Part shown: positions 1 through 64,000 of the stretch, one piece after another
How positions within the stretch are numbered: the stretch's first letter is position 1
Layout of the letters: the number at the start of each line of letters is the position of its first letter
Assembly (NCBI GenBank): GCA_020635715.1
Contig: JACJZG010000008.1
Location: 91,553 to 155,552 of the forward strand
DNA from: Flavobacteriales bacterium
Lineage (GTDB): Bacteria > Bacteroidota > Bacteroidia > Flavobacteriales_F > PHOS-HE28
Direction of reading: 5' to 3'
DNA: 64,000 nucleotides
The notes under the pieces: generated by a model
Databases searched by the model: none
What the model was told of the DNA's origin: nothing
The model's input: only the letters and a program-made list of their open reading frames with translations
Program-made: the position numbers and the translations under genes

Positions 1-399
1 TACCGTGCGATAGCCGGTGGGCAGGGCCTGGATGAGCGCCATCAGCTCGTCGGTCGTCATGCCCGAAAGGATGTGCTCATCCTCGCTGTGCAGGTGCTCG
101 GCTTCCGTCAGGTCCAGGCTTTGGTCGTAGGGCTTGTTCCGGCGGATATGGTCCAGCGCCGTGTTCACCATCGTACGAGCGATCCACCCCCCCAGCGGGC
201 CATCCCCCCGGTAATGGTCCATCTTCTGGAACACCTTCACGAAGCCATCCTGGAGGATGTCCTGGGCTTGATCGCGGTTATTGGCGTAGCGCATGCAGAT
301 GCTCATCATCTTCCTGGCGTACTGCTGGTACAAGGCCTTCTGCGCCACGGGGTCCCGCTCCACGCAGCCTTCCACCAACCGTTCGTCCGTCATGGTCAT
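1..399 (-). CDS. ECF-type RNA polymerase sigma-70 family factor (3' end runs off the window)
   Basis: The minus-strand frame is open from the ATG at 399 to position 1. It is missing from the ORF track because there is no stop in the window. My translation is MTMTDERLVEGCVERDPVAQKALYQQYARKMMSICMRYANNRDQAQDILQDGFVKVFQKMDHYRGDGPLGGWIARTMVNTALDHIRRNKPYDQ...ELMALIQALPTGYRTV. It shows a sigma region 2 (DILQDGF) and the start of region 4 (LPTGYRTV). Confidence 0.8.
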   Translation of the reverse strand, partial: MTMTDERLVEGCVERDPVAQKALYQQYARKMMSICMRYANNRDQAQDILQDGFVKVFQKMDHYRGDGPLGGWIARTMVNTALDHIRRNKPYDQSLDLTEAEHLHSEDEHILSGMTTDELMALIQALPTGYRTV

Positions 400-462
400 C
401 CGTTCCAATGATGCGATCCGCCGGGTGAAAGTTGCCTGAGGCCTCGACCACCCGGCCTTTTT

Positions 463-470
463 CAAAGGTA
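463..470 (-). promoter_or_regulatory. Candidate Bacteroidota sigma-A -7 box (TACCTTTG on minus strand) for the ECF sigma gene
   Basis: The reverse complement of caaaggta is TACCTTTG, which matches TAnnTTTG. It lies 64 nt upstream of the ATG at 399. Confidence 0.35.
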
Positions 471-500
471 CGGCAGCTCCGCATCGGGGCGGATACTGGT

Positions 501-508
501 TACCTTCG
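501..508 (+). promoter_or_regulatory. Candidate -7 box TACCTTCG upstream of lepA
   Basis: TACCTTCG lies 33 nt upstream of the lepA ATG. The identical octamer recurs upstream of purQ, leuS and the gene at 37732. Confidence 0.35.
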
Positions 509-540
509 CAGCCTTTTTCGGCCCAGCCAGCCAATTCCCC

Positions 541-2328
541 ATGGACCATATCCGTAACTTCTGCATCATCGCCCACATCGACCACGGCAAGAGCACCCTG
601 GCCGACCGCCTGTTGCAGATGACGGGCACCATCGCCGATAGGGACATGCAGAACCAGGCGCTGGACGACATGGACCTGGAACGGGAACGGGGGATCACGA
701 TCAAGAGCAAGGCCATCCAGATGGACTACACGCTCGATGGCCGGAAGTACCTGCTGAACCTGATCGACACCCCGGGCCACGTTGACTTCAGCTATGAGGT
801 GAGCCGGAGCATCGCCGCCTGCGAGGGCGCTTTGCTGATCGTGGATGCCACGCAGGGGATCCAGGCGCAGACGATCAGCAACCTCTACCTCGCCCTGGAG
901 CACGACCTGGAGATCATCCCCATCCTCAACAAGATGGACCTTCCCTCGGCGAACCCCGAGGAGGTGAAGGACCAGATCGTTGACCTGCTGGGCTGCAGGC
1001 GCGAGGAGATCATGGCTGCCAGCGGCAAGACCGGCCTGGGCGTGGACAAGGTGCTCGAGGAGATCGTTCACCGCATCCCGGCGCCCAAGGGCGACCCGAA
1101 CGCTCCCTTGCAGGCGCTGATCTTCGACAGCGTATTCAACAGTTTCCGCGGGATCATCGCCTACTTCCGGGTGCTCAATGGCACCATCAAGAAGGGCGAT
1201 CGTGTGAAGTTCTTCAACACCGGCGTGGCCTACGATGCCGACGAGATCGGCGTGCTGAAGATGGACCTGAAGCCGCAGCCGCGGTTGAGCGCCGGCGATG
1301 TGGGCTATATCATCAGCGGGATCAAGACCGCCAGTGAGGTGAAGGTGGGTGATACCATCACGCAGGTGGATCGCCCATGCGCCGAGGCGATCAAGGGTTT
1401 CGAGGACGTGAAGCCCATGGTGTGGGCCGGCATCTTCCCGGTGGATACCGACGAGTACGAGGAGCTTCGTGATGCCATGGAGAAGCTCAAGCTCAACGAT
1501 GCCAGCCTGACCTGGACACCCGAGGCCAGTGCGGCGCTTGGCTTCGGCTTCCGCTGCGGCTTCCTGGGCCTGCTGCACATGGAGATCATCCAGGAACGCC
1601 TGGAGCGCGAGTTCAACATGACGGTGATCACCACCGTGCCAAACGTGGGCTACCAGGTGACCACCACCAAGGGTGAGAAGATCGATGTGCATAACCCGAG
1701 CGAGCTCCCTGAAGTGGTGCACATCGAGAGCATCGAAGAGCCGTACATCAAAGCGCAGATCATCACGAAGGCCGAGTACATCGGGGCGATCATGACGCTC
1801 TGTATCGAGAAGCGCGGGATCCTGATCGGCCAGAACTACCTGACCACCGATCGCGTGGAGCTCACCTTCGAGCTGCCGCTGGGCGAGGTGGTCTTCGACT
1901 TCTTCGACAAGTTGAAGAGCATCAGCCGAGGGTACGCGAGCTTCGACTATCACCCGGTGGGCAGCAAGGAGAGCGACCTCATCAAGTTGGATATCCTGCT
2001 CAACGGCGAGAAGGTGGATGCGCTGAGCGCCCTCATTCACCGTGATCACGCCCATGAGCTGGGCAAGAAGATGTGCAGCAAGTTGAAGGAACTGTTGCCG
2101 CGCCAGCAGTTCGACATCCCCATCCAGGCCGCCATCGGTGCCAAGATCGTGGCCCGTGAAACGGTGAAGGCCCTGCGCAAGGACGTGACCGCCAAATGCT
2201 ACGGCGGCGACATCAGCCGGAAGCGCAAGCTGCTGGAGAAGCAGAAGGAAGGGAAGAAGCGCATGCGCCAGGTGGGTAGCGTGGAGATCCCGCAGCAGGC
2301 CTTCCTGGCCGTGCTGAAGCTGGATTAA
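541..2328 (+). CDS. lepA: Elongation factor 4 (LepA GTPase)
   Basis: 595-aa ORF with GTPase motifs [14 protein letters not shown] and NKMD. The characteristic LepA C-terminal region ([24 protein letters not shown]) is present. Confidence 0.97.
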
Positions 2329-2334
2329 GGTCCC

Positions 2335-4542
2335 TCAGGGCAGTTGCTCAGCGCGGGTGCTGGTCGGCACCGAACCACCAATGCCGAACAGGATCAGGTC
2401 CCGGTCGTTGCCCGCCCCGCTGTACTTCACCGAGCCATCACAGTTGAGGTCCTCCTCCAGGTAACCATCCACCACGTTGGTGGGTACCACGCCTCCGATC
2501 CGGGTAAGCACCCGATCGCGATCGTTGTCCAGTCCTGCGTAGCGCAACACCCCGTCGCGAAGTGCATTGCCGGCCCACAGGCGCACCGTGCCGTTCGAGA
2601 TCACCCCGGGCTCCGTACCGTACAGTTCGGTGGCGGGATCGGTGAAGTCCACCGTCATGGTGCCGGATAGGGGCGCCAGCGGTGCTGCCGTCATCATACC
2701 CAGGTGGTTGCGATGGCGCACGGCCACATGCACGGGGGTCGGAATGGAGGGGAAGTGAAGGGCGGGCGACGCATCGGCAGCCACGACATCGCCATCGCGT
2801 TGAACAAGCCCCGCTGCCGTAGCCAGGACCACGGTGGGGTCCGCGGCCGAGCGCAGTTCCACCAGCACCCAATCAACGATGGCGTCAGGTCCGTTGAGGC
2901 TGAGCAACGGGACCTCGAGGGTCTCACCACCGGAACCGGCCCGCTCGAAACCGATACCGGTGTAGGGCTCGGCCGTTGGAATGAGGGTGCGGGTGCGCAG
3001 GCTGTCGTGCATGAGACCCGTGCCGGGAACGAAAGGCCCGTCGAGGAAGGCCCGGACGACCAGGTCCATGCCGGCCATGGGCAGTGCAAGATCTGCGGTG
3101 ATCGGCAGATGGTCGCTGGCCAGTGAGGTGTCATCCGGTTCCAACCCTGATGCGATCAATGTCGACCCGCTCATGGAGGCCGTTCGTAGTGCGAAGGATC
3201 CCACGAGCTCCGCCACGGCATCGGTGTAGTAGAGGTGGTCGAGCATGCCGGAGGGATAGGCGCTGTTGTTGTTCCGCCAGGTGTAGGCCATGCGCGCCTG
3301 GTTCTGGCGGCATGGCGCACGCTCCAGCCCGCTGCCATCCCAGTCCATGGGTCCGTCCGGCCCGTAGGTCGCGTTGTCCTGGATGTCCCCGGTCGCCAGC
3401 GTGATCAGCTGCCTTGCCCAGCCCACCGAGTTCAGGTCACCGGCGTAGACCATGGGTGTGCCGCTCGGCAGATCGATCACACCACCAGGCGCCCGCGCAT
3501 CCTGCACGAACTGGACGTACGCATCGAGCTGTGCCTGCCGGGTGGCATCGGCCGTGCAGCAGTTGAGGTGGGCGGCGGTGAACAGCAGGTCGGTGGCATG
3601 GGTCGCCGGTAGGTCGATGAGCGCGGCGAACTGCCTGCTAAGCTGCGTCCATGTGGTCAGGATGGGCCAGCGCGAAGCGATCACCATGTCGAAATCGTCT
3701 TTCACCACCTGCCATCCGTCACCACCGATCGGGATCCAGGTGTCCAGCCGACTCTTCACTTGTGACGGAGTGCTTGTCACACATTCACTGAAGCCGAGGA
3801 TGTCCGGTGCCAGTGCCGAAAGGATACGCTGGTAGGACCCTTGGAGCGCGGGGTCGGTGATGCCGTCGCCAAGCACGTTCCAAGCGGTGAGCCGCACCGC
3901 TTCCGGATCCATACGGGTGAGCGGGATGACCGGGGTGTTCGCCTGGAAGGCATCATCGAAGGTATAGGCCAGGACGCTGCCTGCATCGGGCATGGCATCC
4001 CCGCCATCCGTTTCACGGAATAGCAACCTGATGGTGGAATCGGTGAACAGCAGGTTCGTTCCATCAGGCCGTGCGTTCCGGGCAATGGCGATCTCGAAGG
4101 CGGTGCTGGTGACCGTGGGAAGCGGGACGAGGTCCAAGGTGCTCCAGGATACGTTGGACGAAGCACCGAAGTACTCGGTGACCGTGCGTGTGTCAAAGCG
4201 GATCTGCAGCTCAGCGCCATAACCGCTCTGCACCGCAAGCCCCGTCGCAGCATTGTTGTCCCCGTCGATGTAAAGCCTGATACCATGGGGTGTGAGGTCG
4301 TCCAGCAGATCGGTCTCCGCACCAAGCTCCAGCTTGATGAAGAGGTGGTCCTGATCGTTGGTGACCTGCATGGAGATCAGGTCCACACCGCTGGATGGGG
4401 CGTTCGCGTCGTTCCACGTGGTGAGCGTTCCATTCCAATCATCAAAGAGGCCATCCATGGTGATCGCGGCTCCCTGGGCACCGGCATACAGGGGGGCCAG
4501 GAAGAGGAGCACCATGTACACCGCAGAGTTGATCCTTCGCAT
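2335..4542 (-). CDS. Secreted endonuclease/exonuclease/phosphatase (EEP) family protein with extra beta-sandwich domains
   Basis: ORF 2335..4710 trimmed to the internal Met giving the signal peptide MRRINSAVYMVLLFLAPLYAGAQG. The central EEP-type region ends in SDHLPITADL. The C-terminal part has a WVLVELR...VRHRNHLG module and DNDRD/GNDRD repeats. Confidence 0.75.
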   Translation of the reverse strand: MRRINSAVYMVLLFLAPLYAGAQGAAITMDGLFDDWNGTLTTWNDANAPSSGVDLISMQVTNDQDHLFIKLELGAETDLLDDLTPHGIRLYIDGDNNAATGLAVQSGYGAELQIRFDTRTVTEYFGASSNVSWSTLDLVPLPTVTSTAFEIAIARNARPDGTNLLFTDSTIRLLFRETDGGDAMPDAGSVLAYTFDDAFQANTPVIPLTRMDPEAVRLTAWNVLGDGITDPALQGSYQRILSALAPDILGFSECVTSTPSQVKSRLDTWIPIGGDGWQVVKDDFDMVIASRWPILTTWTQLSRQFAALIDLPATHATDLLFTAAHLNCCTADATRQAQLDAYVQFVQDARAPGGVIDLPSGTPMVYAGDLNSVGWARQLITLATGDIQDNATYGPDGPMDWDGSGLERAPCRQNQARMAYTWRNNNSAYPSGMLDHLYYTDAVAELVGSFALRTASMSGSTLIASGLEPDDTSLASDHLPITADLALPMAGMDLVVRAFLDGPFVPGTGLMHDSLRTRTLIPTAEPYTGIGFERAGSGGETLEVPLLSLNGPDAIVDWVLVELRSAADPTVVLATAAGLVQRDGDVVAADASPALHFPSIPTPVHVAVRHRNHLGMMTAAPLAPLSGTMTVDFTDPATELYGTEPGVISNGTVRLWAGNALRDGVLRYAGLDNDRDRVLTRIGGVVPTNVVDGYLEEDLNCDGSVKYSGAGNDRDLILFGIGGSVPTSTRAEQLP

Positions 4543-4721
4543 GGGGGTGGAATGTTCGGCGAAGTTGGTTGTGCGGAAGGAGAACAAGCAAGCGCCCTCC
4601 CGAGCCAAGGTTCCACGGAAATGGGAATGCTTTTCCCCGCTCCGGGACTCGGTGGAGCGACTTTCCGTGTTCGATCGACCAGCGGCACGGAGATGGACGT
4701 GGCACCGCAAACACCAACCCC

Positions 4722-4886
4722 ATGAACAACCTGGTCAACATCATCATCGTGCTGCTCATCGTCGGCTGGCTCATCGGCTACATCGGGTTCGGCGCCATGG
4801 TCGGCAACTTGATCCACATCCTGCTCATCCTCGCCGTGGTCGCCATCGTCATCCGGCTCGTCTCTGGTGGTAAGGCGAAGTTGTGA
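4722..4886 (+). CDS. Small two-TM membrane protein (lmo0937-like family)
   Basis: ORF 4569..4886 trimmed to MNNLVNIIIVLLIVGWLIGYIGFGAMVGNLIHILLILAVVAIVIRLVSGGKAKL. This gives two hydrophobic helices with the family-typical IHILL..A....I pattern. Confidence 0.6.
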   Translation: MNNLVNIIIVLLIVGWLIGYIGFGAMVGNLIHILLILAVVAIVIRLVSGGKAKL

Positions 4887-4895
4887 GCCCCTTAC

Positions 4896-6506
4896 ATGAA
4901 GCCCATGATGCAGCGGCCCATGCCGCGCGTGCTCACAGTACTGGGCGTCGTCCTTGTCGTGGGCTGGGCCGCCTTCGAGGCGCTGAGCTCGTGGGCCGCC
5001 CACGAGGTGAGGGAGCGGTTGCACCATGCCGCCAATGCCTGCGGGGCACGCTGGGTTGATGCCGACAGCTGCATCATCCACATTGACCTCTGGTCCGGTG
5101 AGCTGCTCCTGACCGGCATGCGCTGGAGGCGGGGTGTGGTCCAACCCGACCACGGCATGTCGATCACGGGATACGTGGATACATTGGAGATCAGTGACGT
5201 CTCCTACAAAGCCCTTCTTTTTGATCGGAAGGTGCACGCCGCCGGCCTGTTCGTGCGTGTTAAGGATCTCATGGTCCAGCGCGGATCCGCCAGCACAGCC
5301 TCACCGAAGGAACGTTCAACCCGCTTCCAACATTTCGTGGTCGATGACCTCGACATCCGCCTGCGCTCAACGAGCGTTCGGATGGAGGACTCGATCCGGA
5401 TAGACCTCGACGACCTTGCGATGAACGGTATGGACCTCGCCCTTGACCTTCGGGATACCACCTGGGACGCCGGGCGTTGTGAAGCGCACTTGTCGGCCCT
5501 TCGCATCGCTCCACTGGCCGACTCCATTCTGACCGTTGAACGGATGCTGCTAAGCGATGCTGCACAGCGATGCGAGCTGCACGGTCTGCGTTTCGGTCCC
5601 GATGATGTGGTGACGCCATCCACGGCACTGGCGCTGGAGCGGGATGTCGTGAGCGGTCACTTCGAGCGGATCACGGTGGAAGGCATTGACCCGAACACCC
5701 TGATGCGGGGCGTGTTGCACGCGCGATCCATCCACATCGGGCCCGCTGACCTGGAGGTGGCGCGGGACAAGTCCCGTCCCGATCCGTCCTTCCGCCATAA
5801 GCCGCTCCCAGCGCGGCTGCTGCGTCTTTTGACGCCCGGTGCGGGCTGCGATTCGTTGATCGTCGAGCGGATGAGCGTGCATTACCATGAACAGGTCGAT
5901 CCGGCGCGCGGTTTCGCGTTCATTCCGTTCGACAGCATCCATGGGGTGTTGACCAGCGTCCAGCACCAACGGATGGATACGCTGCGTGTACTGGCAGCCG
6001 GCATGGTCTTCGGCCGCACCCCGTTGACCTTGGATCTGCGCGCAGCCATCGGCGACAGCACGGATCGGATGCGCGTGGAGGCCCATGTCGGTCGGCTTTC
6101 CTTCCCGACCTTGAACCGGGTGTTGCCCCCACTGACCGGGCTGGCCACGCCCGAAGGAAGGCTCGATACGTTGATCATGCGGATGGGTGGTGGGGATCGT
6201 TCGGCGAGCGCCAGTTGCTGGATGCGCTATGATGGCCTCAAGGTCGAGGTCCGTCCTTCCCGCCGTGAACAGGATCCAGCCCTGTTCGATCCCGTTTTCG
6301 ACGCCCTGCTCAATGCGATCGTGAAGCGGGAGCGGAAAGGTCATCGCAAGGATGACGGGTGGACGAACTACACCGTTGAACGTCGCAGGGACCGGGCCGT
6401 CTTCAACTACCTCTGGGCCGGTGTGCGGGAAGGGGCGAAGGCCAGCATGTTGCCCGGCGTGGTCCTGAACGCCACTTCGAACAAGTCGCGCTCCCGTGGT
6501 AAATGA
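4896..6506 (+). CDS. N-terminally membrane-anchored repetitive beta-rich protein (AsmA/DUF748-like, tentative)
   Basis: 536-aa ORF with a single N-terminal TM segment (VLTVLGVVLVVGWAAF). It is followed by repeated short amphipathic strand motifs (ISDVSY..LFVRVKDL, DDLDIRLRS, LHGLRFGP, ERITVEGID, SLIVERMSVHY). Confidence 0.6.
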   Translation: MKPMMQRPMPRVLTVLGVVLVVGWAAFEALSSWAAHEVRERLHHAANACGARWVDADSCIIHIDLWSGELLLTGMRWRRGVVQPDHGMSITGYVDTLEISDVSYKALLFDRKVHAAGLFVRVKDLMVQRGSASTASPKERSTRFQHFVVDDLDIRLRSTSVRMEDSIRIDLDDLAMNGMDLALDLRDTTWDAGRCEAHLSALRIAPLADSILTVERMLLSDAAQRCELHGLRFGPDDVVTPSTALALERDVVSGHFERITVEGIDPNTLMRGVLHARSIHIGPADLEVARDKSRPDPSFRHKPLPARLLRLLTPGAGCDSLIVERMSVHYHEQVDPARGFAFIPFDSIHGVLTSVQHQRMDTLRVLAAGMVFGRTPLTLDLRAAIGDSTDRMRVEAHVGRLSFPTLNRVLPPLTGLATPEGRLDTLIMRMGGGDRSASASCWMRYDGLKVEVRPSRREQDPALFDPVFDALLNAIVKRERKGHRKDDGWTNYTVERRRDRAVFNYLWAGVREGAKASMLPGVVLNATSNKSRSRGK

Positions 6507-6636
6507 GTTCGTTCAGGCACCACCGCGACCCCCCGAGAGGTCGCGCGACCGGCTGCTCCGGAACTCCGGCACCTCAGGGGAGGCGGAGTGTTTGGCCTGT
6601 TCATCGGCCGGGGACGGCCTTCGCCGCGTCGTCGTT

Positions 6637-7677
6637 ATGCTGTTGCTGGTGCTTGGCAGCGCCTACGGCAGCAAGGCACAACAGGACACCAACTACGTGA
6701 AGGACTATTCCCGCCGGATCACTTACAGGACCTATCTGAGCCACAAGTTCAACAGCCTCCAGGTGCATTCGAGCGCTCCCGGGGAGGACCTGCGCTACCG
6801 CCCGAACGGTCGGGTCAATTTCGGGGTCGGTGCCAGTCTGCGCAAATTCACCTTGAACATCGGTGTGCCCATTCCGTTCCTGAACGACGACAATGACCGG
6901 AAAGGACGGACCCGATACCTGGATGCCCAGGCCAATATCTATGGCACCAAGCAGGCGAGCAACCTCTTCCTTCAGGTTTTCAAGGGTTATCACATCACCA
7001 GTCACTCCAAGGCGATGCTCGGGTGGGACGGTTCAACCGCCTTCCCATACAGACGCGACCTGCTGCAATACAACATCGGCCTCAGTTCCTTGCGCATCCT
7101 CAACCACAGTCGGTTCAGCTACCGCGCAGGATTCAACCAGGACGCCATCCAACTCCGCTCCCAAGGCACCTGGCTCATCGGTGGCTACCTCACCGCCTAT
7201 GTGGTCCGGGCCGATTCCTCCTTGATCCCAGGACGCCTGCGCGATCAGTTCCCGGCAACGGCCGATGTCAGGAGCGCCTCTTATTTCGACCTCGGTCCGA
7301 TGGTGGGTTACGCCTACACCCACGTGATGGGCAGGATGTGGTTCGCCACGGTGAGCGGTGCGGTCGGTGCTGGGGGCAGCGTTCAGGTGGCGCGGCATGA
7401 AGGGCCTATTGATGCGCACACGGAAAGTCACGCCGGGGTCGGGTGGCACAGCCAGTTCCGGGTCGCGCTGGGATACAATACTTCCAGGCGATACATCGGT
7501 GCGCTCTTCAGCCAGGAGCACATCGGCTACCTGCAACGGGCAGGGGAGCGCTTCACCTGGGATGTCGGGGTGGTGCGTGTGGTCTTTGCCCTGCGCTTCC
7601 GGGAGCGCCCCGCCTCGGTGGAACGGGGAACGCGCTGGCTTCAGCGCAAGAAGAACGAAGTGCTTCCCGCTCCGTGA
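6637..7677 (+). CDS. DUF4421-like envelope (probable outer-membrane) protein
   Basis: The ORF-track entry starts at GTG 6496. I prefer ATG 6637, which gives MLLLVLGSAYGSKAQQ as a signal peptide, but the start is uncertain. The body is rich in alternating aromatic/polar strands (YVKDYSRRITYRTYLSHKFN...). Confidence 0.6.
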   Translation: MLLLVLGSAYGSKAQQDTNYVKDYSRRITYRTYLSHKFNSLQVHSSAPGEDLRYRPNGRVNFGVGASLRKFTLNIGVPIPFLNDDNDRKGRTRYLDAQANIYGTKQASNLFLQVFKGYHITSHSKAMLGWDGSTAFPYRRDLLQYNIGLSSLRILNHSRFSYRAGFNQDAIQLRSQGTWLIGGYLTAYVVRADSSLIPGRLRDQFPATADVRSASYFDLGPMVGYAYTHVMGRMWFATVSGAVGAGGSVQVARHEGPIDAHTESHAGVGWHSQFRVALGYNTSRRYIGALFSQEHIGYLQRAGERFTWDVGVVRVVFALRFRERPASVERGTRWLQRKKNEVLPAP

Positions 7678-7855
7678 TCGAGGTGCCTCTTCCACATGAA
7701 CGGGTGGATGCGCCCCGTGGAGAAGGGCTCAAGCCGCAGGAAGGATGACCCGCATGTGTTCGGAACCGCTAGAGGGAAGCGGCTTCGGGCGCTTTTTGAC
7801 CAGGCCTGGGGCGATCGGTACCGGTATTGGACGGACTTGTTCAAACAACAATGAC

Positions 7856-8308
7856 ATGAGAACCTACCTGATCAACGCCGCCGTGCTCGGCGCATTCCTG
7901 TCCTTCACCGCGTGCAGCGACGCGCCCAACAATGCCGACAAGATGGAACAGAAGGTCGACAAGGCCATGGATGACCTGCGCGCCGGCAAGGAGGAGATGA
8001 GCAGTGAACTGCGCGACCTGCGCGAGAAGCTGGTCGTGGAACATGCGCGTGCCGAGGAACGCCTCAAGGACCCCGACCTGACCGCAGAGGAGCGGTCCGA
8101 GTGGGAAGCCTACAAGGCGGATGTCCAGATGCAACTGGACCGTGTGGACGGCAACTTGAACGATGTGGGATCAGCCACCAACGAGATGTGGGATGACGTG
8201 AAGGCCGGCACGCGCCGCACGGTGGATGACATTGGTGATTGGTTCGACCGCCAGGCCGAGAAGATCGACCGGAAGACCGACGCCGACAAGGATATGGACG
8301 GACATTGA
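7856..8308 (+). CDS. Lipoprotein, charged helical, unknown function
   Basis: ORF trimmed to MRTYLINAAVLGAFLSFTAC (lipobox FTAC). The remainder is Asp/Glu/Lys-rich and helical. Confidence 0.65.
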   Translation: MRTYLINAAVLGAFLSFTACSDAPNNADKMEQKVDKAMDDLRAGKEEMSSELRDLREKLVVEHARAEERLKDPDLTAEERSEWEAYKADVQMQLDRVDGNLNDVGSATNEMWDDVKAGTRRTVDDIGDWFDRQAEKIDRKTDADKDMDGH

Positions 8309-8350
8309 TGTGGTGGTGGTGTCCTGCTCCACGAGCGGGACAATTGGTGG

Positions 8351-8378
8351 CGGGCCGTGCGCATCAGCGTGCGGCCCG
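8351..8378 (+). terminator. Stem-loop downstream of the 7856..8308 gene
   Basis: cgggccgtgcgc-atca-gcgtgcggcccg forms a 12-bp stem (two G-U pairs as RNA), followed by ttccattcc. Confidence 0.4.
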
Positions 8379-8565
8379 TTCCATTCCGATCTCCGGCTCC
8401 TGGCAGCATCGTTGATCATGGGACCTGTGATCATCGTGCCCATCGCACGCCTACCCCGGTAGGGGATTCCTCGATCTGGGGCGGCCATGCCCCGACCGGC
8501 ATCCACCAGCGTGCTCGGACCGCTTCGGCACCATTTCCGCTACGGCCTGTGCAAACAACTGAACC

Positions 8566-9441
8566 ATGCAGACCCAACGCACATCACTTCGTATTGCCGG
8601 TGCGGCCGCCATGGCCTGCCTTGCAATGGTCGCCTGCCAGCGTGGTCCGAGCGAGAACGAAAAAGCCGCGCTCGCCGAGAACGCCCGACTGAAGACCGAG
8701 GTACAGAGCCGTGACTCCCTCATTGAGGATATGACGCGCTCCTTCGGGGACATCGAACAGAACCTGGCCATCATCGAGGACCGGGAGAAGTTGCTTCCCC
8801 CCGGTGAGGAGAGCCTGACCGTGGACCAACGCGAACGGATCATGCGGGATATCCAGTTGATGAACTCGCTGATGCAGGAGAGCCGCGATCAAGTGGCGGA
8901 GCTCACCAAGAAGCTCGACCGTTCGCGCGTCGATTCCGGATCGCTGCGGAAGAAGTTGAAGGCCCTGGACGCCGAGCTCGCCCACCGCGATTCCGCCATC
9001 ACCGTGATGAAGGAGGAGCTGCTGGCGAAGGACTTCAAGATCGAAGAGGTGAACCAGCGACTGAACGCCTTTGAGCTGGAGATGGCACGTAGGGAGGCCA
9101 CCATCGAACAGTTGGGCAACGAGATGCATACCGCTTACTATGCCGTGGGTTCCGTGAAGGAGCTGGAAGAGAACGGCGTGGTAAAGCGCGATGGTGGTCT
9201 GCTGGGGATCGGCCGGTCCAGCGCCTTGAACGAGGCCGTTTCAAGCAACAAGCTGAGCACCATCGACACCCGCAACACCGAGCGTATCCCGCTCTCCGGC
9301 AAGAAGGTGGAACTGGTCACGGAGCATCCGGCCGGCTCTTACGAGATCGTCAAGGAGAAGGACGAACTGGCCTACCTGAAGATCAAGGACCCCGATGCGT
9401 TCTGGCGCCTGAGCCATTACCTGGTGGCCGAGGTGCGTTAA
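8566..9441 (+). CDS. Coiled-coil lipoprotein with conserved C-terminal globular module
   Basis: 291-aa ORF with lipobox LAMVAC and a long heptad-like central region. The C-terminal AYYAVGSVKELEENGVV...HPAGSYEIV...FWRLSHYLV module resembles one I recall as recurrent in Bacteroidota. Confidence 0.7.
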   Translation: MQTQRTSLRIAGAAAMACLAMVACQRGPSENEKAALAENARLKTEVQSRDSLIEDMTRSFGDIEQNLAIIEDREKLLPPGEESLTVDQRERIMRDIQLMNSLMQESRDQVAELTKKLDRSRVDSGSLRKKLKALDAELAHRDSAITVMKEELLAKDFKIEEVNQRLNAFELEMARREATIEQLGNEMHTAYYAVGSVKELEENGVVKRDGGLLGIGRSSALNEAVSSNKLSTIDTRNTERIPLSGKKVELVTEHPAGSYEIVKEKDELAYLKIKDPDAFWRLSHYLVAEVR

Positions 9442-9457
9442 TGCCCTCGACATCCGT

Positions 9458-9491
9458 GGAAGAAGCCGTTCCGGGAGGGACGGCTTCTTCC
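9458..9491 (+). terminator. Perfect 12-bp hairpin after the coiled-coil lipoprotein gene
   Basis: ggaagaagccgt (9458-9469) pairs with acggcttcttcc (9480-9491) around a 10-nt loop, 17 nt after the stop codon. Confidence 0.5.
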
Positions 9492-9556
9492 GTTCCGGCC
9501 CGTCCGTAGCTGCGATCGGCACAGTGCTGGCCGTGCATTCCACATAGCTGAAGATC

Positions 9557-10084
9557 ATGGAACGCCCCTGGGAAATGCAACGAGAGCGCCGCGCACGGTC
9601 ACAGAACGTGATCAACGAGATCCACTTCACGCACGACCGTATGTCGCGGTTGCTGCGAGCGATGATGTCGCGTGAAACGAAGGGTGCCCTCGGTGATCTC
9701 ATCAACGTGCAGTACGGGCATCACTTGATGGCGCTGCGTGGCATCGTGTCGCTGGCCCTGGACCTGGGCATGCCGCCCGGTCCATGCGTATGTGCCGAGA
9801 GCGCTGCTCTGGTGGAGGCTGTGTACACAGCGGACCGTGCGCCGCGGGCGGATGTGAACCGCAGCCTGCGGATCATGGAGCGCCTGCTGGATGTGCATCG
9901 GTACATCATCGGATCATGGAACCGCCTGGCGGAAGAGTTGAAGCAGGATGCCCACGACGTCGCGTTGTACAGAACGGCGATCAAGCACCAGACCCGGGAG
10001 GCGGAACAGCATCGTGCCCTGGTCCGTGCGATCGCCGGGCTCCAGGGCGGCTCACCTGAGAACGGGGCCATGCGCTCGGCCTGA
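9557..10084 (+). CDS. Hypothetical protein
   Basis: 175-aa ORF with strong G/C preference at third codon positions and a non-degenerate amino-acid composition. I recognise no family. Confidence 0.5.
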   Translation: MERPWEMQRERRARSQNVINEIHFTHDRMSRLLRAMMSRETKGALGDLINVQYGHHLMALRGIVSLALDLGMPPGPCVCAESAALVEAVYTADRAPRADVNRSLRIMERLLDVHRYIIGSWNRLAEELKQDAHDVALYRTAIKHQTREAEQHRALVRAIAGLQGGSPENGAMRSA

Positions 10085-10233
10085 TGGGGTGCATTGGCGT
10101 CGCCGGTGTGGAGCGTTCGCCCCGTGCGGGGAGGGGAGACCAACGGACAGCTCGTGAAGGGCAGCGTCGTTCCTGCGTTCACCGCTTGTTGGCATGCGTA
10201 TGGAATGATCAGTTGTGAACCAAACCCGAAGAC

Positions 10234-10848
10234 ATGAACGCGCGCATTACGCCCCTACTCCTGGCCTTGACGATCTCGATCACCACTGCCGCACAGGAGT
10301 TCCGCCTGGGCGGTGGGTATACCGGCAGCAACGTGAGCGAAGCCGGTGATGAACAATGGGTGGGGCGCGCCGGTTACCACTTGGGCGCGGACCTTCAACT
10401 GGGACGCACGTGGTTCCTCCGGCCAGGTGTGCACCTGCTTGTGCGCAACCTGAACTATACGCTCGCTGGTGTGGACCAGAACGGCGAACAGATCGGCACC
10501 GATGTCGAATTCCGCTATACGGACCGGTCGCTGCGGATCCCGTTGATGGTGGGTCTCAATTTGATCGACCCTGCCTCGGACCCCGGGGTCAACATCTACG
10601 TTGTAGGCGGTCCCACCGCCCTGCTCAACCTCAACGCCGACCTGCGGAACGACCGACTGGATGTGGAGACCTCTCCCGCGGAATGGTACCTGGGTGCCGG
10701 GGCGGGACTTACGCTTGGCTTCCTCTTCGTGGAGGGGGGCTACCACGTGGCCATGAGCAATGTGTTCGAAGGAGCCCGGTTCGAGACCAACCCGCGTGTC
10801 AACCTCATCAACCTTTCTGCAGGTATCCGCCTGCAACTGGCGAACTAA
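10234..10848 (+). CDS. Small outer-membrane beta-barrel (porin-family) protein
   Basis: Signal peptide MNARITPLLLALTISITTAAQ, followed by alternating hydrophobic strands and Gly/aromatic-rich turns. Confidence 0.7.
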   Translation: MNARITPLLLALTISITTAAQEFRLGGGYTGSNVSEAGDEQWVGRAGYHLGADLQLGRTWFLRPGVHLLVRNLNYTLAGVDQNGEQIGTDVEFRYTDRSLRIPLMVGLNLIDPASDPGVNIYVVGGPTALLNLNADLRNDRLDVETSPAEWYLGAGAGLTLGFLFVEGGYHVAMSNVFEGARFETNPRVNLINLSAGIRLQLAN

Positions 10849-10861
10849 TAACCCCTGCCAC

Positions 10862-11203
10862 ATGTTCACCACTCGTTCATTCCCCCTCCTGCTCTCCATC
10901 TTCCTCACCGCCAATGCGCTCCATGCAGCCCCCGGGGGTGACCGCCATGTCATGATCAACGAGGCAAGACTGCGAACGCTCAGTGCTGATGACCAACGAG
11001 CGGTGCTCGAGTTGCGTGACAGACTTGACGCCGTCCTCGTCACGGATCGGAGCAGCTTGGATCGTTCCGAGCGACAGGAGCTTCGCCATGAATATCGCGC
11101 CTTGAAGAAGGAGATGGATCGCTATAACGCCGGCGGCACGGTGATCTACCTGAGCACGGCAGGGGTCATCATCATCCTGCTGATCCTGATCATTCTGCTG
11201 TAG
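10862..11203 (+). CDS. Hypothetical protein with signal peptide and C-terminal TM anchor
   Basis: Trimmed to MFTTRSFPLLLSIFLTANALHA. The C-terminus is GVIIILLILIILL. Confidence 0.55.
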   Translation: MFTTRSFPLLLSIFLTANALHAAPGGDRHVMINEARLRTLSADDQRAVLELRDRLDAVLVTDRSSLDRSERQELRHEYRALKKEMDRYNAGGTVIYLSTAGVIIILLILIILL

Positions 11204-11477
11204 CGCGTCCTGCCGGTCCAACGGGGGCGGCCAGGGATGGCTGCCCTCGTTCGTGTACCTGCATTTTTCGTCCCATCATATCGCAGGCCTCCTGTCCGAT
11301 CTATTCCACATGATCGGGGATTCCTTTCCACAAATTGGCCGGTGCGCACGGTTCTTCCCGTTGGATCAGAGCCAGTGTTCAACGCGGCATGGTGATCGAT
11401 GCGGTGCTTTCGTTCAAGTGTGGAGGACTGTGAGCCTGCCACATCACAGGTAACTTGGGCCGTCCTACTGAACGGTC

Positions 11478-11852
11478 ATGGAAGAAGAGAAAGTCATGAA
11501 GTACGCGCTGCTGGTGGATGACGAACAGGAGATCTGTGAATTGCTGAGCGCCATGTTGCGACGCACGGGCACACGCTGCACATTCGCCCACAGCCTGGCC
11601 GAAGGCCGGGCCGCCCTGGCGGATGGGGAGTTCGATGCCGTGTTCGTGGACGTGAACCTTCCGGATGGCCTGGGATATGACCTGATCCCCGAAGTGAAGG
11701 CCGCCAAGCCGGATGTGCGCTGTATCGCCATTAGTGCCATGGACTCCGAACGAGGACGCGCTGTGGCCGCCGGCGCCGATGTCTTCATCCCCAAGCCGTT
11801 CAACCGCGAAGCCATCTTCTCCAGTATCCGCGATCTGGGTTTTCAAGCCTGA
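11478..11852 (+). CDS. Stand-alone response-regulator receiver protein (CheY-like)
   Basis: LLVDDE acidic pocket, phospho-acceptor context FVDVNLPD, and conserved Lys in IPKPF. Confidence 0.9.
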   Translation: MEEEKVMKYALLVDDEQEICELLSAMLRRTGTRCTFAHSLAEGRAALADGEFDAVFVDVNLPDGLGYDLIPEVKAAKPDVRCIAISAMDSERGRAVAAGADVFIPKPFNREAIFSSIRDLGFQA

Positions 11853-11882
11853 CCACCTCACCACCTCTAATACCATCGCTGC

Positions 11883-13289
11883 ATGGCCACCGCCCATCTA
11901 CTCGTGATCGATGACGACCAGGACCTTTGCCTCCTCCTTTCGCGCCTGCTGACCAAGAGCGGGTACGAAGTGGCCACGGCCAACCGCGGGGCTGTGGCGC
12001 GTGACCTCATGAGCCGGAAGCGGTTCGATCTGGTCCTTTGCGATCATCGCCTGCCCGATACCGACGCACCCGCCATGCTGGAGCACATCCGTTCCACCTC
12101 GCCGGGCACACAGGTGATCATCATCACCGGTTATTCGGAGGTGCGGCTCGCGGTCGAGTTGATGCGGAAGGGCGCCTTCGACTACATCGGCAAACCCTTG
12201 TTCCCGGATGAACTGCTGATGCGGGTGCAGGATGCCCTGGCCGTCGATACCGCCCCGGAACCACGCGCCAACGGAAAGGATCGGGGCAAGGGCACCAGGT
12301 CCTCCGGCCCGGCCTATGTGGACGGTACCGGCTCGGCCGCACAGCTCATCGTGAAACACATCGGTCTTGTGGCCCCCACGGACATGTCCGTGCTGATCAC
12401 CGGCGAGACCGGCACCGGAAAAGAGTTCGCGGCGAAACGCATCCATGCGGAAAGCACCCGTTCCGGAGCGCCCTTCGTGTCAGTGGACTGTGGTGCCCTC
12501 CCAAAGGAACTGGCCGGCAGTGAGCTCTTCGGGCATACCAAGGGCTCCTTCACGGGTGCTGTGAGCGACCGCGCGGGCAGCTTTGAACAAGCCGACGGTG
12601 GCACGCTCTTCCTGGATGAGGTGGGCAACCTTTCCTATGAGAACCAGATCAAGTTGCTGCGCGTGCTGCAGGAAAGGAAGTTCAAACGTATCGGCGGCAC
12701 CAAGGACATCGAGGTGGATGTGCGCATCCTGGCCGCCACCAATGAGGATCTGCGCAAGGCGGTGGCCGAAGGCCGTTTCCGCGAGGACCTGCTCCATCGG
12801 ATCCAGGAGTTCACCATCCATCTCCCGCCCTTGCGTGAGCGCCGCGAGGACATCCCACGTTTCGCCGAACACTTCATCGCCCTGGCCAATGAACGGCTCG
12901 GTCGCCAGGTGGAGGGTTTCGATGACGCGGCCTTGAAGCACATACTGGACCACGGATGGAGCGGCAACCTGCGCGAGCTGGGCAATGTGATCAAACGCGC
13001 TGTGCTGCTGAGCACAGGTCCGCGGATCACCCCCGATTGCCTCCCGGCCGTGGTGCTGAGCGGGGCAGCCGTGCCGCGTACCTCCAACACGGTCGAGGCC
13101 AGTGCGCGTTCCCCCCAGGATGCCCAGGGGGCTGAAGGCCTGAAAGGCGTGGCCCACCAGGCGGAACGGGAGGCGATCCTGCAAGCCCTGGAGCGTAACG
13201 GCTACAACAAGTCCCGTACGGCGGAGCAACTGAACATCGATCGGAAGACGCTGTACAACAAGCTGAAGTCCTTCGGTCTGGAGGTCTGA
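11883..13289 (+). CDS. Sigma-54-dependent response regulator (NtrC family bacterial enhancer-binding protein)
   Basis: Receiver domain (VIDDD, LCDHRLPD). AAA+ domain with GETGTGKE, the GSFTGA (GAFTGA-type) loop and LFLDEV. C-terminal Fis-type HTH (RTAEQLNIDRKTLYNKLK). Confidence 0.93.
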   Translation: MATAHLLVIDDDQDLCLLLSRLLTKSGYEVATANRGAVARDLMSRKRFDLVLCDHRLPDTDAPAMLEHIRSTSPGTQVIIITGYSEVRLAVELMRKGAFDYIGKPLFPDELLMRVQDALAVDTAPEPRANGKDRGKGTRSSGPAYVDGTGSAAQLIVKHIGLVAPTDMSVLITGETGTGKEFAAKRIHAESTRSGAPFVSVDCGALPKELAGSELFGHTKGSFTGAVSDRAGSFEQADGGTLFLDEVGNLSYENQIKLLRVLQERKFKRIGGTKDIEVDVRILAATNEDLRKAVAEGRFREDLLHRIQEFTIHLPPLRERREDIPRFAEHFIALANERLGRQVEGFDDAALKHILDHGWSGNLRELGNVIKRAVLLSTGPRITPDCLPAVVLSGAAVPRTSNTVEASARSPQDAQGAEGLKGVAHQAEREAILQALERNGYNKSRTAEQLNIDRKTLYNKLKSFGLEV

Positions 13290-13322
13290 CCATCGACCGA
13301 TCACCCCCACCAGCACGGAACC

Positions 13323-15098
13323 ATGGAGGAACTGCGCAAGGACCGCGAGGAGCGCAGGCTCACCACCATGCTCTACATCGCCGCCATGGCGGTGCTGCTG
13401 GCCCTGCTCTATGCCACCTATCGCAACATCCGCACCTATTCCAATACCGTGGCGGAGGTGCGCTCACACAACACCGCGCTGCTTGAACTGGAGGGCCTCC
13501 TTTCCAGCCTGCGTGACGCGGAAACGGGCGTCCGTGGCTTCCAGCTCACCAATGACACCTCCTTCCTGGAGCCCTACCGACAGGCCAACAGGAGGATACG
13601 CGACCATTCGGCGAGACTGGGCCTCCATCAATTGAACAGGGCCGACTCCGCTGGCCTCGGCGAACTGCGCAGATTGTCCGGTGAACTGGGGGAGCTGTGG
13701 CGGAGCATGGTGTTCAACAACGCGAACGCCATCGTCAGAAGTCCTTCCATGGTCTACGACATGCGTGTGGCGAAATCCTACATGGATTCGATCCGGACAG
13801 TGCATGATGGTCTTGTCGATGACCGGACACGGCGCCGCGATGACCTGCTGGACCGGGAGCGGGAAGAGGGTGTGGATGCGCCGTTCATGCTCGTGATCTA
13901 TTCGTTGCTGGCCCTCTTCGCCACCGCCTTGATGTTCTGGCGGCTCACACGTACCCTTCGCTTCAACGAGGAGGTGCGTGTGGCACTGCGGAGCAAGGTG
14001 AGGGCCCTGGACCACGAAGTGACGCAGCGGGCCAGGTTGCAGAACCAGCTGCAGCAGGTGCTCGATGTTTCCCCCAGCGGCATCATGGCCTTCCGTTCCA
14101 TCCGTGACAGTGCGGGCGTCATCATCGACTTCGAATGGCTGAGCTCCAACCGCACGGCCAACGCCACCATCGGACGCACGGATCTGGTGGGCAAGAGGCT
14201 CCTGGAGGAGATGCCGGAGAACCGCTCTCATGGCCTCTTCGACGACTATGTGCGGACCGTTGAACAGGGAACCCCTTCGGTGAAGGAGTTCCAGTACACC
14301 GGATCGGGCCTCAACAACTGGTTCCGCCACCATGCCGTGAAGCTGGATGATGGGTTCATGGTCATGTTCAGCGACATCACCGACCAGAAGCGCGCGGAGA
14401 TGATCAACCAGGAAACGGACCGGCTGGAACTGACCGCACAACTCACGCGCACCGTGGCGCACGAGGTCCGGAACCCGCTGACCAACATCCACCTGGCGCT
14501 GGAACAGATCCAGGATGAGATGGAGGGTAAGGAGGAGGAGGTCAAGCCCTATTTCGCCATCGTTGACCGCAACCTCAAACGTATCGGCACCCTGATCAAG
14601 GAGATGCTTGAATCGTCCCGTAAGCGGGAGCTCAACCTGGCCTCCTGGCGGATGGTGGATATCGTGGATGGTGTGGTGAAGACCATCGGCGATCGCCTCG
14701 CCCTGCGGGAGATGGGCCATCTGGTCGAGATCGCCGAGGACCTTCCCGTGGTGATGGTGGACCATGAACTGATCAACCTGGCGCTCACGAACATCGCCGT
14801 GAATGCCGTGGAGGCCATGGAACCCGGCAAGGGCCTGCTGCGCTTCACAGTCACCAGGGATACCGATGCCGTCATCCTGTCCATGTCGGACAATGGCAAG
14901 GGCATCTCCCCGGAGAACCTGCAACGCCTGTTCGAGCCCTTCTACAGCGGCCGACCCGGCGGATTGGGGCTGGGGCTTACCACCGCCCGAAGCATCCTCC
15001 ACAGCCACGGTATCCACCTGGATGTGAGCAGTACGGTAGGTGAGGGGACCACCTTCGCGCTCTGGTTCCCCCTGGCGGGCCTGGCACCCATGACCTGA
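13323..15098 (+). CDS. Sensor histidine kinase with CHASE3-like sensor, PAS, HisKA and HATPase domains
   Basis: TM segment, then a CHASE3-like region (LRDAETGVRGFQLTNDTSFLEPY), a second TM and a PAS-like segment. H-box VAHEVRNPL. ATPase boxes DNGKGI and GGLGLGL. Confidence 0.9.
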   Translation: MEELRKDREERRLTTMLYIAAMAVLLALLYATYRNIRTYSNTVAEVRSHNTALLELEGLLSSLRDAETGVRGFQLTNDTSFLEPYRQANRRIRDHSARLGLHQLNRADSAGLGELRRLSGELGELWRSMVFNNANAIVRSPSMVYDMRVAKSYMDSIRTVHDGLVDDRTRRRDDLLDREREEGVDAPFMLVIYSLLALFATALMFWRLTRTLRFNEEVRVALRSKVRALDHEVTQRARLQNQLQQVLDVSPSGIMAFRSIRDSAGVIIDFEWLSSNRTANATIGRTDLVGKRLLEEMPENRSHGLFDDYVRTVEQGTPSVKEFQYTGSGLNNWFRHHAVKLDDGFMVMFSDITDQKRAEMINQETDRLELTAQLTRTVAHEVRNPLTNIHLALEQIQDEMEGKEEEVKPYFAIVDRNLKRIGTLIKEMLESSRKRELNLASWRMVDIVDGVVKTIGDRLALREMGHLVEIAEDLPVVMVDHELINLALTNIAVNAVEAMEPGKGLLRFTVTRDTDAVILSMSDNGKGISPENLQRLFEPFYSGRPGGLGLGLTTARSILHSHGIHLDVSSTVGEGTTFALWFPLAGLAPMT

Positions 15099-15114
15099 CC
15101 CGCTCCATCGCCCG

Positions 15115-15144
15115 CTGTAACTTCCCGGCGACCACCCCGTCCTA
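15115..15144 (+). promoter_or_regulatory. ECF-type promoter P1 (TGTAAC-N16-CGTCCTAT) upstream of the ECF sigma gene
   Basis: The sequence is tGTAACttcccggcgaccacccCGTCCTAT. It has an AAC-containing -35, a CGT-containing -10 and a 16-nt spacer, and lies 26 nt before the ATG at 15170. It is near-identical to the site at 17585. Confidence 0.6.
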
Positions 15145-15169
15145 TCGGTACAACGGGTTCCCTCTCCCG

Positions 15170-15655
15170 ATGACCTTGGCCGAATACAATAGCGCAGTGG
15201 ACCTGCACGCCGATGGCATCTATCGGTTCGCCCTCAAGCACCTGCGCGATGAGGATCGGGCCAAGGACGTGGTCCAGGAGAGCTTCGCACGCCTCTGGAC
15301 CCGACTGGAGCAGGTGGAGGGCGCCAAGGCGAAGAGCTACCTCTTCACCACCGCGCATCATGTGATGGTGGATGAGGTGAGGAAGGACAAGCGCAGCACA
15401 CGGATGGAGGAACACCACGCGGATATCAGGCACACGAGCCAGCAACAGCCGGACCTGAAAGAGGTGCTGGACGCGGCGCTCGCCACCCTGCCCGCCATCC
15501 AACGCAGTGTGGTGCTCCTGCGCGATCTGGAAGGATATACCTACGAGGAGATCGCTGAACTCACCGGACTGAACCTGCCCCAGGTGAAGGTGTACATCTA
15601 CCGTGGACGCATCGCACTGAAGGAATACATCGGTCAACTGGACCTTGTTCTGTGA
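15170..15655 (+). CDS. ECF RNA polymerase sigma factor
   Basis: 161 aa with region 2 (DVVQESFARLW) and region 4 (LRDLEGYTYEEIAELTGLNLPQVKVYIYRGR). Confidence 0.92.
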   Translation: MTLAEYNSAVDLHADGIYRFALKHLRDEDRAKDVVQESFARLWTRLEQVEGAKAKSYLFTTAHHVMVDEVRKDKRSTRMEEHHADIRHTSQQQPDLKEVLDAALATLPAIQRSVVLLRDLEGYTYEEIAELTGLNLPQVKVYIYRGRIALKEYIGQLDLVL

Positions 15656-17004
15656 ACGAACGGATCGACCATAACAACTACGAGGCCTGGCTGTTGGATC
15701 GGCTGGAGGGTCAGCTCACGCCCGAACAGGAACGCGAGCTGGACGCCTTTCTGCTGGAGCATCCCGAGCTCGCTTCGTGTGATGACGAACTTCCGGTGGT
15801 GGATCCTGTGAGCGGCACCATGTCCACCTTGGATAAGGACCTGTTGAAGCGTTCCATTCCGCCCGTGGGAATGGTCGATGACAGGCATGTGGAGGATCAC
15901 CTCATCGCGCGCCTGCAGGGTGATCTGGACGTGGCGCAGCTGGAGGCTCTTCGTTCCTACCTCGTGGCTCATCCGGAGTGGCAGCGCGCTGACAGGACCT
16001 ATGCGCTCACCAAGTTGGTCCCTGAGGCGGTGGCCTTCTTCGGCAAGCAGGAGCTGGTCCGGCATCTTCCACCGCAAGGTCTGGTGAACGCTTTCACGGT
16101 CGATGACCACCTCATCGCGCGCCTCGAAGGGGAGCTTTCCGCAGAACAAGCCGCTGCGTTGAACCGCTTCCTGGAGGCGCATCCGGCCTTCCGGCGGAAT
16201 GAAGCACTGATCAATGCGACGCGTACCACGCCGGGATCGGTCGTGTATGTGGACAAGGCTTCGCTGAAGAAGAAGGAGGGCCGTGTGATCGCGTTCCGCA
16301 TGCCACGTCCCGCGACGAGCTGGGCTGCTGCGGCGACCGTGGCCCTGCTCATCGTCCTTGGTCTGGTGCTGCGCGACAAGTCCTCCGATGCGCCGGACCG
16401 CTTCGCACGGGTGCCGCACAGCAGGCCGGAGCAACGGGCGGTAGTGGCGCCGGAAGCCTCGTTGGACAACGCGAAGGTGGAACAGGCGATCGTGGATCGT
16501 GATACGGCACCTGCCGAGGTGAACGCGCCAGCCAGGGAGTCGCGCAAGGAGGTTCCGGCTCCCAGCAACGGACCAGGAACCGAACGATCGAAGCAGGTGG
16601 TCCCGATCGACCCTGTAGAGCAACCGATGATCGCAGGAACACAGGGCTCGAACGGCCCAACGGAAGAGGAAGGACCAGCGCAGGAGCGGGTGGAAGCGCC
16701 CGAAGAGAAGCCTTTGTTCGCCGAGGTCGATCAACGTCCAGAACGGGTGAACACCACTCACCGATCGGAGGAGCGCACGGTGGGTGAGCTGCTCGCAAGC
16801 ACCCTGCGCGAAAGGTTGCTCGACACGCCCGCCCGCACCGAAGCGCCATTGGACGGAGCTGATGCCGTGGCCGCGGTGGACCGCACCTTGAAAGCGGTGA
16901 GCGGTGATCGTGGAGGCCTCGAACTGCAGCGCCGCAAGAACGGTGGCGTACGCGGTTTCGACCTGCGCCTGGGCCGCAACTTCACCATCAGCGCCAGCCG
17001 CTGA
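15652..17004 (+). CDS. Putative anti-sigma factor with triplicated N-terminal module and one TM segment
   Basis: The GTG start overlaps the sigma gene stop (GTGA). Three 70-aa-spaced motifs are present (LLDRLEGQLTPEQERELDAFLLEHPE, LIARLQGDLDVAQLEALRSYLVAHPE, LIARLEGELSAEQAAALNRFLEAHPA). A TM segment (WAAAATVALLIVLGLVL) is followed by a Pro/Glu-rich C-terminal half. Confidence 0.7.
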   Translation: MNERIDHNNYEAWLLDRLEGQLTPEQERELDAFLLEHPELASCDDELPVVDPVSGTMSTLDKDLLKRSIPPVGMVDDRHVEDHLIARLQGDLDVAQLEALRSYLVAHPEWQRADRTYALTKLVPEAVAFFGKQELVRHLPPQGLVNAFTVDDHLIARLEGELSAEQAAALNRFLEAHPAFRRNEALINATRTTPGSVVYVDKASLKKKEGRVIAFRMPRPATSWAAAATVALLIVLGLVLRDKSSDAPDRFARVPHSRPEQRAVVAPEASLDNAKVEQAIVDRDTAPAEVNAPARESRKEVPAPSNGPGTERSKQVVPIDPVEQPMIAGTQGSNGPTEEEGPAQERVEAPEEKPLFAEVDQRPERVNTTHRSEERTVGELLASTLRERLLDTPARTEAPLDGADAVAAVDRTLKAVSGDRGGLELQRRKNGGVRGFDLRLGRNFTISASR

Positions 17005-17088
17005 TCCGGCCGCCGTTCGCTGATCGCTGGCCAACGCATCCGTTCATCCCGTCAAGCAAGCCGCTCATCACGATCAGCGGATGCGATC

Positions 17089-17118
17089 GTAACAAGGCGT
17101 GGGGTCAAGGCGTCTTAT
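17089..17118 (+). promoter_or_regulatory. ECF-type promoter P3 (GTAAC-N17-CGTCTTAT) upstream of the TonB-C-like gene
   Basis: The sequence is GTAACaaggcgtggggtcaaggCGTCTTAT, ending 30 nt before the ATG at 17148. Confidence 0.45.
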
Positions 17119-17147
17119 GGACAAACAGCAACGAACACCACACTGCC

Positions 17148-17519
17148 ATGAGAACCGTGATATCCCGCTCGCTCTTCCTGCTCGCCACCGTATTCACCCT
17201 CGGGTACGCCCGCGCTGCTGAACCGGTCCGGATGAAGCCGCTCACGAAGAGGTCGACCCTGGAGCGCACCCTGGACCGCGCCTTGAGCAATACCCTTGCC
17301 TATCCGCTGCTGGCCAAGGACGATATGACCGGCGAAGTGTACGTGAGCTTCGTGATCAACAAGGAGGGCCGGATCGAAGTGATCGATGCCAGCTCGCCGA
17401 ATGAGGAACTGAAGGCCTATGTGCTCCGCAAGCTTGCCCGGATCGACATCGGCGACAACCCGGACGGCAGCTGGAAGACCACCCACATGGTATTCAACTT
17501 CCGGCCCGAGAAGGTCTGA
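17148..17519 (+). CDS. Small secreted TonB C-terminal-domain-like protein
   Basis: Signal peptide MRTVISRSLFLLATVFTLGYARA. TonB_C-like pattern AYPLLAKDDMTGEVYVSFVINKEGRIEVIDASSPNEELKAYVLRKL. Confidence 0.65.
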   Translation: MRTVISRSLFLLATVFTLGYARAAEPVRMKPLTKRSTLERTLDRALSNTLAYPLLAKDDMTGEVYVSFVINKEGRIEVIDASSPNEELKAYVLRKLARIDIGDNPDGSWKTTHMVFNFRPEKV

Positions 17520-17544
17520 CCCCCGACCACCACACGCGCAATGG

Positions 17545-17575
17545 AGCCCCGGAACACGGGGCTTCTTGCTTTTTC
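17545..17575 (+). terminator. Hairpin plus T-rich tail after the TonB-C-like gene
   Basis: agccccg-gaaca-cggggct, followed by tcttgcttttt. Confidence 0.55.
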
Positions 17576-17584
17576 GGCGTTTCC

Positions 17585-17614
17585 TGTAACTCTGTCCATG
17601 GCTGTCCGTCCTAT
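17585..17614 (+). promoter_or_regulatory. ECF-type promoter P2 (TGTAAC-N16-CGTCCTAT) upstream of the OMP gene
   Basis: The sequence is tGTAACtctgtccatggctgtcCGTCCTAT, ending 19 nt before the ATG at 17633. It has the same -35 and -10 blocks and the same spacer length as P1. Confidence 0.6.
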
Positions 17615-17632
17615 GAACAGAACCCCACGACC

Positions 17633-18634
17633 ATGAAGAAGCAGATCCTCGTCCTGGCCATGCTCTCCGGATCCATTGGTGGATCAGCCCAGACCGACAG
17701 CACCGAAGTCCCGAGCACGCATCGCCTTGAGCTGGGTGTGAATTCCAAGGAAGGTGGTTACGCCCGCATCGCCAACGATCCGGATTCCACCGACAAGCCG
17801 AGTCCTTTCGTGATCACCACCAAGCGCAAGAAGATCACGATATCCACCGAGGATCGCGACTGGATCTCCCAGGAGGACAGCGTGCAGGATGTGCTGAAGG
17901 AACTGCGCAAGGAGCGCCGCAACCAGTTCACCTACTGGAGCGGTGTGGATGTCGGTTTCAACGCGCTACTCGGCCCCGATAACAGCGGTGACTTCCCGCG
18001 CGAGTTCGACTTCCTGCAACTGGACCAGGCGCGTTCGCGCTTCGTGTCCATCAACTTCATGGAACAGAAGATCGAGTTCGGTTCGCACCATGTCGGACTG
18101 CTCACCGGGCTTGGCTGGGAGTTCACCAACTATCGTTTCAAGGAGAACAGCATCATGAACTTCGAGGGTGACACCATCACCGCCTTCGCGGTGGATCAGC
18201 CGCAGTTCATCAAGAGCAAGTTGCGCCAGAGCGGCTTCCGCGTTCCGCTGATGCTGGAGTTCAACACCAAGCGCGCCAAGATGCCGACCACGGAGGAGGT
18301 CATCGCCGCCGCTGCAGACACCGTCGGCGGCAAGGAACCGCGCACCTTCAAGTTCACCAACAAGAAGAACTTCCACCTGGCCGCCGGTGTGGTGGGCACC
18401 TGGTACTACGACAGCATGTACAAGCAGAAGTACCGGATGGATGGCAGCATCCAGAAGGACATCGACAAGGGCGAGCACCAGGTACTGCCCTACCGCCTGG
18501 CCGCGTCGGCGCGGATCGGATATGGCGGCCTCAACCTCTTCGCGGAGTATGCGCTCACACCGCTGTTCAAGGAACATATCACACCGGAGCTCACTCCTTT
18601 CAACGTGGGCCTCACGATCATCGGGTTCAACTAG
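17633..18634 (+). CDS. Outer-membrane beta-barrel-like protein, unknown function
   Basis: Signal peptide MKKQILVLAMLSGSIGGSAQ. The C-terminal half has alternating strands and ends in FNVGLTIIGFN. Confidence 0.7.
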   Translation: MKKQILVLAMLSGSIGGSAQTDSTEVPSTHRLELGVNSKEGGYARIANDPDSTDKPSPFVITTKRKKITISTEDRDWISQEDSVQDVLKELRKERRNQFTYWSGVDVGFNALLGPDNSGDFPREFDFLQLDQARSRFVSINFMEQKIEFGSHHVGLLTGLGWEFTNYRFKENSIMNFEGDTITAFAVDQPQFIKSKLRQSGFRVPLMLEFNTKRAKMPTTEEVIAAAADTVGGKEPRTFKFTNKKNFHLAAGVVGTWYYDSMYKQKYRMDGSIQKDIDKGEHQVLPYRLAASARIGYGGLNLFAEYALTPLFKEHITPELTPFNVGLTIIGFN

Positions 18635-18681
18635 CGCATCGGTCAACCGCTACGCGCTACGAGGGGTTGTACCCGAGGTGG

Positions 18682-18709
18682 AAGGGCTGCTTCGAAAGAG
18701 GCGGCCCTT
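18682..18709 (+). terminator. Hairpin after the OMP gene
   Basis: aagggctgc-ttcgaaagag-gcggccctt forms a 9-bp stem including one G-U pair. Confidence 0.4.
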
Positions 18710-18772
18710 TCCTGTTGTGCCATGGGATGGGTCGAGCAGCCCGCTTCCCCACCACCTTCCATCACTTCCCGC

Positions 18773-18780
18773 TATTTTTG
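18773..18780 (+). promoter_or_regulatory. Candidate -7 box TATTTTTG upstream of the YebC-family gene
   Basis: Matches TAnnTTTG and ends 26 nt before the ATG at 18806. Confidence 0.35.
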
Positions 18781-18805
18781 CGGTTTCCAACCTGAACGCA
18801 CCGCC

Positions 18806-19558
18806 ATGGGCCGCATTTTCGAGAAACGCAAGCACAAGATCTTCGCCCGCAACGCCAAGCTGAGCAAGCTCTTCACCCGCATCGGCAAGGAGATCGCCAT
18901 GAGCGTGAAGGCCGGTGGGCCCAACCCCGAGGCCAATTCCCGGTTGAAGATGGCCATTCAGAACGCCCGCGGGGCCAACATGCCCAAGGACAACATCGAC
19001 CGGGCGATCAAGAAGGCGGCCGGTGGCGGTGAGGCGGACTACAGCGAGATGACCTACGAGGGCTACGCGCCCGGTGGTGTGGCGGTCTTCGTGGAAACGG
19101 CCACCAACAACCCCACGCGCACCGTGGCCAACGTGCGCAGCTTCTTCAGCAAGTGCGATGGCACCCTGGGTACGAGCGGCTCGCTCTCCCATGTCTTCGA
19201 CCGCAAGGCCGAATTCGTGATCGAGACCGCCGCCTTGAAGGACAAGGACTCCGACGAGTTCGAGATGGAGTGCATCGACGCCGGCGCCGAGGACGTGATC
19301 CACGACGAGGAAGGCATCGTGATCCTGGCACCCTACACCGCTTTCGGCAGCATGGCCCAGAAGCTCGAACAGCTCGGCGTGGAATCGAAGAGCGCCGAGC
19401 TCAAGCGCTTCCCGCTCTCCACCATCCCGGTGGACCTGGACACCGCCAGGAACGTGATGAAGCTGGTGGACATGCTGGAGGAGGACGACGATGTGAACGC
19501 CGTCTACCACAACATGGAGCTTACCGAGGAGGTGGAGGAGGCGCTGGCCAACGGCTGA
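18806..19558 (+). CDS. YebC/PmpR family DNA-binding transcriptional regulator
   Basis: Trimmed to MGRIFEKRKHKIFARNAKLSKLFTRIGKEI. Full-length family pattern including NPTRTVANVR. Confidence 0.93.
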   Translation: MGRIFEKRKHKIFARNAKLSKLFTRIGKEIAMSVKAGGPNPEANSRLKMAIQNARGANMPKDNIDRAIKKAAGGGEADYSEMTYEGYAPGGVAVFVETATNNPTRTVANVRSFFSKCDGTLGTSGSLSHVFDRKAEFVIETAALKDKDSDEFEMECIDAGAEDVIHDEEGIVILAPYTAFGSMAQKLEQLGVESKSAELKRFPLSTIPVDLDTARNVMKLVDMLEEDDDVNAVYHNMELTEEVEEALANG

Positions 19559-19562
19559 TCCA

Positions 19563-21488
19563 TCACCCCCTGTTCAGAAGCGTCCGGAATCGGATGTGGT
19601 AGTGCGTGCCCTGGTCGCCGCCCTGCACCGTCATGCGGCCGTTCAACTGTTCCACCAGGCTCTCGATCAGGGAGACACCGAGCGTGGTACCGTCCGTCTG
19701 CATCTTCTCCAACGGAATGCCCACCCCATCGTCCGTGTAGACCAGATCGAAGGCGCCTTCGCCCGCTTCACTGATGGCAAGCTCGATAAGTCCTGAGGCG
19801 CGTCCCGTGAAGGCGTGCTTGAAGGAGTTGGTGATGAGCTCGTTCAACAGCAGGCCCAGCGGTACCATGGTGTGCAGGTCGAAGGTCAGGTCCTTGGCGA
19901 TGTGCGTGCGGTACTCGATCTGGTCATCCACATCATTCACCTCCACCAGGTCGGCGAACAATTCGCGGATGTACAGGGCCACGTCCACCGTGGCCAGCTC
20001 ATCACCCTTGTAGAGCTTCTCGTGGATCAGGGCCATGCTGGTGACCCGGCTCTGGCTCTGGTCGAAGGCGTGCTGCAGGCGCTCATCAGCGATGGTGCCG
20101 GCCTGCAAACGCAGCAGGCTGGCGATCACCTGCAGGTTGTTCTTCACCCGGTGGTGCATCTCCTTGATCAGCACCGTGATGCGCTCATTCGCCTGTTCCA
20201 GCTTCTCCTTCTCGGCCTGCAGGGCGGCGTTCTGTTCATTGTCCCGGATGCGCGCCGCCTTGAGGTTCTCCCGCATGCGCGAGAGCGATAGGCCGAGCAC
20301 GTCCTGCCGGCCACGCACCGGGACCGGCGTGTCGTAATCGCCCTTGCCGATGGCTTCCGCGCTGCTGGCCTGCGCGCGGATGTTGTCGATCATGCCGTTG
20401 AACGAGAGCGCCATCTGCCCGATCTCATCCGTGCTGCTCACCGGCACCTTCGCACTGATGTCCCCCGTGGCCAGCGAACGCGCGGCGTGCGTCACTTCGT
20501 TCACGGTGTTGCGCAGGCCGCGCAGGATCACCACGCCCATGATGGTGACCGCGCCCACCACGCCGAGCAGCGCGGCCAGTACGATGAAGAGGCGCAGTTC
20601 GGCGCTGCGCGAGTTGGCGGCTGTGCTCTCCCGGATCAGGCCCAGGGAGCTGTCCTCCACGAGCTTCAGCTTCTCCAGCGCCTGCAGGCTCAGCTCCCAC
20701 CACTGGCGCGGTGCGAGGCCGAGCGGATCCACCGTGCGTCGCTCCTTCACCGTGCCGATCAACGCACGGAGGAAATTCACATCTGGCCCTTGGAAGAGCT
20801 GTCGGTAGGCCTTCATCACCTCCGGCCGGGCATCGCGCTCGAAGAGCAGCAGGTTGGTCTCGTACGTGGAGATGAGGTCGTTGATCTCGCCCTGGTCGCT
20901 CTCTGTCATCACACCACGCGATCCGATGCTGAGCCGGTCGCGCACCATGCATAGCGCCTGCTTGGCGTTGAGCAGCCGCTGGTGTGCGTACATCCACGAC
21001 TGGGTCTCCGGATCGAGCCCTGTACGCACGATGCGTCCCATCTCATCCAACAGACGCTGGTCCATGGCCCCATAACTGCGGCCCGCCGCTTCGGGGTCGA
21101 TGCGCCGCTCCGCCACCCGCCCGCGCAGGATGTTCAGCCCGTCGAAGGGCAGACCACCCATCACCGTGGGGTCGTTCGGATGCGTGGGGTCCCGCAGCTC
21201 CGCGATGCTGGCATTGGTGCGCTGATGCTGTACGGTGAGTTTGATGGAGGTGACGGGCTTGCCCGTGAGGTAGCCCACCGACAGGGCGCTCTCCCGCTGA
21301 AGCTCATGGATGACCTCGGCGAAGCGACCGATCAGAGCGCTCTGCTGCTCCACATAGTCCATCACGTCCAGCCGCTTGATGCTCGAATCGACCTGCTTCC
21401 CGATCAACAACACCATGCCCACCACCGGGATGCCCAGGGTGATCATGAACTTGGTCCGGATGGGGAGGTCCGCGAAGCGCCAGCGCAT
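19563..21488 (-). CDS. Sensor histidine kinase: NIT-like sensor, HAMP, HisKA_2-type H-box, HATPase
   Basis: Start set at [33 protein letters not shown]-like hallmark [16 protein letters not shown] second TM segment and a HAMP domain follow. H-box [18 protein letters not shown]. Confidence 0.85.
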
Positions 21489-21528
21489 CGTGCCGAAAGT
21501 ACAGCGCACCGCGCTTGCCAAGGGCTTC

Positions 21529-21536
21529 TACCTTTG
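21529..21536 (+). promoter_or_regulatory. Candidate -7 box TACCTTTG upstream of the carboxyltransferase gene
   Basis: Exact TAnnTTTG match ending 31 nt before the ATG at 21567. Confidence 0.4.
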
Positions 21537-21566
21537 GCCGCAACGGCCCCGGGCCGGTCAACACAC

Positions 21567-23108
21567 ATGAAGGATCAATTCGAGGCGCTCGACGCACGGA
21601 CTGCGGAAGCGCTGCTGGGTGGCGGCCAGGACCGCATCGCTGCACAACACAAGAAGGGGAAGTTGACCGCGCGCGAGCGGATCGATCTGCTGCTCGACGA
21701 AGGCAGCTTCCAGGAGATCGGCCAGCTCGTCACCCACCGGAGCGACAACTTCGGATTGGACAAGCAGGTCTTCCTGGGCGATGGGGTGGTCACGGGCCAT
21801 GGCCGCATCGATGGTCGCCTCGTCTACGTGTTCTCCCAGGACTTCACCGTGCTGGGCGGATCGCTCGCCGAAGCCCATGCCGCCAAGATCTGCCGGATCA
21901 TGGACCTTGCCATGCAGAACGGCGCTCCCGTGATCGGCCTCAACGACAGCGGCGGTGCGCGCATCCAGGAAGGGGTGGTCAGCCTCGCGGGTTATGCCGA
22001 CATCTTCTACCGCAACGTGCGCAGCAGCGGCGTGGTCCCGCAGATCAGCGCCATCCTGGGACCCTGTGCCGGCGGTGCCGTGTACAGCCCGGCCCTCACC
22101 GATTTCGTGATGATGACCGAGGGCACGAGCTACATGTTCGTGACCGGGCCCAATGTGGTGAAGACCGTGACCCATGAGGAGGTGAGCAGCGAGGACCTCG
22201 GTGGCGCCTCCACCCATGCGTCCAAAAGTGGTGTGGCCCACTTCACCGCACCCAATGAGCTCGATGCCATCCGCCAGCTCCGCCAGCTCATCTCCTACAT
22301 CCCGAGCAACTGCGAGGAGGACCCGCCCGTGGTGGACTACCAGCCCGGCGATGAACTGCGGCCCGAGCTCGACACCATCATCCCGGACAATCCGAACCAG
22401 CCCTACGACATCCGCGAAGTGCTCAATGCCGTGATCGATCCGGACAGCAGCATGGAAGTGCATGCGGACTATGCCCGCAACATGGTCATCGGCTTCGCAC
22501 GCGTGGCCGGCCGCACCGTGGGCTGTGTGGCGAACCAGCCAGCCACGCTCGCCGGTGTGCTCGATATCGACGCCAGTGTCAAGGCCGCGCGCTTCGTGCG
22601 CTTCTGCGATGCCTTCAACATACCCTTGCTCGTCTTCGTGGATGTGCCCGGCTTCCTGCCGGGCACGGACCAGGAATGGCGCGGCATCATCAACCACGGA
22701 GCGAAACTGCTTTATGCCTTCAGCGAGGCCACCGTGCCACGGATCACCGTCATCACGCGTAAGGCCTATGGCGGCGCGTATGATGTGATGAACTCCAAAC
22801 ACATCGGGGCGGACATGAACTTCGCATGGCCCGGCGCGGAGATCGCCGTGATGGGCGCGAAGGGTGCGGCGGAGATCATCTTCAAGGGTGAGATAGCGAA
22901 GGCCAGCGACCCCGCCGCCAAGCTGGCCGAGAAGGAGGCCGAGTACAAGGAACAGTTCGCCAACCCCTACGAAGCGGCCGCACGCGGTTATGTGGATGCG
23001 GTGATCCGTCCCTCCGAGACGCGGAAGCACATCATCGCCTCGCTCGACATGCTGCGCAACAAAGTGGAGAAGCTCCCGCGCAAGAAGCACGGGAACATCC
23101 CGCTCTGA
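21567..23108 (+). CDS. Acyl-CoA carboxylase carboxyltransferase (beta) subunit, propionyl-CoA carboxylase / methylmalonyl-CoA carboxyltransferase family
   Basis: ORF 20982..23108 trimmed to [14 protein letters not shown]. The upstream extension is antisense to the kinase gene. The family-wide pattern is present ([39 protein letters not shown]). Confidence 0.93.
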
Positions 23109-23136
23109 TCCGCGTATCAAGGGCTTCGCCTCGCAC

Positions 23137-24006
23137 ATGAAGTTCACCGTCGTCACGCCCAGTTTCGGGCAGCTCCGCTACCTCCGCCTCAACGCCGCTT
23201 CCGTGGCCGATCAACGCGCACCGGGCATCGAGGTGGAGCACATCGTGCAGGATGGCGGCAGCAAGGATGGCACCCGCGAGTGGCTGAAGGAGCAGGCCCT
23301 GATCACCGCGGTGCCCGAACCCGACGAGGGCATGTACGACGCCATCAACCGCGGCATCATGAAGGGGACCGGCGAGGTCTTCTCCTGGCTGAATTGCGAC
23401 GAGCAATACCTGCCCGGAACGCTGGCGGCGGTCCAGGCCTATTTCGAGCAACACCCGGAGGTCGACATGGTCGCGGGTGATACCATCGTGGTGGATGCAC
23501 AGGGTGCCTACCAATGCCATCGCAAGGCCGTGGTGCCTACCACCGGGATCCTCCGCCTTGGTCGTACACCCGTGCAGAGCTGCTCCCTCTTCTTCCGTGC
23601 CCGGCTCGTGAAGGGCCAAGGCGCCGTGCTCTTCGATCCGCAATGGAAGGCCATGGGCGACTGGGCCTGGCTGCGTGATCAGGATGCACGTGGAGCGCGG
23701 ATGGAACGCCTGCCACGCTTCCTGGCCACCTTCGTGGACGATGGCGGTAACCTCGGCATGAGCCCCCAGGCGATCAAGGAGACCCGCGCGGTGTACGGAG
23801 CCCTCAGCACCTGGCACCGCGCCACGGAATACGTGGTGCGCGGCGCGGACTATCTGCGCAAGTTCTTGGATGGGTATTACTCCCAGAAGCCCTTCGACTA
23901 CGCGATCTATGAGGCGGATGGTTCACGCCCCTCCGGTGTCTCCGCCGAGCGGCGCGTTCGCCATGTGGCCAGGCCAACCTGGCATTGGAAGGGCCGGGCG
24001 CACTGA
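23137..24006 (+). CDS. Glycosyltransferase family 2 protein
   Basis: GT-A N-terminal pattern FTVVTPSFGQ...QDGGSKDGT...NCDEQY. Confidence 0.8.
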   Translation: MKFTVVTPSFGQLRYLRLNAASVADQRAPGIEVEHIVQDGGSKDGTREWLKEQALITAVPEPDEGMYDAINRGIMKGTGEVFSWLNCDEQYLPGTLAAVQAYFEQHPEVDMVAGDTIVVDAQGAYQCHRKAVVPTTGILRLGRTPVQSCSLFFRARLVKGQGAVLFDPQWKAMGDWAWLRDQDARGARMERLPRFLATFVDDGGNLGMSPQAIKETRAVYGALSTWHRATEYVVRGADYLRKFLDGYYSQKPFDYAIYEADGSRPSGVSAERRVRHVARPTWHWKGRAH

Positions 24007-24139
24007 GTCGCCCGAGGGCCTTTACCCTGTTTCCAGCCTCGGATAACTTGCGGCCCCAACGCGACGCTTCAAGGTTCACGCGTGCTGGCAGGTCATCCTT
24101 CGTCGGCATGTCCGGGCCAACGGCGCACGTGGTGCAGTT

Positions 24140-26104
24140 ATGGTCCAACGTATGGCCCCTCTCCCTTCAGCCTTCATGGCGGTTGCCATGTGCTCTGCGG
24201 TCATGGACCTCGGTGCTCAACAGGACCCCACCTGGCCGGAGGTCCGCCGGATGAAGGAGGATACCGCCAAGGTCATCCAGCTGTCCGACCTGTGCTTCGG
24301 TTACCGGAGGAAGGATCCGGACTCGGCCCTGTTCTTCGGCGGACAGGCACTTGATCTGGCCCGAAAGCTTCGCTACCCCAAAGGGGAGGCACAAGCCTTG
24401 AACGACCTGGCCATCATCCACCTTGATCGTAGTGCGTTCGCCGAGGCGGATAGTGCGCTGCGTGCGGCCCTGCGCATCCGCACCCGCATCGGCGATGAAG
24501 AAGGGGTGGGAGCCGTGCATAACAAACTGGGCAACCTCTACCAATCGCAGCTCCGACTGGAGGAAGCGCTGGAAGAGAACCGACGGGCACTGGCCATCTT
24601 CGAACGCCTGGATCAGCGGGCGAAGTCGGCGATCATCCTGAGCAATATCGCCATCCTCGAATTCAATCTCGGGCAGAACGAGCAAGCCTTGAAGGATCAT
24701 CGTACAGCCGCCGCGGTCCGGGGATCCCTCGGCGATAGCGTCGGCCTGGCCATCTCACAAGGCAACATGGCCAATGTGATGCTCGCCATGGGGGATACGG
24801 CCGAAGCGCTCACCATGCTCCAACGGGCGGGCGGCGTCTTTCGCGCACGGAACATGGAACTGGAGTACGCCGTGCAGGCACACAATGAGGCAGGGGTGCG
24901 CCTGGAACGTGGCGAGGTGCAGCGTGCCGCTGCCTTGTACGCGGAGGCGCTCGCCATCCGTGAGGCGGCCGGTGATCGCAAAGCCACCGCCTCATCCTTG
25001 ATCGGTCTTGCGGACGCCAGCGCACGGTCGGGACGGATGGGTGAGGCCCGGCGCCTGGCTTTGCGCGGGCTGGGGATCGCCACCGCGGTGGGCGCCACCA
25101 GTGAACAGATGAACGCCTATCGTACGCTCGCCCGCATCCACGCGCGGTCGGGGCACGCGGACAGCACCCTGACCTACCACGAACGTTTCGCCGCCCTGCG
25201 CGATTCCGTGTTCAGCTCGGAGAACGGCCGGCGGATCTCGGACCTGCAGGCGCGCCTGGGGATCGAACGAAAGGAACAGGAACTGCAGCAACAGCGGGCG
25301 GACATCAACGAGAAGAACCTGGCCATTGCCGAACTCGATCAAAGGGCTGAACGGCGGAGGTACCTGCTCATCCTCGCGGCATCGGGGATCGGTGCGGTGG
25401 GGCTGCTTGCGCTCTACCTGCTCCAGCGGCAGCGGCGGAGATCGGAGGCGCTGCGGCACGCCTCGGTGATCGCCGAACGGGAGCTGGGGCTGAAGGCCCT
25501 GGTCCACCGCACCGACGCGGAACGTAAGCGCATCGCCTCGGAACTGCACGACGGCGTGGGGCAGCTGCTCACCGGCCTCAAGTATCGCCTCCAAGCTGCC
25601 GCCAGTGAGGATGCCCGGCTCCAGACCGCACTGACCCTGGCCGACGAGGCCGGAAAAGAGGTCCGGGGCATCGCACATAGCATGATGCCGCGTGCCTTGG
25701 AGGAGACCGGACTGGTGCCGGCGCTCACGGACATGTTCTCACGCGCCTTGAACGTTCCCGGTCTGGAGCATCAGTTCGAGCATCACGGCATGGACCGACG
25801 GTTCGACCCCGGGATCGAGACCGGCATCTATCGCATCGCGCAGGAGGTGGTGAGCAATATCCTGAAACATGCCCATGCACAACGGGTGGATGTGCAGCTG
25901 CTCGTCAATCAAGGCGCCATCGTGCTGATCATGGAGGATGATGGTGTCGGCTTCGATCCCGCCCGCATGGGTCAGGGATTGGGTCTCCGTAATCTGAAGG
26001 ACCGAGCACGCATCATGAACGGCAACATCGATCTTTCGGCCCGCGAGGGCGGTGGTACGGTGGTGATGCTGCGTGTACCCTTGTCCGCAAGCACTGCAAC
26101 ATGA
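24140..26104 (+). CDS. TPR-repeat sensor histidine kinase (HisKA_3 / NarX-type)
   Basis: N-terminal signal/TM segment, multiple TPR-like repeats, and a TM segment (YLLILAASGIGAVGLLALYLL). H-box ELHDGVGQLL, followed by HATPase_c. Confidence 0.88.
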   Translation: MVQRMAPLPSAFMAVAMCSAVMDLGAQQDPTWPEVRRMKEDTAKVIQLSDLCFGYRRKDPDSALFFGGQALDLARKLRYPKGEAQALNDLAIIHLDRSAFAEADSALRAALRIRTRIGDEEGVGAVHNKLGNLYQSQLRLEEALEENRRALAIFERLDQRAKSAIILSNIAILEFNLGQNEQALKDHRTAAAVRGSLGDSVGLAISQGNMANVMLAMGDTAEALTMLQRAGGVFRARNMELEYAVQAHNEAGVRLERGEVQRAAALYAEALAIREAAGDRKATASSLIGLADASARSGRMGEARRLALRGLGIATAVGATSEQMNAYRTLARIHARSGHADSTLTYHERFAALRDSVFSSENGRRISDLQARLGIERKEQELQQQRADINEKNLAIAELDQRAERRRYLLILAASGIGAVGLLALYLLQRQRRRSEALRHASVIAERELGLKALVHRTDAERKRIASELHDGVGQLLTGLKYRLQAAASEDARLQTALTLADEAGKEVRGIAHSMMPRALEETGLVPALTDMFSRALNVPGLEHQFEHHGMDRRFDPGIETGIYRIAQEVVSNILKHAHAQRVDVQLLVNQGAIVLIMEDDGVGFDPARMGQGLGLRNLKDRARIMNGNIDLSAREGGGTVVMLRVPLSASTAT

Positions 26105-26742
26105 ACGATCCGATCCGTGTGGCCATCTGCGATGATCACCGTGTGGTGACCGAGGCGCTGAGCGAACTGATCAACGCGATGTCCGGTGTCGATTGCGTGG
26201 GCACCGCCGGGAACGGGGAGGAGGCGCTCTTCATGCTCAAGCATATCCAGGTGGACGTGTTGCTCACCGACCTGGACATGCCCGGTATGGACGGCTTCGA
26301 ACTCGCGCCCAAAGCACGGGCCGAGCGTCCCGGGATCCGCATCCTGGTGCTCACCATGCACGATGAGCCTGCGCTCGTGCAACGTGCGGCGGAGATCGGC
26401 GCGGATGGCTATGTGCTCAAGAGCGCCGGCAGGGACGAGCTCCTGCTCGCCATTCGTGAGGTGCATGCCGGTCGTCGGTACTTCAGCGGAACGGTCACGA
26501 GCAAGTTGTTGGATGGCAGTGGGCCTGCGACCACCTCCACGCTGCTCCAGGACCTGAGCACCCGGGAGATCGAGGTGCTCGCAGCGCTGGCCGAGGGCCT
26601 CGGCAACAAGGAGATCGGCGCGCGCCTTTTCATCAGCCCGCGCACCGTGGACACCCACCGTACGAACCTCATGCGCAAGCTGGACACCCACAACCTGGCC
26701 GGTCTGGTGCGCATCGCCATCAAGGCCGGCCTGGTCCGATAA
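26101..26742 (+). CDS. NarL/LuxR-family response regulator
   Basis: ATGA overlap with the kinase stop. Receiver domain (CDDH, LTDLDMPGMDG) plus a LuxR-type HTH (REIEVLAALAEGLGNKEIGARLFISPRTVDTHRTNLMRKL). Confidence 0.93.
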   Translation: MNDPIRVAICDDHRVVTEALSELINAMSGVDCVGTAGNGEEALFMLKHIQVDVLLTDLDMPGMDGFELAPKARAERPGIRILVLTMHDEPALVQRAAEIGADGYVLKSAGRDELLLAIREVHAGRRYFSGTVTSKLLDGSGPATTSTLLQDLSTREIEVLAALAEGLGNKEIGARLFISPRTVDTHRTNLMRKLDTHNLAGLVRIAIKAGLVR

Positions 26743-26838
26743 GCTCCCCCGGGCGTTGGGCGGCCTGTCCGTTCGGGTTTCTTAACAGCGGTGCGCCCGG
26801 CAGGGACCCTAACTTCGGACCGAACACAACTCTTCACC

Positions 26839-27477
26839 ATGCTCTTCAAAGTCGCCTCCCTGCTGGCCATCGGCGCCCTCGCCACGATGCCCCACGACCC
26901 GCTCCCCGATCTTGAGATCGGCACCAGCCTTCCCGCTTCGGACACCCGGATGAAGGATGTCAGCGGTAAGGAACTTTCACTGAAGGACGCGGCCGGGACG
27001 AACGGTCTGCTGGTGATCTTCTCGTGTAACACCTGCCCCTTCGTGATCGGTAACGAGGACAGCCAGGGTTGGGAGGGCCGCTACCCGGAACTCGCCGCCT
27101 ACACCCAACGACACGGCGTGGGCATCATCTTCGTGAACAGCAACACCGCCAAGCGGGAGAACGGTGATGGGTTCGCTGACATGCAGGCACGCTACAAGGA
27201 GAAGAAGTACGCCGGACACTACGTGCTGGATGAGGGGAACAAGGTGGCCGATGCCTTCGGCGCACGTACCACCCCGCATGTCTTCCTCTTCGACAAGGAT
27301 CTCAAGCTCGCCTACAAAGGCGCCATCGATGACAATGTGGGGGATGCCTCCGCCGTGAAGGAGCGCTACGTGGAGAAGGCCGTGGCCAACGTGGCCGCAG
27401 GCAAGTCCGCCGATCCCGCCGTCACGCGCAACATCGGCTGCAGCATCAAACGCGTGGCCGTGGAACACAAGCATTGA
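26839..27477 (+). CDS. Thioredoxin-fold thiol-disulfide oxidoreductase (redoxin family)
   Basis: Trimmed to MLFKVASLLAIGALA. CxxC motif in FSCNTCPF. Confidence 0.8.
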   Translation: MLFKVASLLAIGALATMPHDPLPDLEIGTSLPASDTRMKDVSGKELSLKDAAGTNGLLVIFSCNTCPFVIGNEDSQGWEGRYPELAAYTQRHGVGIIFVNSNTAKRENGDGFADMQARYKEKKYAGHYVLDEGNKVADAFGARTTPHVFLFDKDLKLAYKGAIDDNVGDASAVKERYVEKAVANVAAGKSADPAVTRNIGCSIKRVAVEHKH

Positions 27478-27491
27478 TCGTTCATGCTGAG

Positions 27492-27535
27492 CAACGCCGC
27501 GTCATGCATGCATGGCGCGGCGTTGTTCATTTGTT
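27492..27535 (+). terminator. Perfect 10-bp GC-rich hairpin with T-rich tail after the redoxin gene
   Basis: caacgccgcg-(14-nt loop)-cgcggcgttg, followed by ttcatttgtt. Confidence 0.55.
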
Positions 27536-27595
27536 GAAAACAATGTGCGGGACGCCCGCAGGGTGGGCTGTTCCTTTGCGTCAATTGACTTCCGG

Positions 27596-28909
27596 ATGAA
27601 CGTTCTATTGATCGGTGGAGGCGGCCGCGAACACGCCATGGCCTGGAAGATCGCCCAGAGCTCATTGCTGGACGAGCTCTACATCGCGCCGGGGAACCCG
27701 GGCACCGTGCGCCATGGCCGCAATGTGCCGCTGGACCTTCACGACCAGAAGAAACTGCGCGCCTTCCTCCTCGAGAAACGCATCCGTATCGTGGTGGTGG
27801 GGCCCGAGGACCCTTTGGTCGACGGCCTTCATGACCGCATCGCCGGGGATCCCGAACTGAAGGACGTCACCGTGATCGGACCCCGGAAGGAAGGAGCTCG
27901 GCTCGAAGGCAGCAAGGACTTCGCGAAGGAGTTCATGTTCCGCCACAACATCCCGACCGCCGCGCACCGCAGCTTCGGCAAGGGTCAGCTGCAGGAGGCC
28001 ATCGACCACATCGAACGGTCGCCCGCGCCCTATGTGCTCAAGGCGGATGGACTGGCTTCGGGCAAGGGCGTGGTGATCACCAGCGACAAGAAGGAGGCGG
28101 CCAAGGTGCTGAAGGACATGCTGCAGGACGGCCGCTTCGGCGCGGCTGGTGAGCGCGTGGTGATCGAGCAGTTCCTCAAGGGCATCGAGGTGTCCGCCTT
28201 CCTCATCACCGATGGGGACTCCTTCAAGATGCTGCCGGCCGCCAAGGACTACAAGCGCATCGGTGCAGGTGATACCGGACCGAACACCGGTGGCATGGGT
28301 GCGGTATCCCCGGTTCCCTTCGCCGACCGTGACTTCATGCAGAAGGTGCACGACCGCGTGGCGGCACCCACCATCCGCGGTCTGAAGAAGGACGGCATCC
28401 CCTACAGCGGATTCCTCTTCATGGGCCTGATGAACGTGAACGGTGAGCCGTACGTGATCGAATACAACGTGCGCCTCGGCGACCCTGAGACCCAGGCCAT
28501 ACTGCCCCGCCTGCGCAGCGATCTGCTGGACCTCTTCGAGGGTATCGCCACCGCAACGCTCAGCGAGCGCCATGTGGATGTGGATGACCGCACCGCCGTC
28601 TCCATCGTTCTGGCAAGTGAAGGCTACCCGGGTGAATACGCGACGGGAGCACCGATCGTGGGCATGGAGCTCGTACGCGAGGCCTATGTGTTCCAGAGCG
28701 GCACCGCAACGAAAGGAGACGAGTTGGTGACCGCCGGCGGACGTGTGCTCACCGTCACCGCCTTTGGAAAGGACCTGGAGCAGGCCATCATGAGCGCACA
28801 GCGTTCAGCCGCGCTCATCGACTTCGAAGGACGCTACCTGCGTCCGGACATCGGGTTCGATCTGGTGAAGCAACCGTCCACCAAAGCAGCACCACCAGTG
28901 GCCCGTTAG
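27596..28909 (+). CDS. purD: Phosphoribosylamine-glycine ligase
   Basis: Trimmed to MNVLLIGGGGREHAMAWK. GARS N-terminal, ATP-grasp and C-terminal regions are recognisable throughout. Confidence 0.96.
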   Translation: MNVLLIGGGGREHAMAWKIAQSSLLDELYIAPGNPGTVRHGRNVPLDLHDQKKLRAFLLEKRIRIVVVGPEDPLVDGLHDRIAGDPELKDVTVIGPRKEGARLEGSKDFAKEFMFRHNIPTAAHRSFGKGQLQEAIDHIERSPAPYVLKADGLASGKGVVITSDKKEAAKVLKDMLQDGRFGAAGERVVIEQFLKGIEVSAFLITDGDSFKMLPAAKDYKRIGAGDTGPNTGGMGAVSPVPFADRDFMQKVHDRVAAPTIRGLKKDGIPYSGFLFMGLMNVNGEPYVIEYNVRLGDPETQAILPRLRSDLLDLFEGIATATLSERHVDVDDRTAVSIVLASEGYPGEYATGAPIVGMELVREAYVFQSGTATKGDELVTAGGRVLTVTAFGKDLEQAIMSAQRSAALIDFEGRYLRPDIGFDLVKQPSTKAAPPVAR

Positions 28910-29085
28910 GCCAGGGTGCCGTTCTGCCTGGCCTTGCGGTTGTAGCGGCCCTGCATGTTCAGCCAGTACACCAGGCCGAAACCCAGCACCAAGCTGAACA
29001 ACGTGACCGGCAACCAACCCATCCAGGACAGGACGCTCAAGGTCGCTTCGATGAAGTGGCCGATGGCGAATACGATCTTCTGCAT
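28906..29085 (-). CDS. Small (59 aa) two-TM membrane protein, not in the ORF track
   Basis: My translation is MQKIVFAIGHFIEATLSVLSWMGWLPVTLFSLVLGFGLVYWLNMQGRYNRKARQNGTLA. It has good G/C third-position bias, and its stop overlaps the purD stop convergently. Confidence 0.45.
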   Translation of the reverse strand: MQKIVFAIGHFIEATLSVLSWMGWLPVTLFSLVLGFGLVYWLNMQGRYNRKARQNGTLA

Positions 29086-29140
29086 CGTTCAGGAACTGTG
29101 ACCCGCCAAAGATAGACAGTCGCCCGGAACCCGCCCGCCT

Positions 29141-30115
29141 ATGCTCGTTCAGCTCTTCCGCAGCAACCGCCCCGGAGTCCTGCTATTGCTGCTGCTGCTG
29201 GTGCCGGCGCTGTTCTGGCCCCATCTGCTGGCCGCCGCACCCGATCTCTCCACCGGCATGCCGCTCGCGCGCCTCTTCGGCTGGTTATTCGGGCTGGGCC
29301 GCTGGGTGCACGGGGCGGTGGTCCTGGCCCTCGTGGCGATCCTGGCCATCCAGGTAACGGTGCTGATGAACGAGACGGAATTGGCCGTGCGGCGCAACCA
29401 CCTGCCCGGCCTTCTGGTGCCATTGGCCGTGGCCCTGGCCATATCGCCCGGCGCGGCAGGCGCGGCATTCCTGGGCACCCCCTTCGTGATCTGGGCCATG
29501 CACCGCACCTGGAGCATCTCCAGCGGTGGCAAGGCCTTGGGTGCGCTCTTCGACGCCGGGATCCTCATCGGGCTGGCCGCCTTGTGCTACATGCCCTACG
29601 CCTTCCTGCTGGTGGTGGTCTGGGCGTCGGTGTCGGTGATCCGACCGTTCCAATGGCGTGAGTACCTCGTGCCTTTCCTGGGTGTGGTGGTCTCCTTCTA
29701 CCTGGCCTGGGGCGTGCACCACCTCCTGGATACCCCCTCCTGGGATCCCCTGCGCACGGTGGCCGCTTCCACCATCGGGCCGGGCCGGACCCCTGATGGT
29801 TACGGTTGGACGGTGGGCCTCGTCCTGGTCCCCTTGATGTTCATCTCAATGCTCCGCTTCACGGAGTATTACGGCCGCGGTGTCGTGCGGGAGCAGAACA
29901 TCCGGAGCGCTTTCATCGCCCTGGTGCTGACGCTGGTGCTCCTGGCTGTGCTGGTCCAGTTGATCACCGGGCTCTTTCCCGTGGCTGTGGTGGCCATTCC
30001 GGGCGCCGTGCTGGCGACCTTCGCCTTCCTGGGCACGCGCCGGGCGTGGGTGGGCGAGGCCACGGTACTCTGCCTGCTCGTTCTGGCCATCTGGTCGCAG
30101 TACACGGGGTCCTGA
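29141..30115 (+). CDS. Polytopic membrane protein, unknown function
   Basis: 324 aa with about 8 hydrophobic segments. It lies between purD and purQ. Confidence 0.7.
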   Translation: MLVQLFRSNRPGVLLLLLLLVPALFWPHLLAAAPDLSTGMPLARLFGWLFGLGRWVHGAVVLALVAILAIQVTVLMNETELAVRRNHLPGLLVPLAVALAISPGAAGAAFLGTPFVIWAMHRTWSISSGGKALGALFDAGILIGLAALCYMPYAFLLVVVWASVSVIRPFQWREYLVPFLGVVVSFYLAWGVHHLLDTPSWDPLRTVAASTIGPGRTPDGYGWTVGLVLVPLMFISMLRFTEYYGRGVVREQNIRSAFIALVLTLVLLAVLVQLITGLFPVAVVAIPGAVLATFAFLGTRRAWVGEATVLCLLVLAIWSQYTGS

Positions 30116-30125
30116 CCGCACCGTG

Positions 30126-30133
30126 TACCTTCG
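30126..30133 (+). promoter_or_regulatory. Candidate -7 box TACCTTCG upstream of purQ
   Basis: Same octamer as upstream of lepA and leuS, ending 39 nt before the ATG at 30172. Confidence 0.35.
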
Positions 30134-30171
30134 CGCCGCGCGCGGGACATCACACCGCCGTACCCAACGCG

Positions 30172-30867
30172 ATGAAATTCGGCGTCGTCACCTTCCCGGG
30201 ATCCAACTGCGACGAGGACATGATCCATGTGCTCGGCACCCTGCTCGGCCAGCCCGTGGAACGGCTCTGGCACAAGGAGCACGACCTGAAGGGGGTGGAC
30301 ATGGTGGTGCTGCCCGGGGGCTTCTCGTACGGCGATTACCTCCGCAGCGGTGCCATCGCACGCTTCTCCCCGATCATGCAGGAAGTCGTGGCGCATGCGA
30401 AGAAGGGTGGCCTGGTCTTTGGCGTTTGCAATGGTTTCCAGGTGCTGTGTGAAGCTGGGCTCGTTCCCGGAGCATTGCTGCACAACGAGGGGCAGAAGTT
30501 CGTGGCACGGAACACCTGGATCAAGCCGGCCACCCGACGGACCGCGCTCACAAGCCTCGTTCCGGACAAGGCGCTGAAGATCCCGATCGCGCATGGTGAA
30601 GGGCGTTACCACGCTGACGCGAACACCCTGAAGGCGTTGAAGGACAACGACCAGGTGCTCTTCCGTTATTGCGATGCGGAGGGGCGGATCACCGATGAGG
30701 CGAACCCCAACGGGAGCAAGGAGAACATCGCCGGTGTGTGCAACAAGGAGCGCAATGTCTTCGGCATGATGCCGCACCCGGAGCGGGCTGCGGATGAGCG
30801 ACTCGGGAACACCGACGGACGTTCGCTCTTCGATTCGCTGTTGAAGGCGGCCTTGACGACCGCCTAA
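30172..30867 (+). CDS. purQ: Phosphoribosylformylglycinamidine synthase subunit PurQ (glutaminase)
   Basis: ORF 29806..30867 trimmed to [17 protein letters not shown]. Nucleophile elbow GVCNGFQ and MPHPER. Confidence 0.95.
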
Positions 30868-32945
30868 GGGACCAAGCGACGAAGGATCGGCGCGACCCGT
30901 TTGGTGCGCTCCGGTTCCAAGGTGATCGAGGTGTCGTTCCCGTCGGCACCCTTCCATCCATCCAGCTCAACGCCCTCCGCAGGCGTGAATTCCATGTGCA
31001 ACGTGATGCCTTGGAAACAGATGATCTCCTGTGTTCCCGATGGCAGCGGCATCCCTTCGATGTTCAGTGATCCTTGGTCCTCCGCAGGGACCTGAACGCT
31101 GACCCGCCGGACCTTCCGGCCTGTGGCCTGGCCGAGGTAGGTGCTCAGGTATCCGGGTCGTTGGCCGATGAATTCGTTCATCCACTGCTCGGACTCGGAA
31201 GGTGAGGGGCGTGGCATCTCATCGTTCCACCGCGCGTGATCGGCCTCCAGCCACCCACGATCCACCGCGACCAGGCTGTCGAGCAGGGCATGGCCGGTCA
31301 CTGGTGAAAGCACCGTGGAGAGCAAGGCGCTCATGCGCGCCAGCAGCATCGGCTCCAGTTCCTTGTGGGCGAGCAGCTGGGGGATGTACGGTGTTTCCGC
31401 CCCAACGCCCGAGGCCATGCGTTCCACGCTGTTCTCGCTGTACGGTGCCCAGAGGTCCATGTCGAAGAGCACCCATCGCCACCGGCCTTCCGGCACGCGC
31501 GGACGGTAGAGGCGGACGTTGAGGTCGTGGTCGGCGCGGCCGGTCCAGAGGTCCAGGCAGGCGAGGTCGATCAGGTTGGCCACATCGATGTGACGTTCCA
31601 GGGTGTCTATTGGCGCAAGTGCCATCAGATGTGCGATGGCCGGCCCGAAGGAGGCATCACTGCCGGAGAGCACCCGTGCGGCAGGACCTTCCAACACATG
31701 CACCGCGCCAGCATCGCTGATCCGCTCCAGCCATTGCCTGTCCTTGGGGGGCATCCAGCGGTACAGGCCCCAGTATTCGCCATTCAAGTACAGCGGCATC
31801 GGTCGCGACGGTTGAACATCCACGTGCAGGCCGTTCCGGAGGATGGTGAGTTCCACGAAGCGATTGCGGAGATAGGTGTGTGCGCCGGCATCGGCACGCA
31901 GGATGCCCTCCTGGAAAAGCTCCTTCTCGTTCAAGCGGAGACCCTGCGCCGGACTATCGTATCGGTCACGTGCATGCAGTTTGAACGAACGCTTCGGCAG
32001 GCTGCGCGATCCGCTGCCATGGATACTGAGGCCGATGGGAACGGGTGCATCCGGCGATCCGTTGAACTTCACCATGGCCAGGCGCTCCCACGAACGACCG
32101 CGGCGGCTGAAGTTCGCGTGCACCCCCTCCACATTGATGCCGACGCTGTCATCGGAGAGCAAGGACCCATCCATGGCGATGGTGATGCCCTCCGCCGGCG
32201 CATCGCCGCGATGGAAGGTGGAGCAGAACTCCTTGCTGGGCAGCCGACCATCCACGAAGGCGCGCGCACGAATGACCATGTCGCGGTCCACCTCGATGGG
32301 ATGGTCGTAGCGCAGGCCATGTTCCGCCGTGGGTTCGGTGCCGTCGGTGGTGTAGCGGATCACAGCGTCCTGATCGGCGTTCAACGCTAGGATCGTCCTC
32401 GAGTCGAGCAGGGCGAGCGTGGTATCCACGAACGGTGTAGCCGTGCGGCCATGCACCGGTCGCAACCCCGCGTTCGGCGATCCGGGCGTGGCTTCCGTGA
32501 AGAAGCTCCACTGTTCGCGGTCGCCATCCGTCAAGCGTCCCACGCTCAGGTCGCCAGCCATCGCCGGGTAGGTGAAGACGTCCTGGACGGTGAGCCCATC
32601 CGCGGCGATCAGCAAGAGCGTACCTCCCTTCCGGGGAAGGGTGAAGCCGGCATGGTCGGGACCACGGTCCGGCTCGCCATCGAACCAGATGATCCGATGT
32701 GCATGTGGTGCTATCCGGAGCGGCCCCTTCAGTACATGGGTGCGCCCGACCACCGCGAAACGCATTCCGGCGATATCGATCTCCTGTTCGGTCGGGTTGA
32801 ACAGCTCCACCCAGTCGGGCGTACTGCCGTCCTCCGCGATGTGGGTATGCCGGTTGGCAGCCTGAAGCTCGTTGATCAGCACGCCGTCCTGTGCGGATGC
32901 GGCGAACGCGATCGTACACAGCAGGATGGTAGCGCCCTTCTTCAC
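30864..32945 (-). CDS. Secreted CotH kinase-family protein with N-terminal lamin-tail (LTD) domain
   Basis: GTG start, then KKGATILLCTIAFAASAQ as signal peptide. LTD-like VLINELQAAN...PDWVELFNPTEQEIDIAGMRF. CotH-like core YLRNRFVELTILRNGLHVDVQPSRPMPLYLNGEYWGLY. It overlaps the purQ stop by 4 nt in convergent orientation. Confidence 0.8.
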   Translation of the reverse strand: MKKGATILLCTIAFAASAQDGVLINELQAANRHTHIAEDGSTPDWVELFNPTEQEIDIAGMRFAVVGRTHVLKGPLRIAPHAHRIIWFDGEPDRGPDHAGFTLPRKGGTLLLIAADGLTVQDVFTYPAMAGDLSVGRLTDGDREQWSFFTEATPGSPNAGLRPVHGRTATPFVDTTLALLDSRTILALNADQDAVIRYTTDGTEPTAEHGLRYDHPIEVDRDMVIRARAFVDGRLPSKEFCSTFHRGDAPAEGITIAMDGSLLSDDSVGINVEGVHANFSRRGRSWERLAMVKFNGSPDAPVPIGLSIHGSGSRSLPKRSFKLHARDRYDSPAQGLRLNEKELFQEGILRADAGAHTYLRNRFVELTILRNGLHVDVQPSRPMPLYLNGEYWGLYRWMPPKDRQWLERISDAGAVHVLEGPAARVLSGSDASFGPAIAHLMALAPIDTLERHIDVANLIDLACLDLWTGRADHDLNVRLYRPRVPEGRWRWVLFDMDLWAPYSENSVERMASGVGAETPYIPQLLAHKELEPMLLARMSALLSTVLSPVTGHALLDSLVAVDRGWLEADHARWNDEMPRPSPSESEQWMNEFIGQRPGYLSTYLGQATGRKVRRVSVQVPAEDQGSLNIEGMPLPSGTQEIICFQGITLHMEFTPAEGVELDGWKGADGNDTSITLEPERTKRVAPILRRLVP

Positions 32946-32961
32946 CGGCCGAAATTAGGGC

Positions 32962-32982
32962 AATGCCCCCCTAAAGGGCATT
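32962..32982 (-). terminator. 7-bp palindromic hairpin overlapping the stop of the 47-aa ORF
   Basis: aatgccc-ccctaaa-gggcatt. It lies 17 nt upstream of the CotH start, so it could also be a 5' element of that gene. Confidence 0.3.
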
Positions 32983-33114
32983 CCGCGTCACATAGTAACG
33001 CCAGGCAACGATGGCCTTCTGCATCCCGTTCAACCGCAGCAGGTCCTTGTCCCAGAGCTTGGGCAGGAGCAGCTTGTTCAGACGTGCGAGCAGACGGAAG
33101 AATGAGCGGCGCAT
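32971..33114 (-). CDS. Small (47 aa) basic protein, not in the ORF track
   Basis: My translation is MRRSFFRLLARLNKLLLPKLWDKDLLRLNGMQKAIVAWRYYVTRNAL. The ATG lies 2 nt after the CDF transporter stop, and the composition is not shadow-like. Confidence 0.4.
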   Translation of the reverse strand: MRRSFFRLLARLNKLLLPKLWDKDLLRLNGMQKAIVAWRYYVTRNAL

Positions 33115-33116
33115 GA

Positions 33117-34037
33117 TCAATGGTGTTGCAGGCCGCAATCCTCACCGGCCCATTCCAGTTCGATGGTGGCGTGGTGGATACCCAGTGATGTGAGCACCTC
33201 GCGAGCAGTGGCCTTCAGGCGTAATGCGGCGGGGAGGTCCACATCGGCGACCACCAGATGCACCGTGTGGATGATGAGGCTGCCATCCAATGTCCAGGTG
33301 TGCTGGTCATGCAGGTCCTTCACGTGCGGGATCGCCATCAGCCGCGTCCGGACCTCCTGCATGTCCAGCGAACCCGGTGTGCGCTGCATGAGGATGCCCG
33401 TGCCCTTGCGGAGCGTCTGCAATGCGTTGAACAGGATGAAGCAGCTGATGCCGATGCTGAGCAGGGGATCGATGATGGTCCAGTTGGTGAAATGGATGAG
33501 CACACCGCCGACCAACACCGCCGCCCAGCCGAGGACGTCCTCCAACAAGTGCAGGTAGGCGCCGCGTTCGTTCAATGTTCCACCGCCGTGCAGCTTCCAC
33601 GCCGCGAAGCCGTTCATCACGAGGCCGAAGACCGCGATGCCGATCATGCCCACGGCGTTGGGCGTGGTGGGTTGCCAGAGCCGCGGTACCGTCACGACCA
33701 ACATGCCGATGGCACCGGCGATGAGCACCACGCTGGTCAACCAACCACCGAGCATGCTGTACCGGCCATATCCGTAGCTGTATTCCGCGTCGCGCCCCCT
33801 GGTTGCCACATGTTGCAGGTACCAGGCCGCCCCGAGCACGAGGCAGTCGCCCGCATCATGGAAGGCGTCGGTGAGCACAGCGATGCTCCCGGACCACCAG
33901 CCGCCGATGACCTCCACAAGCGTGAAGGCCAGGTTGATGAAGAAGGCCAGGGCCAGGGCGCGCGTGCTCGCAGCATGTACATGGCCGTGGCCATGGTGCT
34001 CATGTACGTGGTCGTGGTGGCCGTGGTCGTGCGCCAT
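33117..34037 (-). CDS. Cation diffusion facilitator (CDF) family metal efflux transporter
   Basis: His-rich N-terminus (HDHGHHDHVHEHHGHGH), six TM segments, and HDAGD/HLLED-type motifs. Confidence 0.92.
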   Translation of the reverse strand: MAHDHGHHDHVHEHHGHGHVHAASTRALALAFFINLAFTLVEVIGGWWSGSIAVLTDAFHDAGDCLVLGAAWYLQHVATRGRDAEYSYGYGRYSMLGGWLTSVVLIAGAIGMLVVTVPRLWQPTTPNAVGMIGIAVFGLVMNGFAAWKLHGGGTLNERGAYLHLLEDVLGWAAVLVGGVLIHFTNWTIIDPLLSIGISCFILFNALQTLRKGTGILMQRTPGSLDMQEVRTRLMAIPHVKDLHDQHTWTLDGSLIIHTVHLVVADVDLPAALRLKATAREVLTSLGIHHATIELEWAGEDCGLQHH

Positions 34038-34067
34038 CGCCAGCGAAGGTAGGAGGGGGCTTGTGCC

Positions 34068-36023
34068 TCACCCCACGATCACCCTTCCCGTCTTCTTCGC
34101 CAGGCGCTTCTTCGCCTCGGTGAGGTGCATGATCTCCTGCAACAGGGCCAGCATGCCCAGGTCATCGGCGCTCTTCAGCTCCTCCTGCCGGTCCTTGATC
34201 ATCCGGTCCACGCGGCGCTCCTTCAGGATGTCCACGGCTTCCTCCAGCGCGTCATAGAGCATTTCGTTCTCGCGCTTCACGTGGATCTTGTGCCGCTCCT
34301 TCCAGTTGGGGCTGAGCACGTGCTTCTCCGTCAGCAGGTCGATGGCGGTGGTGCGCCACGGTTCCTGTTCGTGCGTCACATAGCGTGTCCCTTCCACGGA
34401 TACACCGAGGTTGGTGCTGTGCCGATAGTCGAGGTACATCTCGCGGAAGATGGGCTCGTCGAAGAGGATGTCGTCCAGGGCGAGCAGCTCGAACATGAGT
34501 TCCGCCACGCTGGTCTCTTCCTCCACGGTGCTGCCATCGTCCTGTTGGAAGGGGACATTGATCCGTTCATGTCCGTAGCTCAACAGCATGCGCAACAGGT
34601 CACGCTCCTGTGGTGCGGTGCCGAGGTCCTCCAGGGTAGGCTGCGGCTGCGCGATCTCCGGCGCGAGGTGCTCCTCGGGTACGGGCTGGTCGCCCCCGAG
34701 CTTCTTGCGGTACTGCCGGCGCAGCACCTTGTTCATCTCGCTGATCAGCGCCTGTTCGTTGATCTGCAGGAGGCGGCTGCATTGCTGGATGTAGAGAGAC
34801 CGCAGCACGAGGTCCGGCACCAGGGCCACGCTCTCCACGATCTCGTGGATGGCCGCCGCCTTCTTCACGGGATCGTCGCCCACCTCCTGCATCAGGAGGT
34901 CGGCCTTGAAGACGAGGAAGTCCTGCGCCGTGGTGGTGAGGTGGGCGCTCACCTCACTGCTGCTGTGCTTGCGTGCGAAGCTGTCAGGGTCCTCGCCCTC
35001 GGGGAAGGTGACGACCTTCACGTTGAGCCCTTCCTTCAGCACGAGGTCGATGCCGCGCAGGCTCGCCTTCATGCCCGCCGCATCACCGTCGTACAGGATG
35101 GCCACGGTGGGCGCGTACCGTTTGATCAGGCGCACCTGCTCCTCGGTGAGGCTGGTGCCGCTGCTGGCCACCACGTTGCTGATCCCGGCCTGGTGCAGGC
35201 TGATCACATCGGTGTAGCCCTCCACGAGGTAGCAGAGGTTCTGCTCCACGATCGTCTTCTTGGCTTGGTACACTCCGTACAACGAGCGGCTCTTGTTGTA
35301 GAGCACGCTCTCCGGGCTGTTGAAATACTTGGGCAGCTTTTTATCGCTCTTGAGCGTGCGCGCGCCGAAGGCGATGGGTTGGCCACTGAGACCGAGGATG
35401 GGGAAGGTGACGCGCCCGGCGAAGAAGTCCCATGGCGTGCGTGCCTCATCGTCGCGGCGCTTGATCCAGCCGGCCTTCTCCAGCAGTTCCGGGTTGAAAC
35501 CGTTGGCGATGGCGGCCTGGGCGAACTGGCTGCCGAACTCCGGGACGTAGCCGAGCTGGAAGGCCTTGATGGTCGCGTCGGAGAAGCCGCGTTCGTGGAA
35601 GTAGGAGAGGCCGATGCGGCGGCCTTCATCCGTGTTCCACAGCTGCTCCACGCTCCAGTTGAGCGCCCATTGCTGGATCACGGCGAGCGCCTCCCGTTCG
35701 CTCTGTTCGATCTGCTGCTCGGGTGTCTGCTCCTCCTCCGGCAGGTCGATGTTGTACCGTTTCGCGAGCCACTTGATGGCCTCCACGTAGCTCAGGTGCT
35801 CGTGCTTCTGGAGGAAGGTGATGCTGTCACCAGCCTCGCCACAGCCGAAGCACTTGTAGATGCCCAGGTTCGGGCTTACATTGAAGCTCGGCGTCTTCTC
35901 GTTGTGGAAGGGACAGAGGCCGAGGAAGCGCGGTCCCTTCCGTTTCAGCGCCACGAACTCGCCCACCACCTCCTCTACGCGGGCGGCGTCCTTCACTTGC
36001 TGGATGGCGTGGGGGGCGATCAT
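34068..36023 (-). CDS. dnaG: DNA primase
   Basis: Zinc ribbon CPFHNEKTPSF...CFGCGEAGD. TOPRIM domain (VEGYTDV, YDGDAAG). Confidence 0.96.
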   Translation of the reverse strand: MIAPHAIQQVKDAARVEEVVGEFVALKRKGPRFLGLCPFHNEKTPSFNVSPNLGIYKCFGCGEAGDSITFLQKHEHLSYVEAIKWLAKRYNIDLPEEEQTPEQQIEQSEREALAVIQQWALNWSVEQLWNTDEGRRIGLSYFHERGFSDATIKAFQLGYVPEFGSQFAQAAIANGFNPELLEKAGWIKRRDDEARTPWDFFAGRVTFPILGLSGQPIAFGARTLKSDKKLPKYFNSPESVLYNKSRSLYGVYQAKKTIVEQNLCYLVEGYTDVISLHQAGISNVVASSGTSLTEEQVRLIKRYAPTVAILYDGDAAGMKASLRGIDLVLKEGLNVKVVTFPEGEDPDSFARKHSSSEVSAHLTTTAQDFLVFKADLLMQEVGDDPVKKAAAIHEIVESVALVPDLVLRSLYIQQCSRLLQINEQALISEMNKVLRRQYRKKLGGDQPVPEEHLAPEIAQPQPTLEDLGTAPQERDLLRMLLSYGHERINVPFQQDDGSTVEEETSVAELMFELLALDDILFDEPIFREMYLDYRHSTNLGVSVEGTRYVTHEQEPWRTTAIDLLTEKHVLSPNWKERHKIHVKRENEMLYDALEEAVDILKERRVDRMIKDRQEELKSADDLGMLALLQEIMHLTEAKKRLAKKTGRVIVG

Positions 36024-36227
36024 CGGGAGAGTGGCACCGGGCGGCGCGAACGGGGCGTGAATTTACCCGACCATGGCGGCTTTCCGGTCGATGTGCGAAA
36101 CTACGGGGAAGGCGGACCGATCGTGGAGAACCCGATCTGCGTAGTCGTGCTGGAGGCCTTGTCGCCCTAGGGTGTGCTTGGTGTTCGTTCCCCGGTCGAA
36201 GGGATCATCCACACGATATCGACGATC

Positions 36228-36641
36228 CTACCGGATCACCGCACCGGTGCTGTCGTACCGTACACGCTTCACCTCTTCGCCCAGCAGGCCGAAGAACACC
36301 CATTCCCCAACGGGTACTCCAGCCTGGTACTGACCGGTGTAGTACAGCTTACCACCGGGATGGAAGACTTCGGTGACCCCTTCTTCGAGGCCGTTCACGT
36401 AGGTCGATCGGCTCCACAGGCCCCCATCCGCTCGGTAGCTGATCCAGGAGCCCTCGCGCTTGCCGTCCCGCATCATGCCCTCCATGCGGCCGCCCTCCTT
36501 CAGATGCACCACCTGCGGACCGTTCAGTGGAGCAGGGGTGGCGGTGCTGTCCATGTTCGGTGCGGTGGTCCGCTGGTTCGGGCCATCACCACAGGCAACG
36601 AGCGTCGTAACGAGAAGAAGAACAGCGACCGGCTTCATCAT
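36228..36641 (-). CDS. Lipoprotein with MORN/YwqK-like repeats
   Basis: Lipobox LVAC. Repeats of the type G.W..Y...G (GSWISYRADGG, YYTGQYQAGVPVGEWVFF). The ATG overlaps the upstream stop (TGATG). Confidence 0.7.
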   Translation of the reverse strand: MMKPVAVLLLVTTLVACGDGPNQRTTAPNMDSTATPAPLNGPQVVHLKEGGRMEGMMRDGKREGSWISYRADGGLWSRSTYVNGLEEGVTEVFHPGGKLYYTGQYQAGVPVGEWVFFGLLGEEVKRVRYDSTGAVIR

Positions 36642-37615
36642 CACTTGGTGCGTTCAACGGTCAGGTGTACCAGGCCTTCCAGCGCGTTGCGGGCTTCGTT
36701 CCGTTCGAAGCCGTGCAGGATGGCCAGGGCCTTGTCCCGGTATTCATACATCCGCTGGCGGGCATGGGCGATGCCGCCCACCTCGCTCACCTTCCGCAGC
36801 AACCGCGCCACGGCGGCATCATCAGTGTTGTGGTTCTTCACCACGTCCACCATCCAGCGGCGGTCCCGCTCGTCCACGCTGCGCAACGCATGGATCAAGG
36901 GGAGCGTCAGTTTCTTCTCCTTGATGTCGAGGCCGGTGGGTTTGCCGGTGTCCTGCCCATTGCCGTAGTCGAAGAGGTCGTCCTTGATCTGGAAGGCGAT
37001 CCCCGTGAGCTCACCGAACTGCCGCATGCGTTCCACCTCGTCCGTCGGCCTCCCCGCCGCGTTGGTTCCCGAAGCACAGCAGGCCGCTATCAAACTGGCC
37101 GTCTTCTTGCGGATGATGTCGAAGTAGACCTCCTCGCTGAAGTTCATGTTGCGGCTCTTCTCCAACTGCAGCAGCTCCCCTTCGCTCATCTCGCGCACGG
37201 CGGTGCTCACGATCCGCAGCAGGTCGAACTCCCCCTTATCGACGGCCAGCAGCAAGCCACGGCTCAGCAGGTAGTCGCCCACGAGCACCGCGATCTTGTT
37301 CTTCCACAGCGCGTTGATGCTGAAGAAGCCGCGGCGCATGTCGGCGTCGTCCACCACGTCATCGTGTACGAGCGTAGCGGTGTGCAGCAGTTCGATGAGG
37401 CTGGCCGCGGTGAAGGCGCTGTCGCTCACCGGACCGAAGAGGCGCGCGCTCAACAGGGTGAACATGGGCCGCATCTGCTTGCCCTTGCGCTTCACGATGT
37501 AATGCATCACACGGTCGAGCAGGGCCACCTTGCTGCGCATGGCCTCGCGGAAGTGGGGCTCGAATGCCTTCATCTCCGCCTCGATGGGGCGCTGGATCTC
37601 GTCGAAATGGTGCAT
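36641..37615 (-). CDS. Polyprenyl diphosphate synthase (long-chain trans-prenyltransferase)
   Basis: Trimmed to MHHFDEIQRPIEAEMK. Two Asp-rich motifs, LVHDDVVDD and KDDLFD. Confidence 0.92.
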   Translation of the reverse strand: MHHFDEIQRPIEAEMKAFEPHFREAMRSKVALLDRVMHYIVKRKGKQMRPMFTLLSARLFGPVSDSAFTAASLIELLHTATLVHDDVVDDADMRRGFFSINALWKNKIAVLVGDYLLSRGLLLAVDKGEFDLLRIVSTAVREMSEGELLQLEKSRNMNFSEEVYFDIIRKKTASLIAACCASGTNAAGRPTDEVERMRQFGELTGIAFQIKDDLFDYGNGQDTGKPTGLDIKEKKLTLPLIHALRSVDERDRRWMVDVVKNHNTDDAAVARLLRKVSEVGGIAHARQRMYEYRDKALAILHGFERNEARNALEGLVHLTVERTK

Positions 37616-37717
37616 GGACCGGGACTCGTACCGGGAGCGCAAAGATGGGGATCGGTCAGGGCCGGGGCGCAACCTTTGCCCGTTCCGTCCGTCAAATGGA
37701 AGTGCCCGGCGCACTAC

Positions 37718-37725
37718 TACCTTCG
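37718..37725 (+). promoter_or_regulatory. Candidate -7 box TACCTTCG only 6 nt before the ATG (possible leaderless mRNA)
   Basis: The sequence is tacTACCTTCGtcacgcATG. The spacing is the same as the box before ftsX. Confidence 0.3.
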
Positions 37726-37731
37726 TCACGC

Positions 37732-38454
37732 ATGATCCAGAGGACCAATCGCCTGCGTTGGGGGCTTGCCAGCGCGCTCTCCCTGTTCGTGCTCGCCGGC
37801 TTCGCCCAGCCGGGCAAGACGAAGGTGGTCCTCTACAAGGACCGTGTGGCCGCCGCCTTCGACACCGTGGATTGCGTGAAGAACGTGATCAAGGCGAACC
37901 CCTTGCTCTTCTTCCGCGGCGAGATCCCGATCTACTACGAACGCGCCATCACCCATCGCTTGAGCCTGGAGGCCGGCGTTGGCGTCACGCTGCGGAACTA
38001 CCTCGCCCTGTCCTTCACCGGCGACGATGCCGACGACTTCGGGGCGGGCACCGAGATCATCCCGCGGCTCAGCTTCAATGCGGGTTTCCGTTACTACTTC
38101 GTGGACGACCTGGAGCCGCAGGGCGCCTATGGCCAGATCACCTTCGCCCACTTGAACTACACGAAGGATATCCGGATGAAGGGGCCGACCGGTGAATTGA
38201 CCGACCAGACCCTGCGCGACGACCGGACCTACAACGATGTGCGGCTCCTCTTCGGCTACCAGATGCTCGGAAGCAGCAGCAACTGGTTGTTCGATGTGTA
38301 CGGTGGTCCGGCCTTCCGCGACCGCTTCAACGTGAAGGTGGAGGAGCACCTCGATCTCACCGGTGAACGTCCGCAATGGGCGTACAACGTCACCGAGACG
38401 AAGGACCAGACCGTGGCCTTCTTCCTGGGCGTGAAGGTCGGCTACGGCTTCTGA
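37732..38454 (+). CDS. Outer-membrane beta-barrel-like protein, unknown function
   Basis: Trimmed to MIQRTNRLRWGLASALSLFVLAGFAQ. Ends in GVKVGYGF, a C-terminal aromatic beta-signal. Confidence 0.7.
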   Translation: MIQRTNRLRWGLASALSLFVLAGFAQPGKTKVVLYKDRVAAAFDTVDCVKNVIKANPLLFFRGEIPIYYERAITHRLSLEAGVGVTLRNYLALSFTGDDADDFGAGTEIIPRLSFNAGFRYYFVDDLEPQGAYGQITFAHLNYTKDIRMKGPTGELTDQTLRDDRTYNDVRLLFGYQMLGSSSNWLFDVYGGPAFRDRFNVKVEEHLDLTGERPQWAYNVTETKDQTVAFFLGVKVGYGF

Positions 38455-38466
38455 CCGGGAGAGCCT

Positions 38467-39540
38467 TTACGGCTTCATCACGCGCTCTCCTTCTTTCAAC
38501 GCAGGCTCGTTCTTGTTGGCCAGCTGGCCGCAGGCGGCATCGATGTCCCGACCACGGCTCCGGCGGATCCGCGCGATGATGCCCTTCCTATCCAGATACT
38601 GCTGGAAGGCCTCGGCATCCTTGGCATCCGTGCGGCCGAAGCCACCGGCATCGATGGGGTTGTACTCGATCAGGTTCACCTTGGCATGCACGTCGCTGGT
38701 GTACTTCACCAGTTCCTGCGCATCGGCCAGTGAGTCGTTGAAGCCGCGCAGGAGGATGTACTCGAAGGTGATGTCCTTGCGCAGCGTGCGGGTATAGTAG
38801 CGGAGGGCGTCCTTGAGCTCGGTGAGCGAGTTCTGCTCGTTGATCGGCATGATGCGGTCGCGCTTGGCATCGTTGGCCGCATGCAACGAAAGGGCGAGGT
38901 TGAAACGAGCGCCATCGTCGGCCAGCTTGCGGATCATCTTGGCGATGCCGGCCGTGCTCACCGTGATCCGTCGCGCGCTCATGCCCAGACCATCCTCGGC
39001 ACTGATCCGCTCGGCGCTGCGGAGGGTGTTCGCGTAGTTGAGCAGCGGTTCACCCATGCCCATGTACACGATGTTCGTGAGTCCTTCCTTGTAGTACTTC
39101 TGGGCGAGCTGGTCGATGAGCACCACCTGGTCCACGATCTCGCCGGCATCGAGGTTGCGGATGCGCTTGAGCTTGCCGGTTGCGCAGAAACTGCAGGTGA
39201 GGCTGCACCCGATCTGGCTGCTGATGCAGGCGGTGAGGCGCGTTGGTGTCGGGATGAGCACACCCTCGACCACGTGACCGTCCCAGGTCTTGAACGCGCA
39301 CTTCACCGTGCCGTCCTGGCTGCGCTGTTCTTCAACGAGTGTCAGTGGACGCAACACCGTGCGTTCCGCCAGCGCCGTGCGGAAGGCCTTGGGCAGGTCG
39401 CTCATGTCATCGAACGAGCGGGCCTTCTTCTTCCACAACCACTCCCAAAGCTGCCTGGCGCGGTAGGGCTTCTCACCGAGCTCCGCGACGAGGGACTTGA
39501 TCTCGTCGAGGGAAAGGGAGCGGATGTCCGTGGTCATCAT
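38467..39540 (-). CDS. rlmN: 23S rRNA (adenine2503-C2)-methyltransferase, radical SAM
   Basis: Trimmed to MMTTDIRSLSLDEIKSLV. Radical SAM motif CSLTCSFCATG and C-terminal DIDAACGQL. Confidence 0.95.
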   Translation of the reverse strand: MMTTDIRSLSLDEIKSLVAELGEKPYRARQLWEWLWKKKARSFDDMSDLPKAFRTALAERTVLRPLTLVEEQRSQDGTVKCAFKTWDGHVVEGVLIPTPTRLTACISSQIGCSLTCSFCATGKLKRIRNLDAGEIVDQVVLIDQLAQKYYKEGLTNIVYMGMGEPLLNYANTLRSAERISAEDGLGMSARRITVSTAGIAKMIRKLADDGARFNLALSLHAANDAKRDRIMPINEQNSLTELKDALRYYTRTLRKDITFEYILLRGFNDSLADAQELVKYTSDVHAKVNLIEYNPIDAGGFGRTDAKDAEAFQQYLDRKGIIARIRRSRGRDIDAACGQLANKNEPALKEGERVMKP

Positions 39541-39794
39541 TTGTACACGTCTTTGCGGTCGCCGATGTGTTCCACTCGAACGAGTTTGATCACATCGCTT
39601 ATAGAGTAGATGACCCGGTAGTTCCCCACGCGGATCCGCCAATAGCCACTTTCCCCAACCAACTTCTTACACCCCGCAGGGCGCGGGTCCTTCTCGAGAG
39701 CCCTCAATTTCATGATGATCGCGGCGTGGAACGGCTCCGGTATACGACGCAGTTCTCGCGTTGCCGACTTCGTCAGTTCGACGCGGTACTTCAC
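39537..39794 (-). CDS. Type II toxin, RelE/ParE family mRNA interferase
   Basis: 85 aa with the pattern ELTKSATRELRRIP...GYWRIRVGNYRVIYSI...VRVEHIGDRKDVY. The GTG start overlaps the antitoxin stop (GTGA). The stop overlaps the rlmN start (ATGA). Confidence 0.85.
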   Translation of the reverse strand: MKYRVELTKSATRELRRIPEPFHAAIIMKLRALEKDPRPAGCKKLVGESGYWRIRVGNYRVIYSISDVIKLVRVEHIGDRKDVYK

Positions 39795-39985
39795 CGTGAC
39801 TTCTTCCGCTTGACCGACGCGAGATAATCATCCAAACTCACGGTAGCCTCATGCTTCCGACTCTCCGCTTTGATCACGTCAATAAGGTCATCCAGCGCTT
39901 CCGGATCCTTCACGAACGTATCGAGATCGATCTGGACGATCCGTTTCTTCCGTCGCTCATCCAGCAGGATGCTCACCCCTTTCAT
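39791..39985 (-). CDS. Putative antitoxin of the RelE-family toxin
   Basis: 64-aa ORF immediately upstream of the toxin and overlapping it by 4 nt. I do not recognise its family; the call rests on position, size and coupling. Confidence 0.6.
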   Translation of the reverse strand: MKGVSILLDERRKKRIVQIDLDTFVKDPEALDDLIDVIKAESRKHEATVSLDDYLASVKRKKSR

Positions 39986-40017
39986 GATGGAAAGATACGG
40001 TGCGACAACGCGTTACC

Positions 40018-40677
40018 TCACAGGAGCAGCTCTGCCACCTTCATATCCACCGCGGTCGTCACCTTGATGTTGTTCTCCTCGCCTTCCACCAGCGCCACCT
40101 TCACGCCGAGGCGCTCCACGAGCGTGGCTTCATCGGTGAAAGTGGTTTCATAAGGCTGTTCGAAGGCCTTGCGCAACAGGTCAGCGTGGAAACATTGCGG
40201 GGTCTGCACGGCCAACAAGCGGGAGCGGTCCAATGCCCGGCTTCCTTCCGCTGTCGTTTCCCGGATGCTCGGCACGACGGGGACCACCGGGATGGCTGCA
40301 GCCTTTTCACCGGCGGCCGCGAAGCAGCGCTTGATCAGGTCCGCGCTCACCAGCGGACGCACCCCATCATGCACGGCCACGAGCCCATCGCCCTCCACCT
40401 TCTCCGATCCTGCCTTCACACTGTGCCAGCGCTGCTCTCCCCCTGCCACCACATCGTGTTTGATGAAGAAGCGGTGCCCCATGCAGAGCGCTTTCCAGAT
40501 GTCGAAGTGTTCCCTGGGGAGCACCACGATCAGCGCCATGTCCGGATCCGCCGCGTGAAAGGCCTCGATGGTCCACATCAAGAGCGGACGCCCCTTCACC
40601 GTCTGGAACTGTTTGGGCACCGGGCCGCCCAGGCGCCTGCCCGAGCCGCCGGCGACGATGATGGCTGTGCGCTCCAT
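40018..40677 (-). CDS. ispD: 2-C-methyl-D-erythritol 4-phosphate cytidylyltransferase
   Basis: IIVAGGSGRRLG N-terminal motif and full-length family pattern. Confidence 0.93.
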   Translation of the reverse strand: MERTAIIVAGGSGRRLGGPVPKQFQTVKGRPLLMWTIEAFHAADPDMALIVVLPREHFDIWKALCMGHRFFIKHDVVAGGEQRWHSVKAGSEKVEGDGLVAVHDGVRPLVSADLIKRCFAAAGEKAAAIPVVPVVPSIRETTAEGSRALDRSRLLAVQTPQCFHADLLRKAFEQPYETTFTDEATLVERLGVKVALVEGEENNIKVTTAVDMKVAELLL

Positions 40678-40740
40678 GGTGTGAATTAAACCGCGACGGC
40701 GCTATCGATGCAACGACTACGCGACGTTCTTCCATGCGAA

Positions 40741-40761
40741 GGGCCGCTTTCGTGGCGGCCC
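40741..40761 (-). terminator. Hairpin downstream of queA
   Basis: gggccgc-tttcgtg-gcggccc, 26 nt after the queA stop on the minus strand. Confidence 0.35.
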
Positions 40762-40786
40762 CATCGCGTCGTTGTGTTGTTCCGGT

Positions 40787-41836
40787 TCAAATGATCAGCA
40801 TCGCATCCCCGTAGCTGAAGAAGCGGTACTTCTCCTTGATCGCCACCTTGTACGCCTCCCACACGTGGTCGTAACCACCGAAGGCGCACACCTGCATCAA
40901 CAGGGTGCTCTCCGGCATGTGGAAGTTGGTGATCATGCTGTCGGCGATGCTGAAGTCGTAGGGCGGGAAGATGAACTTGTTCGTCCACCCGTTGTACGGC
41001 TTCATGTGGTTCTCCGTGCTCACGCTGCTCTCGATGGCACGCATGGTGGTGGTGCCCACCGCACATACCCGCTTCCGTGTGTCCTTTGCCAGGTTCACTA
41101 CGTTGCAGGCCTCGCGGTCGATGATGACCTGCTCGCTGTCCGTCTTGTGCTTGGTAAGATCCTCCACTTCCACCGGACGGAAGGTGCCCAGGCCCACATG
41201 CAGCGTCACTTCTGCGAAGTTGATGCCCTTCAGTTCCATGCGCTTCATGAGCTCACGGCTGAAGTGCAGGCCGGCGGTCGGTGCGGCCACGGCCCCTTCG
41301 TGCTTCGCGAAGATGGTCTGGTAGCGCTCGGCATCGCTCGGTTCGGTCTCCCGCTTGATGTAGCGGGGCAGCGGCGTCTCACCCATCTCGGTGATGGTCT
41401 GCTTGAACTCCTCGTACGTACCGTCGAAGAGGAAGCGGAGCGTACGGCCACGGCTCGTGGTGTTGTCGATCACCTCCGCCACCAGCTCGTCGTCCTTGCC
41501 GAAGTAGAGCTTGTTGCCGATCCGGATCTTGCGCGCCGGGTCCACGATCACGTCCCACAGGAGACTGTCGCGGTTCAGTTCGCGCAGCATGAAGACCTCG
41601 ATCTTGGCACCGGTCTTCTCCTTGTTGCCCCACATGCGCGCGGGGAACACCTTCGTGTTGTTCAGGATGAAGACGTCGCCCTCGTCGAAGTAGTCCAGGA
41701 CGTTCTTGAACTTCTTGTGCTCGATCTTGCCGTCCTTGCGGTGGAGCACCATCAGCCGGCTGCCGTCGCGGTCCTTCGTGGGATACAGCGCGATCTGCTC
41801 CTTGGGCAGCGCGAATTTGAACGAGGTGAGTTTCAT
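40787..41836 (-). CDS. queA: S-adenosylmethionine:tRNA ribosyltransferase-isomerase
   Basis: Starts [19 protein letters not shown]. Also AAPTAGLHF and [10 protein letters not shown]. Confidence 0.96.
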
Positions 41837-41883
41837 GGGGTATGGGCGGGCTTACCGGGCCGGGCCCTTGTGATTTGGGGCGC

Positions 41884-41891
41884 CGAAGATA
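41884..41891 (-). promoter_or_regulatory. Candidate -7 box TATCTTCG (minus strand) upstream of queA
   Basis: The reverse complement of cgaagata is TATCTTCG. It lies 48 nt before the ATG at 41836. Confidence 0.3.
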
Positions 41892-41954
41892 ATGTGATCG
41901 CGAAGCGAATGTTAAACCAGCTGGATATCAGCCGAATATCCTGTTGATAACCGC

Positions 41955-42665
41955 CTATCGCGTGTAGGGAGCGATCCGTTCCGACCACTCCGCGGGGGTA
42001 TATGCGTCCTTGACGTCGTACTCCCCGATCCGCGTGCGACGCAGGGCGCTCAGGTGGGCGCCACAGCCCAGTGCCTGCCCGATGTCGTGCGCCAACGACC
42101 GGATGTAGGTGCCCTTGCTCACGTGCACCTCGAAGTCCACCTCGGCGCCACGGATCGCGGTGACGTCGAGCGCGCTCACCACCACGGTGATCGGCTTCAT
42201 CTCCACCAGGTGCGCCCGCTCGCTGTCCCGCGCAAGGAAATAGGCGCGCTCCCCCTCGAAGCGTTTGGCGCTGTACGCAGGCGGACGTTGTTCGATGGTG
42301 CCGAGGAAACGGGCGAAGGCGGCGCGGATCGTCCGCTCATCCAGGTGCTCCCATGGACCGCCCGGTTCCGGCGTCGTCTCCAGGTCGTAGCTCGGCGTGG
42401 TGTGGCCGAGCGTGATGGTGCCGGTGTAGGCCTTCTCCGCTCCGGTGATGAAGGGCAGCTTCTTGGTGAAGGGTCCGTACGCAAGGATCAGGAGGCCACT
42501 GGCGAGGGGGTCGAGGGTGCCGGCATGGCCCACCTTGATCTTCTTCCCCGCCGCGATGCGCATGGCCCCGCGCAACTTCCCCACCACGTCGAAGCTGGTC
42601 CAGGTCAGCGGCTTGTCAACGAGTACGAGGCCGCCGGTATCCGGGGTGAAGTCGAAGTCGGTCAC
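41955..42665 (-). CDS. truB: tRNA pseudouridine(55) synthase
   Basis: GHAGTLDPLASGLL catalytic motif. GTG start 1 nt after the uppP stop. Confidence 0.94.
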   Translation of the reverse strand: MTDFDFTPDTGGLVLVDKPLTWTSFDVVGKLRGAMRIAAGKKIKVGHAGTLDPLASGLLILAYGPFTKKLPFITGAEKAYTGTITLGHTTPSYDLETTPEPGGPWEHLDERTIRAAFARFLGTIEQRPPAYSAKRFEGERAYFLARDSERAHLVEMKPITVVVSALDVTAIRGAEVDFEVHVSKGTYIRSLAHDIGQALGCGAHLSALRRTRIGEYDVKDAYTPAEWSERIAPYTR

Positions 42666-42666
42666 C

Positions 42667-43464
42667 TTAGTACATCTGCATCGACACGCCTGCTAGGTGC
42701 AGGGCGATGATGATGCCACCCACAACGATGCGGTACCAGCCGAAGGCCTTGAAGCCGCTCTTGGTCAGGTAGGCGATGAAGGAACGGATGGCGATGATGG
42801 CGACCACGAAGGCCACCACGTTCCCGATCGCGAAGAGCTGGAAATGCTCCGTGGTGAAGGCGCCACCATCCTTCACATGATCGTAGATGCTCTTCACCGT
42901 GGCCGCGAACATGGTGGGCACCGCGAGAAAGAAGCTGAACTCCGCCGCGTTCTTGCGGGTGAAGCCCTGGGTCATGCCACCGATGATGGTGGCGGCCGAA
43001 CGCGATACGCCGGGGACCATGGCCAGGCATTGCCACACGCCGATGATGGCCGCCTGCTTGTACGACATCGGTTGGACCTCACCCTTCTCCTCACTGTGGG
43101 TCGCGAGCTTATCGATGAAGAGGAAGACGATGCCGCCCAAGAACAGCATCACACCAACGACCACCACGTTCTCCAGCAACATGTCGATGTAGTCCTTGAA
43201 GAAGAGGCCCGCGATCACCGCCGGGATGAAGCCCGCCAGCAGCTTCAGGTAGAAGTCGAAGCTCTGGAAGAAGCGCTTCCAATAGAGCACCACCACGCTC
43301 AGGATGGTGCCGAACTGGATGGCCACCGTGAAGAGCTTGACGAACTCGTCCTGCTGGATCCCCATGATGGTGGACCCGATGATCATGTGTCCCGTGCTGC
43401 TGACGGGCAGGAATTCGGTGATCCCCTCGATGATCGCGAGGATGATCGCTTGGATGATCGTCAT
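42667..43464 (-). CDS. uppP: Undecaprenyl-diphosphate phosphatase
   Basis: [10 protein letters not shown] motif and eight hydrophobic segments. ATGA overlap with the upstream gene. Confidence 0.95.
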
Positions 43465-43718
43465 TTGCCCGCCTCGTTCTCCCCGGTCTTCTTCAGGATG
43501 GCGTAGGCCACGAACGCGTAGCCGATCAGGACCACGATCGGCGCCACGGTGATCCGGCGCTTGCTGAAGAGCTCGTCCGCATCGAAGGCATTCGGGTCAC
43601 CATTGCCGCCGCCGGACATCAGGATGTAGCCCACCACGAGGATGGCCAGACCGATCAACAACAACTTGTAGTTCGTTGCGGTGAAGGGCATGTCGTTGTT
43701 CAACTCGGGCTTGGCCAT
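43461..43718 (-). CDS. DUF3098-type small membrane protein
   Basis: 85 aa with two TM segments, [23 protein letters not shown]. It sits in the typical Bacteroidota position between ftsX and uppP. Confidence 0.75.
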
Positions 43719-43739
43719 GGTCGTTCGGTCGGGTTCAGG

Positions 43740-44615
43740 TCAGCTCCAGTGCAGGTCCTCGGAGTTCATGCGAAGGTAGCGGCGCACCGCGAACCAGGTG
43801 GAGGTCAGGGAGATCAACAGGCCCAGCACCAGCACCCCCGCGAAGAGCAGGGCCAGGGTGGGCATGTCCGTGAAGGCCAGCAGGTCCGGCATGTAGCGGT
43901 TGGTGAGCTGCAACAGGCCTACCAACAGGCCGATCGCCAGTACCGAACCCACGATGCCCTGCCAGAGGCTCTGGCCCAGAAAGGGTCGCTTGATGAACCA
44001 TTGTGTGGCACCCACCAGGTGCATGGTGCGGATCAGGAAGCGTTTGCTGTAGATGGCCAGTCGGATCGTGTTGTTGATCAAGGCGATCGCGACGAACAAC
44101 AGCAGCACCGAGAAGCCCAGGACCAGGAGGCCCATCTTGTTCACGTTGGCGTCGATGTTCTCCACCACGGCCGCGTTGTAGGCCACCTCCTGCACGCGCT
44201 GGTCCTTCTTCAACTGCTCCACGATCCACTTCAGGCTGTCGGCCTGCGCATGGTCCGCGTTCAAGCGCAGTTCCACCGAGGGGAGAAGGGGGTTGCTGCC
44301 CAGCACGCCGAGGAAGTCCTCTCCAAGGTCCTGCTTCAGTTGCTCAGCGGCCTCATCGGCGGTCACATAGCGCGTCTCCTTGGCGTACGGCTCGGTGTCC
44401 AGCTCCTTGCGGAACTGCATGATGTCCACCTCCTTCAGGTCACGTTTCAGAAAGAGCTCCACCCGCACGTTCTCCTTGAAATAACGCTCCAGCGCGCGGG
44501 CATTGAGGACCAGGAAGCCCAATACCCCCAGCATGAAGAGCACCAGGGCGATGCCGACCACCGTGCTCACGTTGGACGTGCGGGTGCGGGACCTCAGGTA
44601 GCGCTGGTCGCTCAT
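43740..44615 (-). CDS. ftsX: Cell-division FtsX-like permease
   Basis: Trimmed to MSDQRYLRSRTRTSNVSTVVGIALVLFML. Four TM segments with a large first periplasmic loop. Confidence 0.8.
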   Translation of the reverse strand: MSDQRYLRSRTRTSNVSTVVGIALVLFMLGVLGFLVLNARALERYFKENVRVELFLKRDLKEVDIMQFRKELDTEPYAKETRYVTADEAAEQLKQDLGEDFLGVLGSNPLLPSVELRLNADHAQADSLKWIVEQLKKDQRVQEVAYNAAVVENIDANVNKMGLLVLGFSVLLLFVAIALINNTIRLAIYSKRFLIRTMHLVGATQWFIKRPFLGQSLWQGIVGSVLAIGLLVGLLQLTNRYMPDLLAFTDMPTLALLFAGVLVLGLLISLTSTWFAVRRYLRMNSEDLHWS

Positions 44616-44621
44616 GGTCGG

Positions 44622-44629
44622 CGAAAGTA
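44622..44629 (-). promoter_or_regulatory. Candidate -7 box TACTTTCG (minus strand) 6 nt before the ftsX ATG
   Basis: The reverse complement of cgaaagta is TACTTTCG. It overlaps the foot of the 12-bp palindrome at 44627..44654. Confidence 0.3.
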
Positions 44630-44694
44630 AGGGCGATGCACACATCGCCCTTACTTGCGCCGTACCGATAGTCCTCCGTGGCCAGCCCACCTTC

Positions 44695-44702
44695 TACCTT
44701 CG
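44695..44702 (+). promoter_or_regulatory. Candidate -7 box TACCTTCG upstream of leuS
   Basis: Ends 20 nt before the ATG at 44722. Confidence 0.4.
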
Positions 44703-44721
44703 CGCTCAGTAGGAAGGCACC

Positions 44722-47715
44722 ATGCAGTACGATCACAAGGGCATCGAAGGGAAGTGGCAGGATGAATGGCGCAGACGCGGCACCTACCGCGTGAGCAACG
44801 ATCCATCGAAGCCGAAGTATTACGTGCTGGATATGTTTCCCTATCCCAGCGGGGCAGGCCTGCATGTCGGGCACCCGCTCGGCTACATCGCCAGCGACAT
44901 CGTGGCGCGCTACAAGCGCCTGTGCGGCTTCAACGTGCTGCACCCCATGGGCTACGACAGCTTCGGCCTGCCCGCCGAGCAATACGCCATCCAGACGGGT
45001 CAGCACCCGGCGAAGACCACCGAGGAGAACACCGCGCGCTACCGGCAACAGCTCGACGCCATCGGCTTCAGCTTCGATTGGGAGCGCCAGGTATTCACCA
45101 GCGATCCGTCCTATTACAAGTGGACACAGTGGATCTTCCTGCAGCTCTTCGATAGCTGGTACGATGCCAAGGCCGACAAGGCGAGACCGATCAGCGAACT
45201 GATCGCCTGTTTCGAGAAGGATGGCAGCACGGGCCAGGACACGAGCGTCCTCACCGGCGACATCGAGGAGTTCGTCGGTGGCTTCTCTGCCGATGAGTGG
45301 AACGGCTTCCACGAGGGCACGAAGCAGTTGATCCTCGGCCATTTCCGGCTGGCCTACCGCAGCGAGGCCTGGGTGAACTGGTGTCCTGCCTTGGGCACGG
45401 TGCTCGCCAACGACGAGGTGAAGGACGGCGTGAGCGAACGCGGCGGTCACCCCGTGGAACGCAAGCGGATGCCACAATGGAGCATGCGCATCACCGCCTA
45501 CGCGCAACGGCTGCTCGATGGCTTGGATGCACTGGACTGGAGCGATAGCATCAAAGAAGCACAGCGGAACTGGATCGGTAGGAGTGAAGGGGCGACCGTC
45601 CGTTTCCCACTGGGCGATGACTTCATTGAGGTCTTCACCACACGGCCGGACACGCTCTTCGGTGTCAGCTTCATCACGCTCGCACCGGAGCATGTGCTCG
45701 TGGGCAAGTTCACCACCGCCGACCACAAGGCCGAGGTGATGGCATACGTGGAAAAGGCGAAGAACCGCAGCGAACGCGAGCGCCAGGCCGAGGTGGATAA
45801 GGTGAGCGGCGTGTTCACCGGCAGCTACGCGAAGCATCCGTTCACCGGCGCCGAGGTGCCCGTATGGGTGGGCGATTACGTGCTCGCTGGCTACGGTACT
45901 GGCGCGGTGATGGCCGTGCCCGGCGGCGACCAGCGCGACTGGCGCTTCGCGAAGCACTTCGGCCTGCCCATCATCGCGGTGACCGAGGGTGCTGATGTGG
46001 ATAAGGAGGCCGATGAACGCAAGGACGCGACGATCAGTAGCGAAGGCTTTCTCAAGGGCTTGAAGGTGCCGCAGGCGATCACCCGCGCGATCCAGGAATT
46101 GGAGAAGCTCGGTGCCGGGGAAGGCCGCATCAACTTCCGCCTGCGCGATGCCGCATTCGGCCGCCAACGCTATTGGGGCGAGCCGATCCCGATCTATTAC
46201 AAGGACGAGATACCGTACGCGTTGCCCGAGAGCGAGCTGCCGCTGAAGCTCCCGGAGGTGGACAAGTTCCTGCCGACGGAGGACGGCGAACCACCGCTCG
46301 CGCGTGCCACCAACTGGAACTACCAGGGCCATCCGTTGGAAACGACGACCATGCCCGGTTGGGCCGGCAGCAGCTGGTACTTCCTGCGCTACATGGACCC
46401 GCATAATGCGGAGCGCTTCGCCTCACCCGAGGCCATCAACTATTGGCAGCAGATCGACCTCTACCTGGGCGGCAGCGAGCACGCCACCGGCCACCTGCTC
46501 TACTTCCGCTTCTGGACCAAGTTCCTGCACGACCGCGGCTGGATCCCCTTCGACGAGCCCGCGAAGAAGCTCGTGAACCAAGGGATGATCCAAGGGGTGT
46601 CACGAACAGCATACGTGTACAAGCTCTCCTGGGCAATGATTGCCACAACGGCGGCTTCGTACTCCGGCCCAACCATTCCGTTGAATGCTGCCCCTACGGT
46701 TCTTGTTCCGGAAGAAGTCTATCTCGCGATGAAGGAAGGGACACTGACTGAACAACAAAGTGATCGGCTACATGAGATTGAGAGAGAGGCAACCCGTTTG
46801 GTGAAAGATCAGTTACCTGGTCATGCTGGTAGGTTGTTTGTTCCAGGTGTGGAAGGAGGAGCAGTTGCCTTTCCGATGAATGTGGATATTGACTTGGTTG
46901 ATGAAAAGGGTGTTCTTGATATCGGTAGGTTCAAGTCATGGAGGGCTGAAAATGCGACAACATTGACTTGGGATGACTCGCCTTATGTGTGTGTTCCGTT
47001 TGTCGAGAAGATGTCCAAGTCAAAGTTCAACGTGGTCAACCCCGACGACATCATTTCAAAGTACGGTGCCGACACCCTTCGTCTTTACGAGATGTTCCTG
47101 GGCCCCTTAGAGCAGAGCAAGCCCTGGGACACCAACGGCATCGAGGGCACCTTCCGTTTCCTGCGGAAGTTCTGGAACCTGTTCTTCAGCGGAGACGGTG
47201 TAGCGTCGACCCACGGGGTCGACCTACCCACCGTTACCAATGACCCCCCCACCAAGGCCGAGCTGAAAGTCCTGCACGCCACCCTGAAGAAGGTGAGCGA
47301 GGACATCGAGAAGATGAGCTTCAACACCAGCGTGGCGCAGTTCATGATCGCGGTGAACGAGCTGGGTGCGCTCAAGTGCCACAAGCGCGACATCCTCGAA
47401 CCCATGACCATCGCCCTGGCACCCTTCGCCCCGCACATCGCCGAGGAATTGTGGGAGAAACTGGGTCATGCCGAGAGTATCACCACCGCCGCATGGCCGA
47501 AGTTCGATCCGCAATACCTGGTGGAGGACAACTTCAGCTACCCCATCAGCTTCAACGGAAAGACGCGCCTGCAGCTGGAGTTCCCCATCGCCCTGGGCAA
47601 GGAGGAGGTGGAGGCGGCTGTATTGGCCAACCCAGAGGTACAAGCCAAGCTCGAAGGCAAGGCGCCCAAGAAGGTGATCGTGGTGCCCAAACGCATCGTC
47701 AATATCGTGGTATGA
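44722..47715 (+). CDS. leuS: Leucine-tRNA ligase
   Basis: 997 aa with HIGH-type motif (HVGHPLGY), the CP1 editing region and KMSKS. It has a long insertion just before KMSKS. Confidence 0.97.
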   Translation: MQYDHKGIEGKWQDEWRRRGTYRVSNDPSKPKYYVLDMFPYPSGAGLHVGHPLGYIASDIVARYKRLCGFNVLHPMGYDSFGLPAEQYAIQTGQHPAKTTEENTARYRQQLDAIGFSFDWERQVFTSDPSYYKWTQWIFLQLFDSWYDAKADKARPISELIACFEKDGSTGQDTSVLTGDIEEFVGGFSADEWNGFHEGTKQLILGHFRLAYRSEAWVNWCPALGTVLANDEVKDGVSERGGHPVERKRMPQWSMRITAYAQRLLDGLDALDWSDSIKEAQRNWIGRSEGATVRFPLGDDFIEVFTTRPDTLFGVSFITLAPEHVLVGKFTTADHKAEVMAYVEKAKNRSERERQAEVDKVSGVFTGSYAKHPFTGAEVPVWVGDYVLAGYGTGAVMAVPGGDQRDWRFAKHFGLPIIAVTEGADVDKEADERKDATISSEGFLKGLKVPQAITRAIQELEKLGAGEGRINFRLRDAAFGRQRYWGEPIPIYYKDEIPYALPESELPLKLPEVDKFLPTEDGEPPLARATNWNYQGHPLETTTMPGWAGSSWYFLRYMDPHNAERFASPEAINYWQQIDLYLGGSEHATGHLLYFRFWTKFLHDRGWIPFDEPAKKLVNQGMIQGVSRTAYVYKLSWAMIATTAASYSGPTIPLNAAPTVLVPEEVYLAMKEGTLTEQQSDRLHEIEREATRLVKDQLPGHAGRLFVPGVEGGAVAFPMNVDIDLVDEKGVLDIGRFKSWRAENATTLTWDDSPYVCVPFVEKMSKSKFNVVNPDDIISKYGADTLRLYEMFLGPLEQSKPWDTNGIEGTFRFLRKFWNLFFSGDGVASTHGVDLPTVTNDPPTKAELKVLHATLKKVSEDIEKMSFNTSVAQFMIAVNELGALKCHKRDILEPMTIALAPFAPHIAEELWEKLGHAESITTAAWPKFDPQYLVEDNFSYPISFNGKTRLQLEFPIALGKEEVEAAVLANPEVQAKLEGKAPKKVIVVPKRIVNIVV

Positions 47716-47726
47716 GCGCGCTACTG

Positions 47727-47851
47727 GCTACTGGCTCCTGGCTATTGGCTGGTTCGTGCGCTTCGGCACGTAGGAGCCTGCCTCAAGGCATGGCTGAACT
47801 CCTTTCGCCTTGCGATAAGGGGCCAGTAGCCAATAGCCAGGAGCCAGTAGC
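47727..47851. repeat. 24-bp perfect inverted repeat made of tandem NNNTGGC heptads, with a 77-nt spacer
   Basis: The left arm 47727..47750 (gctactggctcctggctattggct) is the exact reverse complement of the right arm 47828..47851. The left array reads tactggc/tactggc/tcctggc/tattggc. The spacer contains the hairpin cgtgc-gcttcg-gcacg (47755..47770). Confidence 0.9.
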
Positions 47852-47870
47852 AAACAAGCCAGCAGCGCAT

Positions 47871-47886
47871 TGGCACCCCGTTTGCA
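47871..47886 (+). promoter_or_regulatory. Sigma-54 (-24/-12) promoter, TGGCACcccgtTTGCA
   Basis: Matches the TGGCACG-N4-TTGCW consensus at every conserved position except G7, with exact GG-N10-GC spacing. It ends 12 nt before the ATG at 47898. Confidence 0.6.
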
Positions 47887-47897
47887 TTCCCCAGGCC

Positions 47898-48713
47898 ATG
47901 GCACGTTCGACCACCTTCCTGCTGGCCGGTCTCGCCCTGTTGACCATGGGCTTCGGCCAGGCCAAGAACCCTGTGGCCACGACCGCCACGGAGTTCAATC
48001 AATTGCGCGACCTGAAGTTCGATTCCTTCAAGCCGGGCGAGAAGCTGACCTATGTGGTGCACTACGGCTGGCTCAATGCCGGTGAAGCGGTGGTGGAGCT
48101 GAAGGAAGGCACCCGCGACATCGCCGGCCGCAAGGTGTGGGTGGCCACCGGCACGGGCCGCAGCCTCGGCGCCTTCAATACCTTCTACAAGGTGGACGAC
48201 CACTACGAGACCCACTTCGATGCGAAGGGCGTCTTCCCCTATGCCTTCATCCGCCGCGTGAGCGAGGGCGGTTACGAGTTCAGCCAGGACTATGTGTACA
48301 ACCAGGTGAAGGGCGAGGTGACCACCCAGAAGAAGGAAACACACAAGGTGCCCGCCAGCGTCCAGGACATGCTCAGCGCCTTCTACTTCGCCCGCACCAT
48401 CGACTTCGCCAATGCGAAGGAGGGCGACATCTTCACCATCGAGACCTTCATGGACGATGAGCTCTGGCCGCTGCGCATGAAGTACATGGGCAAGGAGACC
48501 ATCAAATTGCGCAACGGCAAGTACCGCTGCCTCAAGTTCCAGCCGGTGGTGCAGGAGGGACGCATCTTCAAGGGCAACGACGACCTGAACGTGTGGATCA
48601 CCGACGACGGCAACCGGATCCCGGTGCTGGCGCAGGCCAAAGTGCTTGTGGGTTCGATCAAGATGGAGCTGTCGGACTACGAGGGGCTGAACCATCCGAT
48701 CGCCAAGGAGTGA
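47898..48713 (+). CDS. DUF3108 domain-containing protein (secreted)
   Basis: ORF 47376..48713 trimmed to MARSTTFLLAGLALLTMGFGQA; the extension overlaps leuS. Family-like pattern LTYVVHYGWLNAGEAVVELKE. Confidence 0.8.
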   Translation: MARSTTFLLAGLALLTMGFGQAKNPVATTATEFNQLRDLKFDSFKPGEKLTYVVHYGWLNAGEAVVELKEGTRDIAGRKVWVATGTGRSLGAFNTFYKVDDHYETHFDAKGVFPYAFIRRVSEGGYEFSQDYVYNQVKGEVTTQKKETHKVPASVQDMLSAFYFARTIDFANAKEGDIFTIETFMDDELWPLRMKYMGKETIKLRNGKYRCLKFQPVVQEGRIFKGNDDLNVWITDDGNRIPVLAQAKVLVGSIKMELSDYEGLNHPIAKE

Positions 48714-48806
48714 CCTTGTGAACCCCACCGGGTGAACAACCCGCCGTGGATAGGATGTGACCGCCGGTGATGGTGGCGCAGGGCCCATGGTGTTCCTTGC
48801 ACTCCC

Positions 48807-50081
48807 ATGGTCTGGTGGAAGAAAGGGTTGGTGGCGTTGGCCGCAACGGGCGGGGTTGGCTTGTTCTTCTTATCCGTGGACATCAGTCCACATGTGGAGT
48901 ACACCCCGGACCCGGAGCCGGTCGCGGTGGAGGACACGATCCCATCCCCTCCGGATGCCTATGGTATCCCGATGGCCGGCTATGTGCTGGAGCATGGCTC
49001 CATGAAACGCGGTGACACTTTCGGTGGCCTGCTGAACGCACGTGGCGTCGATCAGAACCTCATCCACGGTCTGGTCGAGCTCGCACTGCCGCACTTCGAT
49101 GTTCGTCGGATGCGGCTCGGCCATCCCTATGCCTTCATCTTCGACGAGGAGAACACCCTGAGCCCGGAGTACTTCGTGTACGAGGCCGATGCCGTGCATT
49201 ACGTGGTCTTCCACCTGCATGATAGCGTGGGGGTCACCGTGGGTGAGCGACCCGTGAAGGTGGAGGAAAGGAGCATCGCCTGTTCAGTGACGGGTGCGCT
49301 GTACAACGACCTGGCGAGGGTCGGTGCGGATCCGCAGCTCGCCATGCAACTCGCCGATGTCTTCGCCTGGACCGTGGACTTCTACCGGATCCAGAAGGAT
49401 GACATGTTCTCGGTGGTCTACCAGGAGAAGACCGTTGATGGCGAACCCTACGGGGCGCCGGAGATCGTGGGCGCACGCTACATCAGTGGGGGCACCGTGA
49501 GGGAGGCCTACCTCTTCGCCCAAGGCGATGGCAAGGAGTCCTACTATGACGATGAGGGCCGCAGCATGCGCAAGGCCTTCCTGCAGGCGCCGCTCAAGTT
49601 CAGCCGGATCTCCAGTGGCTTCAGCTCCAGACGCCTGCATCCCGTTCAGAAGGTGATGAAAGCACACCTGGGCACGGACTACGCTGCACCCTATGGCACG
49701 CCGATCCTGGCCGTGGGGGATGGCATCGTGGAGAAGGCGGGCCGTACCGGGGGCAATGGCAACTTCGTGAAGATCCGCCACAACGGCACCTACAGCACCC
49801 AATACCTGCACATGCGCAAGATCCTGGTGAAGCAGGGCCAGGCCGTGCAGCAGGGCCAGGTGATCGGGGAGGTGGGGAGCACCGGTCTGGCCACCGGGCC
49901 GCATGTCTGCTTCCGCTTCTGGAAGAACGGCGTGCAGGTGGACCACCGCCGGGAGGAGTTCCCGAACACGGAACCGCTGGATGCGGAACGCATGCCCGCC
50001 TTCGAGGCTTTCAAGGCGCCGGTGCGCGCTGAGCTCTTCGCCGCCGAGAAGGTGGCCAGGGGCCGGGTGGTGAACTTCTGA
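48807..50081 (+). CDS. M23 family metallopeptidase (peptidoglycan DD-endopeptidase type)
   Basis: N-terminal TM segment. HLGTDYAAP (HxxxD) and GSTGLATGPHVCFRF (HxH-type) motifs. Confidence 0.9.
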   Translation: MVWWKKGLVALAATGGVGLFFLSVDISPHVEYTPDPEPVAVEDTIPSPPDAYGIPMAGYVLEHGSMKRGDTFGGLLNARGVDQNLIHGLVELALPHFDVRRMRLGHPYAFIFDEENTLSPEYFVYEADAVHYVVFHLHDSVGVTVGERPVKVEERSIACSVTGALYNDLARVGADPQLAMQLADVFAWTVDFYRIQKDDMFSVVYQEKTVDGEPYGAPEIVGARYISGGTVREAYLFAQGDGKESYYDDEGRSMRKAFLQAPLKFSRISSGFSSRRLHPVQKVMKAHLGTDYAAPYGTPILAVGDGIVEKAGRTGGNGNFVKIRHNGTYSTQYLHMRKILVKQGQAVQQGQVIGEVGSTGLATGPHVCFRFWKNGVQVDHRREEFPNTEPLDAERMPAFEAFKAPVRAELFAAEKVARGRVVNF

Positions 50082-50241
50082 GGACCGGTCCGGGGAGCGC
50101 CGACCCTCCTTCGGCACATGAACGGTCACCCGATCCATCGATGTTGGCCAGTCGTTCGTCGAAGCCTGGTGATCCTGTGTCGAGTTCCTGGCACTTCCGG
50201 GGATCGGGCCCCGTAGACAGCCGACACCAGATCACATCCCC

Positions 50242-50373
50242 ATGGAAACGAAGTACCGCACCCTCCTGCAAGCCGCTGTGATGATCCTCATCCTCGCGGT
50301 GGTCATTATCAACCACAGCAGCGAGAAGGCCGAACAGGCCATCGCCCAGAAGACGAGCCACGCGCACCGCTGA
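50242..50373 (+). CDS. Possible 43-aa single-TM peptide (weak call)
   Basis: My translation is METKYRTLLQAAVMILILAVVIINHSSEKAEQAIAQKTSHAHR. It is the only plausible ORF in a 310-nt gap, with no family support. Confidence 0.25.
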   Translation: METKYRTLLQAAVMILILAVVIINHSSEKAEQAIAQKTSHAHR

Positions 50374-50391
50374 GCGGGCCTTGCAGATCGA

Positions 50392-51264
50392 TCAAGGCTG
50401 CCATTCGGGACGGTTGAACCGAAGCCGTTCCAGCCGTTCATCACCCATGCCGATCGCGGCACGGCGTTCTGCATGGCCGGGTAACATATCTTCCGGACGC
50501 AATCCCGAAAAGATCCCATAGGGGAACTTCTCGTTGCGGTGGTTCGCAAGGTCATCGAACGGTATGGCGTAGAACACGGGATAGACCAGGCCTCGCTTCA
50601 ACCAGCGTTTGAATGCCTTTTCATTCGCCGTTGTCAGCTCCGTGGAACAGTGTATGATGAATGTTTCGAACTCAGAATTGATGCCGTATTCCGCGATGGA
50701 AGGAACTTGAAGCTCCCCGTTCAAGAATCGCTTCAAGAGTGCATCATGTTCCGCGATCAGCGAGGCATAGCGTGCTGTTCGGGTTTCCGTATCACCGGGG
50801 TTCTCAACCATGGCCTGATGTCGTCGGTTCAGCTCCGTTGTCGGTGTCGGTATCCCCGGGTTTGGTCCATTCGCATAATGTTGCATGGTATCCCAGCGAG
50901 CCAGGCAATCGTTCACCACCCGCCCGTACCATGCAGAGTCCAATGCGGTTCGTAGTGCAGGAGGTGCGAAGCTCATCCAGGCAAGATCCGATCGTTGTTC
51001 AACGCTCCGCAAATAGGACCTGTGCGCAGTAGCGGTATCGCCGATCGAGGCCAGGCAAATGGCACGCGCAACGGTCTCTGTAGGCATCAATCCATAGCGC
51101 TTATCCAGCTTGTTGAGCAGGTCAAGCGCTTCGTCGTATCTGCCGCCTACCATGTGCTCCTGCACCACGAGCGATCGCTGATGGTATCGGATGTAGTTCT
51201 GCCCCTGACCACCGACCGTGGCGCACAGCAGATATAGGACAGGCAGGATCCTTCGGTTCCACAT
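50392..51264 (-). CDS. Hypothetical secreted protein
   Basis: 290-aa ORF with signal peptide MWNRRILPVLYLLCATVGG. I recognise no family. Its G+C looks lower than that of the core genes. Confidence 0.65.
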   Translation of the reverse strand: MWNRRILPVLYLLCATVGGQGQNYIRYHQRSLVVQEHMVGGRYDEALDLLNKLDKRYGLMPTETVARAICLASIGDTATAHRSYLRSVEQRSDLAWMSFAPPALRTALDSAWYGRVVNDCLARWDTMQHYANGPNPGIPTPTTELNRRHQAMVENPGDTETRTARYASLIAEHDALLKRFLNGELQVPSIAEYGINSEFETFIIHCSTELTTANEKAFKRWLKRGLVYPVFYAIPFDDLANHRNEKFPYGIFSGLRPEDMLPGHAERRAAIGMGDERLERLRFNRPEWQP

Positions 51265-51306
51265 GGTGCGAATGTTGATCGAAGCTAGGTAGGCCGGGCA
51301 AATGCT

Positions 51307-51408
51307 TCAATGCTCCGCCACCTCCACCCGATCCACGTGGCTGCGGATCAGCTCGATCAGCTCGTCCATGGCCTGTGCGCTGGGCACGTTGCGCTTCACC
51401 ACTTCCTT
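51307..51408 (-). pseudogene. Displaced duplicate of the last 32 codons of ispG
   Basis: 51313..51408 matches 51834..51929 at 90 of 96 positions by hand alignment. The minus-strand frame is preserved (...KEVVKRNVPSAQAMDELIELIRSHVDRVEVAEH, then a stop) but has no upstream gene body. Confidence 0.85.
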
Positions 51409-51412
51409 CTGC

Positions 51413-51805
51413 TCAGTTTTCCAATGAGGCTAGTCCCATTACCGCCAAGGCAAGAACAAGTGCTAGGAAGTATCCAATGCCCCCTCGATACACTGCCAGA
51501 TGATAGGGAGATGCTTGTTTGGAATTCCTGTAACGCCAAGCAATGAGACCCGCGATCACGGGAGCTATGACTACGTTGAATGCGAGACCGATGGAGGCCA
51601 TGCCTGACCACTCCCAGAAAGCGGCCGTCGAAATGATGAGTAATAGTCCTCCGTACATCACGAAGAGAAGGAACACGGACGCGTATGGTGGATCCACAAC
51701 ATGCTTATAGAGCATACCCCGCGCTACGTACAGATAGCACGCAAGCCCCAGCAGCGGCAAGGCGAGATGTATCGCGCAGAACACGACCATTTCTTGCATT
51801 GGCAT
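51413..51805 (-). CDS. 130-aa four-TM membrane protein, unknown function
   Basis: Starts MPMQEMVVFCAIHLALPLLGLACYLYV, with four hydrophobic segments. It is the sole ORF in the AT-richer cassette between the two ispG-tail copies. Confidence 0.65.
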   Translation of the reverse strand: MPMQEMVVFCAIHLALPLLGLACYLYVARGMLYKHVVDPPYASVFLLFVMYGGLLLIISTAAFWEWSGMASIGLAFNVVIAPVIAGLIAWRYRNSKQASPYHLAVYRGGIGYFLALVLALAVMGLASLEN

Positions 51806-51830
51806 TGCGATGATATACTTGGGAACCGAC

Positions 51831-53783
51831 TTACTCCGCGACCTCCACCCAGTCCCCGTGGCTGCGGATCAGCTCGATCAGCTCGTCCACGGCCTGTGCG
51901 CTGGGCACATTGCGCTTCACCACTTCCTTTTCCTTGTACAAGGTGATCACGCCAGGGCCGGTACCCACGTAACCGTAATCGGCATCGGCCATCTCGCCGG
52001 GACCGTTCACGATGCAGCCCATGATGCCGATCTTGATGCCCTTGAGGTGGCTGGTGCGCGCGCGGATCTTCGCGGTCGTCTCCTGTAGGTCGAAGAGCGT
52101 ACGGCCGCAGCTCGGGCAGCTGATGTATTCCGTCTTGCTGGTGCGCGTGCGCGTGGCTTGCAGAATGCCGAAGGCGGTGCGGCAGACGAGGTCCTCACGC
52201 CCACCATCCTCATCGGCGATGAAGATGCCGTCGCCGAGCCCATCGATCAACAACGGGCCGATGTCGGTGCTGCTGTGCAGGACCAGGTCGTCGTTCGTGA
52301 TGGCTCCATAGGCCCGACCGATGATCACGGGCGTATCACATCCGGCATCCATCAACTGTACGAACAAGCTGCGCTGCTCGGCCATGCCGTGCGTGTTGTA
52401 CGTGTCGATCAGGAGCACCGCGGTCGGGTCCGCCTTCAAGGCCGCGATCAACGCATCATCGAGCAAAGGCAAGGTGGCGTGAACGATGTTGAGCTGCGGA
52501 TGTCTTTCCGCTCCGGCCACGTAAGCTGAAGCCTGGTGGAGGGGATAGTGCCGTTCCTTGGTCTTGTCCTTCAGCCAGGTGTCGTGTTCCTGGACGATCC
52601 CTAGTGTTCCAGGTATCGCGAAGTCGATCCGGTTCTTACCGATGAAGGCGTAGTCACAAGCCTGGTCGGTGATGTTCCACTTGTCCAGCGGCACGCTGTA
52701 GCGGTATCCCCAAGCGAAGAGGCTCGCCGGTGTGATCTCCTTCCGGTTGCTCAGGTCGGCCATCACCACCGGTACATGGCGCGCACCGATGTTCAGCACT
52801 TCGTGCACGTGCCTGCGCGTGTGACCGAAGGGATCGATCGGGTAATGATCGATCGGCGGTATGGGATCATGTTCGGCCCGCGTGGCATACCGCGCCACCA
52901 AGGCGCGCGCCACCGGTATCTCGAACTCCGGATCCTCGGTGAGGCTCACGCGAACGGTATCGCCCAGGCCATCCTCCAACAAGGCGCCGATGCCCGCCGC
53001 GCTCTTCACCCGACCGTCCTCGCCATCGCCGGCCTCCGTCACGCCGAGGTGGAGCGGATAGTCCCAGCCTTCCTCCATCATGCGGTGGACAAGAAGGCGG
53101 TAGGCCTGCACCATCACCTGCACGTTGCTGGCCTTCATGCTCAGCACGATGTCGTGATAGCTCTCGTCCCGGCAGATGCGCAGGAATTCGAAGGCGCTTT
53201 CCACCATGCCCTGCGGCGTGTCACCGTAGCGGTTCAGGATCCGGTCGCTGAGGCTGCCGTGGTTGGTGCCGATGCGCATGGCGGTGCCGTGTTCCTTGCA
53301 GATCCGCACCAGCGGCGTGAAGCGTTCCCGGATGCGGGCGAGCTCGGCGTCGTACTGCGCGTCGGTGTACTCGCGCACATCGAACTTCTTCTTGTCGGCG
53401 TAGTTCCCGGGATTCACGCGCACTTTCTCCACGAGGCGCGCAGCGATCTCGGCCGCGTTCGGGGTGAAGTGGATGTCGGCCACCAGCGGTGTATCGAAGC
53501 CCGCCGCCCGCAACTCCTGCTTGATCGCCGCGAGGTTCTCCGCCTCCTTCCTGCTGGGCGCGGTGATGCGCACCAGCTCACAGCCCGCCTCGATCATCCG
53601 GATGCTCTGGGCGACCGTTGCAGCGGTGTCCATGGTATCCGTCGTGGTCATGCTCTGTACCCTGATCGGGTTGTCGCCGCCGATGCCGATGCCGCCGATC
53701 CGCACCTCTCGGGTGCGCCAGCGCTCGTAGCGGGTCAGGCTGGGGCAATAGGTCCACGGGGCGATGGCGGGCTTCACGGACAT
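51831..53783 (-). CDS. ispG: 4-hydroxy-3-methylbut-2-en-1-yl diphosphate synthase (long, insert-containing form)
   Basis: 650 aa in the GcpE family. TIM-barrel N-domain, a large insert, and the C-terminal Fe-S domain (CPSCGRT, GCIVNGPGE). Confidence 0.96.
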   Translation of the reverse strand: MSVKPAIAPWTYCPSLTRYERWRTREVRIGGIGIGGDNPIRVQSMTTTDTMDTAATVAQSIRMIEAGCELVRITAPSRKEAENLAAIKQELRAAGFDTPLVADIHFTPNAAEIAARLVEKVRVNPGNYADKKKFDVREYTDAQYDAELARIRERFTPLVRICKEHGTAMRIGTNHGSLSDRILNRYGDTPQGMVESAFEFLRICRDESYHDIVLSMKASNVQVMVQAYRLLVHRMMEEGWDYPLHLGVTEAGDGEDGRVKSAAGIGALLEDGLGDTVRVSLTEDPEFEIPVARALVARYATRAEHDPIPPIDHYPIDPFGHTRRHVHEVLNIGARHVPVVMADLSNRKEITPASLFAWGYRYSVPLDKWNITDQACDYAFIGKNRIDFAIPGTLGIVQEHDTWLKDKTKERHYPLHQASAYVAGAERHPQLNIVHATLPLLDDALIAALKADPTAVLLIDTYNTHGMAEQRSLFVQLMDAGCDTPVIIGRAYGAITNDDLVLHSSTDIGPLLIDGLGDGIFIADEDGGREDLVCRTAFGILQATRTRTSKTEYISCPSCGRTLFDLQETTAKIRARTSHLKGIKIGIMGCIVNGPGEMADADYGYVGTGPGVITLYKEKEVVKRNVPSAQAVDELIELIRSHGDWVEVAE

Positions 53784-53809
53784 GGGTGTGCGAAGATACC
53801 GGGAGGCGG

Positions 53810-54421
53810 TCAGCCCTTGATCAGGGTTGCGGTGGCGCTGCCATCCACGAAGGTCCAGCCGCTGCTCTCGACCATGGCCCGGAGCACCTTGATGACCTCC
53901 TGCTTGCGGTCCGCCGCCGCACGGAACAGCCCGCTCTCAGCGACCTTGCGCTTGATCACGTTCTTCGCATCGGCCTCCATGCGTGTGTGGTCCTGTGCCG
54001 TGAAGGGGTTGAAGGTCCCCGCCTCCAGGTCATAATAGTCCAGCTCATGGTCGATGGAGAGCACTTCGGGCATGTGCATGCCTTGGAGCGTAACGGTGTG
54101 CCCCGCCTCGTCCACACGCAGATCGAGGCCCTCCAGGTCATAGCCCACGCTCACCCGTGCCTTCACGCGCAGCATCGCTTTCTTCTGGAAGGGCGAGAAC
54201 TGCTTCAACCAATCGAAGCTGGCCTGTGCGTCCCGGTAGGTGTACACCTCGTTGAAGTCGCCTTCCACTGTCACCAACTTCAGCACCGGTCGCATGCGCT
54301 CCAGCAGGACCGTGGCGCTCACCTGTTCCTCGGCGGCTTCCGGTTCATACACCGACCGCGTGATGTAGAACACCAGCAGCCCGACACCCAGGAGCAGCAG
54401 CAGCCCCTTCACCTTGTTCAT
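53810..54421 (-). CDS. DUF4230-like membrane-anchored protein
   Basis: 203 aa with N-terminal TM segment LLLLLGVGLLVFYI. Family-like layout. Confidence 0.65.
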   Translation of the reverse strand: MNKVKGLLLLLGVGLLVFYITRSVYEPEAAEEQVSATVLLERMRPVLKLVTVEGDFNEVYTYRDAQASFDWLKQFSPFQKKAMLRVKARVSVGYDLEGLDLRVDEAGHTVTLQGMHMPEVLSIDHELDYYDLEAGTFNPFTAQDHTRMEADAKNVIKRKVAESGLFRAAADRKQEVIKVLRAMVESSGWTFVDGSATATLIKG

Positions 54422-54435
54422 GCCACAAAGATCGT

Positions 54436-55347
54436 TCAGCCCTGGGCCAATGGGTCGGGCTCCACCACTTCGGCTGCGGGACGCCTGCGCTGCAGCCAGC
54501 CGTTCACGAAGAGGCAGGCGATGATCAAGGCGATGCCGAGGTAGGACCCGCCGCGCATCTTCTCCTCACTGCCCCAGATCAATAGGGCGATGAGGATGGT
54601 GTAGATGGGTTCGAGGTTCACGGTGAGCATCACGGTGAAGGGCGTCAACTGGCGCATGACCAGGATGCCGGCGACGAAGGCGAAGGAGGTGCATATGAGG
54701 CCGAGCAGCAGGTGCCACCCGATGTCGGAGGCGGGCAGTTCCCAGAGCGGTGGTGGCAGGTCGTTCGTGGCCCAGAGGTAGATGCCTATGAGCGCTGCCG
54801 CCCCGCCCATCTCGTAGAAGCTGATCCGCACCGGTTCACCCCGTTTCACCAGCATCGCGTTGATGATGTTGAACCAAGCGCTGAGCAGCGCGCTCACGAC
54901 CCCGATCAGGATGCCGAGCCGATGCTGCGTTTCCAGGCCGAAGATCAGGACCAGTGCCGCGATGACGACGATGCCGAGCACCACCTCGCTCACCAGGACG
55001 CGACGCTTGAACCAGATGGGCTCCAGCAGTGCGGTGAACACGGTGCTCGTGCTGAGGCAGGCCGCGGCGATGCTGGCCGTGCTCACCTTGATCGATCCGT
55101 AGAAGGTGATCCAATGCAGCAGGATGATGACGCTCGTGGCCAGGTAGTGCTTCAGGTCGGGTGTGCGCGGGGAGAGCGAGCGGCGCAGGACCAGCGCACC
55201 GAACGCAAGGCCGGCCATCGCGATGACGATGCGCGTGTAGACCAGGTGCGCTGTGCCCTGCTGGATCAGCTTGCCGAAGATGCCCGTGAAGCCCCAGAGG
55301 AACACGGTGAGGTGCAGCAGGAGCAGCGCGTTGCGGCGGGAGTGCAT
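54436..55347 (-). CDS. EamA/DMT-family transporter
   Basis: Start moved to ATG (MHSRRNALLLLHLTVFLWGFTGIFGKL). Ten hydrophobic segments in two EamA-like halves. Confidence 0.85.
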   Translation of the reverse strand: MHSRRNALLLLHLTVFLWGFTGIFGKLIQQGTAHLVYTRIVIAMAGLAFGALVLRRSLSPRTPDLKHYLATSVIILLHWITFYGSIKVSTASIAAACLSTSTVFTALLEPIWFKRRVLVSEVVLGIVVIAALVLIFGLETQHRLGILIGVVSALLSAWFNIINAMLVKRGEPVRISFYEMGGAAALIGIYLWATNDLPPPLWELPASDIGWHLLLGLICTSFAFVAGILVMRQLTPFTVMLTVNLEPIYTILIALLIWGSEEKMRGGSYLGIALIIACLFVNGWLQRRRPAAEVVEPDPLAQG

Positions 55348-55431
55348 GGGAGGGCGCCACAAAGATGCTGGCGCGGCGGATATCCCGTTCCGTCGCCGAG
55401 GGAATGACCCGATGGGGCCAAAAGGGAACGC

Positions 55432-56298
55432 CTACCGGATGTTGCTCAGCTTCTCGCGCAAACTGGACACCAAGGTCTCCTGCCGGCTGATCTCCTCCTT
55501 CTTGCGCTCCTGGCTCTCCGCGTTCTTCCGAAGTTCCTGATCGAGCTCGGCCACCTTCTTGTGCATGTCCGCCTCCTCCTCGTGGGCCCTGCGGTTCCGG
55601 CTCTCCGCCCGGTCCTTGTCGCGGATGAGGCCGCTCAGCTCCTTCGAACCTTCCTTGTCGGGCGCATCGCCGAGCTCGGCCTGCAACCGGGCGATGTTCG
55701 GACCGAGCCGTTCCGCCTCCGCCCGTGTGCTCTCCTGCTCCTGCACCGCTTCCGCCGCCCGCTGTTTGCTCTTCTCCTGGCTCGACTCGGCGCGCTCCTT
55801 GTCCCGCTCCAGATCGGAGAGTTCGTCCTTCAGTTTGCTTAGACCACGCTCCGCCAGGCTCAACTCCTGTTCAGCCAGTTGACGGCGCAAGGCCGTGCTC
55901 TGTTGCTGCACATAGGCCCTCGCCTCCTCGAAGACCTTCGCATCACTGCTCGGTCCCACGAAGCCGTCCACGGTCAGTATCGCGACATGCGCGGTGAGGT
56001 TCGCGCTGTTCTTCCGTTGCTCGGCCTTCACGTAGATCACCAACGTATCGCTCGAGATCCGCGGCACCAGTGCGCCATGTGCGACGAGGTCCTTCTTCGT
56101 GCTCACCCAGGCGCTGATCTTCTTCAGCTCATCACGCCAGTACGCTTCCACGTACTTCGTATCCGTGCCTTCGAAGAGGAAGCTGAAGGTGGGATGTACG
56201 CCGTCGTTGAAGCTGAAGGAGGAGACCTCGGCCGTGGTCTGGGCGTGCAGCAGTCCAGGGAACAGCAGGGGAAGGAGCAGGGCGCGAAGTGGGGTCAT
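55432..56298 (-). CDS. Secreted protein with long C-terminal coiled coil
   Basis: Trimmed to MTPLRALLLPLLFPGLLHAQ. The C-terminal 150 aa are Glu/Lys/Arg-rich with heptad character. Confidence 0.65.
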   Translation of the reverse strand: MTPLRALLLPLLFPGLLHAQTTAEVSSFSFNDGVHPTFSFLFEGTDTKYVEAYWRDELKKISAWVSTKKDLVAHGALVPRISSDTLVIYVKAEQRKNSANLTAHVAILTVDGFVGPSSDAKVFEEARAYVQQQSTALRRQLAEQELSLAERGLSKLKDELSDLERDKERAESSQEKSKQRAAEAVQEQESTRAEAERLGPNIARLQAELGDAPDKEGSKELSGLIRDKDRAESRNRRAHEEEADMHKKVAELDQELRKNAESQERKKEEISRQETLVSSLREKLSNIR

Positions 56299-56339
56299 GG
56301 GTTCGGTTCTATGCAATGGACGTGCCGCAACACGGGCGG

Positions 56340-56921
56340 TCACTCATCATCATCCACCTCGGAAACGCCACCGCTCACCACGAACTTCATCACATCCGCA
56401 GCGCGCGCATCGATCGGGGTCACGTTGATGGCGGGTACGATGTAGAGGTTCCCGCTCCAGTTGAAGGCGTGCGGCAGGTACACGGCCACCTTCGCCCCGC
56501 TGATGCCCAGATGGCTCAGGTCGTTCTGGGTGATGAAGCCCACCCGCTCCACGTCCAAGCCGACCCCCAGGCGCACGAGCACGGGCCGGTCGAACTTGCG
56601 CTTGCTCCCCACCACGGCCTCCACCAGGTCCTTGATCGCTGCGTAGAGCGTCTTGAGGAAGGGGATGCGCTGGAGCAGCTCCTCCCCGAAGTGGGCCAGG
56701 GGTTCGTACAGGAAGGTGGTGCCCAGCCAGCCCACCACCGTGATGATGGCGAGCAGCGTGAGCAGGCCGAGGCCGGGGATGTCCAGCGGGATGATGCCGT
56801 CCAGGAACCGGAGCGACTGCCACAGGGCCCACACGATGATGGTGACCGGCGCGAGCAGCAACAAGCCCCGGAAGAAGAAGCTGAGCAGGATGCGGCCGAT
56901 GCGGCGTGCGGTGTAGCTCAT
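56340..56921 (-). CDS. DUF502 domain-containing membrane protein
   Basis: 193 aa with two N-terminal TM segments and the conserved IP.LK.LY..IKD-like stretch (RIPFLKTLYAAIKDLV). Confidence 0.8.
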   Translation of the reverse strand: MSYTARRIGRILLSFFFRGLLLLAPVTIIVWALWQSLRFLDGIIPLDIPGLGLLTLLAIITVVGWLGTTFLYEPLAHFGEELLQRIPFLKTLYAAIKDLVEAVVGSKRKFDRPVLVRLGVGLDVERVGFITQNDLSHLGISGAKVAVYLPHAFNWSGNLYIVPAINVTPIDARAADVMKFVVSGGVSEVDDDE

Positions 56922-56934
56922 GGCGGCGTCAAAG

Positions 56935-57279
56935 CTAGAGCAGGTCGCGCAGCTTCTTCGGCAAACTCGCCCTTACCAGGTCGTACGAATGATCCGCCAG
57001 CTCCAGGAGCAACTTGCCGGGTACGCTGCCGTTGGTGACCACCGTGTTCCAGTGCTGCTTGTTCATGTGGTAGCCCGGAGTGATGCCCTCGTACCGCTCG
57101 CGGAGCTCGATCGCACGCTCCGGGTCGCACTTTAAGTTCACGCTGGTGAAACCGTCGGCATCCATCAGGGCGAACATCTTCCCCGCCACGCGGAACACCA
57201 ATGTCTCCGGACCGAAGGGGAAGTCCTCGCTGAAGCCGGGCTTGCGCAGGCAATGGGCGCGGAACTCGTCCAAGGTCAT
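56935..57279 (-). CDS. MmcQ/YjbR family DNA-binding protein
   Basis: 114 aa. Starts MTLDEFRAHCLRKPGFSEDFPFGPETLVFRVAGKMFAL, and later has PGYHMNKQHWNTV. Confidence 0.85.
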   Translation of the reverse strand: MTLDEFRAHCLRKPGFSEDFPFGPETLVFRVAGKMFALMDADGFTSVNLKCDPERAIELRERYEGITPGYHMNKQHWNTVVTNGSVPGKLLLELADHSYDLVRASLPKKLRDLL

Positions 57280-58037
57280 GGGAGTAGCGCGTAGATGACC
57301 GGTCGGCTCGGCGCGGCGTCGTTCATGAAATGTGGCAGCTGCAGCTCGAGGAGGAAGTCGCCGTCGCGCACCGCGCTTGGGATGTTCAGCAGTTCCGTGA
57401 TGGTGCGCTCGCGGTCGATGGTGTTCGGGAAGTCCCAGAAGGCATGGTGCGCGGCCAGCACACCGCCATCTTCTTCACGGTCCACGCTGGGAAGGTCGAG
57501 CAACAGATGCTTCACGCCGATGCTGCGCAGCCAGGCCGTGGCCGTGCTCTGCAAATAGGTGGGATTGGTTCCGCTCCAGTCGCGCGCGCTGTTGTCCGCT
57601 TGTGGCAGGGTGCGCAGGATCAGGGCTTCCGGTGGTCGTTCGTTCACCGCACCGCGGAGTTGTTCAAGGGTGATCACCTGGTCGATCTTCGCGTCAGGGG
57701 CACGCCTTTCCTCCGGACGGATGCTGATCAGCTGGGCCGTGAAGAAGAAACGCTTCAACTGATCCCCGATCGGGTGGATCTCCGGGGCGATGTGGCCCAC
57801 GCTCTCCGTATGGGTGCCATGGCCGTGCGGATTGAAGTGGATGTCGCGGAAGTTCACCGGGGCGCCGGAACAAACGGCGTATTCCACATCGCCGTTACGC
57901 ACCGGCTCCATGCGCACCGGACCCACCCACCAGGCGCGTACCTGCGGCTCGCCGGCGTGCAACGGAAGGGAAAGGTCGATGGGGCGGGAGAGGTCCACGC
58001 GGAAGGCGCGGCCGTGGTGGGTGATCTCAGCGATCAT
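57276..58037 (-). CDS. Cyclase-family protein (arylformamidase/kynurenine formamidase-like)
   Basis: HGHGTHTESVGH metal-binding motif. ATGA overlap with the downstream gene. Confidence 0.8.
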   Translation of the reverse strand: MIAEITHHGRAFRVDLSRPIDLSLPLHAGEPQVRAWWVGPVRMEPVRNGDVEYAVCSGAPVNFRDIHFNPHGHGTHTESVGHIAPEIHPIGDQLKRFFFTAQLISIRPEERRAPDAKIDQVITLEQLRGAVNERPPEALILRTLPQADNSARDWSGTNPTYLQSTATAWLRSIGVKHLLLDLPSVDREEDGGVLAAHHAFWDFPNTIDRERTITELLNIPSAVRDGDFLLELQLPHFMNDAAPSRPVIYALLP

Positions 58038-59151
58038 CGTCGGTGACGAAGAGGTCGGATGCGATGCGGTCCGCGAAGTGGCGACCCGCTCTGCTCAAAA
58101 CTAATCGGCCATCGACCATGCTGATGCTACCGTTCGACACATGCCGTTGGAATGCCGACGAGTTGATCCGCAAGGCGTCGATCTCCAACTTGGCGATGTC
58201 CACCCCCTTCGCTGTGCGCAGGCCGGTCATCAAACGTTCGTTGGTGCGTTGCGCCGGGGTGAGCGTTTCACTTTCCCAATAGCTGCTGCCTTCCCGGAGC
58301 GCCTTCCCGTACCGCGCGTTGTTGGCCACGTTCCAGCGACGCGAGCTGCCATCGAAGGAATGGGCGGAAGGCCCGATGCCGAGGTAGGGCACGCCCTCCC
58401 AGTAGCTGGTGTTGTGCCGCGAGTAGTGGCCGGGCTGCCCGAAGTTGCTGATCTCGTACTGGTCCAGACCGGCTTGCTCCATGCGTTCCATCAAGCGCTC
58501 GAACTGTGCGCTCTGGTCCTCATCCTCCGGCATGTGGACGCCGCCCTTCTTCACCTGGTGGGCGAGCACGGTCTTGGACTCCACGGTCAGGCAATAGGCG
58601 CTCAGGTGCGGCATGCCGTGGTCCAGTGCGATGGTGAGCTGCTCGTCCCATTCGTCCAGCGTCATCTGTGGCAGTCCGTAGATCAGGTCGATGGTCCAGG
58701 TCCTGAAGCCTGCGTTCGCGATGAGCCCGATGCTGGACAATGCCTGGCGGGCGTCGTGGGCGCGCCCCATCCATCGCAGGCGCTCATCCCGGAAACTCTG
58801 TGTGCCCAAGCTGATGCGGGTGATCCCGGCGGCTTTCCATTCAGCCAGTCGTTCCGCGCTGATGTCGTCCGGATTGGCTTCGAGGGTGATCTCCGCGTCG
58901 CGTTCCACCCGGAAGAGGTCCTGTGCCTGTTGGATGAAGGCGGCGATGCGACCGGGTTCCAAGAGGCTCGGTGTGCCACCACCGAAGTAGATCGTGCCCA
59001 CGCGACCGTCGCCGATCTCCTTGCTGCGCTTCACCAGTTCCAGCTCCATGGCATCCAGCACCGCTGACCGGTCAGTGGACGTGCTGAAGTGGAAATCGCA
59101 ATAGGTGCAGGCCTGCCGGCAGAAGGGGATGTGGAGGTAGAGGCCGGGCAT
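58027..59151 (-). CDS. hemW: Radical SAM family heme chaperone HemW (HemN-like, oxygen-independent coproporphyrinogen oxidase family)
   Basis: Starts YLHIPFCRQACTYCDF (CxxxCxxC), with GGGTPS and a HemN C-terminal region. Confidence 0.9.
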   Translation of the reverse strand: MPGLYLHIPFCRQACTYCDFHFSTSTDRSAVLDAMELELVKRSKEIGDGRVGTIYFGGGTPSLLEPGRIAAFIQQAQDLFRVERDAEITLEANPDDISAERLAEWKAAGITRISLGTQSFRDERLRWMGRAHDARQALSSIGLIANAGFRTWTIDLIYGLPQMTLDEWDEQLTIALDHGMPHLSAYCLTVESKTVLAHQVKKGGVHMPEDEDQSAQFERLMERMEQAGLDQYEISNFGQPGHYSRHNTSYWEGVPYLGIGPSAHSFDGSSRRWNVANNARYGKALREGSSYWESETLTPAQRTNERLMTGLRTAKGVDIAKLEIDALRINSSAFQRHVSNGSISMVDGRLVLSRAGRHFADRIASDLFVTDDDR

Positions 59152-59377
59152 GGGGCGTAAAGGTGACGAATGCTGGGAATTGGGTTCCAGCTGGACTGGA
59201 CAATGAACCGTGCTGCTATCTCCGGTAAAGTCGAGTTATCCATTCGAACGAAACACCCATTCGTGTGGGGTACCGTCTTTGGCGCAGTCTGCATTGAGGT
59301 TTGTTCGCCGCGATATTTCAACAGGCGACATGCGGGTCGAGATCTTCTTATAGCTTCACAGAACCAACCACTTGATC

Positions 59378-60940
59378 ATGTACTCCATATTCCACCTTCG
59401 GCCTGCAACTATTCTGATCGTTCACTTATTGCTCACAACGGGGCTCACGGCACAGCAACTTTCTGTCACACTCACCGGCTCCATGCACAATGGCTCCGGT
59501 GTGCCCTGTTTCGGGAAGAAGGAGGGGACGATAACCACCACGGTCACGGGCGGAACCGCACCGTACAGCTACCTCTGGAGCAACGGGGAGACCACCGCGA
59601 ACCTGAGCGGGATAGCGGCAGGATTCTACAGCGTTGAAGTGAAGGACGCCGTTGCCGCTGTCGTCAAAGTGGAGATCACCCTTACCGAACCCGAGCCGTT
59701 GAAGGTGAAGCCGACCGTGAGTTCGTTCGATAACGGGGAGAACATCAGCTGCTTCGAGTGCAACAACGGTTGGATACAGACGGGCGCCACGCAAGGCACT
59801 CCCCCGTATACCTACACCTGGGATGATTCACCAAGCACCAGTGCGAACCGCTATGGCCTCGGGCCGAAGGAGTATCAGGTCACCGTTACGGACGCCAACG
59901 GATGTGAAGAAAGTGCGGTGGTCAAGATCACCCAACCTGAACGCTCGGACTGGACCATGGGCGGGAATGCGGGTACGGATCCGGAAACCCAGTACATCGG
60001 CACCAGTGATAACAAGGATCTGGTGTTCAAGGCCAATGGGCAGGAGGGTATTCGTTTGAAAGCGAACGGCGATATCAGCTTGATGGGTACGCTCACCGGC
60101 GATGGCCCTTTGTATCGTCGGGATGATGGGCTGCTCGGCAGCGGCTTCCCGGTGTATCCGGAACGACCGGTGGACCGTTGCCACGGTCTGGGCTCCTATC
60201 CATATTGGGAAACACGGGGTAATGCGTTCCATCAGCTATGCGAAGAAGAGGATCCGCTGCTTGGTACGTTGGCAGAACGTCCGCTCAAGATCATCACCAA
60301 CGGTCAGGAGCGGATCCGGATCACGCACGATGGCAAGGTCGGCATCGGTGAGGCTTATCCAGAAGCAAGGCTCCATGTGAAGGGCGACCTGCTGGTCAGC
60401 ACACCGCATGGTGCCATCCTTAGTACCGCATCCGCTGAGCTCGGTGCAATACTGTGGGCACGCAATGACAATGCGGCTTGGGGGTTATCGATCGACCCCA
60501 CCGGAACGGGCCATATCCTCGGTGATATCAACGATCCGGAAGCGGCCATGTCCTTTAATTATGATCGAGTGACGATCAACAGTAGGTTGGTGATCGGTGA
60601 ACCGACCATTGGTCCTTTCGGGGCCTACCGACTTTTCGTGGACGGTGGGATAGCCTGCCGGGATGTGTTGGTGAAGACCGGGGATTTCCCGGACTACGTT
60701 TTCCAACCGAACTATGCGTTGCTCCCGATCGGTGAGTTCCGGAAGTACATCAGCTCGGAAAGCCACCTGCCGGGCATACCGAGCGCCGCCGAGGTGGACG
60801 CGAAAGGCGGTGTTGAGGTAGGCGACCTGCAAGTGCGCATGCTGCGGGCGCTGGAGGAACAGGCCTTGTACATCCTCCAGTTGGAGGAAAGGCTGAAACT
60901 GGCCGAACAGCGCATCGAAGACCTCAACACCGGGAAGTGA
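59378..60940 (+). CDS. SprB-repeat protein with C-terminal tail-fibre / intramolecular-chaperone-like domain
   Basis: ATG at 59378 (MYSIFHLRPATILIVHLLLTTGLTAQ). Two SprB-type repeats (CFGKKEGTITTTVTGGTAPYSYLWSNG and CFECNNGWIQTGATQGTPPYTYTWDD). The C-terminus DFPDYVFQPNYALLPIGEFRKYISSESHLPGIPSA plus a coiled coil resembles tail-fibre-domain proteins. Confidence 0.75.
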   Translation: MYSIFHLRPATILIVHLLLTTGLTAQQLSVTLTGSMHNGSGVPCFGKKEGTITTTVTGGTAPYSYLWSNGETTANLSGIAAGFYSVEVKDAVAAVVKVEITLTEPEPLKVKPTVSSFDNGENISCFECNNGWIQTGATQGTPPYTYTWDDSPSTSANRYGLGPKEYQVTVTDANGCEESAVVKITQPERSDWTMGGNAGTDPETQYIGTSDNKDLVFKANGQEGIRLKANGDISLMGTLTGDGPLYRRDDGLLGSGFPVYPERPVDRCHGLGSYPYWETRGNAFHQLCEEEDPLLGTLAERPLKIITNGQERIRITHDGKVGIGEAYPEARLHVKGDLLVSTPHGAILSTASAELGAILWARNDNAAWGLSIDPTGTGHILGDINDPEAAMSFNYDRVTINSRLVIGEPTIGPFGAYRLFVDGGIACRDVLVKTGDFPDYVFQPNYALLPIGEFRKYISSESHLPGIPSAAEVDAKGGVEVGDLQVRMLRALEEQALYILQLEERLKLAEQRIEDLNTGK

Positions 60941-63900
60941 TGGCCGGCATAACCACAAGAGGGCGCGGCATCCATCACGGGACCGGCTTGCTCGTGATCG
61001 CGGCCTATTTGTACGCGATCACCCTTTCCGGGCAGACGCAGTTCCCAACACCACCGTTCAACCTGCCTGGGACCACTTGGAACGGTGGCACACATCACTA
61101 CACCGCGTTGCCGGAGATCAATTGCCCGGATGACCCGGAGCCGTCTATGGCGATCACGAGCGATGCCGATGCCGAGTTCGTTTCCGGCACGGCCATACAT
61201 CTGAAGGAGGGCTTCCATGCCGGTGCTTTCAATGGATCCGGGCAGTTCCACGCGTACATCGGTGATGGTTTCGGGGATCCTGCGGCACTCGTGCTCATAT
61301 CGCCCGGTGCGGATACAAGCATTTCTGAAGGGACCGTTCATGTTCATCAATGGGAGAAACTGGAACTCGGGTTGGAGCTTCCAACGCTCTACCAAGCAGC
61401 GGTCGATAGCTTCTTCACACACTACTATTCCAACGGACCGGAAGGACCGGCAACACCGGGTATGGTGGACGCGGTGCACGACCTCAATCCCTATGCGGAC
61501 GATTCGTTGCAGCTGGTGATGATCTTGACCACGCCCTCCGGGCAGCAGACCTTGAAGTGGGGCTTCTTCATGCGGGAGGCGAAATGGGCCGACACGGACC
61601 CCCTGGCGCGGATGGTGGAGGATACGTTGAATGCCTACCATCCTTATCACGTTCGGTTCCGGATAGCCCCGGAAGAGATCGGGCTTTGGCATTTCTCCCT
61701 GCGCGTGAGCGCACCACACACCCTTAGCCCTGAGAACGCACCATTGCCTGTTATCGAGTACCCGCTATATAGCTTCATCTGCGACCCTCCGCTGGCGGAC
61801 AACCATGGATTCCTTCAAGTGAATGGTAACAATCATCGGACACTTCGTTTCGACGATGACACCCATTTCTTCGGCATGGGCGTGAATATGGCCGATCAGA
61901 AACATGGAAACCTGGGAATTCCGGATTCCCTGCCAAAACCACAGGGTTGGTGGTACACCTATTACCAACGCGACCACTCCACCATGTTGCAGACCATGGA
62001 CATGCTGAGCTCTGTGGGTGGTAACTTCATGCGCATGATGCTCTTCAAGAACAGCTTCGCACCGGAATGGGTGAACCTGGGGGTGTACGACCAGTACCTC
62101 AGCCCGCCCATGTGTGCCTGGTCAGAGAGCACGGACAATGATTCGTGCGCCCTTACCTGGACCCCGGATTTCAAAGGCAACGGGCAGTACCAGAGCTGGG
62201 CGTTCGATCGCATGTTGGACAAGGCACGCGAGGCAGGCATCTATATCCAGCTATGTGTCGATCCCAATATGCCCACCGCTGCGTTCGAGAAATATCTCTG
62301 GGGCGACCACCCGCACGTGATCGCTTTCCTCGAACGGACACGGGTGCCGGGTGCACCTTACGACATGAAGCATTACTTCTACGCCGATGCCGACCCAGCG
62401 GTCCAGGACAGCGGTGCTTTCTACTATTGGAAACGCAAGTACAAGTACATCCTGAGCCGGTGGGGCTACTCCGTGAACCTGGCGGTGATCGAGCCCTTCA
62501 ACGAGATGGACCAGCTGCTCACGTATGGGGAGGATGATCTGAACGTAGGTACCTCCGCTTTGCCTGGATGTGAAACAGATGCTCATGGCGATGTTCCGCA
62601 TAACGAGATATGCCGTGAGAACCGGATCGTATGGCCCAACGATCCGCTCATCCCAGGTATCGTGGACCGCTGGTTCACCGATCGATCGGCTTTGTACACG
62701 GACCCGGCATCCATCGGGAACCGATAACCTCTTCGCTTGGGTGATCGAAGGCCGTTCCTGATCGGGTTATACCGGGGCGGTGCCCCACACGGATACGGCC
62801 TTCTACAGGCCCTTACGCAACCCGCTGATCGACCTGAACGACATGCACCAATACGCCTTCCCGAACACGGGCGAGCAGCACCTTCCGGATTGGCGGATCA
62901 AGACCAGCTTCGATGTGGCCCAGAACTTCCGGAACAACTACCCAGCAGGTGCGACCAAGAAACCCTTCGGGCACGGCGAGTACAGCTACAGTACGAACAT
63001 TGTTGCTGGCCCGCCGGGTCATACTGAAAGTTATGAGATCGAAAAGTTCTTCCACAATTATGATGTCTCTTTCCACAATGAACTTTGGGGCCACTGCCTT
63101 CTCTGGCAACTTCGCAACGGGCCTGAGCTGGCACTGGGATCGCGTGTTCTGGTGGGAGGATGCATTGGAGGCACCCCCAGATGACTTTTTCAATAGTTTT
63201 CAGAATGAATTCTCAAATGAAATTGATTCAATAAGTAGGTTGGATGTTGGATTGCAGTATGCTATTCCAATCAAAAATCGTCGACTTCATCATCATTTCC
63301 GGCCTTTGAAGGAACTTTTGGAACACCCGAGTTGGGCATCGTATGATTTCTTCAGTTCTGAGTACAGCGCGCATAAAGTTTTCGATGGCCGGGAACTTAG
63401 TAGCGAGGCACAACGAGATGTCTTAGAGAGTTACTACCTGAAGAGCCTGGATAGCACCGCCGCCATCGGTTGGGTGCATAACCGCAATGCGTGGGTGATG
63501 AAGACCTACTACCTGGATCGCAATACACATAACTTCCTTGCATGCGAAGCGCCAGGACCACCGAGCGATACCCTGAAACTTCCAGGTTTTGCACCGGGAT
63601 CGTACTTTGTATCCTGGTTCCCGACCCGCTTGAACAGTACCTTTCATCCACCCCAGATGGAACTGCAAACGGACTTGGATACGCTGGAGATCCCGTTGGC
63701 CGGTTATTTCGGAGGTGTGAGCAATAACTACCTGGACACCTTGCGGAGTGACTATACCTTCATCATCACGCCGGGACCGTTCATGAAACGCTTGCACCGG
63801 CCGTCGGTTGTGGAACAACCTGTTTCGGCAGGATGGGATTTTGGGCTTTATCCGAACCCCACACGTGACGGATTCTACCTCGCTATGCAGGATGAGGTAC

Positions 63901-64000
63901 CCAAAGAAATAGCCTTGTTCGACCTTGCTGGACGCAGGATCACTCAAGTAGTGAATGTCACCGACCTAATCCATTATTTTTCTGTGGAGCACTTGGCCAT
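60940..64000 (+). pseudogene. Disrupted T9SS-secreted clan GH-A (cellulase-like) glycoside hydrolase gene; 3' end runs off the window
   Basis: One reading frame is split three ways. Frame 1 covers 60940..62727, with a signal peptide and IEPFNEMD (an NE(P)-type acid/base motif). Frame 2 resumes around 62728..63184, with an in-frame TGA at 62759. Frame 3 is open from 63090 to 64000. Deleting one G from the run at 63087..63090 restores ...HNELWATAFSGNFATGLSWHWDRVFWW. The tail WDFGLYPNPTRDGFYLAMQ...IALFDLAGRRI is a T9SS type A C-terminal sorting domain. Confidence 0.7.

Follow-up and report, generated by a model that had tools for sequence, protein, structure and literature searches.

A palindromic heptanucleotide repeat at the 3′ end of leuS in uncultured Flavobacteriales evolves rapidly and may be crossed by ribosomes coupled from leuS

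Extragenic palindromes of the REP/BIME type act as 3′ mRNA stabilizers or terminators. Heptanucleotide simple-sequence repeats (SSRs), which include the cyanobacterial STRR, Xanthomonas GGGAATC and Beggiatoaceae TAACTGA repeats, are the most abundant class of long SSRs; they lie between the same genes in related strains, where they show extensive variation, and intergenic examples, including inverted arrangements, have been described (PMC4692102; PMC4679880). The Xanthomonas arrays vary in copy number and unit at the same locus (PMC4692102), and polymerase slippage has been named as the origin of heptad SSRs (Mrazek, 2007; cited in PMC4679880 and PMC4692102). Two classes of flipped segment are also relevant here: the hairpin-associated small inversions of plastid non-coding DNA, typically of 4–50 bp (Kelchner and Wendel, 1996, as reviewed in PMC12371153), and the invertons that are common in Bacteroidota (PMC11602134; PMC11892184).

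The element described here, which separates leuS from a gene encoding a DUF3108 protein, is an intergenic heptanucleotide SSR, a known yet poorly understood class, arranged in this case as a palindrome. It comprises 4.4 and 4.3 tandem copies of 7-nt units, and unit and copy number vary at the same locus in relatives; in common with the described repeats it lies in non-coding DNA by a gene end, recurs at one gene junction among related strains while varying greatly in length and sequence, and forms an inverted pair capable of folding into a stem-loop, an arrangement that occurs occasionally among them (PMC4692102; PMC4679880). The original prediction, that it fits no known class of element, was thus too strong. 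In contrast to the described SSRs, the arrays are concentrated at one junction clade-wide with no genome-wide family in the available sequence, together make up a single large palindrome that encloses a conserved core of three hairpins, and sit in a stop-free reading frame. The element also resembles REP/BIME sequences, as a GC-rich extragenic palindrome straight after a stop codon that could protect the upstream mRNA or stop read-through; unlike these, it is present in single copy in the sequence searched, is much longer, consists of tandem heptads and lacks a conserved family sequence. Our comparison of related loci adds three observations to the earlier description, namely inversion of the core, polymorphism of whole cassettes, and a stop-free, in-frame bridge between the two genes.

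In the window (the whole 64,000-nucleotide stretch analysed), leuS is on the forward strand at 44722–47715, with its TGA stop codon at 47713–47715, and encodes a 997-residue leucyl-tRNA synthetase (Pfam tRNA-synt_1, LeuRS editing domain and Anticodon_1). It is followed on the same strand by the gene for the 271-residue DUF3108 protein at 47898–48713 (PF11306, E = 1.5e-50) and by a Csd3-like M23 peptidase gene at 48807–50081 (Peptidase_M23, Csd3_N2), which presumably belongs to the same operon as the DUF3108 gene. The Pfam assignments confirm the two flanking genes as predicted, and the order leuS–DUF3108–M23 is kept in all related loci. The N-terminus of the DUF3108 protein (MARSTTFLLAGLALLTMGFGQA) reads as signal-peptide-like; the protein has 1819 homologues, the named ones being from Flavobacteriales metagenome-assembled genomes.

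A sigma-54-type promoter, TGGCAC-N5-TTGCA, matches the consensus exactly at 47871–47886 on the forward strand and starts 19 nt past the right arm of the palindrome. We examined 50 loci, the relatives being uncultured Flavobacteriales, of which two could not be scored; in all 48 scorable loci GG[CT]A[CT]-N5-TTGC is fixed at 26 nt before the DUF3108 ATG, with boxes that are not intact at two of them (broken in locus L001; TTGT at −12 in L018). The GG-N10-GC pattern is conserved at fixed spacing in about 50 lineages, and this conservation strongly supports the sigma-54 promoter that had been proposed. The GC of the −12 box sits 12–13 nt before the ATG, such that, with the transcription start positioned by standard −24/−12 geometry, the DUF3108 mRNA would be leaderless or nearly so.

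Re-reading of the sequence bore out the predicted heptads, four units per side, tactggc/tactggc/tcctggc/tattggc at 47722–47749 in the left arm and gccagta/gccaata/gccagga/gccagta at 47822–47849 in the right. TRF called period-7 arrays on the forward strand at 47720–47750 (NNTGGCT × 4.4, 87% matches; inverted-repeat pairs I1 and I2) and at 47822–47851 (AGCCANN × 4.3, the reverse complement of the left arm). An inverted-repeat search recovered the perfect 24-bp stem that had been described, with arms at 47727–47750 and 47828–47851 that are 100% complementary (24/24) and 77 nt apart (30 nt at 87% in an imperfect version). A further 12-nt pairing (I10, 92%) of 47718–47729 with an outer closing segment on the forward strand (AGCCAGCAGCGC, 47857–47868) lengthens the stem, and the palindrome thereby reaches from the leuS stop to the −24 box; orthologues share the same AATGCGCTGCTGGC...GCCAGCAGCGCATT ends. 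The arm sequence had no match in 100 dinucleotide shuffles of the window. As RNA, 47714–47872 folds at −93.8 kcal/mol, compared with −61.3 ± 3.9 for shuffled sequences (z = −8.4), and the opposite strand folds equally well. In the minimum free energy (MFE) fold, the 77-nt core (47751–47827), which is the segment seen reverse-complemented in relatives, contains three hairpins (47755–47770, 47775–47795, and 47799–47822). The GC hairpin predicted at 47755–47770 is therefore present, but as one of three, and its supposed UUCG-type loop has six nucleotides, GCUUCG, closed by a stem of 5 bp; the UUCG is not kept in orthologues, where loops at this hairpin in the other orientation read CGGAGC or CGAAGC.

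The reading that we favour, at about even confidence, is that of a palindromic microsatellite of 7-nt units, specific to this locus at the leuS 3′ end and evolving fast, which ribosomes coupled from leuS can cross. The host clade would comprise high-GC uncultured Flavobacteriales, and the junction would precede a sigma-54-driven, leaderless or nearly leaderless DUF3108–M23 operon. From sequence comparison we infer an RNA-level role, a role in termination, and translational coupling, according to the following scheme. The arms would lengthen and shorten through replication slippage of 7-nt units, and the core would be flipped by recombination or template switching between the complementary arms, as in the plastid small inversions. 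A transcript reading through from leuS would fold the element into a stem-loop of roughly −90 kcal/mol, which may limit or terminate read-through or protect the leuS 3′ end, and in this way is proposed to insulate the sigma-54 promoter. Ribosomes re-initiating at ATGA or TGATG would melt the stem-loop and continue in frame into DUF3108; we propose that, as a result, selection removes stops from the DUF3108 frame only and does not act on the peptide sequence.

Comparison between lineages reveals extensive turnover. The unit families differ by lineage (TGGCTNN, GTTGCGN, AGCCACG, and AGCTNCA), arms are missing in some, and unit sequence, copy number, and even the whole cassette vary among close relatives; the window and its closest relative (L008) share 98% protein identity, yet their junctions are unrelated. 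Such free turnover of the arms, in both sequence and length, and of entire cassettes is in keeping with a neutral by-product, i.e. a slippage-prone SSR, selfish or accidental, with no function of its own, in which only the frame is selected via leuS–DUF3108 coupling. The same can be said of nine lineages in which the junction is too short for any inverted repeat (18–42 nt from the leuS stop to the −24 box), all of which keep the promoter and the genes, and of the wide occurrence of heptad SSRs in non-coding DNA of many phyla, ascribed to polymerase slippage. We nonetheless regard a purely neutral origin as rather doubtful, though a serious contender, on three grounds. Despite complete sequence turnover, the inverted repeat lies above the 95th percentile of shuffled controls in 29 of the 38 lineages with long junctions; the three-hairpin core is approximately 81% conserved, similar to the flanking coding DNA (78–79%), and carries compensatory changes; and the arrays are concentrated at one junction rather than in neighbouring intergenic regions. 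With respect to the last point, 405 kb of related loci contain 23 period-7 arrays, nearly all at the leuS/DUF3108 junction, compared with 0–9 for other periods. Complementarity of the arms could alternatively be kept by a mutational mechanism alone, namely template switching, instead of by selection. A test for concerted evolution of the two arms gave a difference too small to support it (score of 16.9 within genomes and 15.3 between genomes).

The TGGCT-type element retains its four-helix fold, with compensatory changes. Since several pairing registers are open to the heptads, RNAalifold run on the raw alignment returned a register-shifted, poorly supported consensus, and pairs were counted instead on the MFE structure of the window, a measure biased in favour of that structure; by this count 81% of cells are paired, compared with 28–46% when the structure is slid along the alignment, and 11 pairs show changes on both sides. 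These changes partly support the earlier suggestion of a long structured RNA at the leuS 3′ end, as does the recurrence of the palindrome in most of the long junctions. The terminator part of that suggestion fared less well: the scan found no terminator-like site in 47300–48300, where the hairpin is followed by AAACAAGCC and no U-tract, and canonical terminators are not enriched anywhere in the genome sequence scanned, such that any role in termination would be non-canonical. Nor does the RNA correspond to an Rfam family; the whole window had no match at gathering thresholds, and a permissive search of 47600–48000 gave matches at chance level only (E = 1.3 and 5.2). Two further candidates were rejected: a Leu-rich leader peptide linked to leuS, since only the TGGCT-type cassette is Leu-rich, and HutP-like UAG-N4 repeats, which are not general across the arrays.

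The junction is open in the frame of DUF3108. In the window an ATG on the forward strand (47712–47714) overlaps the leuS stop as ATGA, making it a candidate re-initiation codon; it is in frame with the DUF3108 ATG 186 nt downstream, and an ORF (47376–48713) runs open across the junction. The resulting stop-free bridge (47712–47897, forward strand) avoids the TAG triplets of the right arm, with those at 47827, 47834 and 47848 all out of frame and the in-frame heptad reading GAG at 47841–47843. Among 50 lineages the DUF3108 frame is open in 41, compared with 20 and 18 for the other two frames; stop triplets number 12/52/66 per frame (DUF3108 frame first), compared with 42/34/45 on the minus strand as a control. 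Stops are thus depleted approximately five-fold in the junction, in the DUF3108 frame only, with p = 8e-9 under independence, a value that is optimistic because the lineages share ancestry and are not phylogenetically independent. Junction lengths modulo 3 are distributed 36:11:3, and an in-frame ATG, GTG or TTG lies within −4 to +12 nt of the leuS stop in 42 of the 50 lineages. The nine lineages in which the DUF3108 frame is not open have an in-frame stop which, together with the nine that lack the palindrome, implies that neither feature is essential.

In translationally coupled overlapping genes (ATGA or TGATG) the upstream stop is likewise overlapped or directly adjoined by a start codon, with an open frame downstream. 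Contrary to the situation in such genes, the putative coupled start here precedes the conserved start of the downstream protein by 44–240 nt, the “codons” in between lack coding composition, and the downstream gene is additionally preceded by a sigma-54 promoter of its own. A more elaborate version of the coupling model, which we put forward tentatively and consider improbable as it stands, is that the junction is a sequence-free translational bridge serving two routes to DUF3108–M23 expression, a leaderless sigma-54 mRNA and re-initiation on leuS read-through. The read-through route would yield a pre-protein whose arbitrary N-terminal extension is lost with the signal peptide. With only frame and pairing selected, the DNA would be free to evolve, so that a slippage-prone palindrome could expand, swap cassettes and flip its core, and the hairpin might serve as an adjustable gate that separates housekeeping expression from expression under sigma-54 control.

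Among long bacterial microsatellites, those with heptanucleotide units are the commonest, and their role, if any, is poorly understood; the present locus offers a tractable case, in that a single junction carries a heptad palindrome clade-wide while its sequence turns over, its core flips, its alternative cassettes segregate among strains that are nearly identical, and one frame is protected from stops. If the coupling model is true, selection on a structured spacer of non-coding appearance can be purely for “frame and fold”, and leaderless mRNAs can arise from sigma-54 promoters in Bacteroidota.

The open frame could also reflect ordinary coding sequence, with DUF3108 starting at the ATG on the leuS stop and the palindrome forming part of a genuine N-terminal extension. 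Several gene callers indeed annotate proteins of 330–335 aa, and forms of 300–335 aa are called in 24 of the 120 homologue clusters among those listed; the open frame, the depletion of stops and the start codon at the leuS stop point in the same direction. Composition argues otherwise: GC at the three codon positions is flat in the junction (.64/.61/.62), in contrast to the adjacent coding sequence (.57/.38/.82). Moreover, the implied peptides are unrelated between cassettes, whereas all 50 lineages examined have the internal ATG with a signal-peptide-like sequence after it, and the −24/−12 box keeps its fixed distance from this ATG wherever it could be scored, mostly intact. We therefore consider a genuine extension unlikely. 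Gene callers are split between proteins of about 272 aa and about 330 aa, and inverton finders would probably flag the site, making the locus a caution for both.

The core occurs in two orientations. At the related locus L006, positions 3014–3142 align in reverse to 47846–47718 of the window with 81% identity; the window and L015 share one orientation, and 12 distinct lineages have the other. The window and L015 are not sisters on either flanking-gene tree, from which it follows that the core has inverted at least twice. Plastid small inversions behave similarly, in that the loop between complementary arms is flipped in some lineages, homoplasiously and with no need for a dedicated recombinase, the differences being that the present case is in a bacterial genome and that the flipped segment is 77 nt long and itself structured. 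The placement of inverted repeats around a segment that occurs in two orientations, immediately ahead of a gene whose product is exported, also recalls the invertons of Bacteroidota, and the arms might accordingly be recombinase sites between which the core flips reversibly within populations, giving phase variation of DUF3108–M23. Such a programmed switch appears decidedly unlikely. The two orientations come from comparison between lineages, and look-up of the exact 271-aa and 333-aa protein forms found no same-strain contigs on record for comparison. There is no recombinase gene within about 7 kb; Pfam identified no recombinase domain among the neighbours from 40.7 to 59 kb, which are housekeeping only (TruB, BacA/UppP, FtsX, GcpE, EamA, a cyclase and a radical SAM protein). 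The invertible segment does not include the sigma-54 promoter, the core itself contains no promoter-like motif on reading (neither sigma-54-like nor Bacteroidetes-type), and a 77-nt spacer would be short for enzyme-mediated inversion.

Replacement of whole cassettes is seen between L015 and L016, which are 99.8% identical downstream of the −24 box and have junctions that cannot be aligned. The cassettes break at the leuS stop and at the −24 box, and in four sister pairs on the flank trees the same two types are found again. These observations would suit the possibility that the TGGCT-type and GTTGCG-type cassettes are two small families of mobile, REP/MITE-like palindromes inserting at this site. 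However, within leuS the identity of L015 and L016 also varies, from about 66 to 98% per 50-nt window, which fits homologous recombination with a diverged donor. No second copy of the element or other heptad palindrome was found in the 64-kb window, no other copies were found in the flanks of related loci, and within 1.29 Mb of fetched loci the core occurs at the orthologous site only. Beyond the palindrome, neither a target-site duplication nor conserved termini were seen, and the element directly adjoins the leuS stop on one side and the −24 box on the other. The mobile-repeat interpretation raised in the original prediction is not supported by the sequence searched, and we judge it very unlikely. 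Against plasmid and phage sequences, the sole blastn match of the element was to a heptad array, unrelated to it, on a Klebsiella plasmid; phages gave no match. The core motif CCCCTTATCGCNNNGCGAA has seven matches in viral contigs, close to our estimate of the number expected by chance; five are near-identical copies of one unrelated stretch, which lacks heptad arms, and the last two fall at single sites that are likewise unrelated.

Upstream activator sites are expected roughly 80–150 bp upstream of a −24/−12 promoter, and the arm centres sit some 58 and 162 nt before the predicted start, in agreement with this approximate distance. Comparison of the loci nevertheless argues against the palindrome serving an NtrC-type activator as an enhancer: the earlier proposal that the arms are paired sites for such a protein acting on the sigma-54 promoter, which could draw also on an NtrC-type enhancer-binding protein encoded at 11883–13289 and on the resemblance of the heptad TGGC to the −24 box, is highly improbable given that the same promoter is conserved in orthologues whose arms are unrelated in sequence or, in the nine short-junction lineages, absent, and that even the closest relative carries a different cassette. 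TGGC and TTGC occur in two cassette types, and the heptads were also considered as −24/−12 decoys for sigma-54, a candidate that was set aside since their spacing is unfit and other cassettes lack them.

Outside this junction, TGGCT-heptad arrays are present in at least 120 genomes from many phyla, and several of those read directly follow a stop codon; among the matches listed, 13 of 120 have an inverted partner within 300 nt.

The junction between leuS (44722–47715, + strand, stop TGA 47713–47715) and the gene for a DUF3108 protein (47898–48713, + strand) carries a locus-specific palindrome of heptanucleotide SSR units that turns over rapidly. Its main interest is that it flips and swaps cassettes (junction sequence types) while apparently constrained only in reading frame. 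The gene order leuS–DUF3108–M23 peptidase (48807–50081, + strand) is kept in every related locus fetched (L-numbered below; uncultured Flavobacteriales unless stated), and the named ones among 1819 DUF3108 homologues belong to Flavobacteriales or Bacteroidetes MAGs. Within leuS itself, a stretch of ~400 nt (46601–47002; GC 0.46–0.48 versus about 0.6) is unalignable with relatives and looks like a variable insertion point within LeuRS; several relatives have a leuS product of 1119–1138 aa with DUF559/MTES_1575 endonuclease-like domains (L001, L006).

The sequence bears out the tandem heptads tactggc/tactggc/tcctggc/tattggc at 47722–47749 and their reverse complements at 47822–47849, and the predicted perfect stem is confirmed, with arms 47727–47750 and 47828–47851 complementary at 24/24 positions around a 77-nt spacer (the core, 47751–47827). 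Outer pairing of 47718–47729 with 47857–47868 extends the palindrome from just past the leuS stop to just before the −24 box (47871), and TRF detects a period-7 array in each arm. None of 100 shuffles matched the arm sequence, and the 64-kb window holds no other copy of it. The RNA folds at −93.8 kcal/mol, compared with −61.3 ± 3.9 in shuffles (z −8.4), and the fold of the opposite strand is about as good. The spacer hairpin originally described at 47755–47770 is present, although it is one of three (with 47775–47795 and 47799–47822), making the predicted fold a four-way junction, and its "UUCG loop" is a GCUUCG hexaloop that is not conserved as such. Two other strong palindromes in the window are not heptad-built: 44619–44662, between ftsX and leuS (20-nt stem, 4-nt loop), and 27488–27529, which is loopless, has 21-nt arms (90% complementary) and overlaps the start of the gene at 27512.

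The original prediction assigned the repeat to no known element class, but such a class is already on record: among long SSRs, heptanucleotide repeats are the commonest in many bacteria and are put down to polymerase slippage; in Xanthomonas, related strains carry arrays between the same gene pair that vary extensively in length and sequence; some arrays are arranged as inverted repeats; and several heptamer arrays occur in intergenic regions of some Bacteroidetes (PMC4692102, PMC4679880). In 405 kb of related loci there are 23 period-7 arrays, compared with 0–9 for period 5, 6, 8, 9 or 10, and nearly all of them fall in the leuS/DUF3108 junction. When one genome per species was scanned for four TGGCT heptads in phase, at least 120 loci came up, and the matches listed include Actinomycetota, Planctomycetota, Acidobacteriota, Gemmatimonadota, Bacteroidota, Cyanobacteria, Pseudomonadota and others. 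Among these listed matches, the arrays are mostly intergenic, several directly after a stop codon (contexts judged by reading), other heptad arrays often adjoin, and 13 of 120 have an inverted partner within 300 nt. The window's design of heptad arms around a core recurs in L084 (Pirellulales), L093 (Acidobacteriota), L076 (Thermoanaerobaculia) and L134 (Gemmatimonadales); L102 (Thermoanaerobaculia) also has a heptad-armed inverted repeat, and the interior in these five is a GC-rich core or a short loop. From this literature and the widespread TGGCT arrays, we conclude that the element belongs to a recognised but unexplained class and is probably not a REP or MITE; for the latter we found no evidence, the element being single copy in the window and its core confined to orthologous sites in a search of 1.29 Mb of fetched loci. 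Among the listed matches, several different heptad units often stand side by side, as in L095, L148, L146 and L135. The heptad arm is matched over 46 nt by a Klebsiella pneumoniae plasmid (NZ_CP110637.1, ~73573–73617), at 12 places in that record, which indicates that a clinical plasmid carries such an array.

That the palindrome is simply a neutral SSR is rather unlikely. The junction around it appears to be kept translatable. In 41 of 50 lineages the DUF3108 frame (frame 0) runs open from one end of the junction to the other; for the other two frames the figures are 20 and 18. With the promoter left out, the junction bodies hold 12, 52 and 66 stops in frames 0, 1 and 2, compared with 42, 45 and 34 in the minus-strand control. 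A count by cassette class, which also drops 6 nt at the start of each junction, shows frame-0 depletion in each of four classes: TGGCT with core (1/17/22), GTTGCG (5/13/12), AGCCACG and AGCTNCA (1/8/9) and short junctions (2/8/6). Three other TGGCT-armed junctions without the core show no depletion (3/5/4). Overall, frame 0 holds 12 of 116 stops in this count (binomial p 8e-9, optimistic because the lineages are related). Divided by 3, junction length leaves a remainder of 2 in 36 lineages, of 0 in 11 and of 1 in 3. The open bridge follows a start codon located at the leuS stop: 42 of the 50 lineages have an in-frame ATG, GTG or TTG between positions −4 and +12 relative to that stop; in the window, ATG 47712–47714 overlaps the TGA. 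The window's right arm contains TAG at 47827, 47834 and 47848, each out of frame, and the heptad that would bring TAG in frame reads GAG (47841–47843), which is the odd tcctggc/gccagga unit.

An open frame with its own start might be a true N-terminal extension of the DUF3108 protein, which seems improbable: GC hardly varies among codon positions 1, 2 and 3 in the junction (.64/.61/.62), compared with.57/.38/.82 in DUF3108 and.61/.35/.81 in leuS, and the implied peptides are unrelated between cassettes, so that the junction does not look like ordinary coding sequence. Judged from sequence, selection appears to act only against stops in the frame leading into DUF3108. The simplest reading would be termination-reinitiation coupling from leuS on read-through transcripts, which would explain why gene callers are split between about 272 aa and about 330 aa for the DUF3108 protein. 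In leuS transcripts the stem-loop, which has no U-tract in a genome where canonical terminators are not enriched, may act as a non-canonical 3′ barrier or insulator that coupled ribosomes could traverse.

The structured core is conserved and invertible in one cassette type. It is reverse-complemented relative to the window in L006, L004/L013, L010, L018, L020, L021, L047, L194, L206, L207 and L209, which carry CCCCTTATCGC at the left between the TGGCT arms where the window carries GCGATAAGGGG at the right; L006 3014–3142 aligns to window 47846–47718 in reverse at 81% (blastn). The window's orientation is found in L015 only, and at least two inversions, or transfers, are needed, since neither the DUF3108 tree nor the leuS 3′-end tree makes the two sisters. 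When 11 sequences were aligned after re-orienting, 81% of cells were paired, compared with 28–46% with partners slid, and 11 pairs had changes on both sides. The predicted structured element thus holds, as does the promoter, and the comparison supports a conserved four-helix fold, tempered by the structure's derivation from one of the compared sequences (the window) and by the ability of template switching alone to keep a palindrome paired. An inverton would also place the core in both orientations, but is decidedly improbable: no recombinase gene lies within about 7 kb, and the between-lineage inversion matches the hairpin-associated small inversions of plastid DNA (PMC12371153) better than enzyme-driven invertons (PMC11602134, PMC11892184). 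The variation may be generated by slippage and inter-arm recombination.

Close relatives exchange cassettes. Four sister pairs have the TGGCT type in one member and the GTTGCG type in the other (window/L008, L015/L016, L018/L019 and L004-L013/L014). L015 and L016 are 99.8% identical over >900 nt downstream of the −24 box and about 66–98% identical per 50-nt window in leuS, and are unalignable in between, so the junction has been swapped as a whole, with one breakpoint at the leuS stop and the other at the −24 box; a recombination breakpoint thus coincides with the palindrome. The window and L008/L009 likewise have near-identical DUF3108–M23 regions joined to different cassettes. The exchange most likely arose by homologous recombination with diverged donors. 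A mobile cassette inserted at the junction would also move as a unit, and is very unlikely, the core occurring only at orthologous sites in the 1.29 Mb of fetched loci. Rfam, phage, plasmid and viral-contig searches returned nothing relevant.

The predicted sigma-54 promoter was recovered in a set of about 50 distinct lineages whose DUF3108 identity reaches down to about 58%: wherever scoring was possible, GG[CT]A[CT]-N5-TTGC lies exactly 26 nt 5′ of the DUF3108 ATG (window 47871–47900; L016 1503–1531). Standard −24/−12 geometry would place the transcription start on the A of the ATG or 1 nt upstream, giving a DUF3108 mRNA that would be leaderless or nearly so (1-nt leader); the invariant spacing would fit the requirement of such an mRNA, and the combination with a sigma-54 promoter is unusual. 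Unlike the promoter, the DNA that separates the −24 box from the leuS stop is not conserved. Arm units are of the types TGGCTNN (the window's), GTTGCGN, AGCCACG and AGCTNCA; nine lineages keep the promoter with 18–42 nt from the leuS stop to the −24 box and no inverted repeat; and the closest relative (L008/L009; 98% protein and 90% DNA identity in DUF3108–M23) has no alignment anywhere in 47712–47895. The proposal that the arms are upstream activator sites for an NtrC-type protein thus receives next to no weight and, in its simple form, is the sole rival excluded outright, since an activator site is expected to be conserved along with its promoter. A second sigma-54-like motif with one mismatch (CGGCACGTCCATTGCA) lies at 56312–56327 (− strand), near the start of ORF 55432–56343; the number of such one-mismatch motifs in the window is not above chance. 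L001/L002/L003/L012 have no heptad palindrome and a collapsed −24/−12 box (TTGGCTTTGCA, as if ACCCCGT were deleted) ~30 nt upstream of the ATG; their junction is open in frame, with an in-frame ATG 4 codons past the leuS stop.

Follow-up and report, generated by a model that had tools for sequence, protein, structure and literature searches.

A probable one-gene insertion behind ispG with a displaced copy of the ispG 3' end in an uncultured Flavobacteriales clade

The minus strand of the 64-kb stretch of DNA analysed here (the window) carries ispG, a gene for a 130-aa protein (ORF130) and a gene for a 290-aa protein (ORF290), and the 3' end of ispG, the target gene, is present in duplicate on either side of ORF130. 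We consider it very probable that ORF130 is a horizontally acquired insertion behind ispG, with the resident gene tail displaced to its far side. For the joining itself, a recombinase-independent route also accounts for the structure, besides site-specific recombination.

The ispG gene (51831..53783, minus strand) is intact and encodes a 650-aa protein of the long Bacteroidota form (Pfam GcpE, E 1.2e-129), with 82% amino acid identity to ispG of the nearest GTDB species representative and a C-terminus reading ...RSHGDWVEVAE*. A repeat search of the window paired 51313–51413 with 51834–51934 as a direct repeat of 101 nt at 92% identity, and BLAST aligned the two tail copies over 96 nt at 93.75%, giving the same count of 90 identical positions out of 96 as the initial annotation. 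Bar a weak 41-nt pair at 71%, no direct repeat of 40 nt or longer other than these tails occurs anywhere in the window, so the match is not attributable to chance. Copy B (51834..51934, minus strand) comprises the last ~96–101 nt of the working gene (…KEVVKRNVPSAQAVDELIELIRSHGDWVEVAE), is followed by the stop codon TAA at 51831–51833, and retains the GDWVE motif common to all functional tails of relatives. A spacer of 25 nt (51806..51830, minus strand) leads from this stop to ORF130 (51413..51805, minus strand), the sole ORF between the copies, whose ATG begins at the 26th base past the ispG stop and whose own stop codon lies right against the first bases of copy A. Copy A (51313..51413, minus strand), presumed to be the original tail, reads ...RSHVDRVEVAEH* in the same frame as the ispG end. 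The analysis confirms what had been proposed from the letters alone, namely that copy B is the true end of ispG, that copy A is an in-frame orphan, and that a lone four-TM ORF of 130 aa lies between them in ispG orientation, 26 nt after the stop.

The repeated sequence runs as far as the last sense codon, after which each copy has a separate stop. Behind copy A, the native downstream spacer (51265..51312, minus strand) holds the orphan's extra codon and stop (CAT TGA, 51307–51312), then 42 nt to the start of ORF290. Six of the 96 positions differ between the copies, and among the differences are non-conservative codon changes at three conserved positions; in an alignment with relatives, the copy A substitutions V->M, G->V and W->R hit residues that are conserved in every working tail. 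Since copy A is changed at conserved residues and also adjoins the native downstream DNA without a break, it fits the description of a displaced original. With six differences in 96 nt, the crossover point is unreadable from the two copies.

At 52.6%, the G+C content of ORF130 is the lowest of the 56 window ORFs (mean 62.0 +/- 2.9%), and its GC3 is 0.58 vs 0.85 for ispG. An AT-richer cassette had been noted at the outset and is borne out to this extent, but low G+C is not limited to the cassette, ORF290 also being low (56%, GC3 0.63). The AlphaFold2 model of ORF130 (mean pLDDT 83) predicts a membrane protein of four helices in a plain four-helix bundle, for which no PDB fold match was found at E <= 0.001. 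Its family is uncharacterised, comprising ~387–390 clusters with an invariant W-x-W-S-G-M-A-S; searches with ORF130 returned no Pfam family above threshold and no NCBIfam match, and an assignment as YesK-like (PF14150) was rejected at 18.9 bits (E 0.0018), below the gathering cut-off of 25.2. Existing annotations miss or truncate ORF130. The next best homologue is 43% identical, no neighbours are conserved across the ~387 clusters, and scans of viral contigs, phages and plasmids with the family yielded one weak match only, on a Hymenobacter plasmid. Integrases beside homologous cassettes, which the initial annotation proposed to look for, do occur: two ORF130 homologues directly adjoin tyrosine integrases (Arm-DNA-bind_5 / Phage_int_SAM_5 / Phage_integrase) in mobilizable elements, one with a relaxase and MobC at a tmRNA gene and the other at a tRNA-Glu gene. 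An integrase is present in only 2 of ~31 non-redundant contexts of the family.

The filled arrangement is found in five assemblies including the window, the other four (L082, which spans both copies; L081; L171, GCA_041391865.1; and L172) being 96–99% identical to the window. As it was seen again in four further independent assemblies, the arrangement is not an assembly artefact. The filled state is restricted to the window's species, and no empty allele was present among these same-species assemblies. Copy A is identical across all same-species contigs and the ORF130 reading frame is unbroken in each of the two haplotypes. In the haplotype other than the window's (L082/L171), copy B shows the copy-A state at two of the six differing sites. 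Blocks of 0% divergence lie beside blocks of 20–25% divergence between the window and L171, a mosaic pattern indicating that the population recombines heavily. Within the ispG 3' region itself, no discordant identity profile pointed to a donor tract.

We compared 83 ispG loci, labelled by L-numbers, and the picture that emerges from their sequences is that the slot at the ispG 3' end has been used more than once in this uncultured Flavobacteriales clade, and for different genes. ORF130 occurs behind ispG in the window's own species only, so that it is not universally syntenic with ispG. Neither is the duplication universal, since empty sites are found in three lineages, in which ispG is followed after 39–94 nt by an ORF290 homologue and ORF130 is absent: L089 (82 nt), L186 (94 nt, in the order DUF4230, ispG, ORF290 homologue, M23) and L189/L190 (39 nt). 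At L088, a 340–355-aa aspartyl-protease-like gene stands behind ispG, followed by a decayed orphan tail (…AVDEL..R.S.GDWVEAVES*) and an ORF290 homologue. This orphan is supported by BLAST (E 2e-5) and by a local alignment score of 47, against 29 for the next-best match in the locus (z ~10 vs shuffles), and it is closer to the working tails of L089/L186 (…GDWVEAVE.) than to L088's own new tail (…GDWVEESE*). L088 represents a second event, independent of that in the window. In L189/L190, a half-tail orphan lies right behind the ORF290 homologue (36 of 49 positions identical, ungapped), being the top non-self match in the locus with a score of 46 (shuffles 18 +/- 2.7). Lastly, the slot is occupied in L187/L188 by another gene, ORF278, while L186, closely related to them (85% identity between the ORF290 homologues), has an empty site. 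No orphan tail with statistical support was found in L187: a candidate upstream of ORF278 scored 31, below the locus background of 36–40, and a stretch distal to ORF278 matches the post-stop palindrome of L186, with nothing gained by adding the tail portion. Marginal own-tail matches in L021, L040 and L074 lie inside unrelated coding sequence and were dismissed as chance.

The orphans of the window and L088 start within ~6 nt of one point (AAGGAAGTGG), and orphan lengths are ~96–101 nt in the window, ~90 nt in L088 and ~50 nt in L189; the last means that a fixed 5' boundary does not hold for all cases. Each of the four inserts is a single ORF, which is not what independent decay of large elements would be expected to leave. 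PADLOC returned nothing on the cargos, and no toxin or immunity match was found for the cargo genes in PADLOC, Pfam or NCBIfam.

ORF290 (50392..51264, minus strand; 290 aa, no known domain) is the gene directly after ispG at the empty sites, and in L002 it is absent though both flanks are conserved. Possibly ORF290, too, entered the ispG site by insertion, at an earlier time. No orphan tail was found behind ORF290 in the window, L088, L089, L186 or L187. A kinship of ORF290 with the window's other 291-aa gene was considered and the two are unrelated; ORF278 shows faint collinear similarity only (E 0.14). Distally, the flank is conserved (48807..50373, plus strand), with a 43-aa TM ORF at 50242–50373 and an M23 peptidase gene at 48807–50081, both convergent with the ispG operon. 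Neither the possibly older origin of ORF290 nor the recurrence of insertion at ispG in relatives formed part of the initial annotation.

Searches for recombination machinery at ispG were negative. Neither the insert nor its vicinity contains an integrase, an excisionase, any other element gene or element debris; the two integrases tested against the 64-kb window had no match there, nor is there a further copy of the cassette; and an integrase adjacent to ispG was found at none of the 83 loci. An integrase-like fragment in L023 was set aside, as it lies 5.7 kb off ispG, is not adjacent and shows no composition shift. A degenerate tail pattern gave seven matches in viral contigs, none related to ispG, and neither these contigs nor the 83 loci, a limited sampling, yielded a parent element with a recombinase using an ispG att site; a literature search likewise found no report of an att site in ispG. 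Between ispG, ORF130 and ORF290 there are no sigma-70 promoters or intrinsic terminators, and the Bacteroidota -7 motif TAnnTTTG is absent near the locus. No known RNA families were found in 50000–54500, and the window is free of tRNA and tmRNA genes. The early reading of the locus as an integration scar stands in one part, the insertion with a displaced tail, which agrees with the empty sites and the changes in copy A. Both conditions set for its refutation, a duplicated arrangement in all relatives and universal synteny of ORF130 with ispG, came out on the side of insertion, but no recombinase or integrase-bearing element was found at ispG.

We propose that the incoming DNA brought its own last ~96 nt of ispG together with a stop codon. 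The gene would have stayed whole because tail and stop were supplied in this way, and the resident tail would have been pushed past the insert, where it decays as the non-functional copy A while still standing before its old neighbour ORF290. For the joining step we lean towards a site-specific event in which the 3' end of ispG acted as the att site, with the tail copies as attL and attR. We put the chance of this at about even, both the recombinase and the direction of displacement being inferred. Under such a scheme the insert would be what remains of a larger element that bore an integrase, in the manner of a CIME (cis-mobilizable element), or else a non-autonomous mini-element moved in trans. 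Excision at the repeats would give a 521-bp circle in which the ORF130 3' end is followed by one tail and then TAAGTCGGTTCCC, and the matching empty-site junction would be the ispG body joined to …GAGCATTGAAGCATTTGCC. Given the 25-nt gap and the lack of any terminator-like or promoter-like site, it is plausible that ORF130 is read from the ispG transcript.

The main rival is homology-anchored illegitimate recombination (HFIR, or 'C-terminal displacement'), which needs no dedicated recombinase and which we regard as possible, though on the unlikely side. Here, linear DNA from a relative with the cargo already behind ispG would pair with the conserved ispG of the recipient, and its non-homologous far end would be joined illegitimately ~96 nt upstream of the recipient's stop, leaving the tail duplicated. 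The failure to find a recombinase anywhere is in keeping with this route, as are the unequal lengths of the orphans in the window, L088 and L189, the heavy recombination evident between the window and L171, and a partial match (AG.A.AAGG) at the cargo/orphan junction that could be microhomology; this logic has also been put forward to explain the serial orphaned 3' regions of T6SS and Rhs loci (PMC5361080). It gives, however, no reason why insertions should recur at one gene end across three or four lineages with nothing similar elsewhere in the 64 kb, nor why two independent orphans should start within ~6 nt of each other. HFIR also requires a donor with ORF130 placed 25 nt behind a near-identical ispG, of which none is on record (the next homologue being 43% identical), and its reported frequency lies orders of magnitude below that of homologous exchange (PMC5361080). 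A different recombinase-free route, pop-out and pop-in by RecA, would have the 521-bp circle freed between the 96-nt repeats and re-entering a related ispG tail by a single crossover, which would make the window copy secondary. A stretch of 96 nt at 94–96% identity suffices for homologous recombination, the copy-A states in copy B of L082/L171 suggest exchange or gene conversion, and the population is mosaic. We nevertheless judge this very unlikely: the origin of the first tail-plus-cargo unit and the differing cargos are left unexplained, no empty allele is seen in the species, and a 521-bp circle has no known transfer route.

Foreign DNA could be dispensed with altogether if ORF130 were ancestral behind ispG and lost in relatives, the repeat being a local tandem duplication. 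The presence of ORF130 in every genome of the species agrees with this, and a loss by deletion between the repeats would restore a clean empty site. Yet duplicating the tail together with ORF130 in tandem should have yielded two copies of the gene. ORF130 is moreover the strongest compositional outlier in the window, is missing from all other 80+ ispG loci, gives way to other genes in the same slot (L088, L187) and belongs to a family whose members share no conserved synteny; ancestry is thus a highly implausible account. Scarcely credible at all are readings as an integron-type cassette, as a transposon that made a long target-site duplication, or as an artefact of assembly, despite the promoterless single ORF that is oriented as the upstream gene and has direct repeats on both sides. 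For an integron, attC-like hairpins were sought in both tails on both strands, which fold no better than shuffles (z -0.4 to +1.2), and there is no IntI beside an array, with no tyrosine-recombinase match in the window and ispG as the upstream gene. A transposon is opposed by the absence of inverted repeats bounding 51414–51833 and of a transposase (the sole ORF being ORF130), and by a repeat of 96 nt, far above known target-site duplications; five concurring independent assemblies, with copies that differ at six positions, speak against an artefact.

Insertion behind ispG with a displaced tail, the reading we prefer, has several partial counterparts. Prophage e14 in the icd 3' end of Escherichia coli leaves a 163-bp pseudo-icd' (PMC6379469), and e14 and phage 21 resemble the present case in entering the 3' end of an essential or housekeeping protein-coding gene, supplying a replacement end and displacing the original to the far side, with a repeat of ~100–160 nt and few substitutions. 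In contrast to the ~15-kb e14 prophage with its own integrase, the ispG insert measures 0.5 kb and consists of a single gene, with no recombinase. CIMEs have lost integration and transfer genes and kept attL/attR (PMC5704250); in the ICESt1 family of streptococci, new elements enter an att site at a gene end (fda, tRNA genes) and build arrays (PMC5704250). Flanking direct repeats, a target kept intact through a replacement end and empty sites in relatives, all marks of a CIME, are found at ispG, and accretion could likewise have built the possible array of ispG, ORF130, tail and ORF290, with a further tail kept in L189. CIMEs, however, are known by kinship to an ICE or IME with the same att site, of which none was found for ispG, and the units here are single ORFs. 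Tycheposon islands of Prochlorococcus arise by repeated integration at one gene end, older material being pushed distally, and contain scattered partial copies of the target gene, much of the island being without integrases (bioRxiv 10.1101/2020.12.28.424599). The recurrent use of one conserved gene end is common to both, whereas tycheposons involve tRNA targets, tyrosine recombinases and islands of many kb, as against a protein-coding target and 0.5–1.5 kb here. Displacement arrays of Rhs, CDI and T6SS loci, attributed to HFIR, also consist of a conserved gene body and then orphaned 3' regions, each with a following gene and no integrase (PMC5361080), and orphaned ispG 3' fragments stand before another gene in the window, L088 and L189. 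Those arrays differ in their variable toxin end and immunity gene, the ispG tail being conserved, its product a metabolic enzyme and its cargos free of any toxin, immunity or defence signature.

A more far-reaching idea, which we think rather improbable, is that this Flavobacteriales clade has a gene-capture platform with the last ~96 nt of ispG as its att site, integron-like in function with no attC hairpins or linked integrase. Promoterless cassettes (ORF130, the aspartyl-protease-like gene, ORF278 and originally ORF290) would be added serially behind an essential, constitutively transcribed gene, each insertion rebuilding the gene end and shifting older cassettes and tails distally, by means of a recombinase whose gene lies elsewhere or with no recombinase at all.

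The ispG 3' end, then, is an insertion hotspot. If it truly is an att site, it would add a protein-coding target to the short list for integrative elements of Bacteroidota, and the 521-bp unit, made up of a single gene plus two att copies, would be a minimal, clean model that would aid the study of element decay or of the movement of non-autonomous cassettes. If no recombinase is involved, the locus would be a natural case of homology-anchored capture of a foreign gene behind a housekeeping gene, so far inferred mostly for toxin loci. Either way, the 96-nt repeats render the ORF130 cassette excisable, and an accessory gene would be tied to the transcript of an essential isoprenoid gene.

In the window, the target gene ispG/GcpE (650 aa; 53783..51831, − strand) lies after a DUF4230 gene (54421..53810, −) and is followed, after a 25-nt spacer, by the 130-aa gene ORF130 (51805..51413, −). 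An orphan ispG 3′ end (copy A; 51413..51313, −) continues in frame through CAT TGA, and a 42-nt gap separates its stop from the 290-aa gene ORF290 (51264..50392, −). On the distal side lie two + strand genes convergent with the ispG-side genes: a 43-aa ORF and, beyond it, an M23 peptidase gene. The 43-aa ORF (50242–50373, +), which has a single TM segment and holds the same position beside M23 in two relatives (L002 and L090), is likely a genuine small protein gene. Copy A and the working ispG 3′ end (copy B) are 92% identical across 101 nt, with a core of 90/96, in repeat search and BLAST of the window. No further direct repeat of at least 40 nt was found in the 64 kb, save one weak 41-nt pair (71%). 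The duplicated stretch stops precisely at the last sense codon, copy B reading …RSHGDWVEVAE and copy A …RSHVDRVEVAEH before the stop. The duplicated tail bracketing one ORF, as described in the initial annotation, is real: four other assemblies of the species, 96–99% identical to the window, have the same structure. One same-species contig covers both copies, and several Logan contigs end within the repeat, as expected for a genuine duplication.

We compared 83 ispG loci, using the ORF290 family to mark the native downstream flank. Empty sites, in which ispG is followed by an ORF290 homologue without ORF130, were present in L089 (82-nt gap), L186 (94-nt gap, with the entire DUF4230-ispG-ORF290-M23 frame kept) and L189/L190 (39-nt gap). 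ORF130 is confined to the window's species among these loci, and is therefore not universally syntenic with ispG. Copy A runs directly into the native spacer and ORF290. It departs from all functional tails at three conserved residues (V to M, G to V, W to R), and copy B retains the consensus; we infer that copy A is the displaced resident tail and that ORF130 came with the replacement tail. The integration proposed earlier is hence correct in outline as an insertion, with empty sites and a displaced tail; its recombinase step is putative.

No empty allele was seen among the species' genomes; the 96-nt repeats should permit exact cassette loss. Because the tail copies differ at just 4–6 of 96 positions across haplotypes and every haplotype has the insert, the insertion must be older than the ~96%-ANI radiation of the species, yet it is not ancient. 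Between two haplotypes, the first 44 codons of ORF130 (51676–51805, −) carry eight non-synonymous and two synonymous changes, unlike ispG (10 and 54, respectively), so constraint on the N-terminus looks weak. The reading frame is unbroken in both; either selection on the N-terminal helix is relaxed or diversifying, or Met31 is the real start. Divergence between window 47000–55300 and the same-species locus L171 (GCA_041391865.1; ~96% identical) is strongly mosaic, with no differences in 49391–51676 and 47277–48263 and 20–25% divergence at 48700–49100 (5′ part of the M23 peptidase gene) and 53900–54100 (DUF4230), which points to frequent homologous exchange; the block edge at 51676 lies within ORF130.

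The cassette had been described as AT-richer than its surroundings. This holds for ORF130, whose G+C (52.6%, against a mean of 62.0 ± 2.9%) is the lowest among 56 ORFs scored in the window and whose GC3 is 0.58 vs 0.85 for ispG, but the AT-richer block reaches past the cassette, since ORF290 is likewise low (56% G+C, GC3 0.63). A second atypical block at the window edge (59372–63947; G+C 0.53–0.58, GC3 0.54–0.70, against window means of 0.62 and 0.74) may be another acquired region. ORF130 is most likely co-transcribed with ispG, given that the gap is 25 nt and that nothing resembling a terminator or promoter separates ispG, ORF130 and ORF290; the orphan tail would keep the original approach to ORF290.

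The predicted fold of ORF130 is a membrane bundle of four helices (pLDDT 83), and neither structure comparison nor Pfam, NCBIfam or PADLOC searches gave it an assignment; a match to YesK fell under threshold and was rejected. Profile search gathered 387 clusters (50% identity) of 125–135-aa proteins with an invariant W-x-W-S-G-M-A-S motif, a family without a Pfam or NCBIfam model. Its neighbours are varied housekeeping genes with no conserved synteny. A check for integrases beside homologues, suggested in the initial annotation, proved positive: two of the closest (~42% identity) directly adjoin tyrosine integrases, one in a relaxase/MobC element inserted at a tmRNA gene and the other at tRNA-Glu in a Runella genome. 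The NCBI annotation of the sister genome omits ORF130 (L171 has no gene between ispG and ORF290), and JGI contigs call it at only 100 aa.

The same site is occupied differently in relatives. In L088, the gene 16 nt past ispG encodes 340 aa and resembles aspartyl proteases (Pfam Asp_protease_2, E 2e-12). An orphan ispG tail lies 40 nt beyond this gene, decayed and internally deleted (…AVDEL..R.S.GDWVEAVES, then stop), and is followed by an ORF290 homologue. This orphan is the top non-self match in the locus (score 47 vs 29; BLAST E 2e-5; z ~10 vs shuffles), and its C-terminal codons are closer to the working tails of L089 and L186 than to the new tail of L088 itself (…GDWVEESE, then stop), the appearance expected of a displaced original. 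The 5′ limits of the L088 and window orphans fall within ~6 nt of each other (AAGGAAGTGG). In L189/L190, an orphan half-tail immediately follows the stop of the ORF290 homologue (36/49 ungapped identity; score 46 vs shuffles 18 ± 2.7 in a scan run separately on the L189 locus). In L002, which is more distant, ispG is followed by the 43-aa ORF and then M23, ORF290 being absent; this and the atypical composition of ORF290 suggest that the gene was itself inserted there at an earlier time. L187/L188 hold a fourth gene, ORF278, between ispG and ORF290, where the close relative L186 is empty; no orphan tail found there was statistically supported. An own-tail scan of the 83 loci gave well-supported orphans in this clade only.

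Further features were noted at these loci. The L187 ispG (2278–4767; GCA_035910415.1 JAMHXM010000125.1) encodes 829 aa, with a ~175-aa in-frame insertion after residue 307 that places a DUF559/Vsr-like endonuclease domain (Pfam E 2e-31) within an essential gene; elsewhere it is 96% identical to the L186 ispG. A perfect 19-bp-stem palindrome (GGGGGGGTAGTAGTGATCG / CGATCACTACTACCCCCCC) overlaps the ispG stop codon of the empty-site relative L186 (4455–4492), and L187 has a degraded form of it on the distal side of its ORF278 insert. The 11-mer GTATA[T/C]CATCG occurs 8–13 nt past the ispG stop in the window cassette (51809–51819, −) and in the unrelated L187 insert (4775–4785), the species' other haplotype having GTAAATCATCG; it could reflect chance or a cassette-end motif common to both. 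In L090 (5624–6486; GCA_019638075.1) the ORF290 homologue is broken into two ORFs (95 aa and 161 aa) and adjoins M23, not ispG, and ~42 kb of window gene order (9.5–51.2 kb) is rearranged relative to L090.

Under site-specific recombination, to which we give an even chance, an element would integrate at the ispG 3′ end, supply a replacement end and displace the resident tail, and the structure seen is what such elements leave behind. Prophage e14 in icd, with its 163-bp icd′ (PMC6379469), is one example; others are cis-mobilizable elements that accrete in tandem at fda or tRNA genes (PMC5704250) and islands growing beside tRNA genes with partial tRNA copies (bioRxiv 10.1101/2020.12.28.424599). 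Use of one gene end in three or four lineages with differing cargo, near-identical 5′ limits in two independent events, a repeat terminating exactly at the last sense codon and the integrase links of the ORF130 family all favour this reading; however, no integrase or element debris was found in the window or beside ispG at the 83 loci, nor a parent element, all inserts are single ORFs, and the L189 orphan is shorter. An attC-type site was ruled out, as the ispG tail lacks a hairpin in a folding test.

The main rival is homology-facilitated illegitimate recombination anchored in conserved ispG, a process put forward to account for series of orphaned 3′ regions at T6SS and Rhs loci (PMC5361080). 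It requires no recombinase and is compatible both with orphans of differing length and with the extensive mosaic recombination observed here, but it leaves the site specificity and common 5′ boundary unexplained and needs a donor arrangement not on record; we consider it rather unlikely. A secondary RecA pop-in is highly improbable, and all remaining explanations carry little weight.

The locus comparisons provide new information: the ispG 3′ end is a recurrent single-gene insertion hotspot in this uncultured, high-G+C Flavobacteriales clade, and the 'native' neighbour ORF290 may itself be an earlier arrival.
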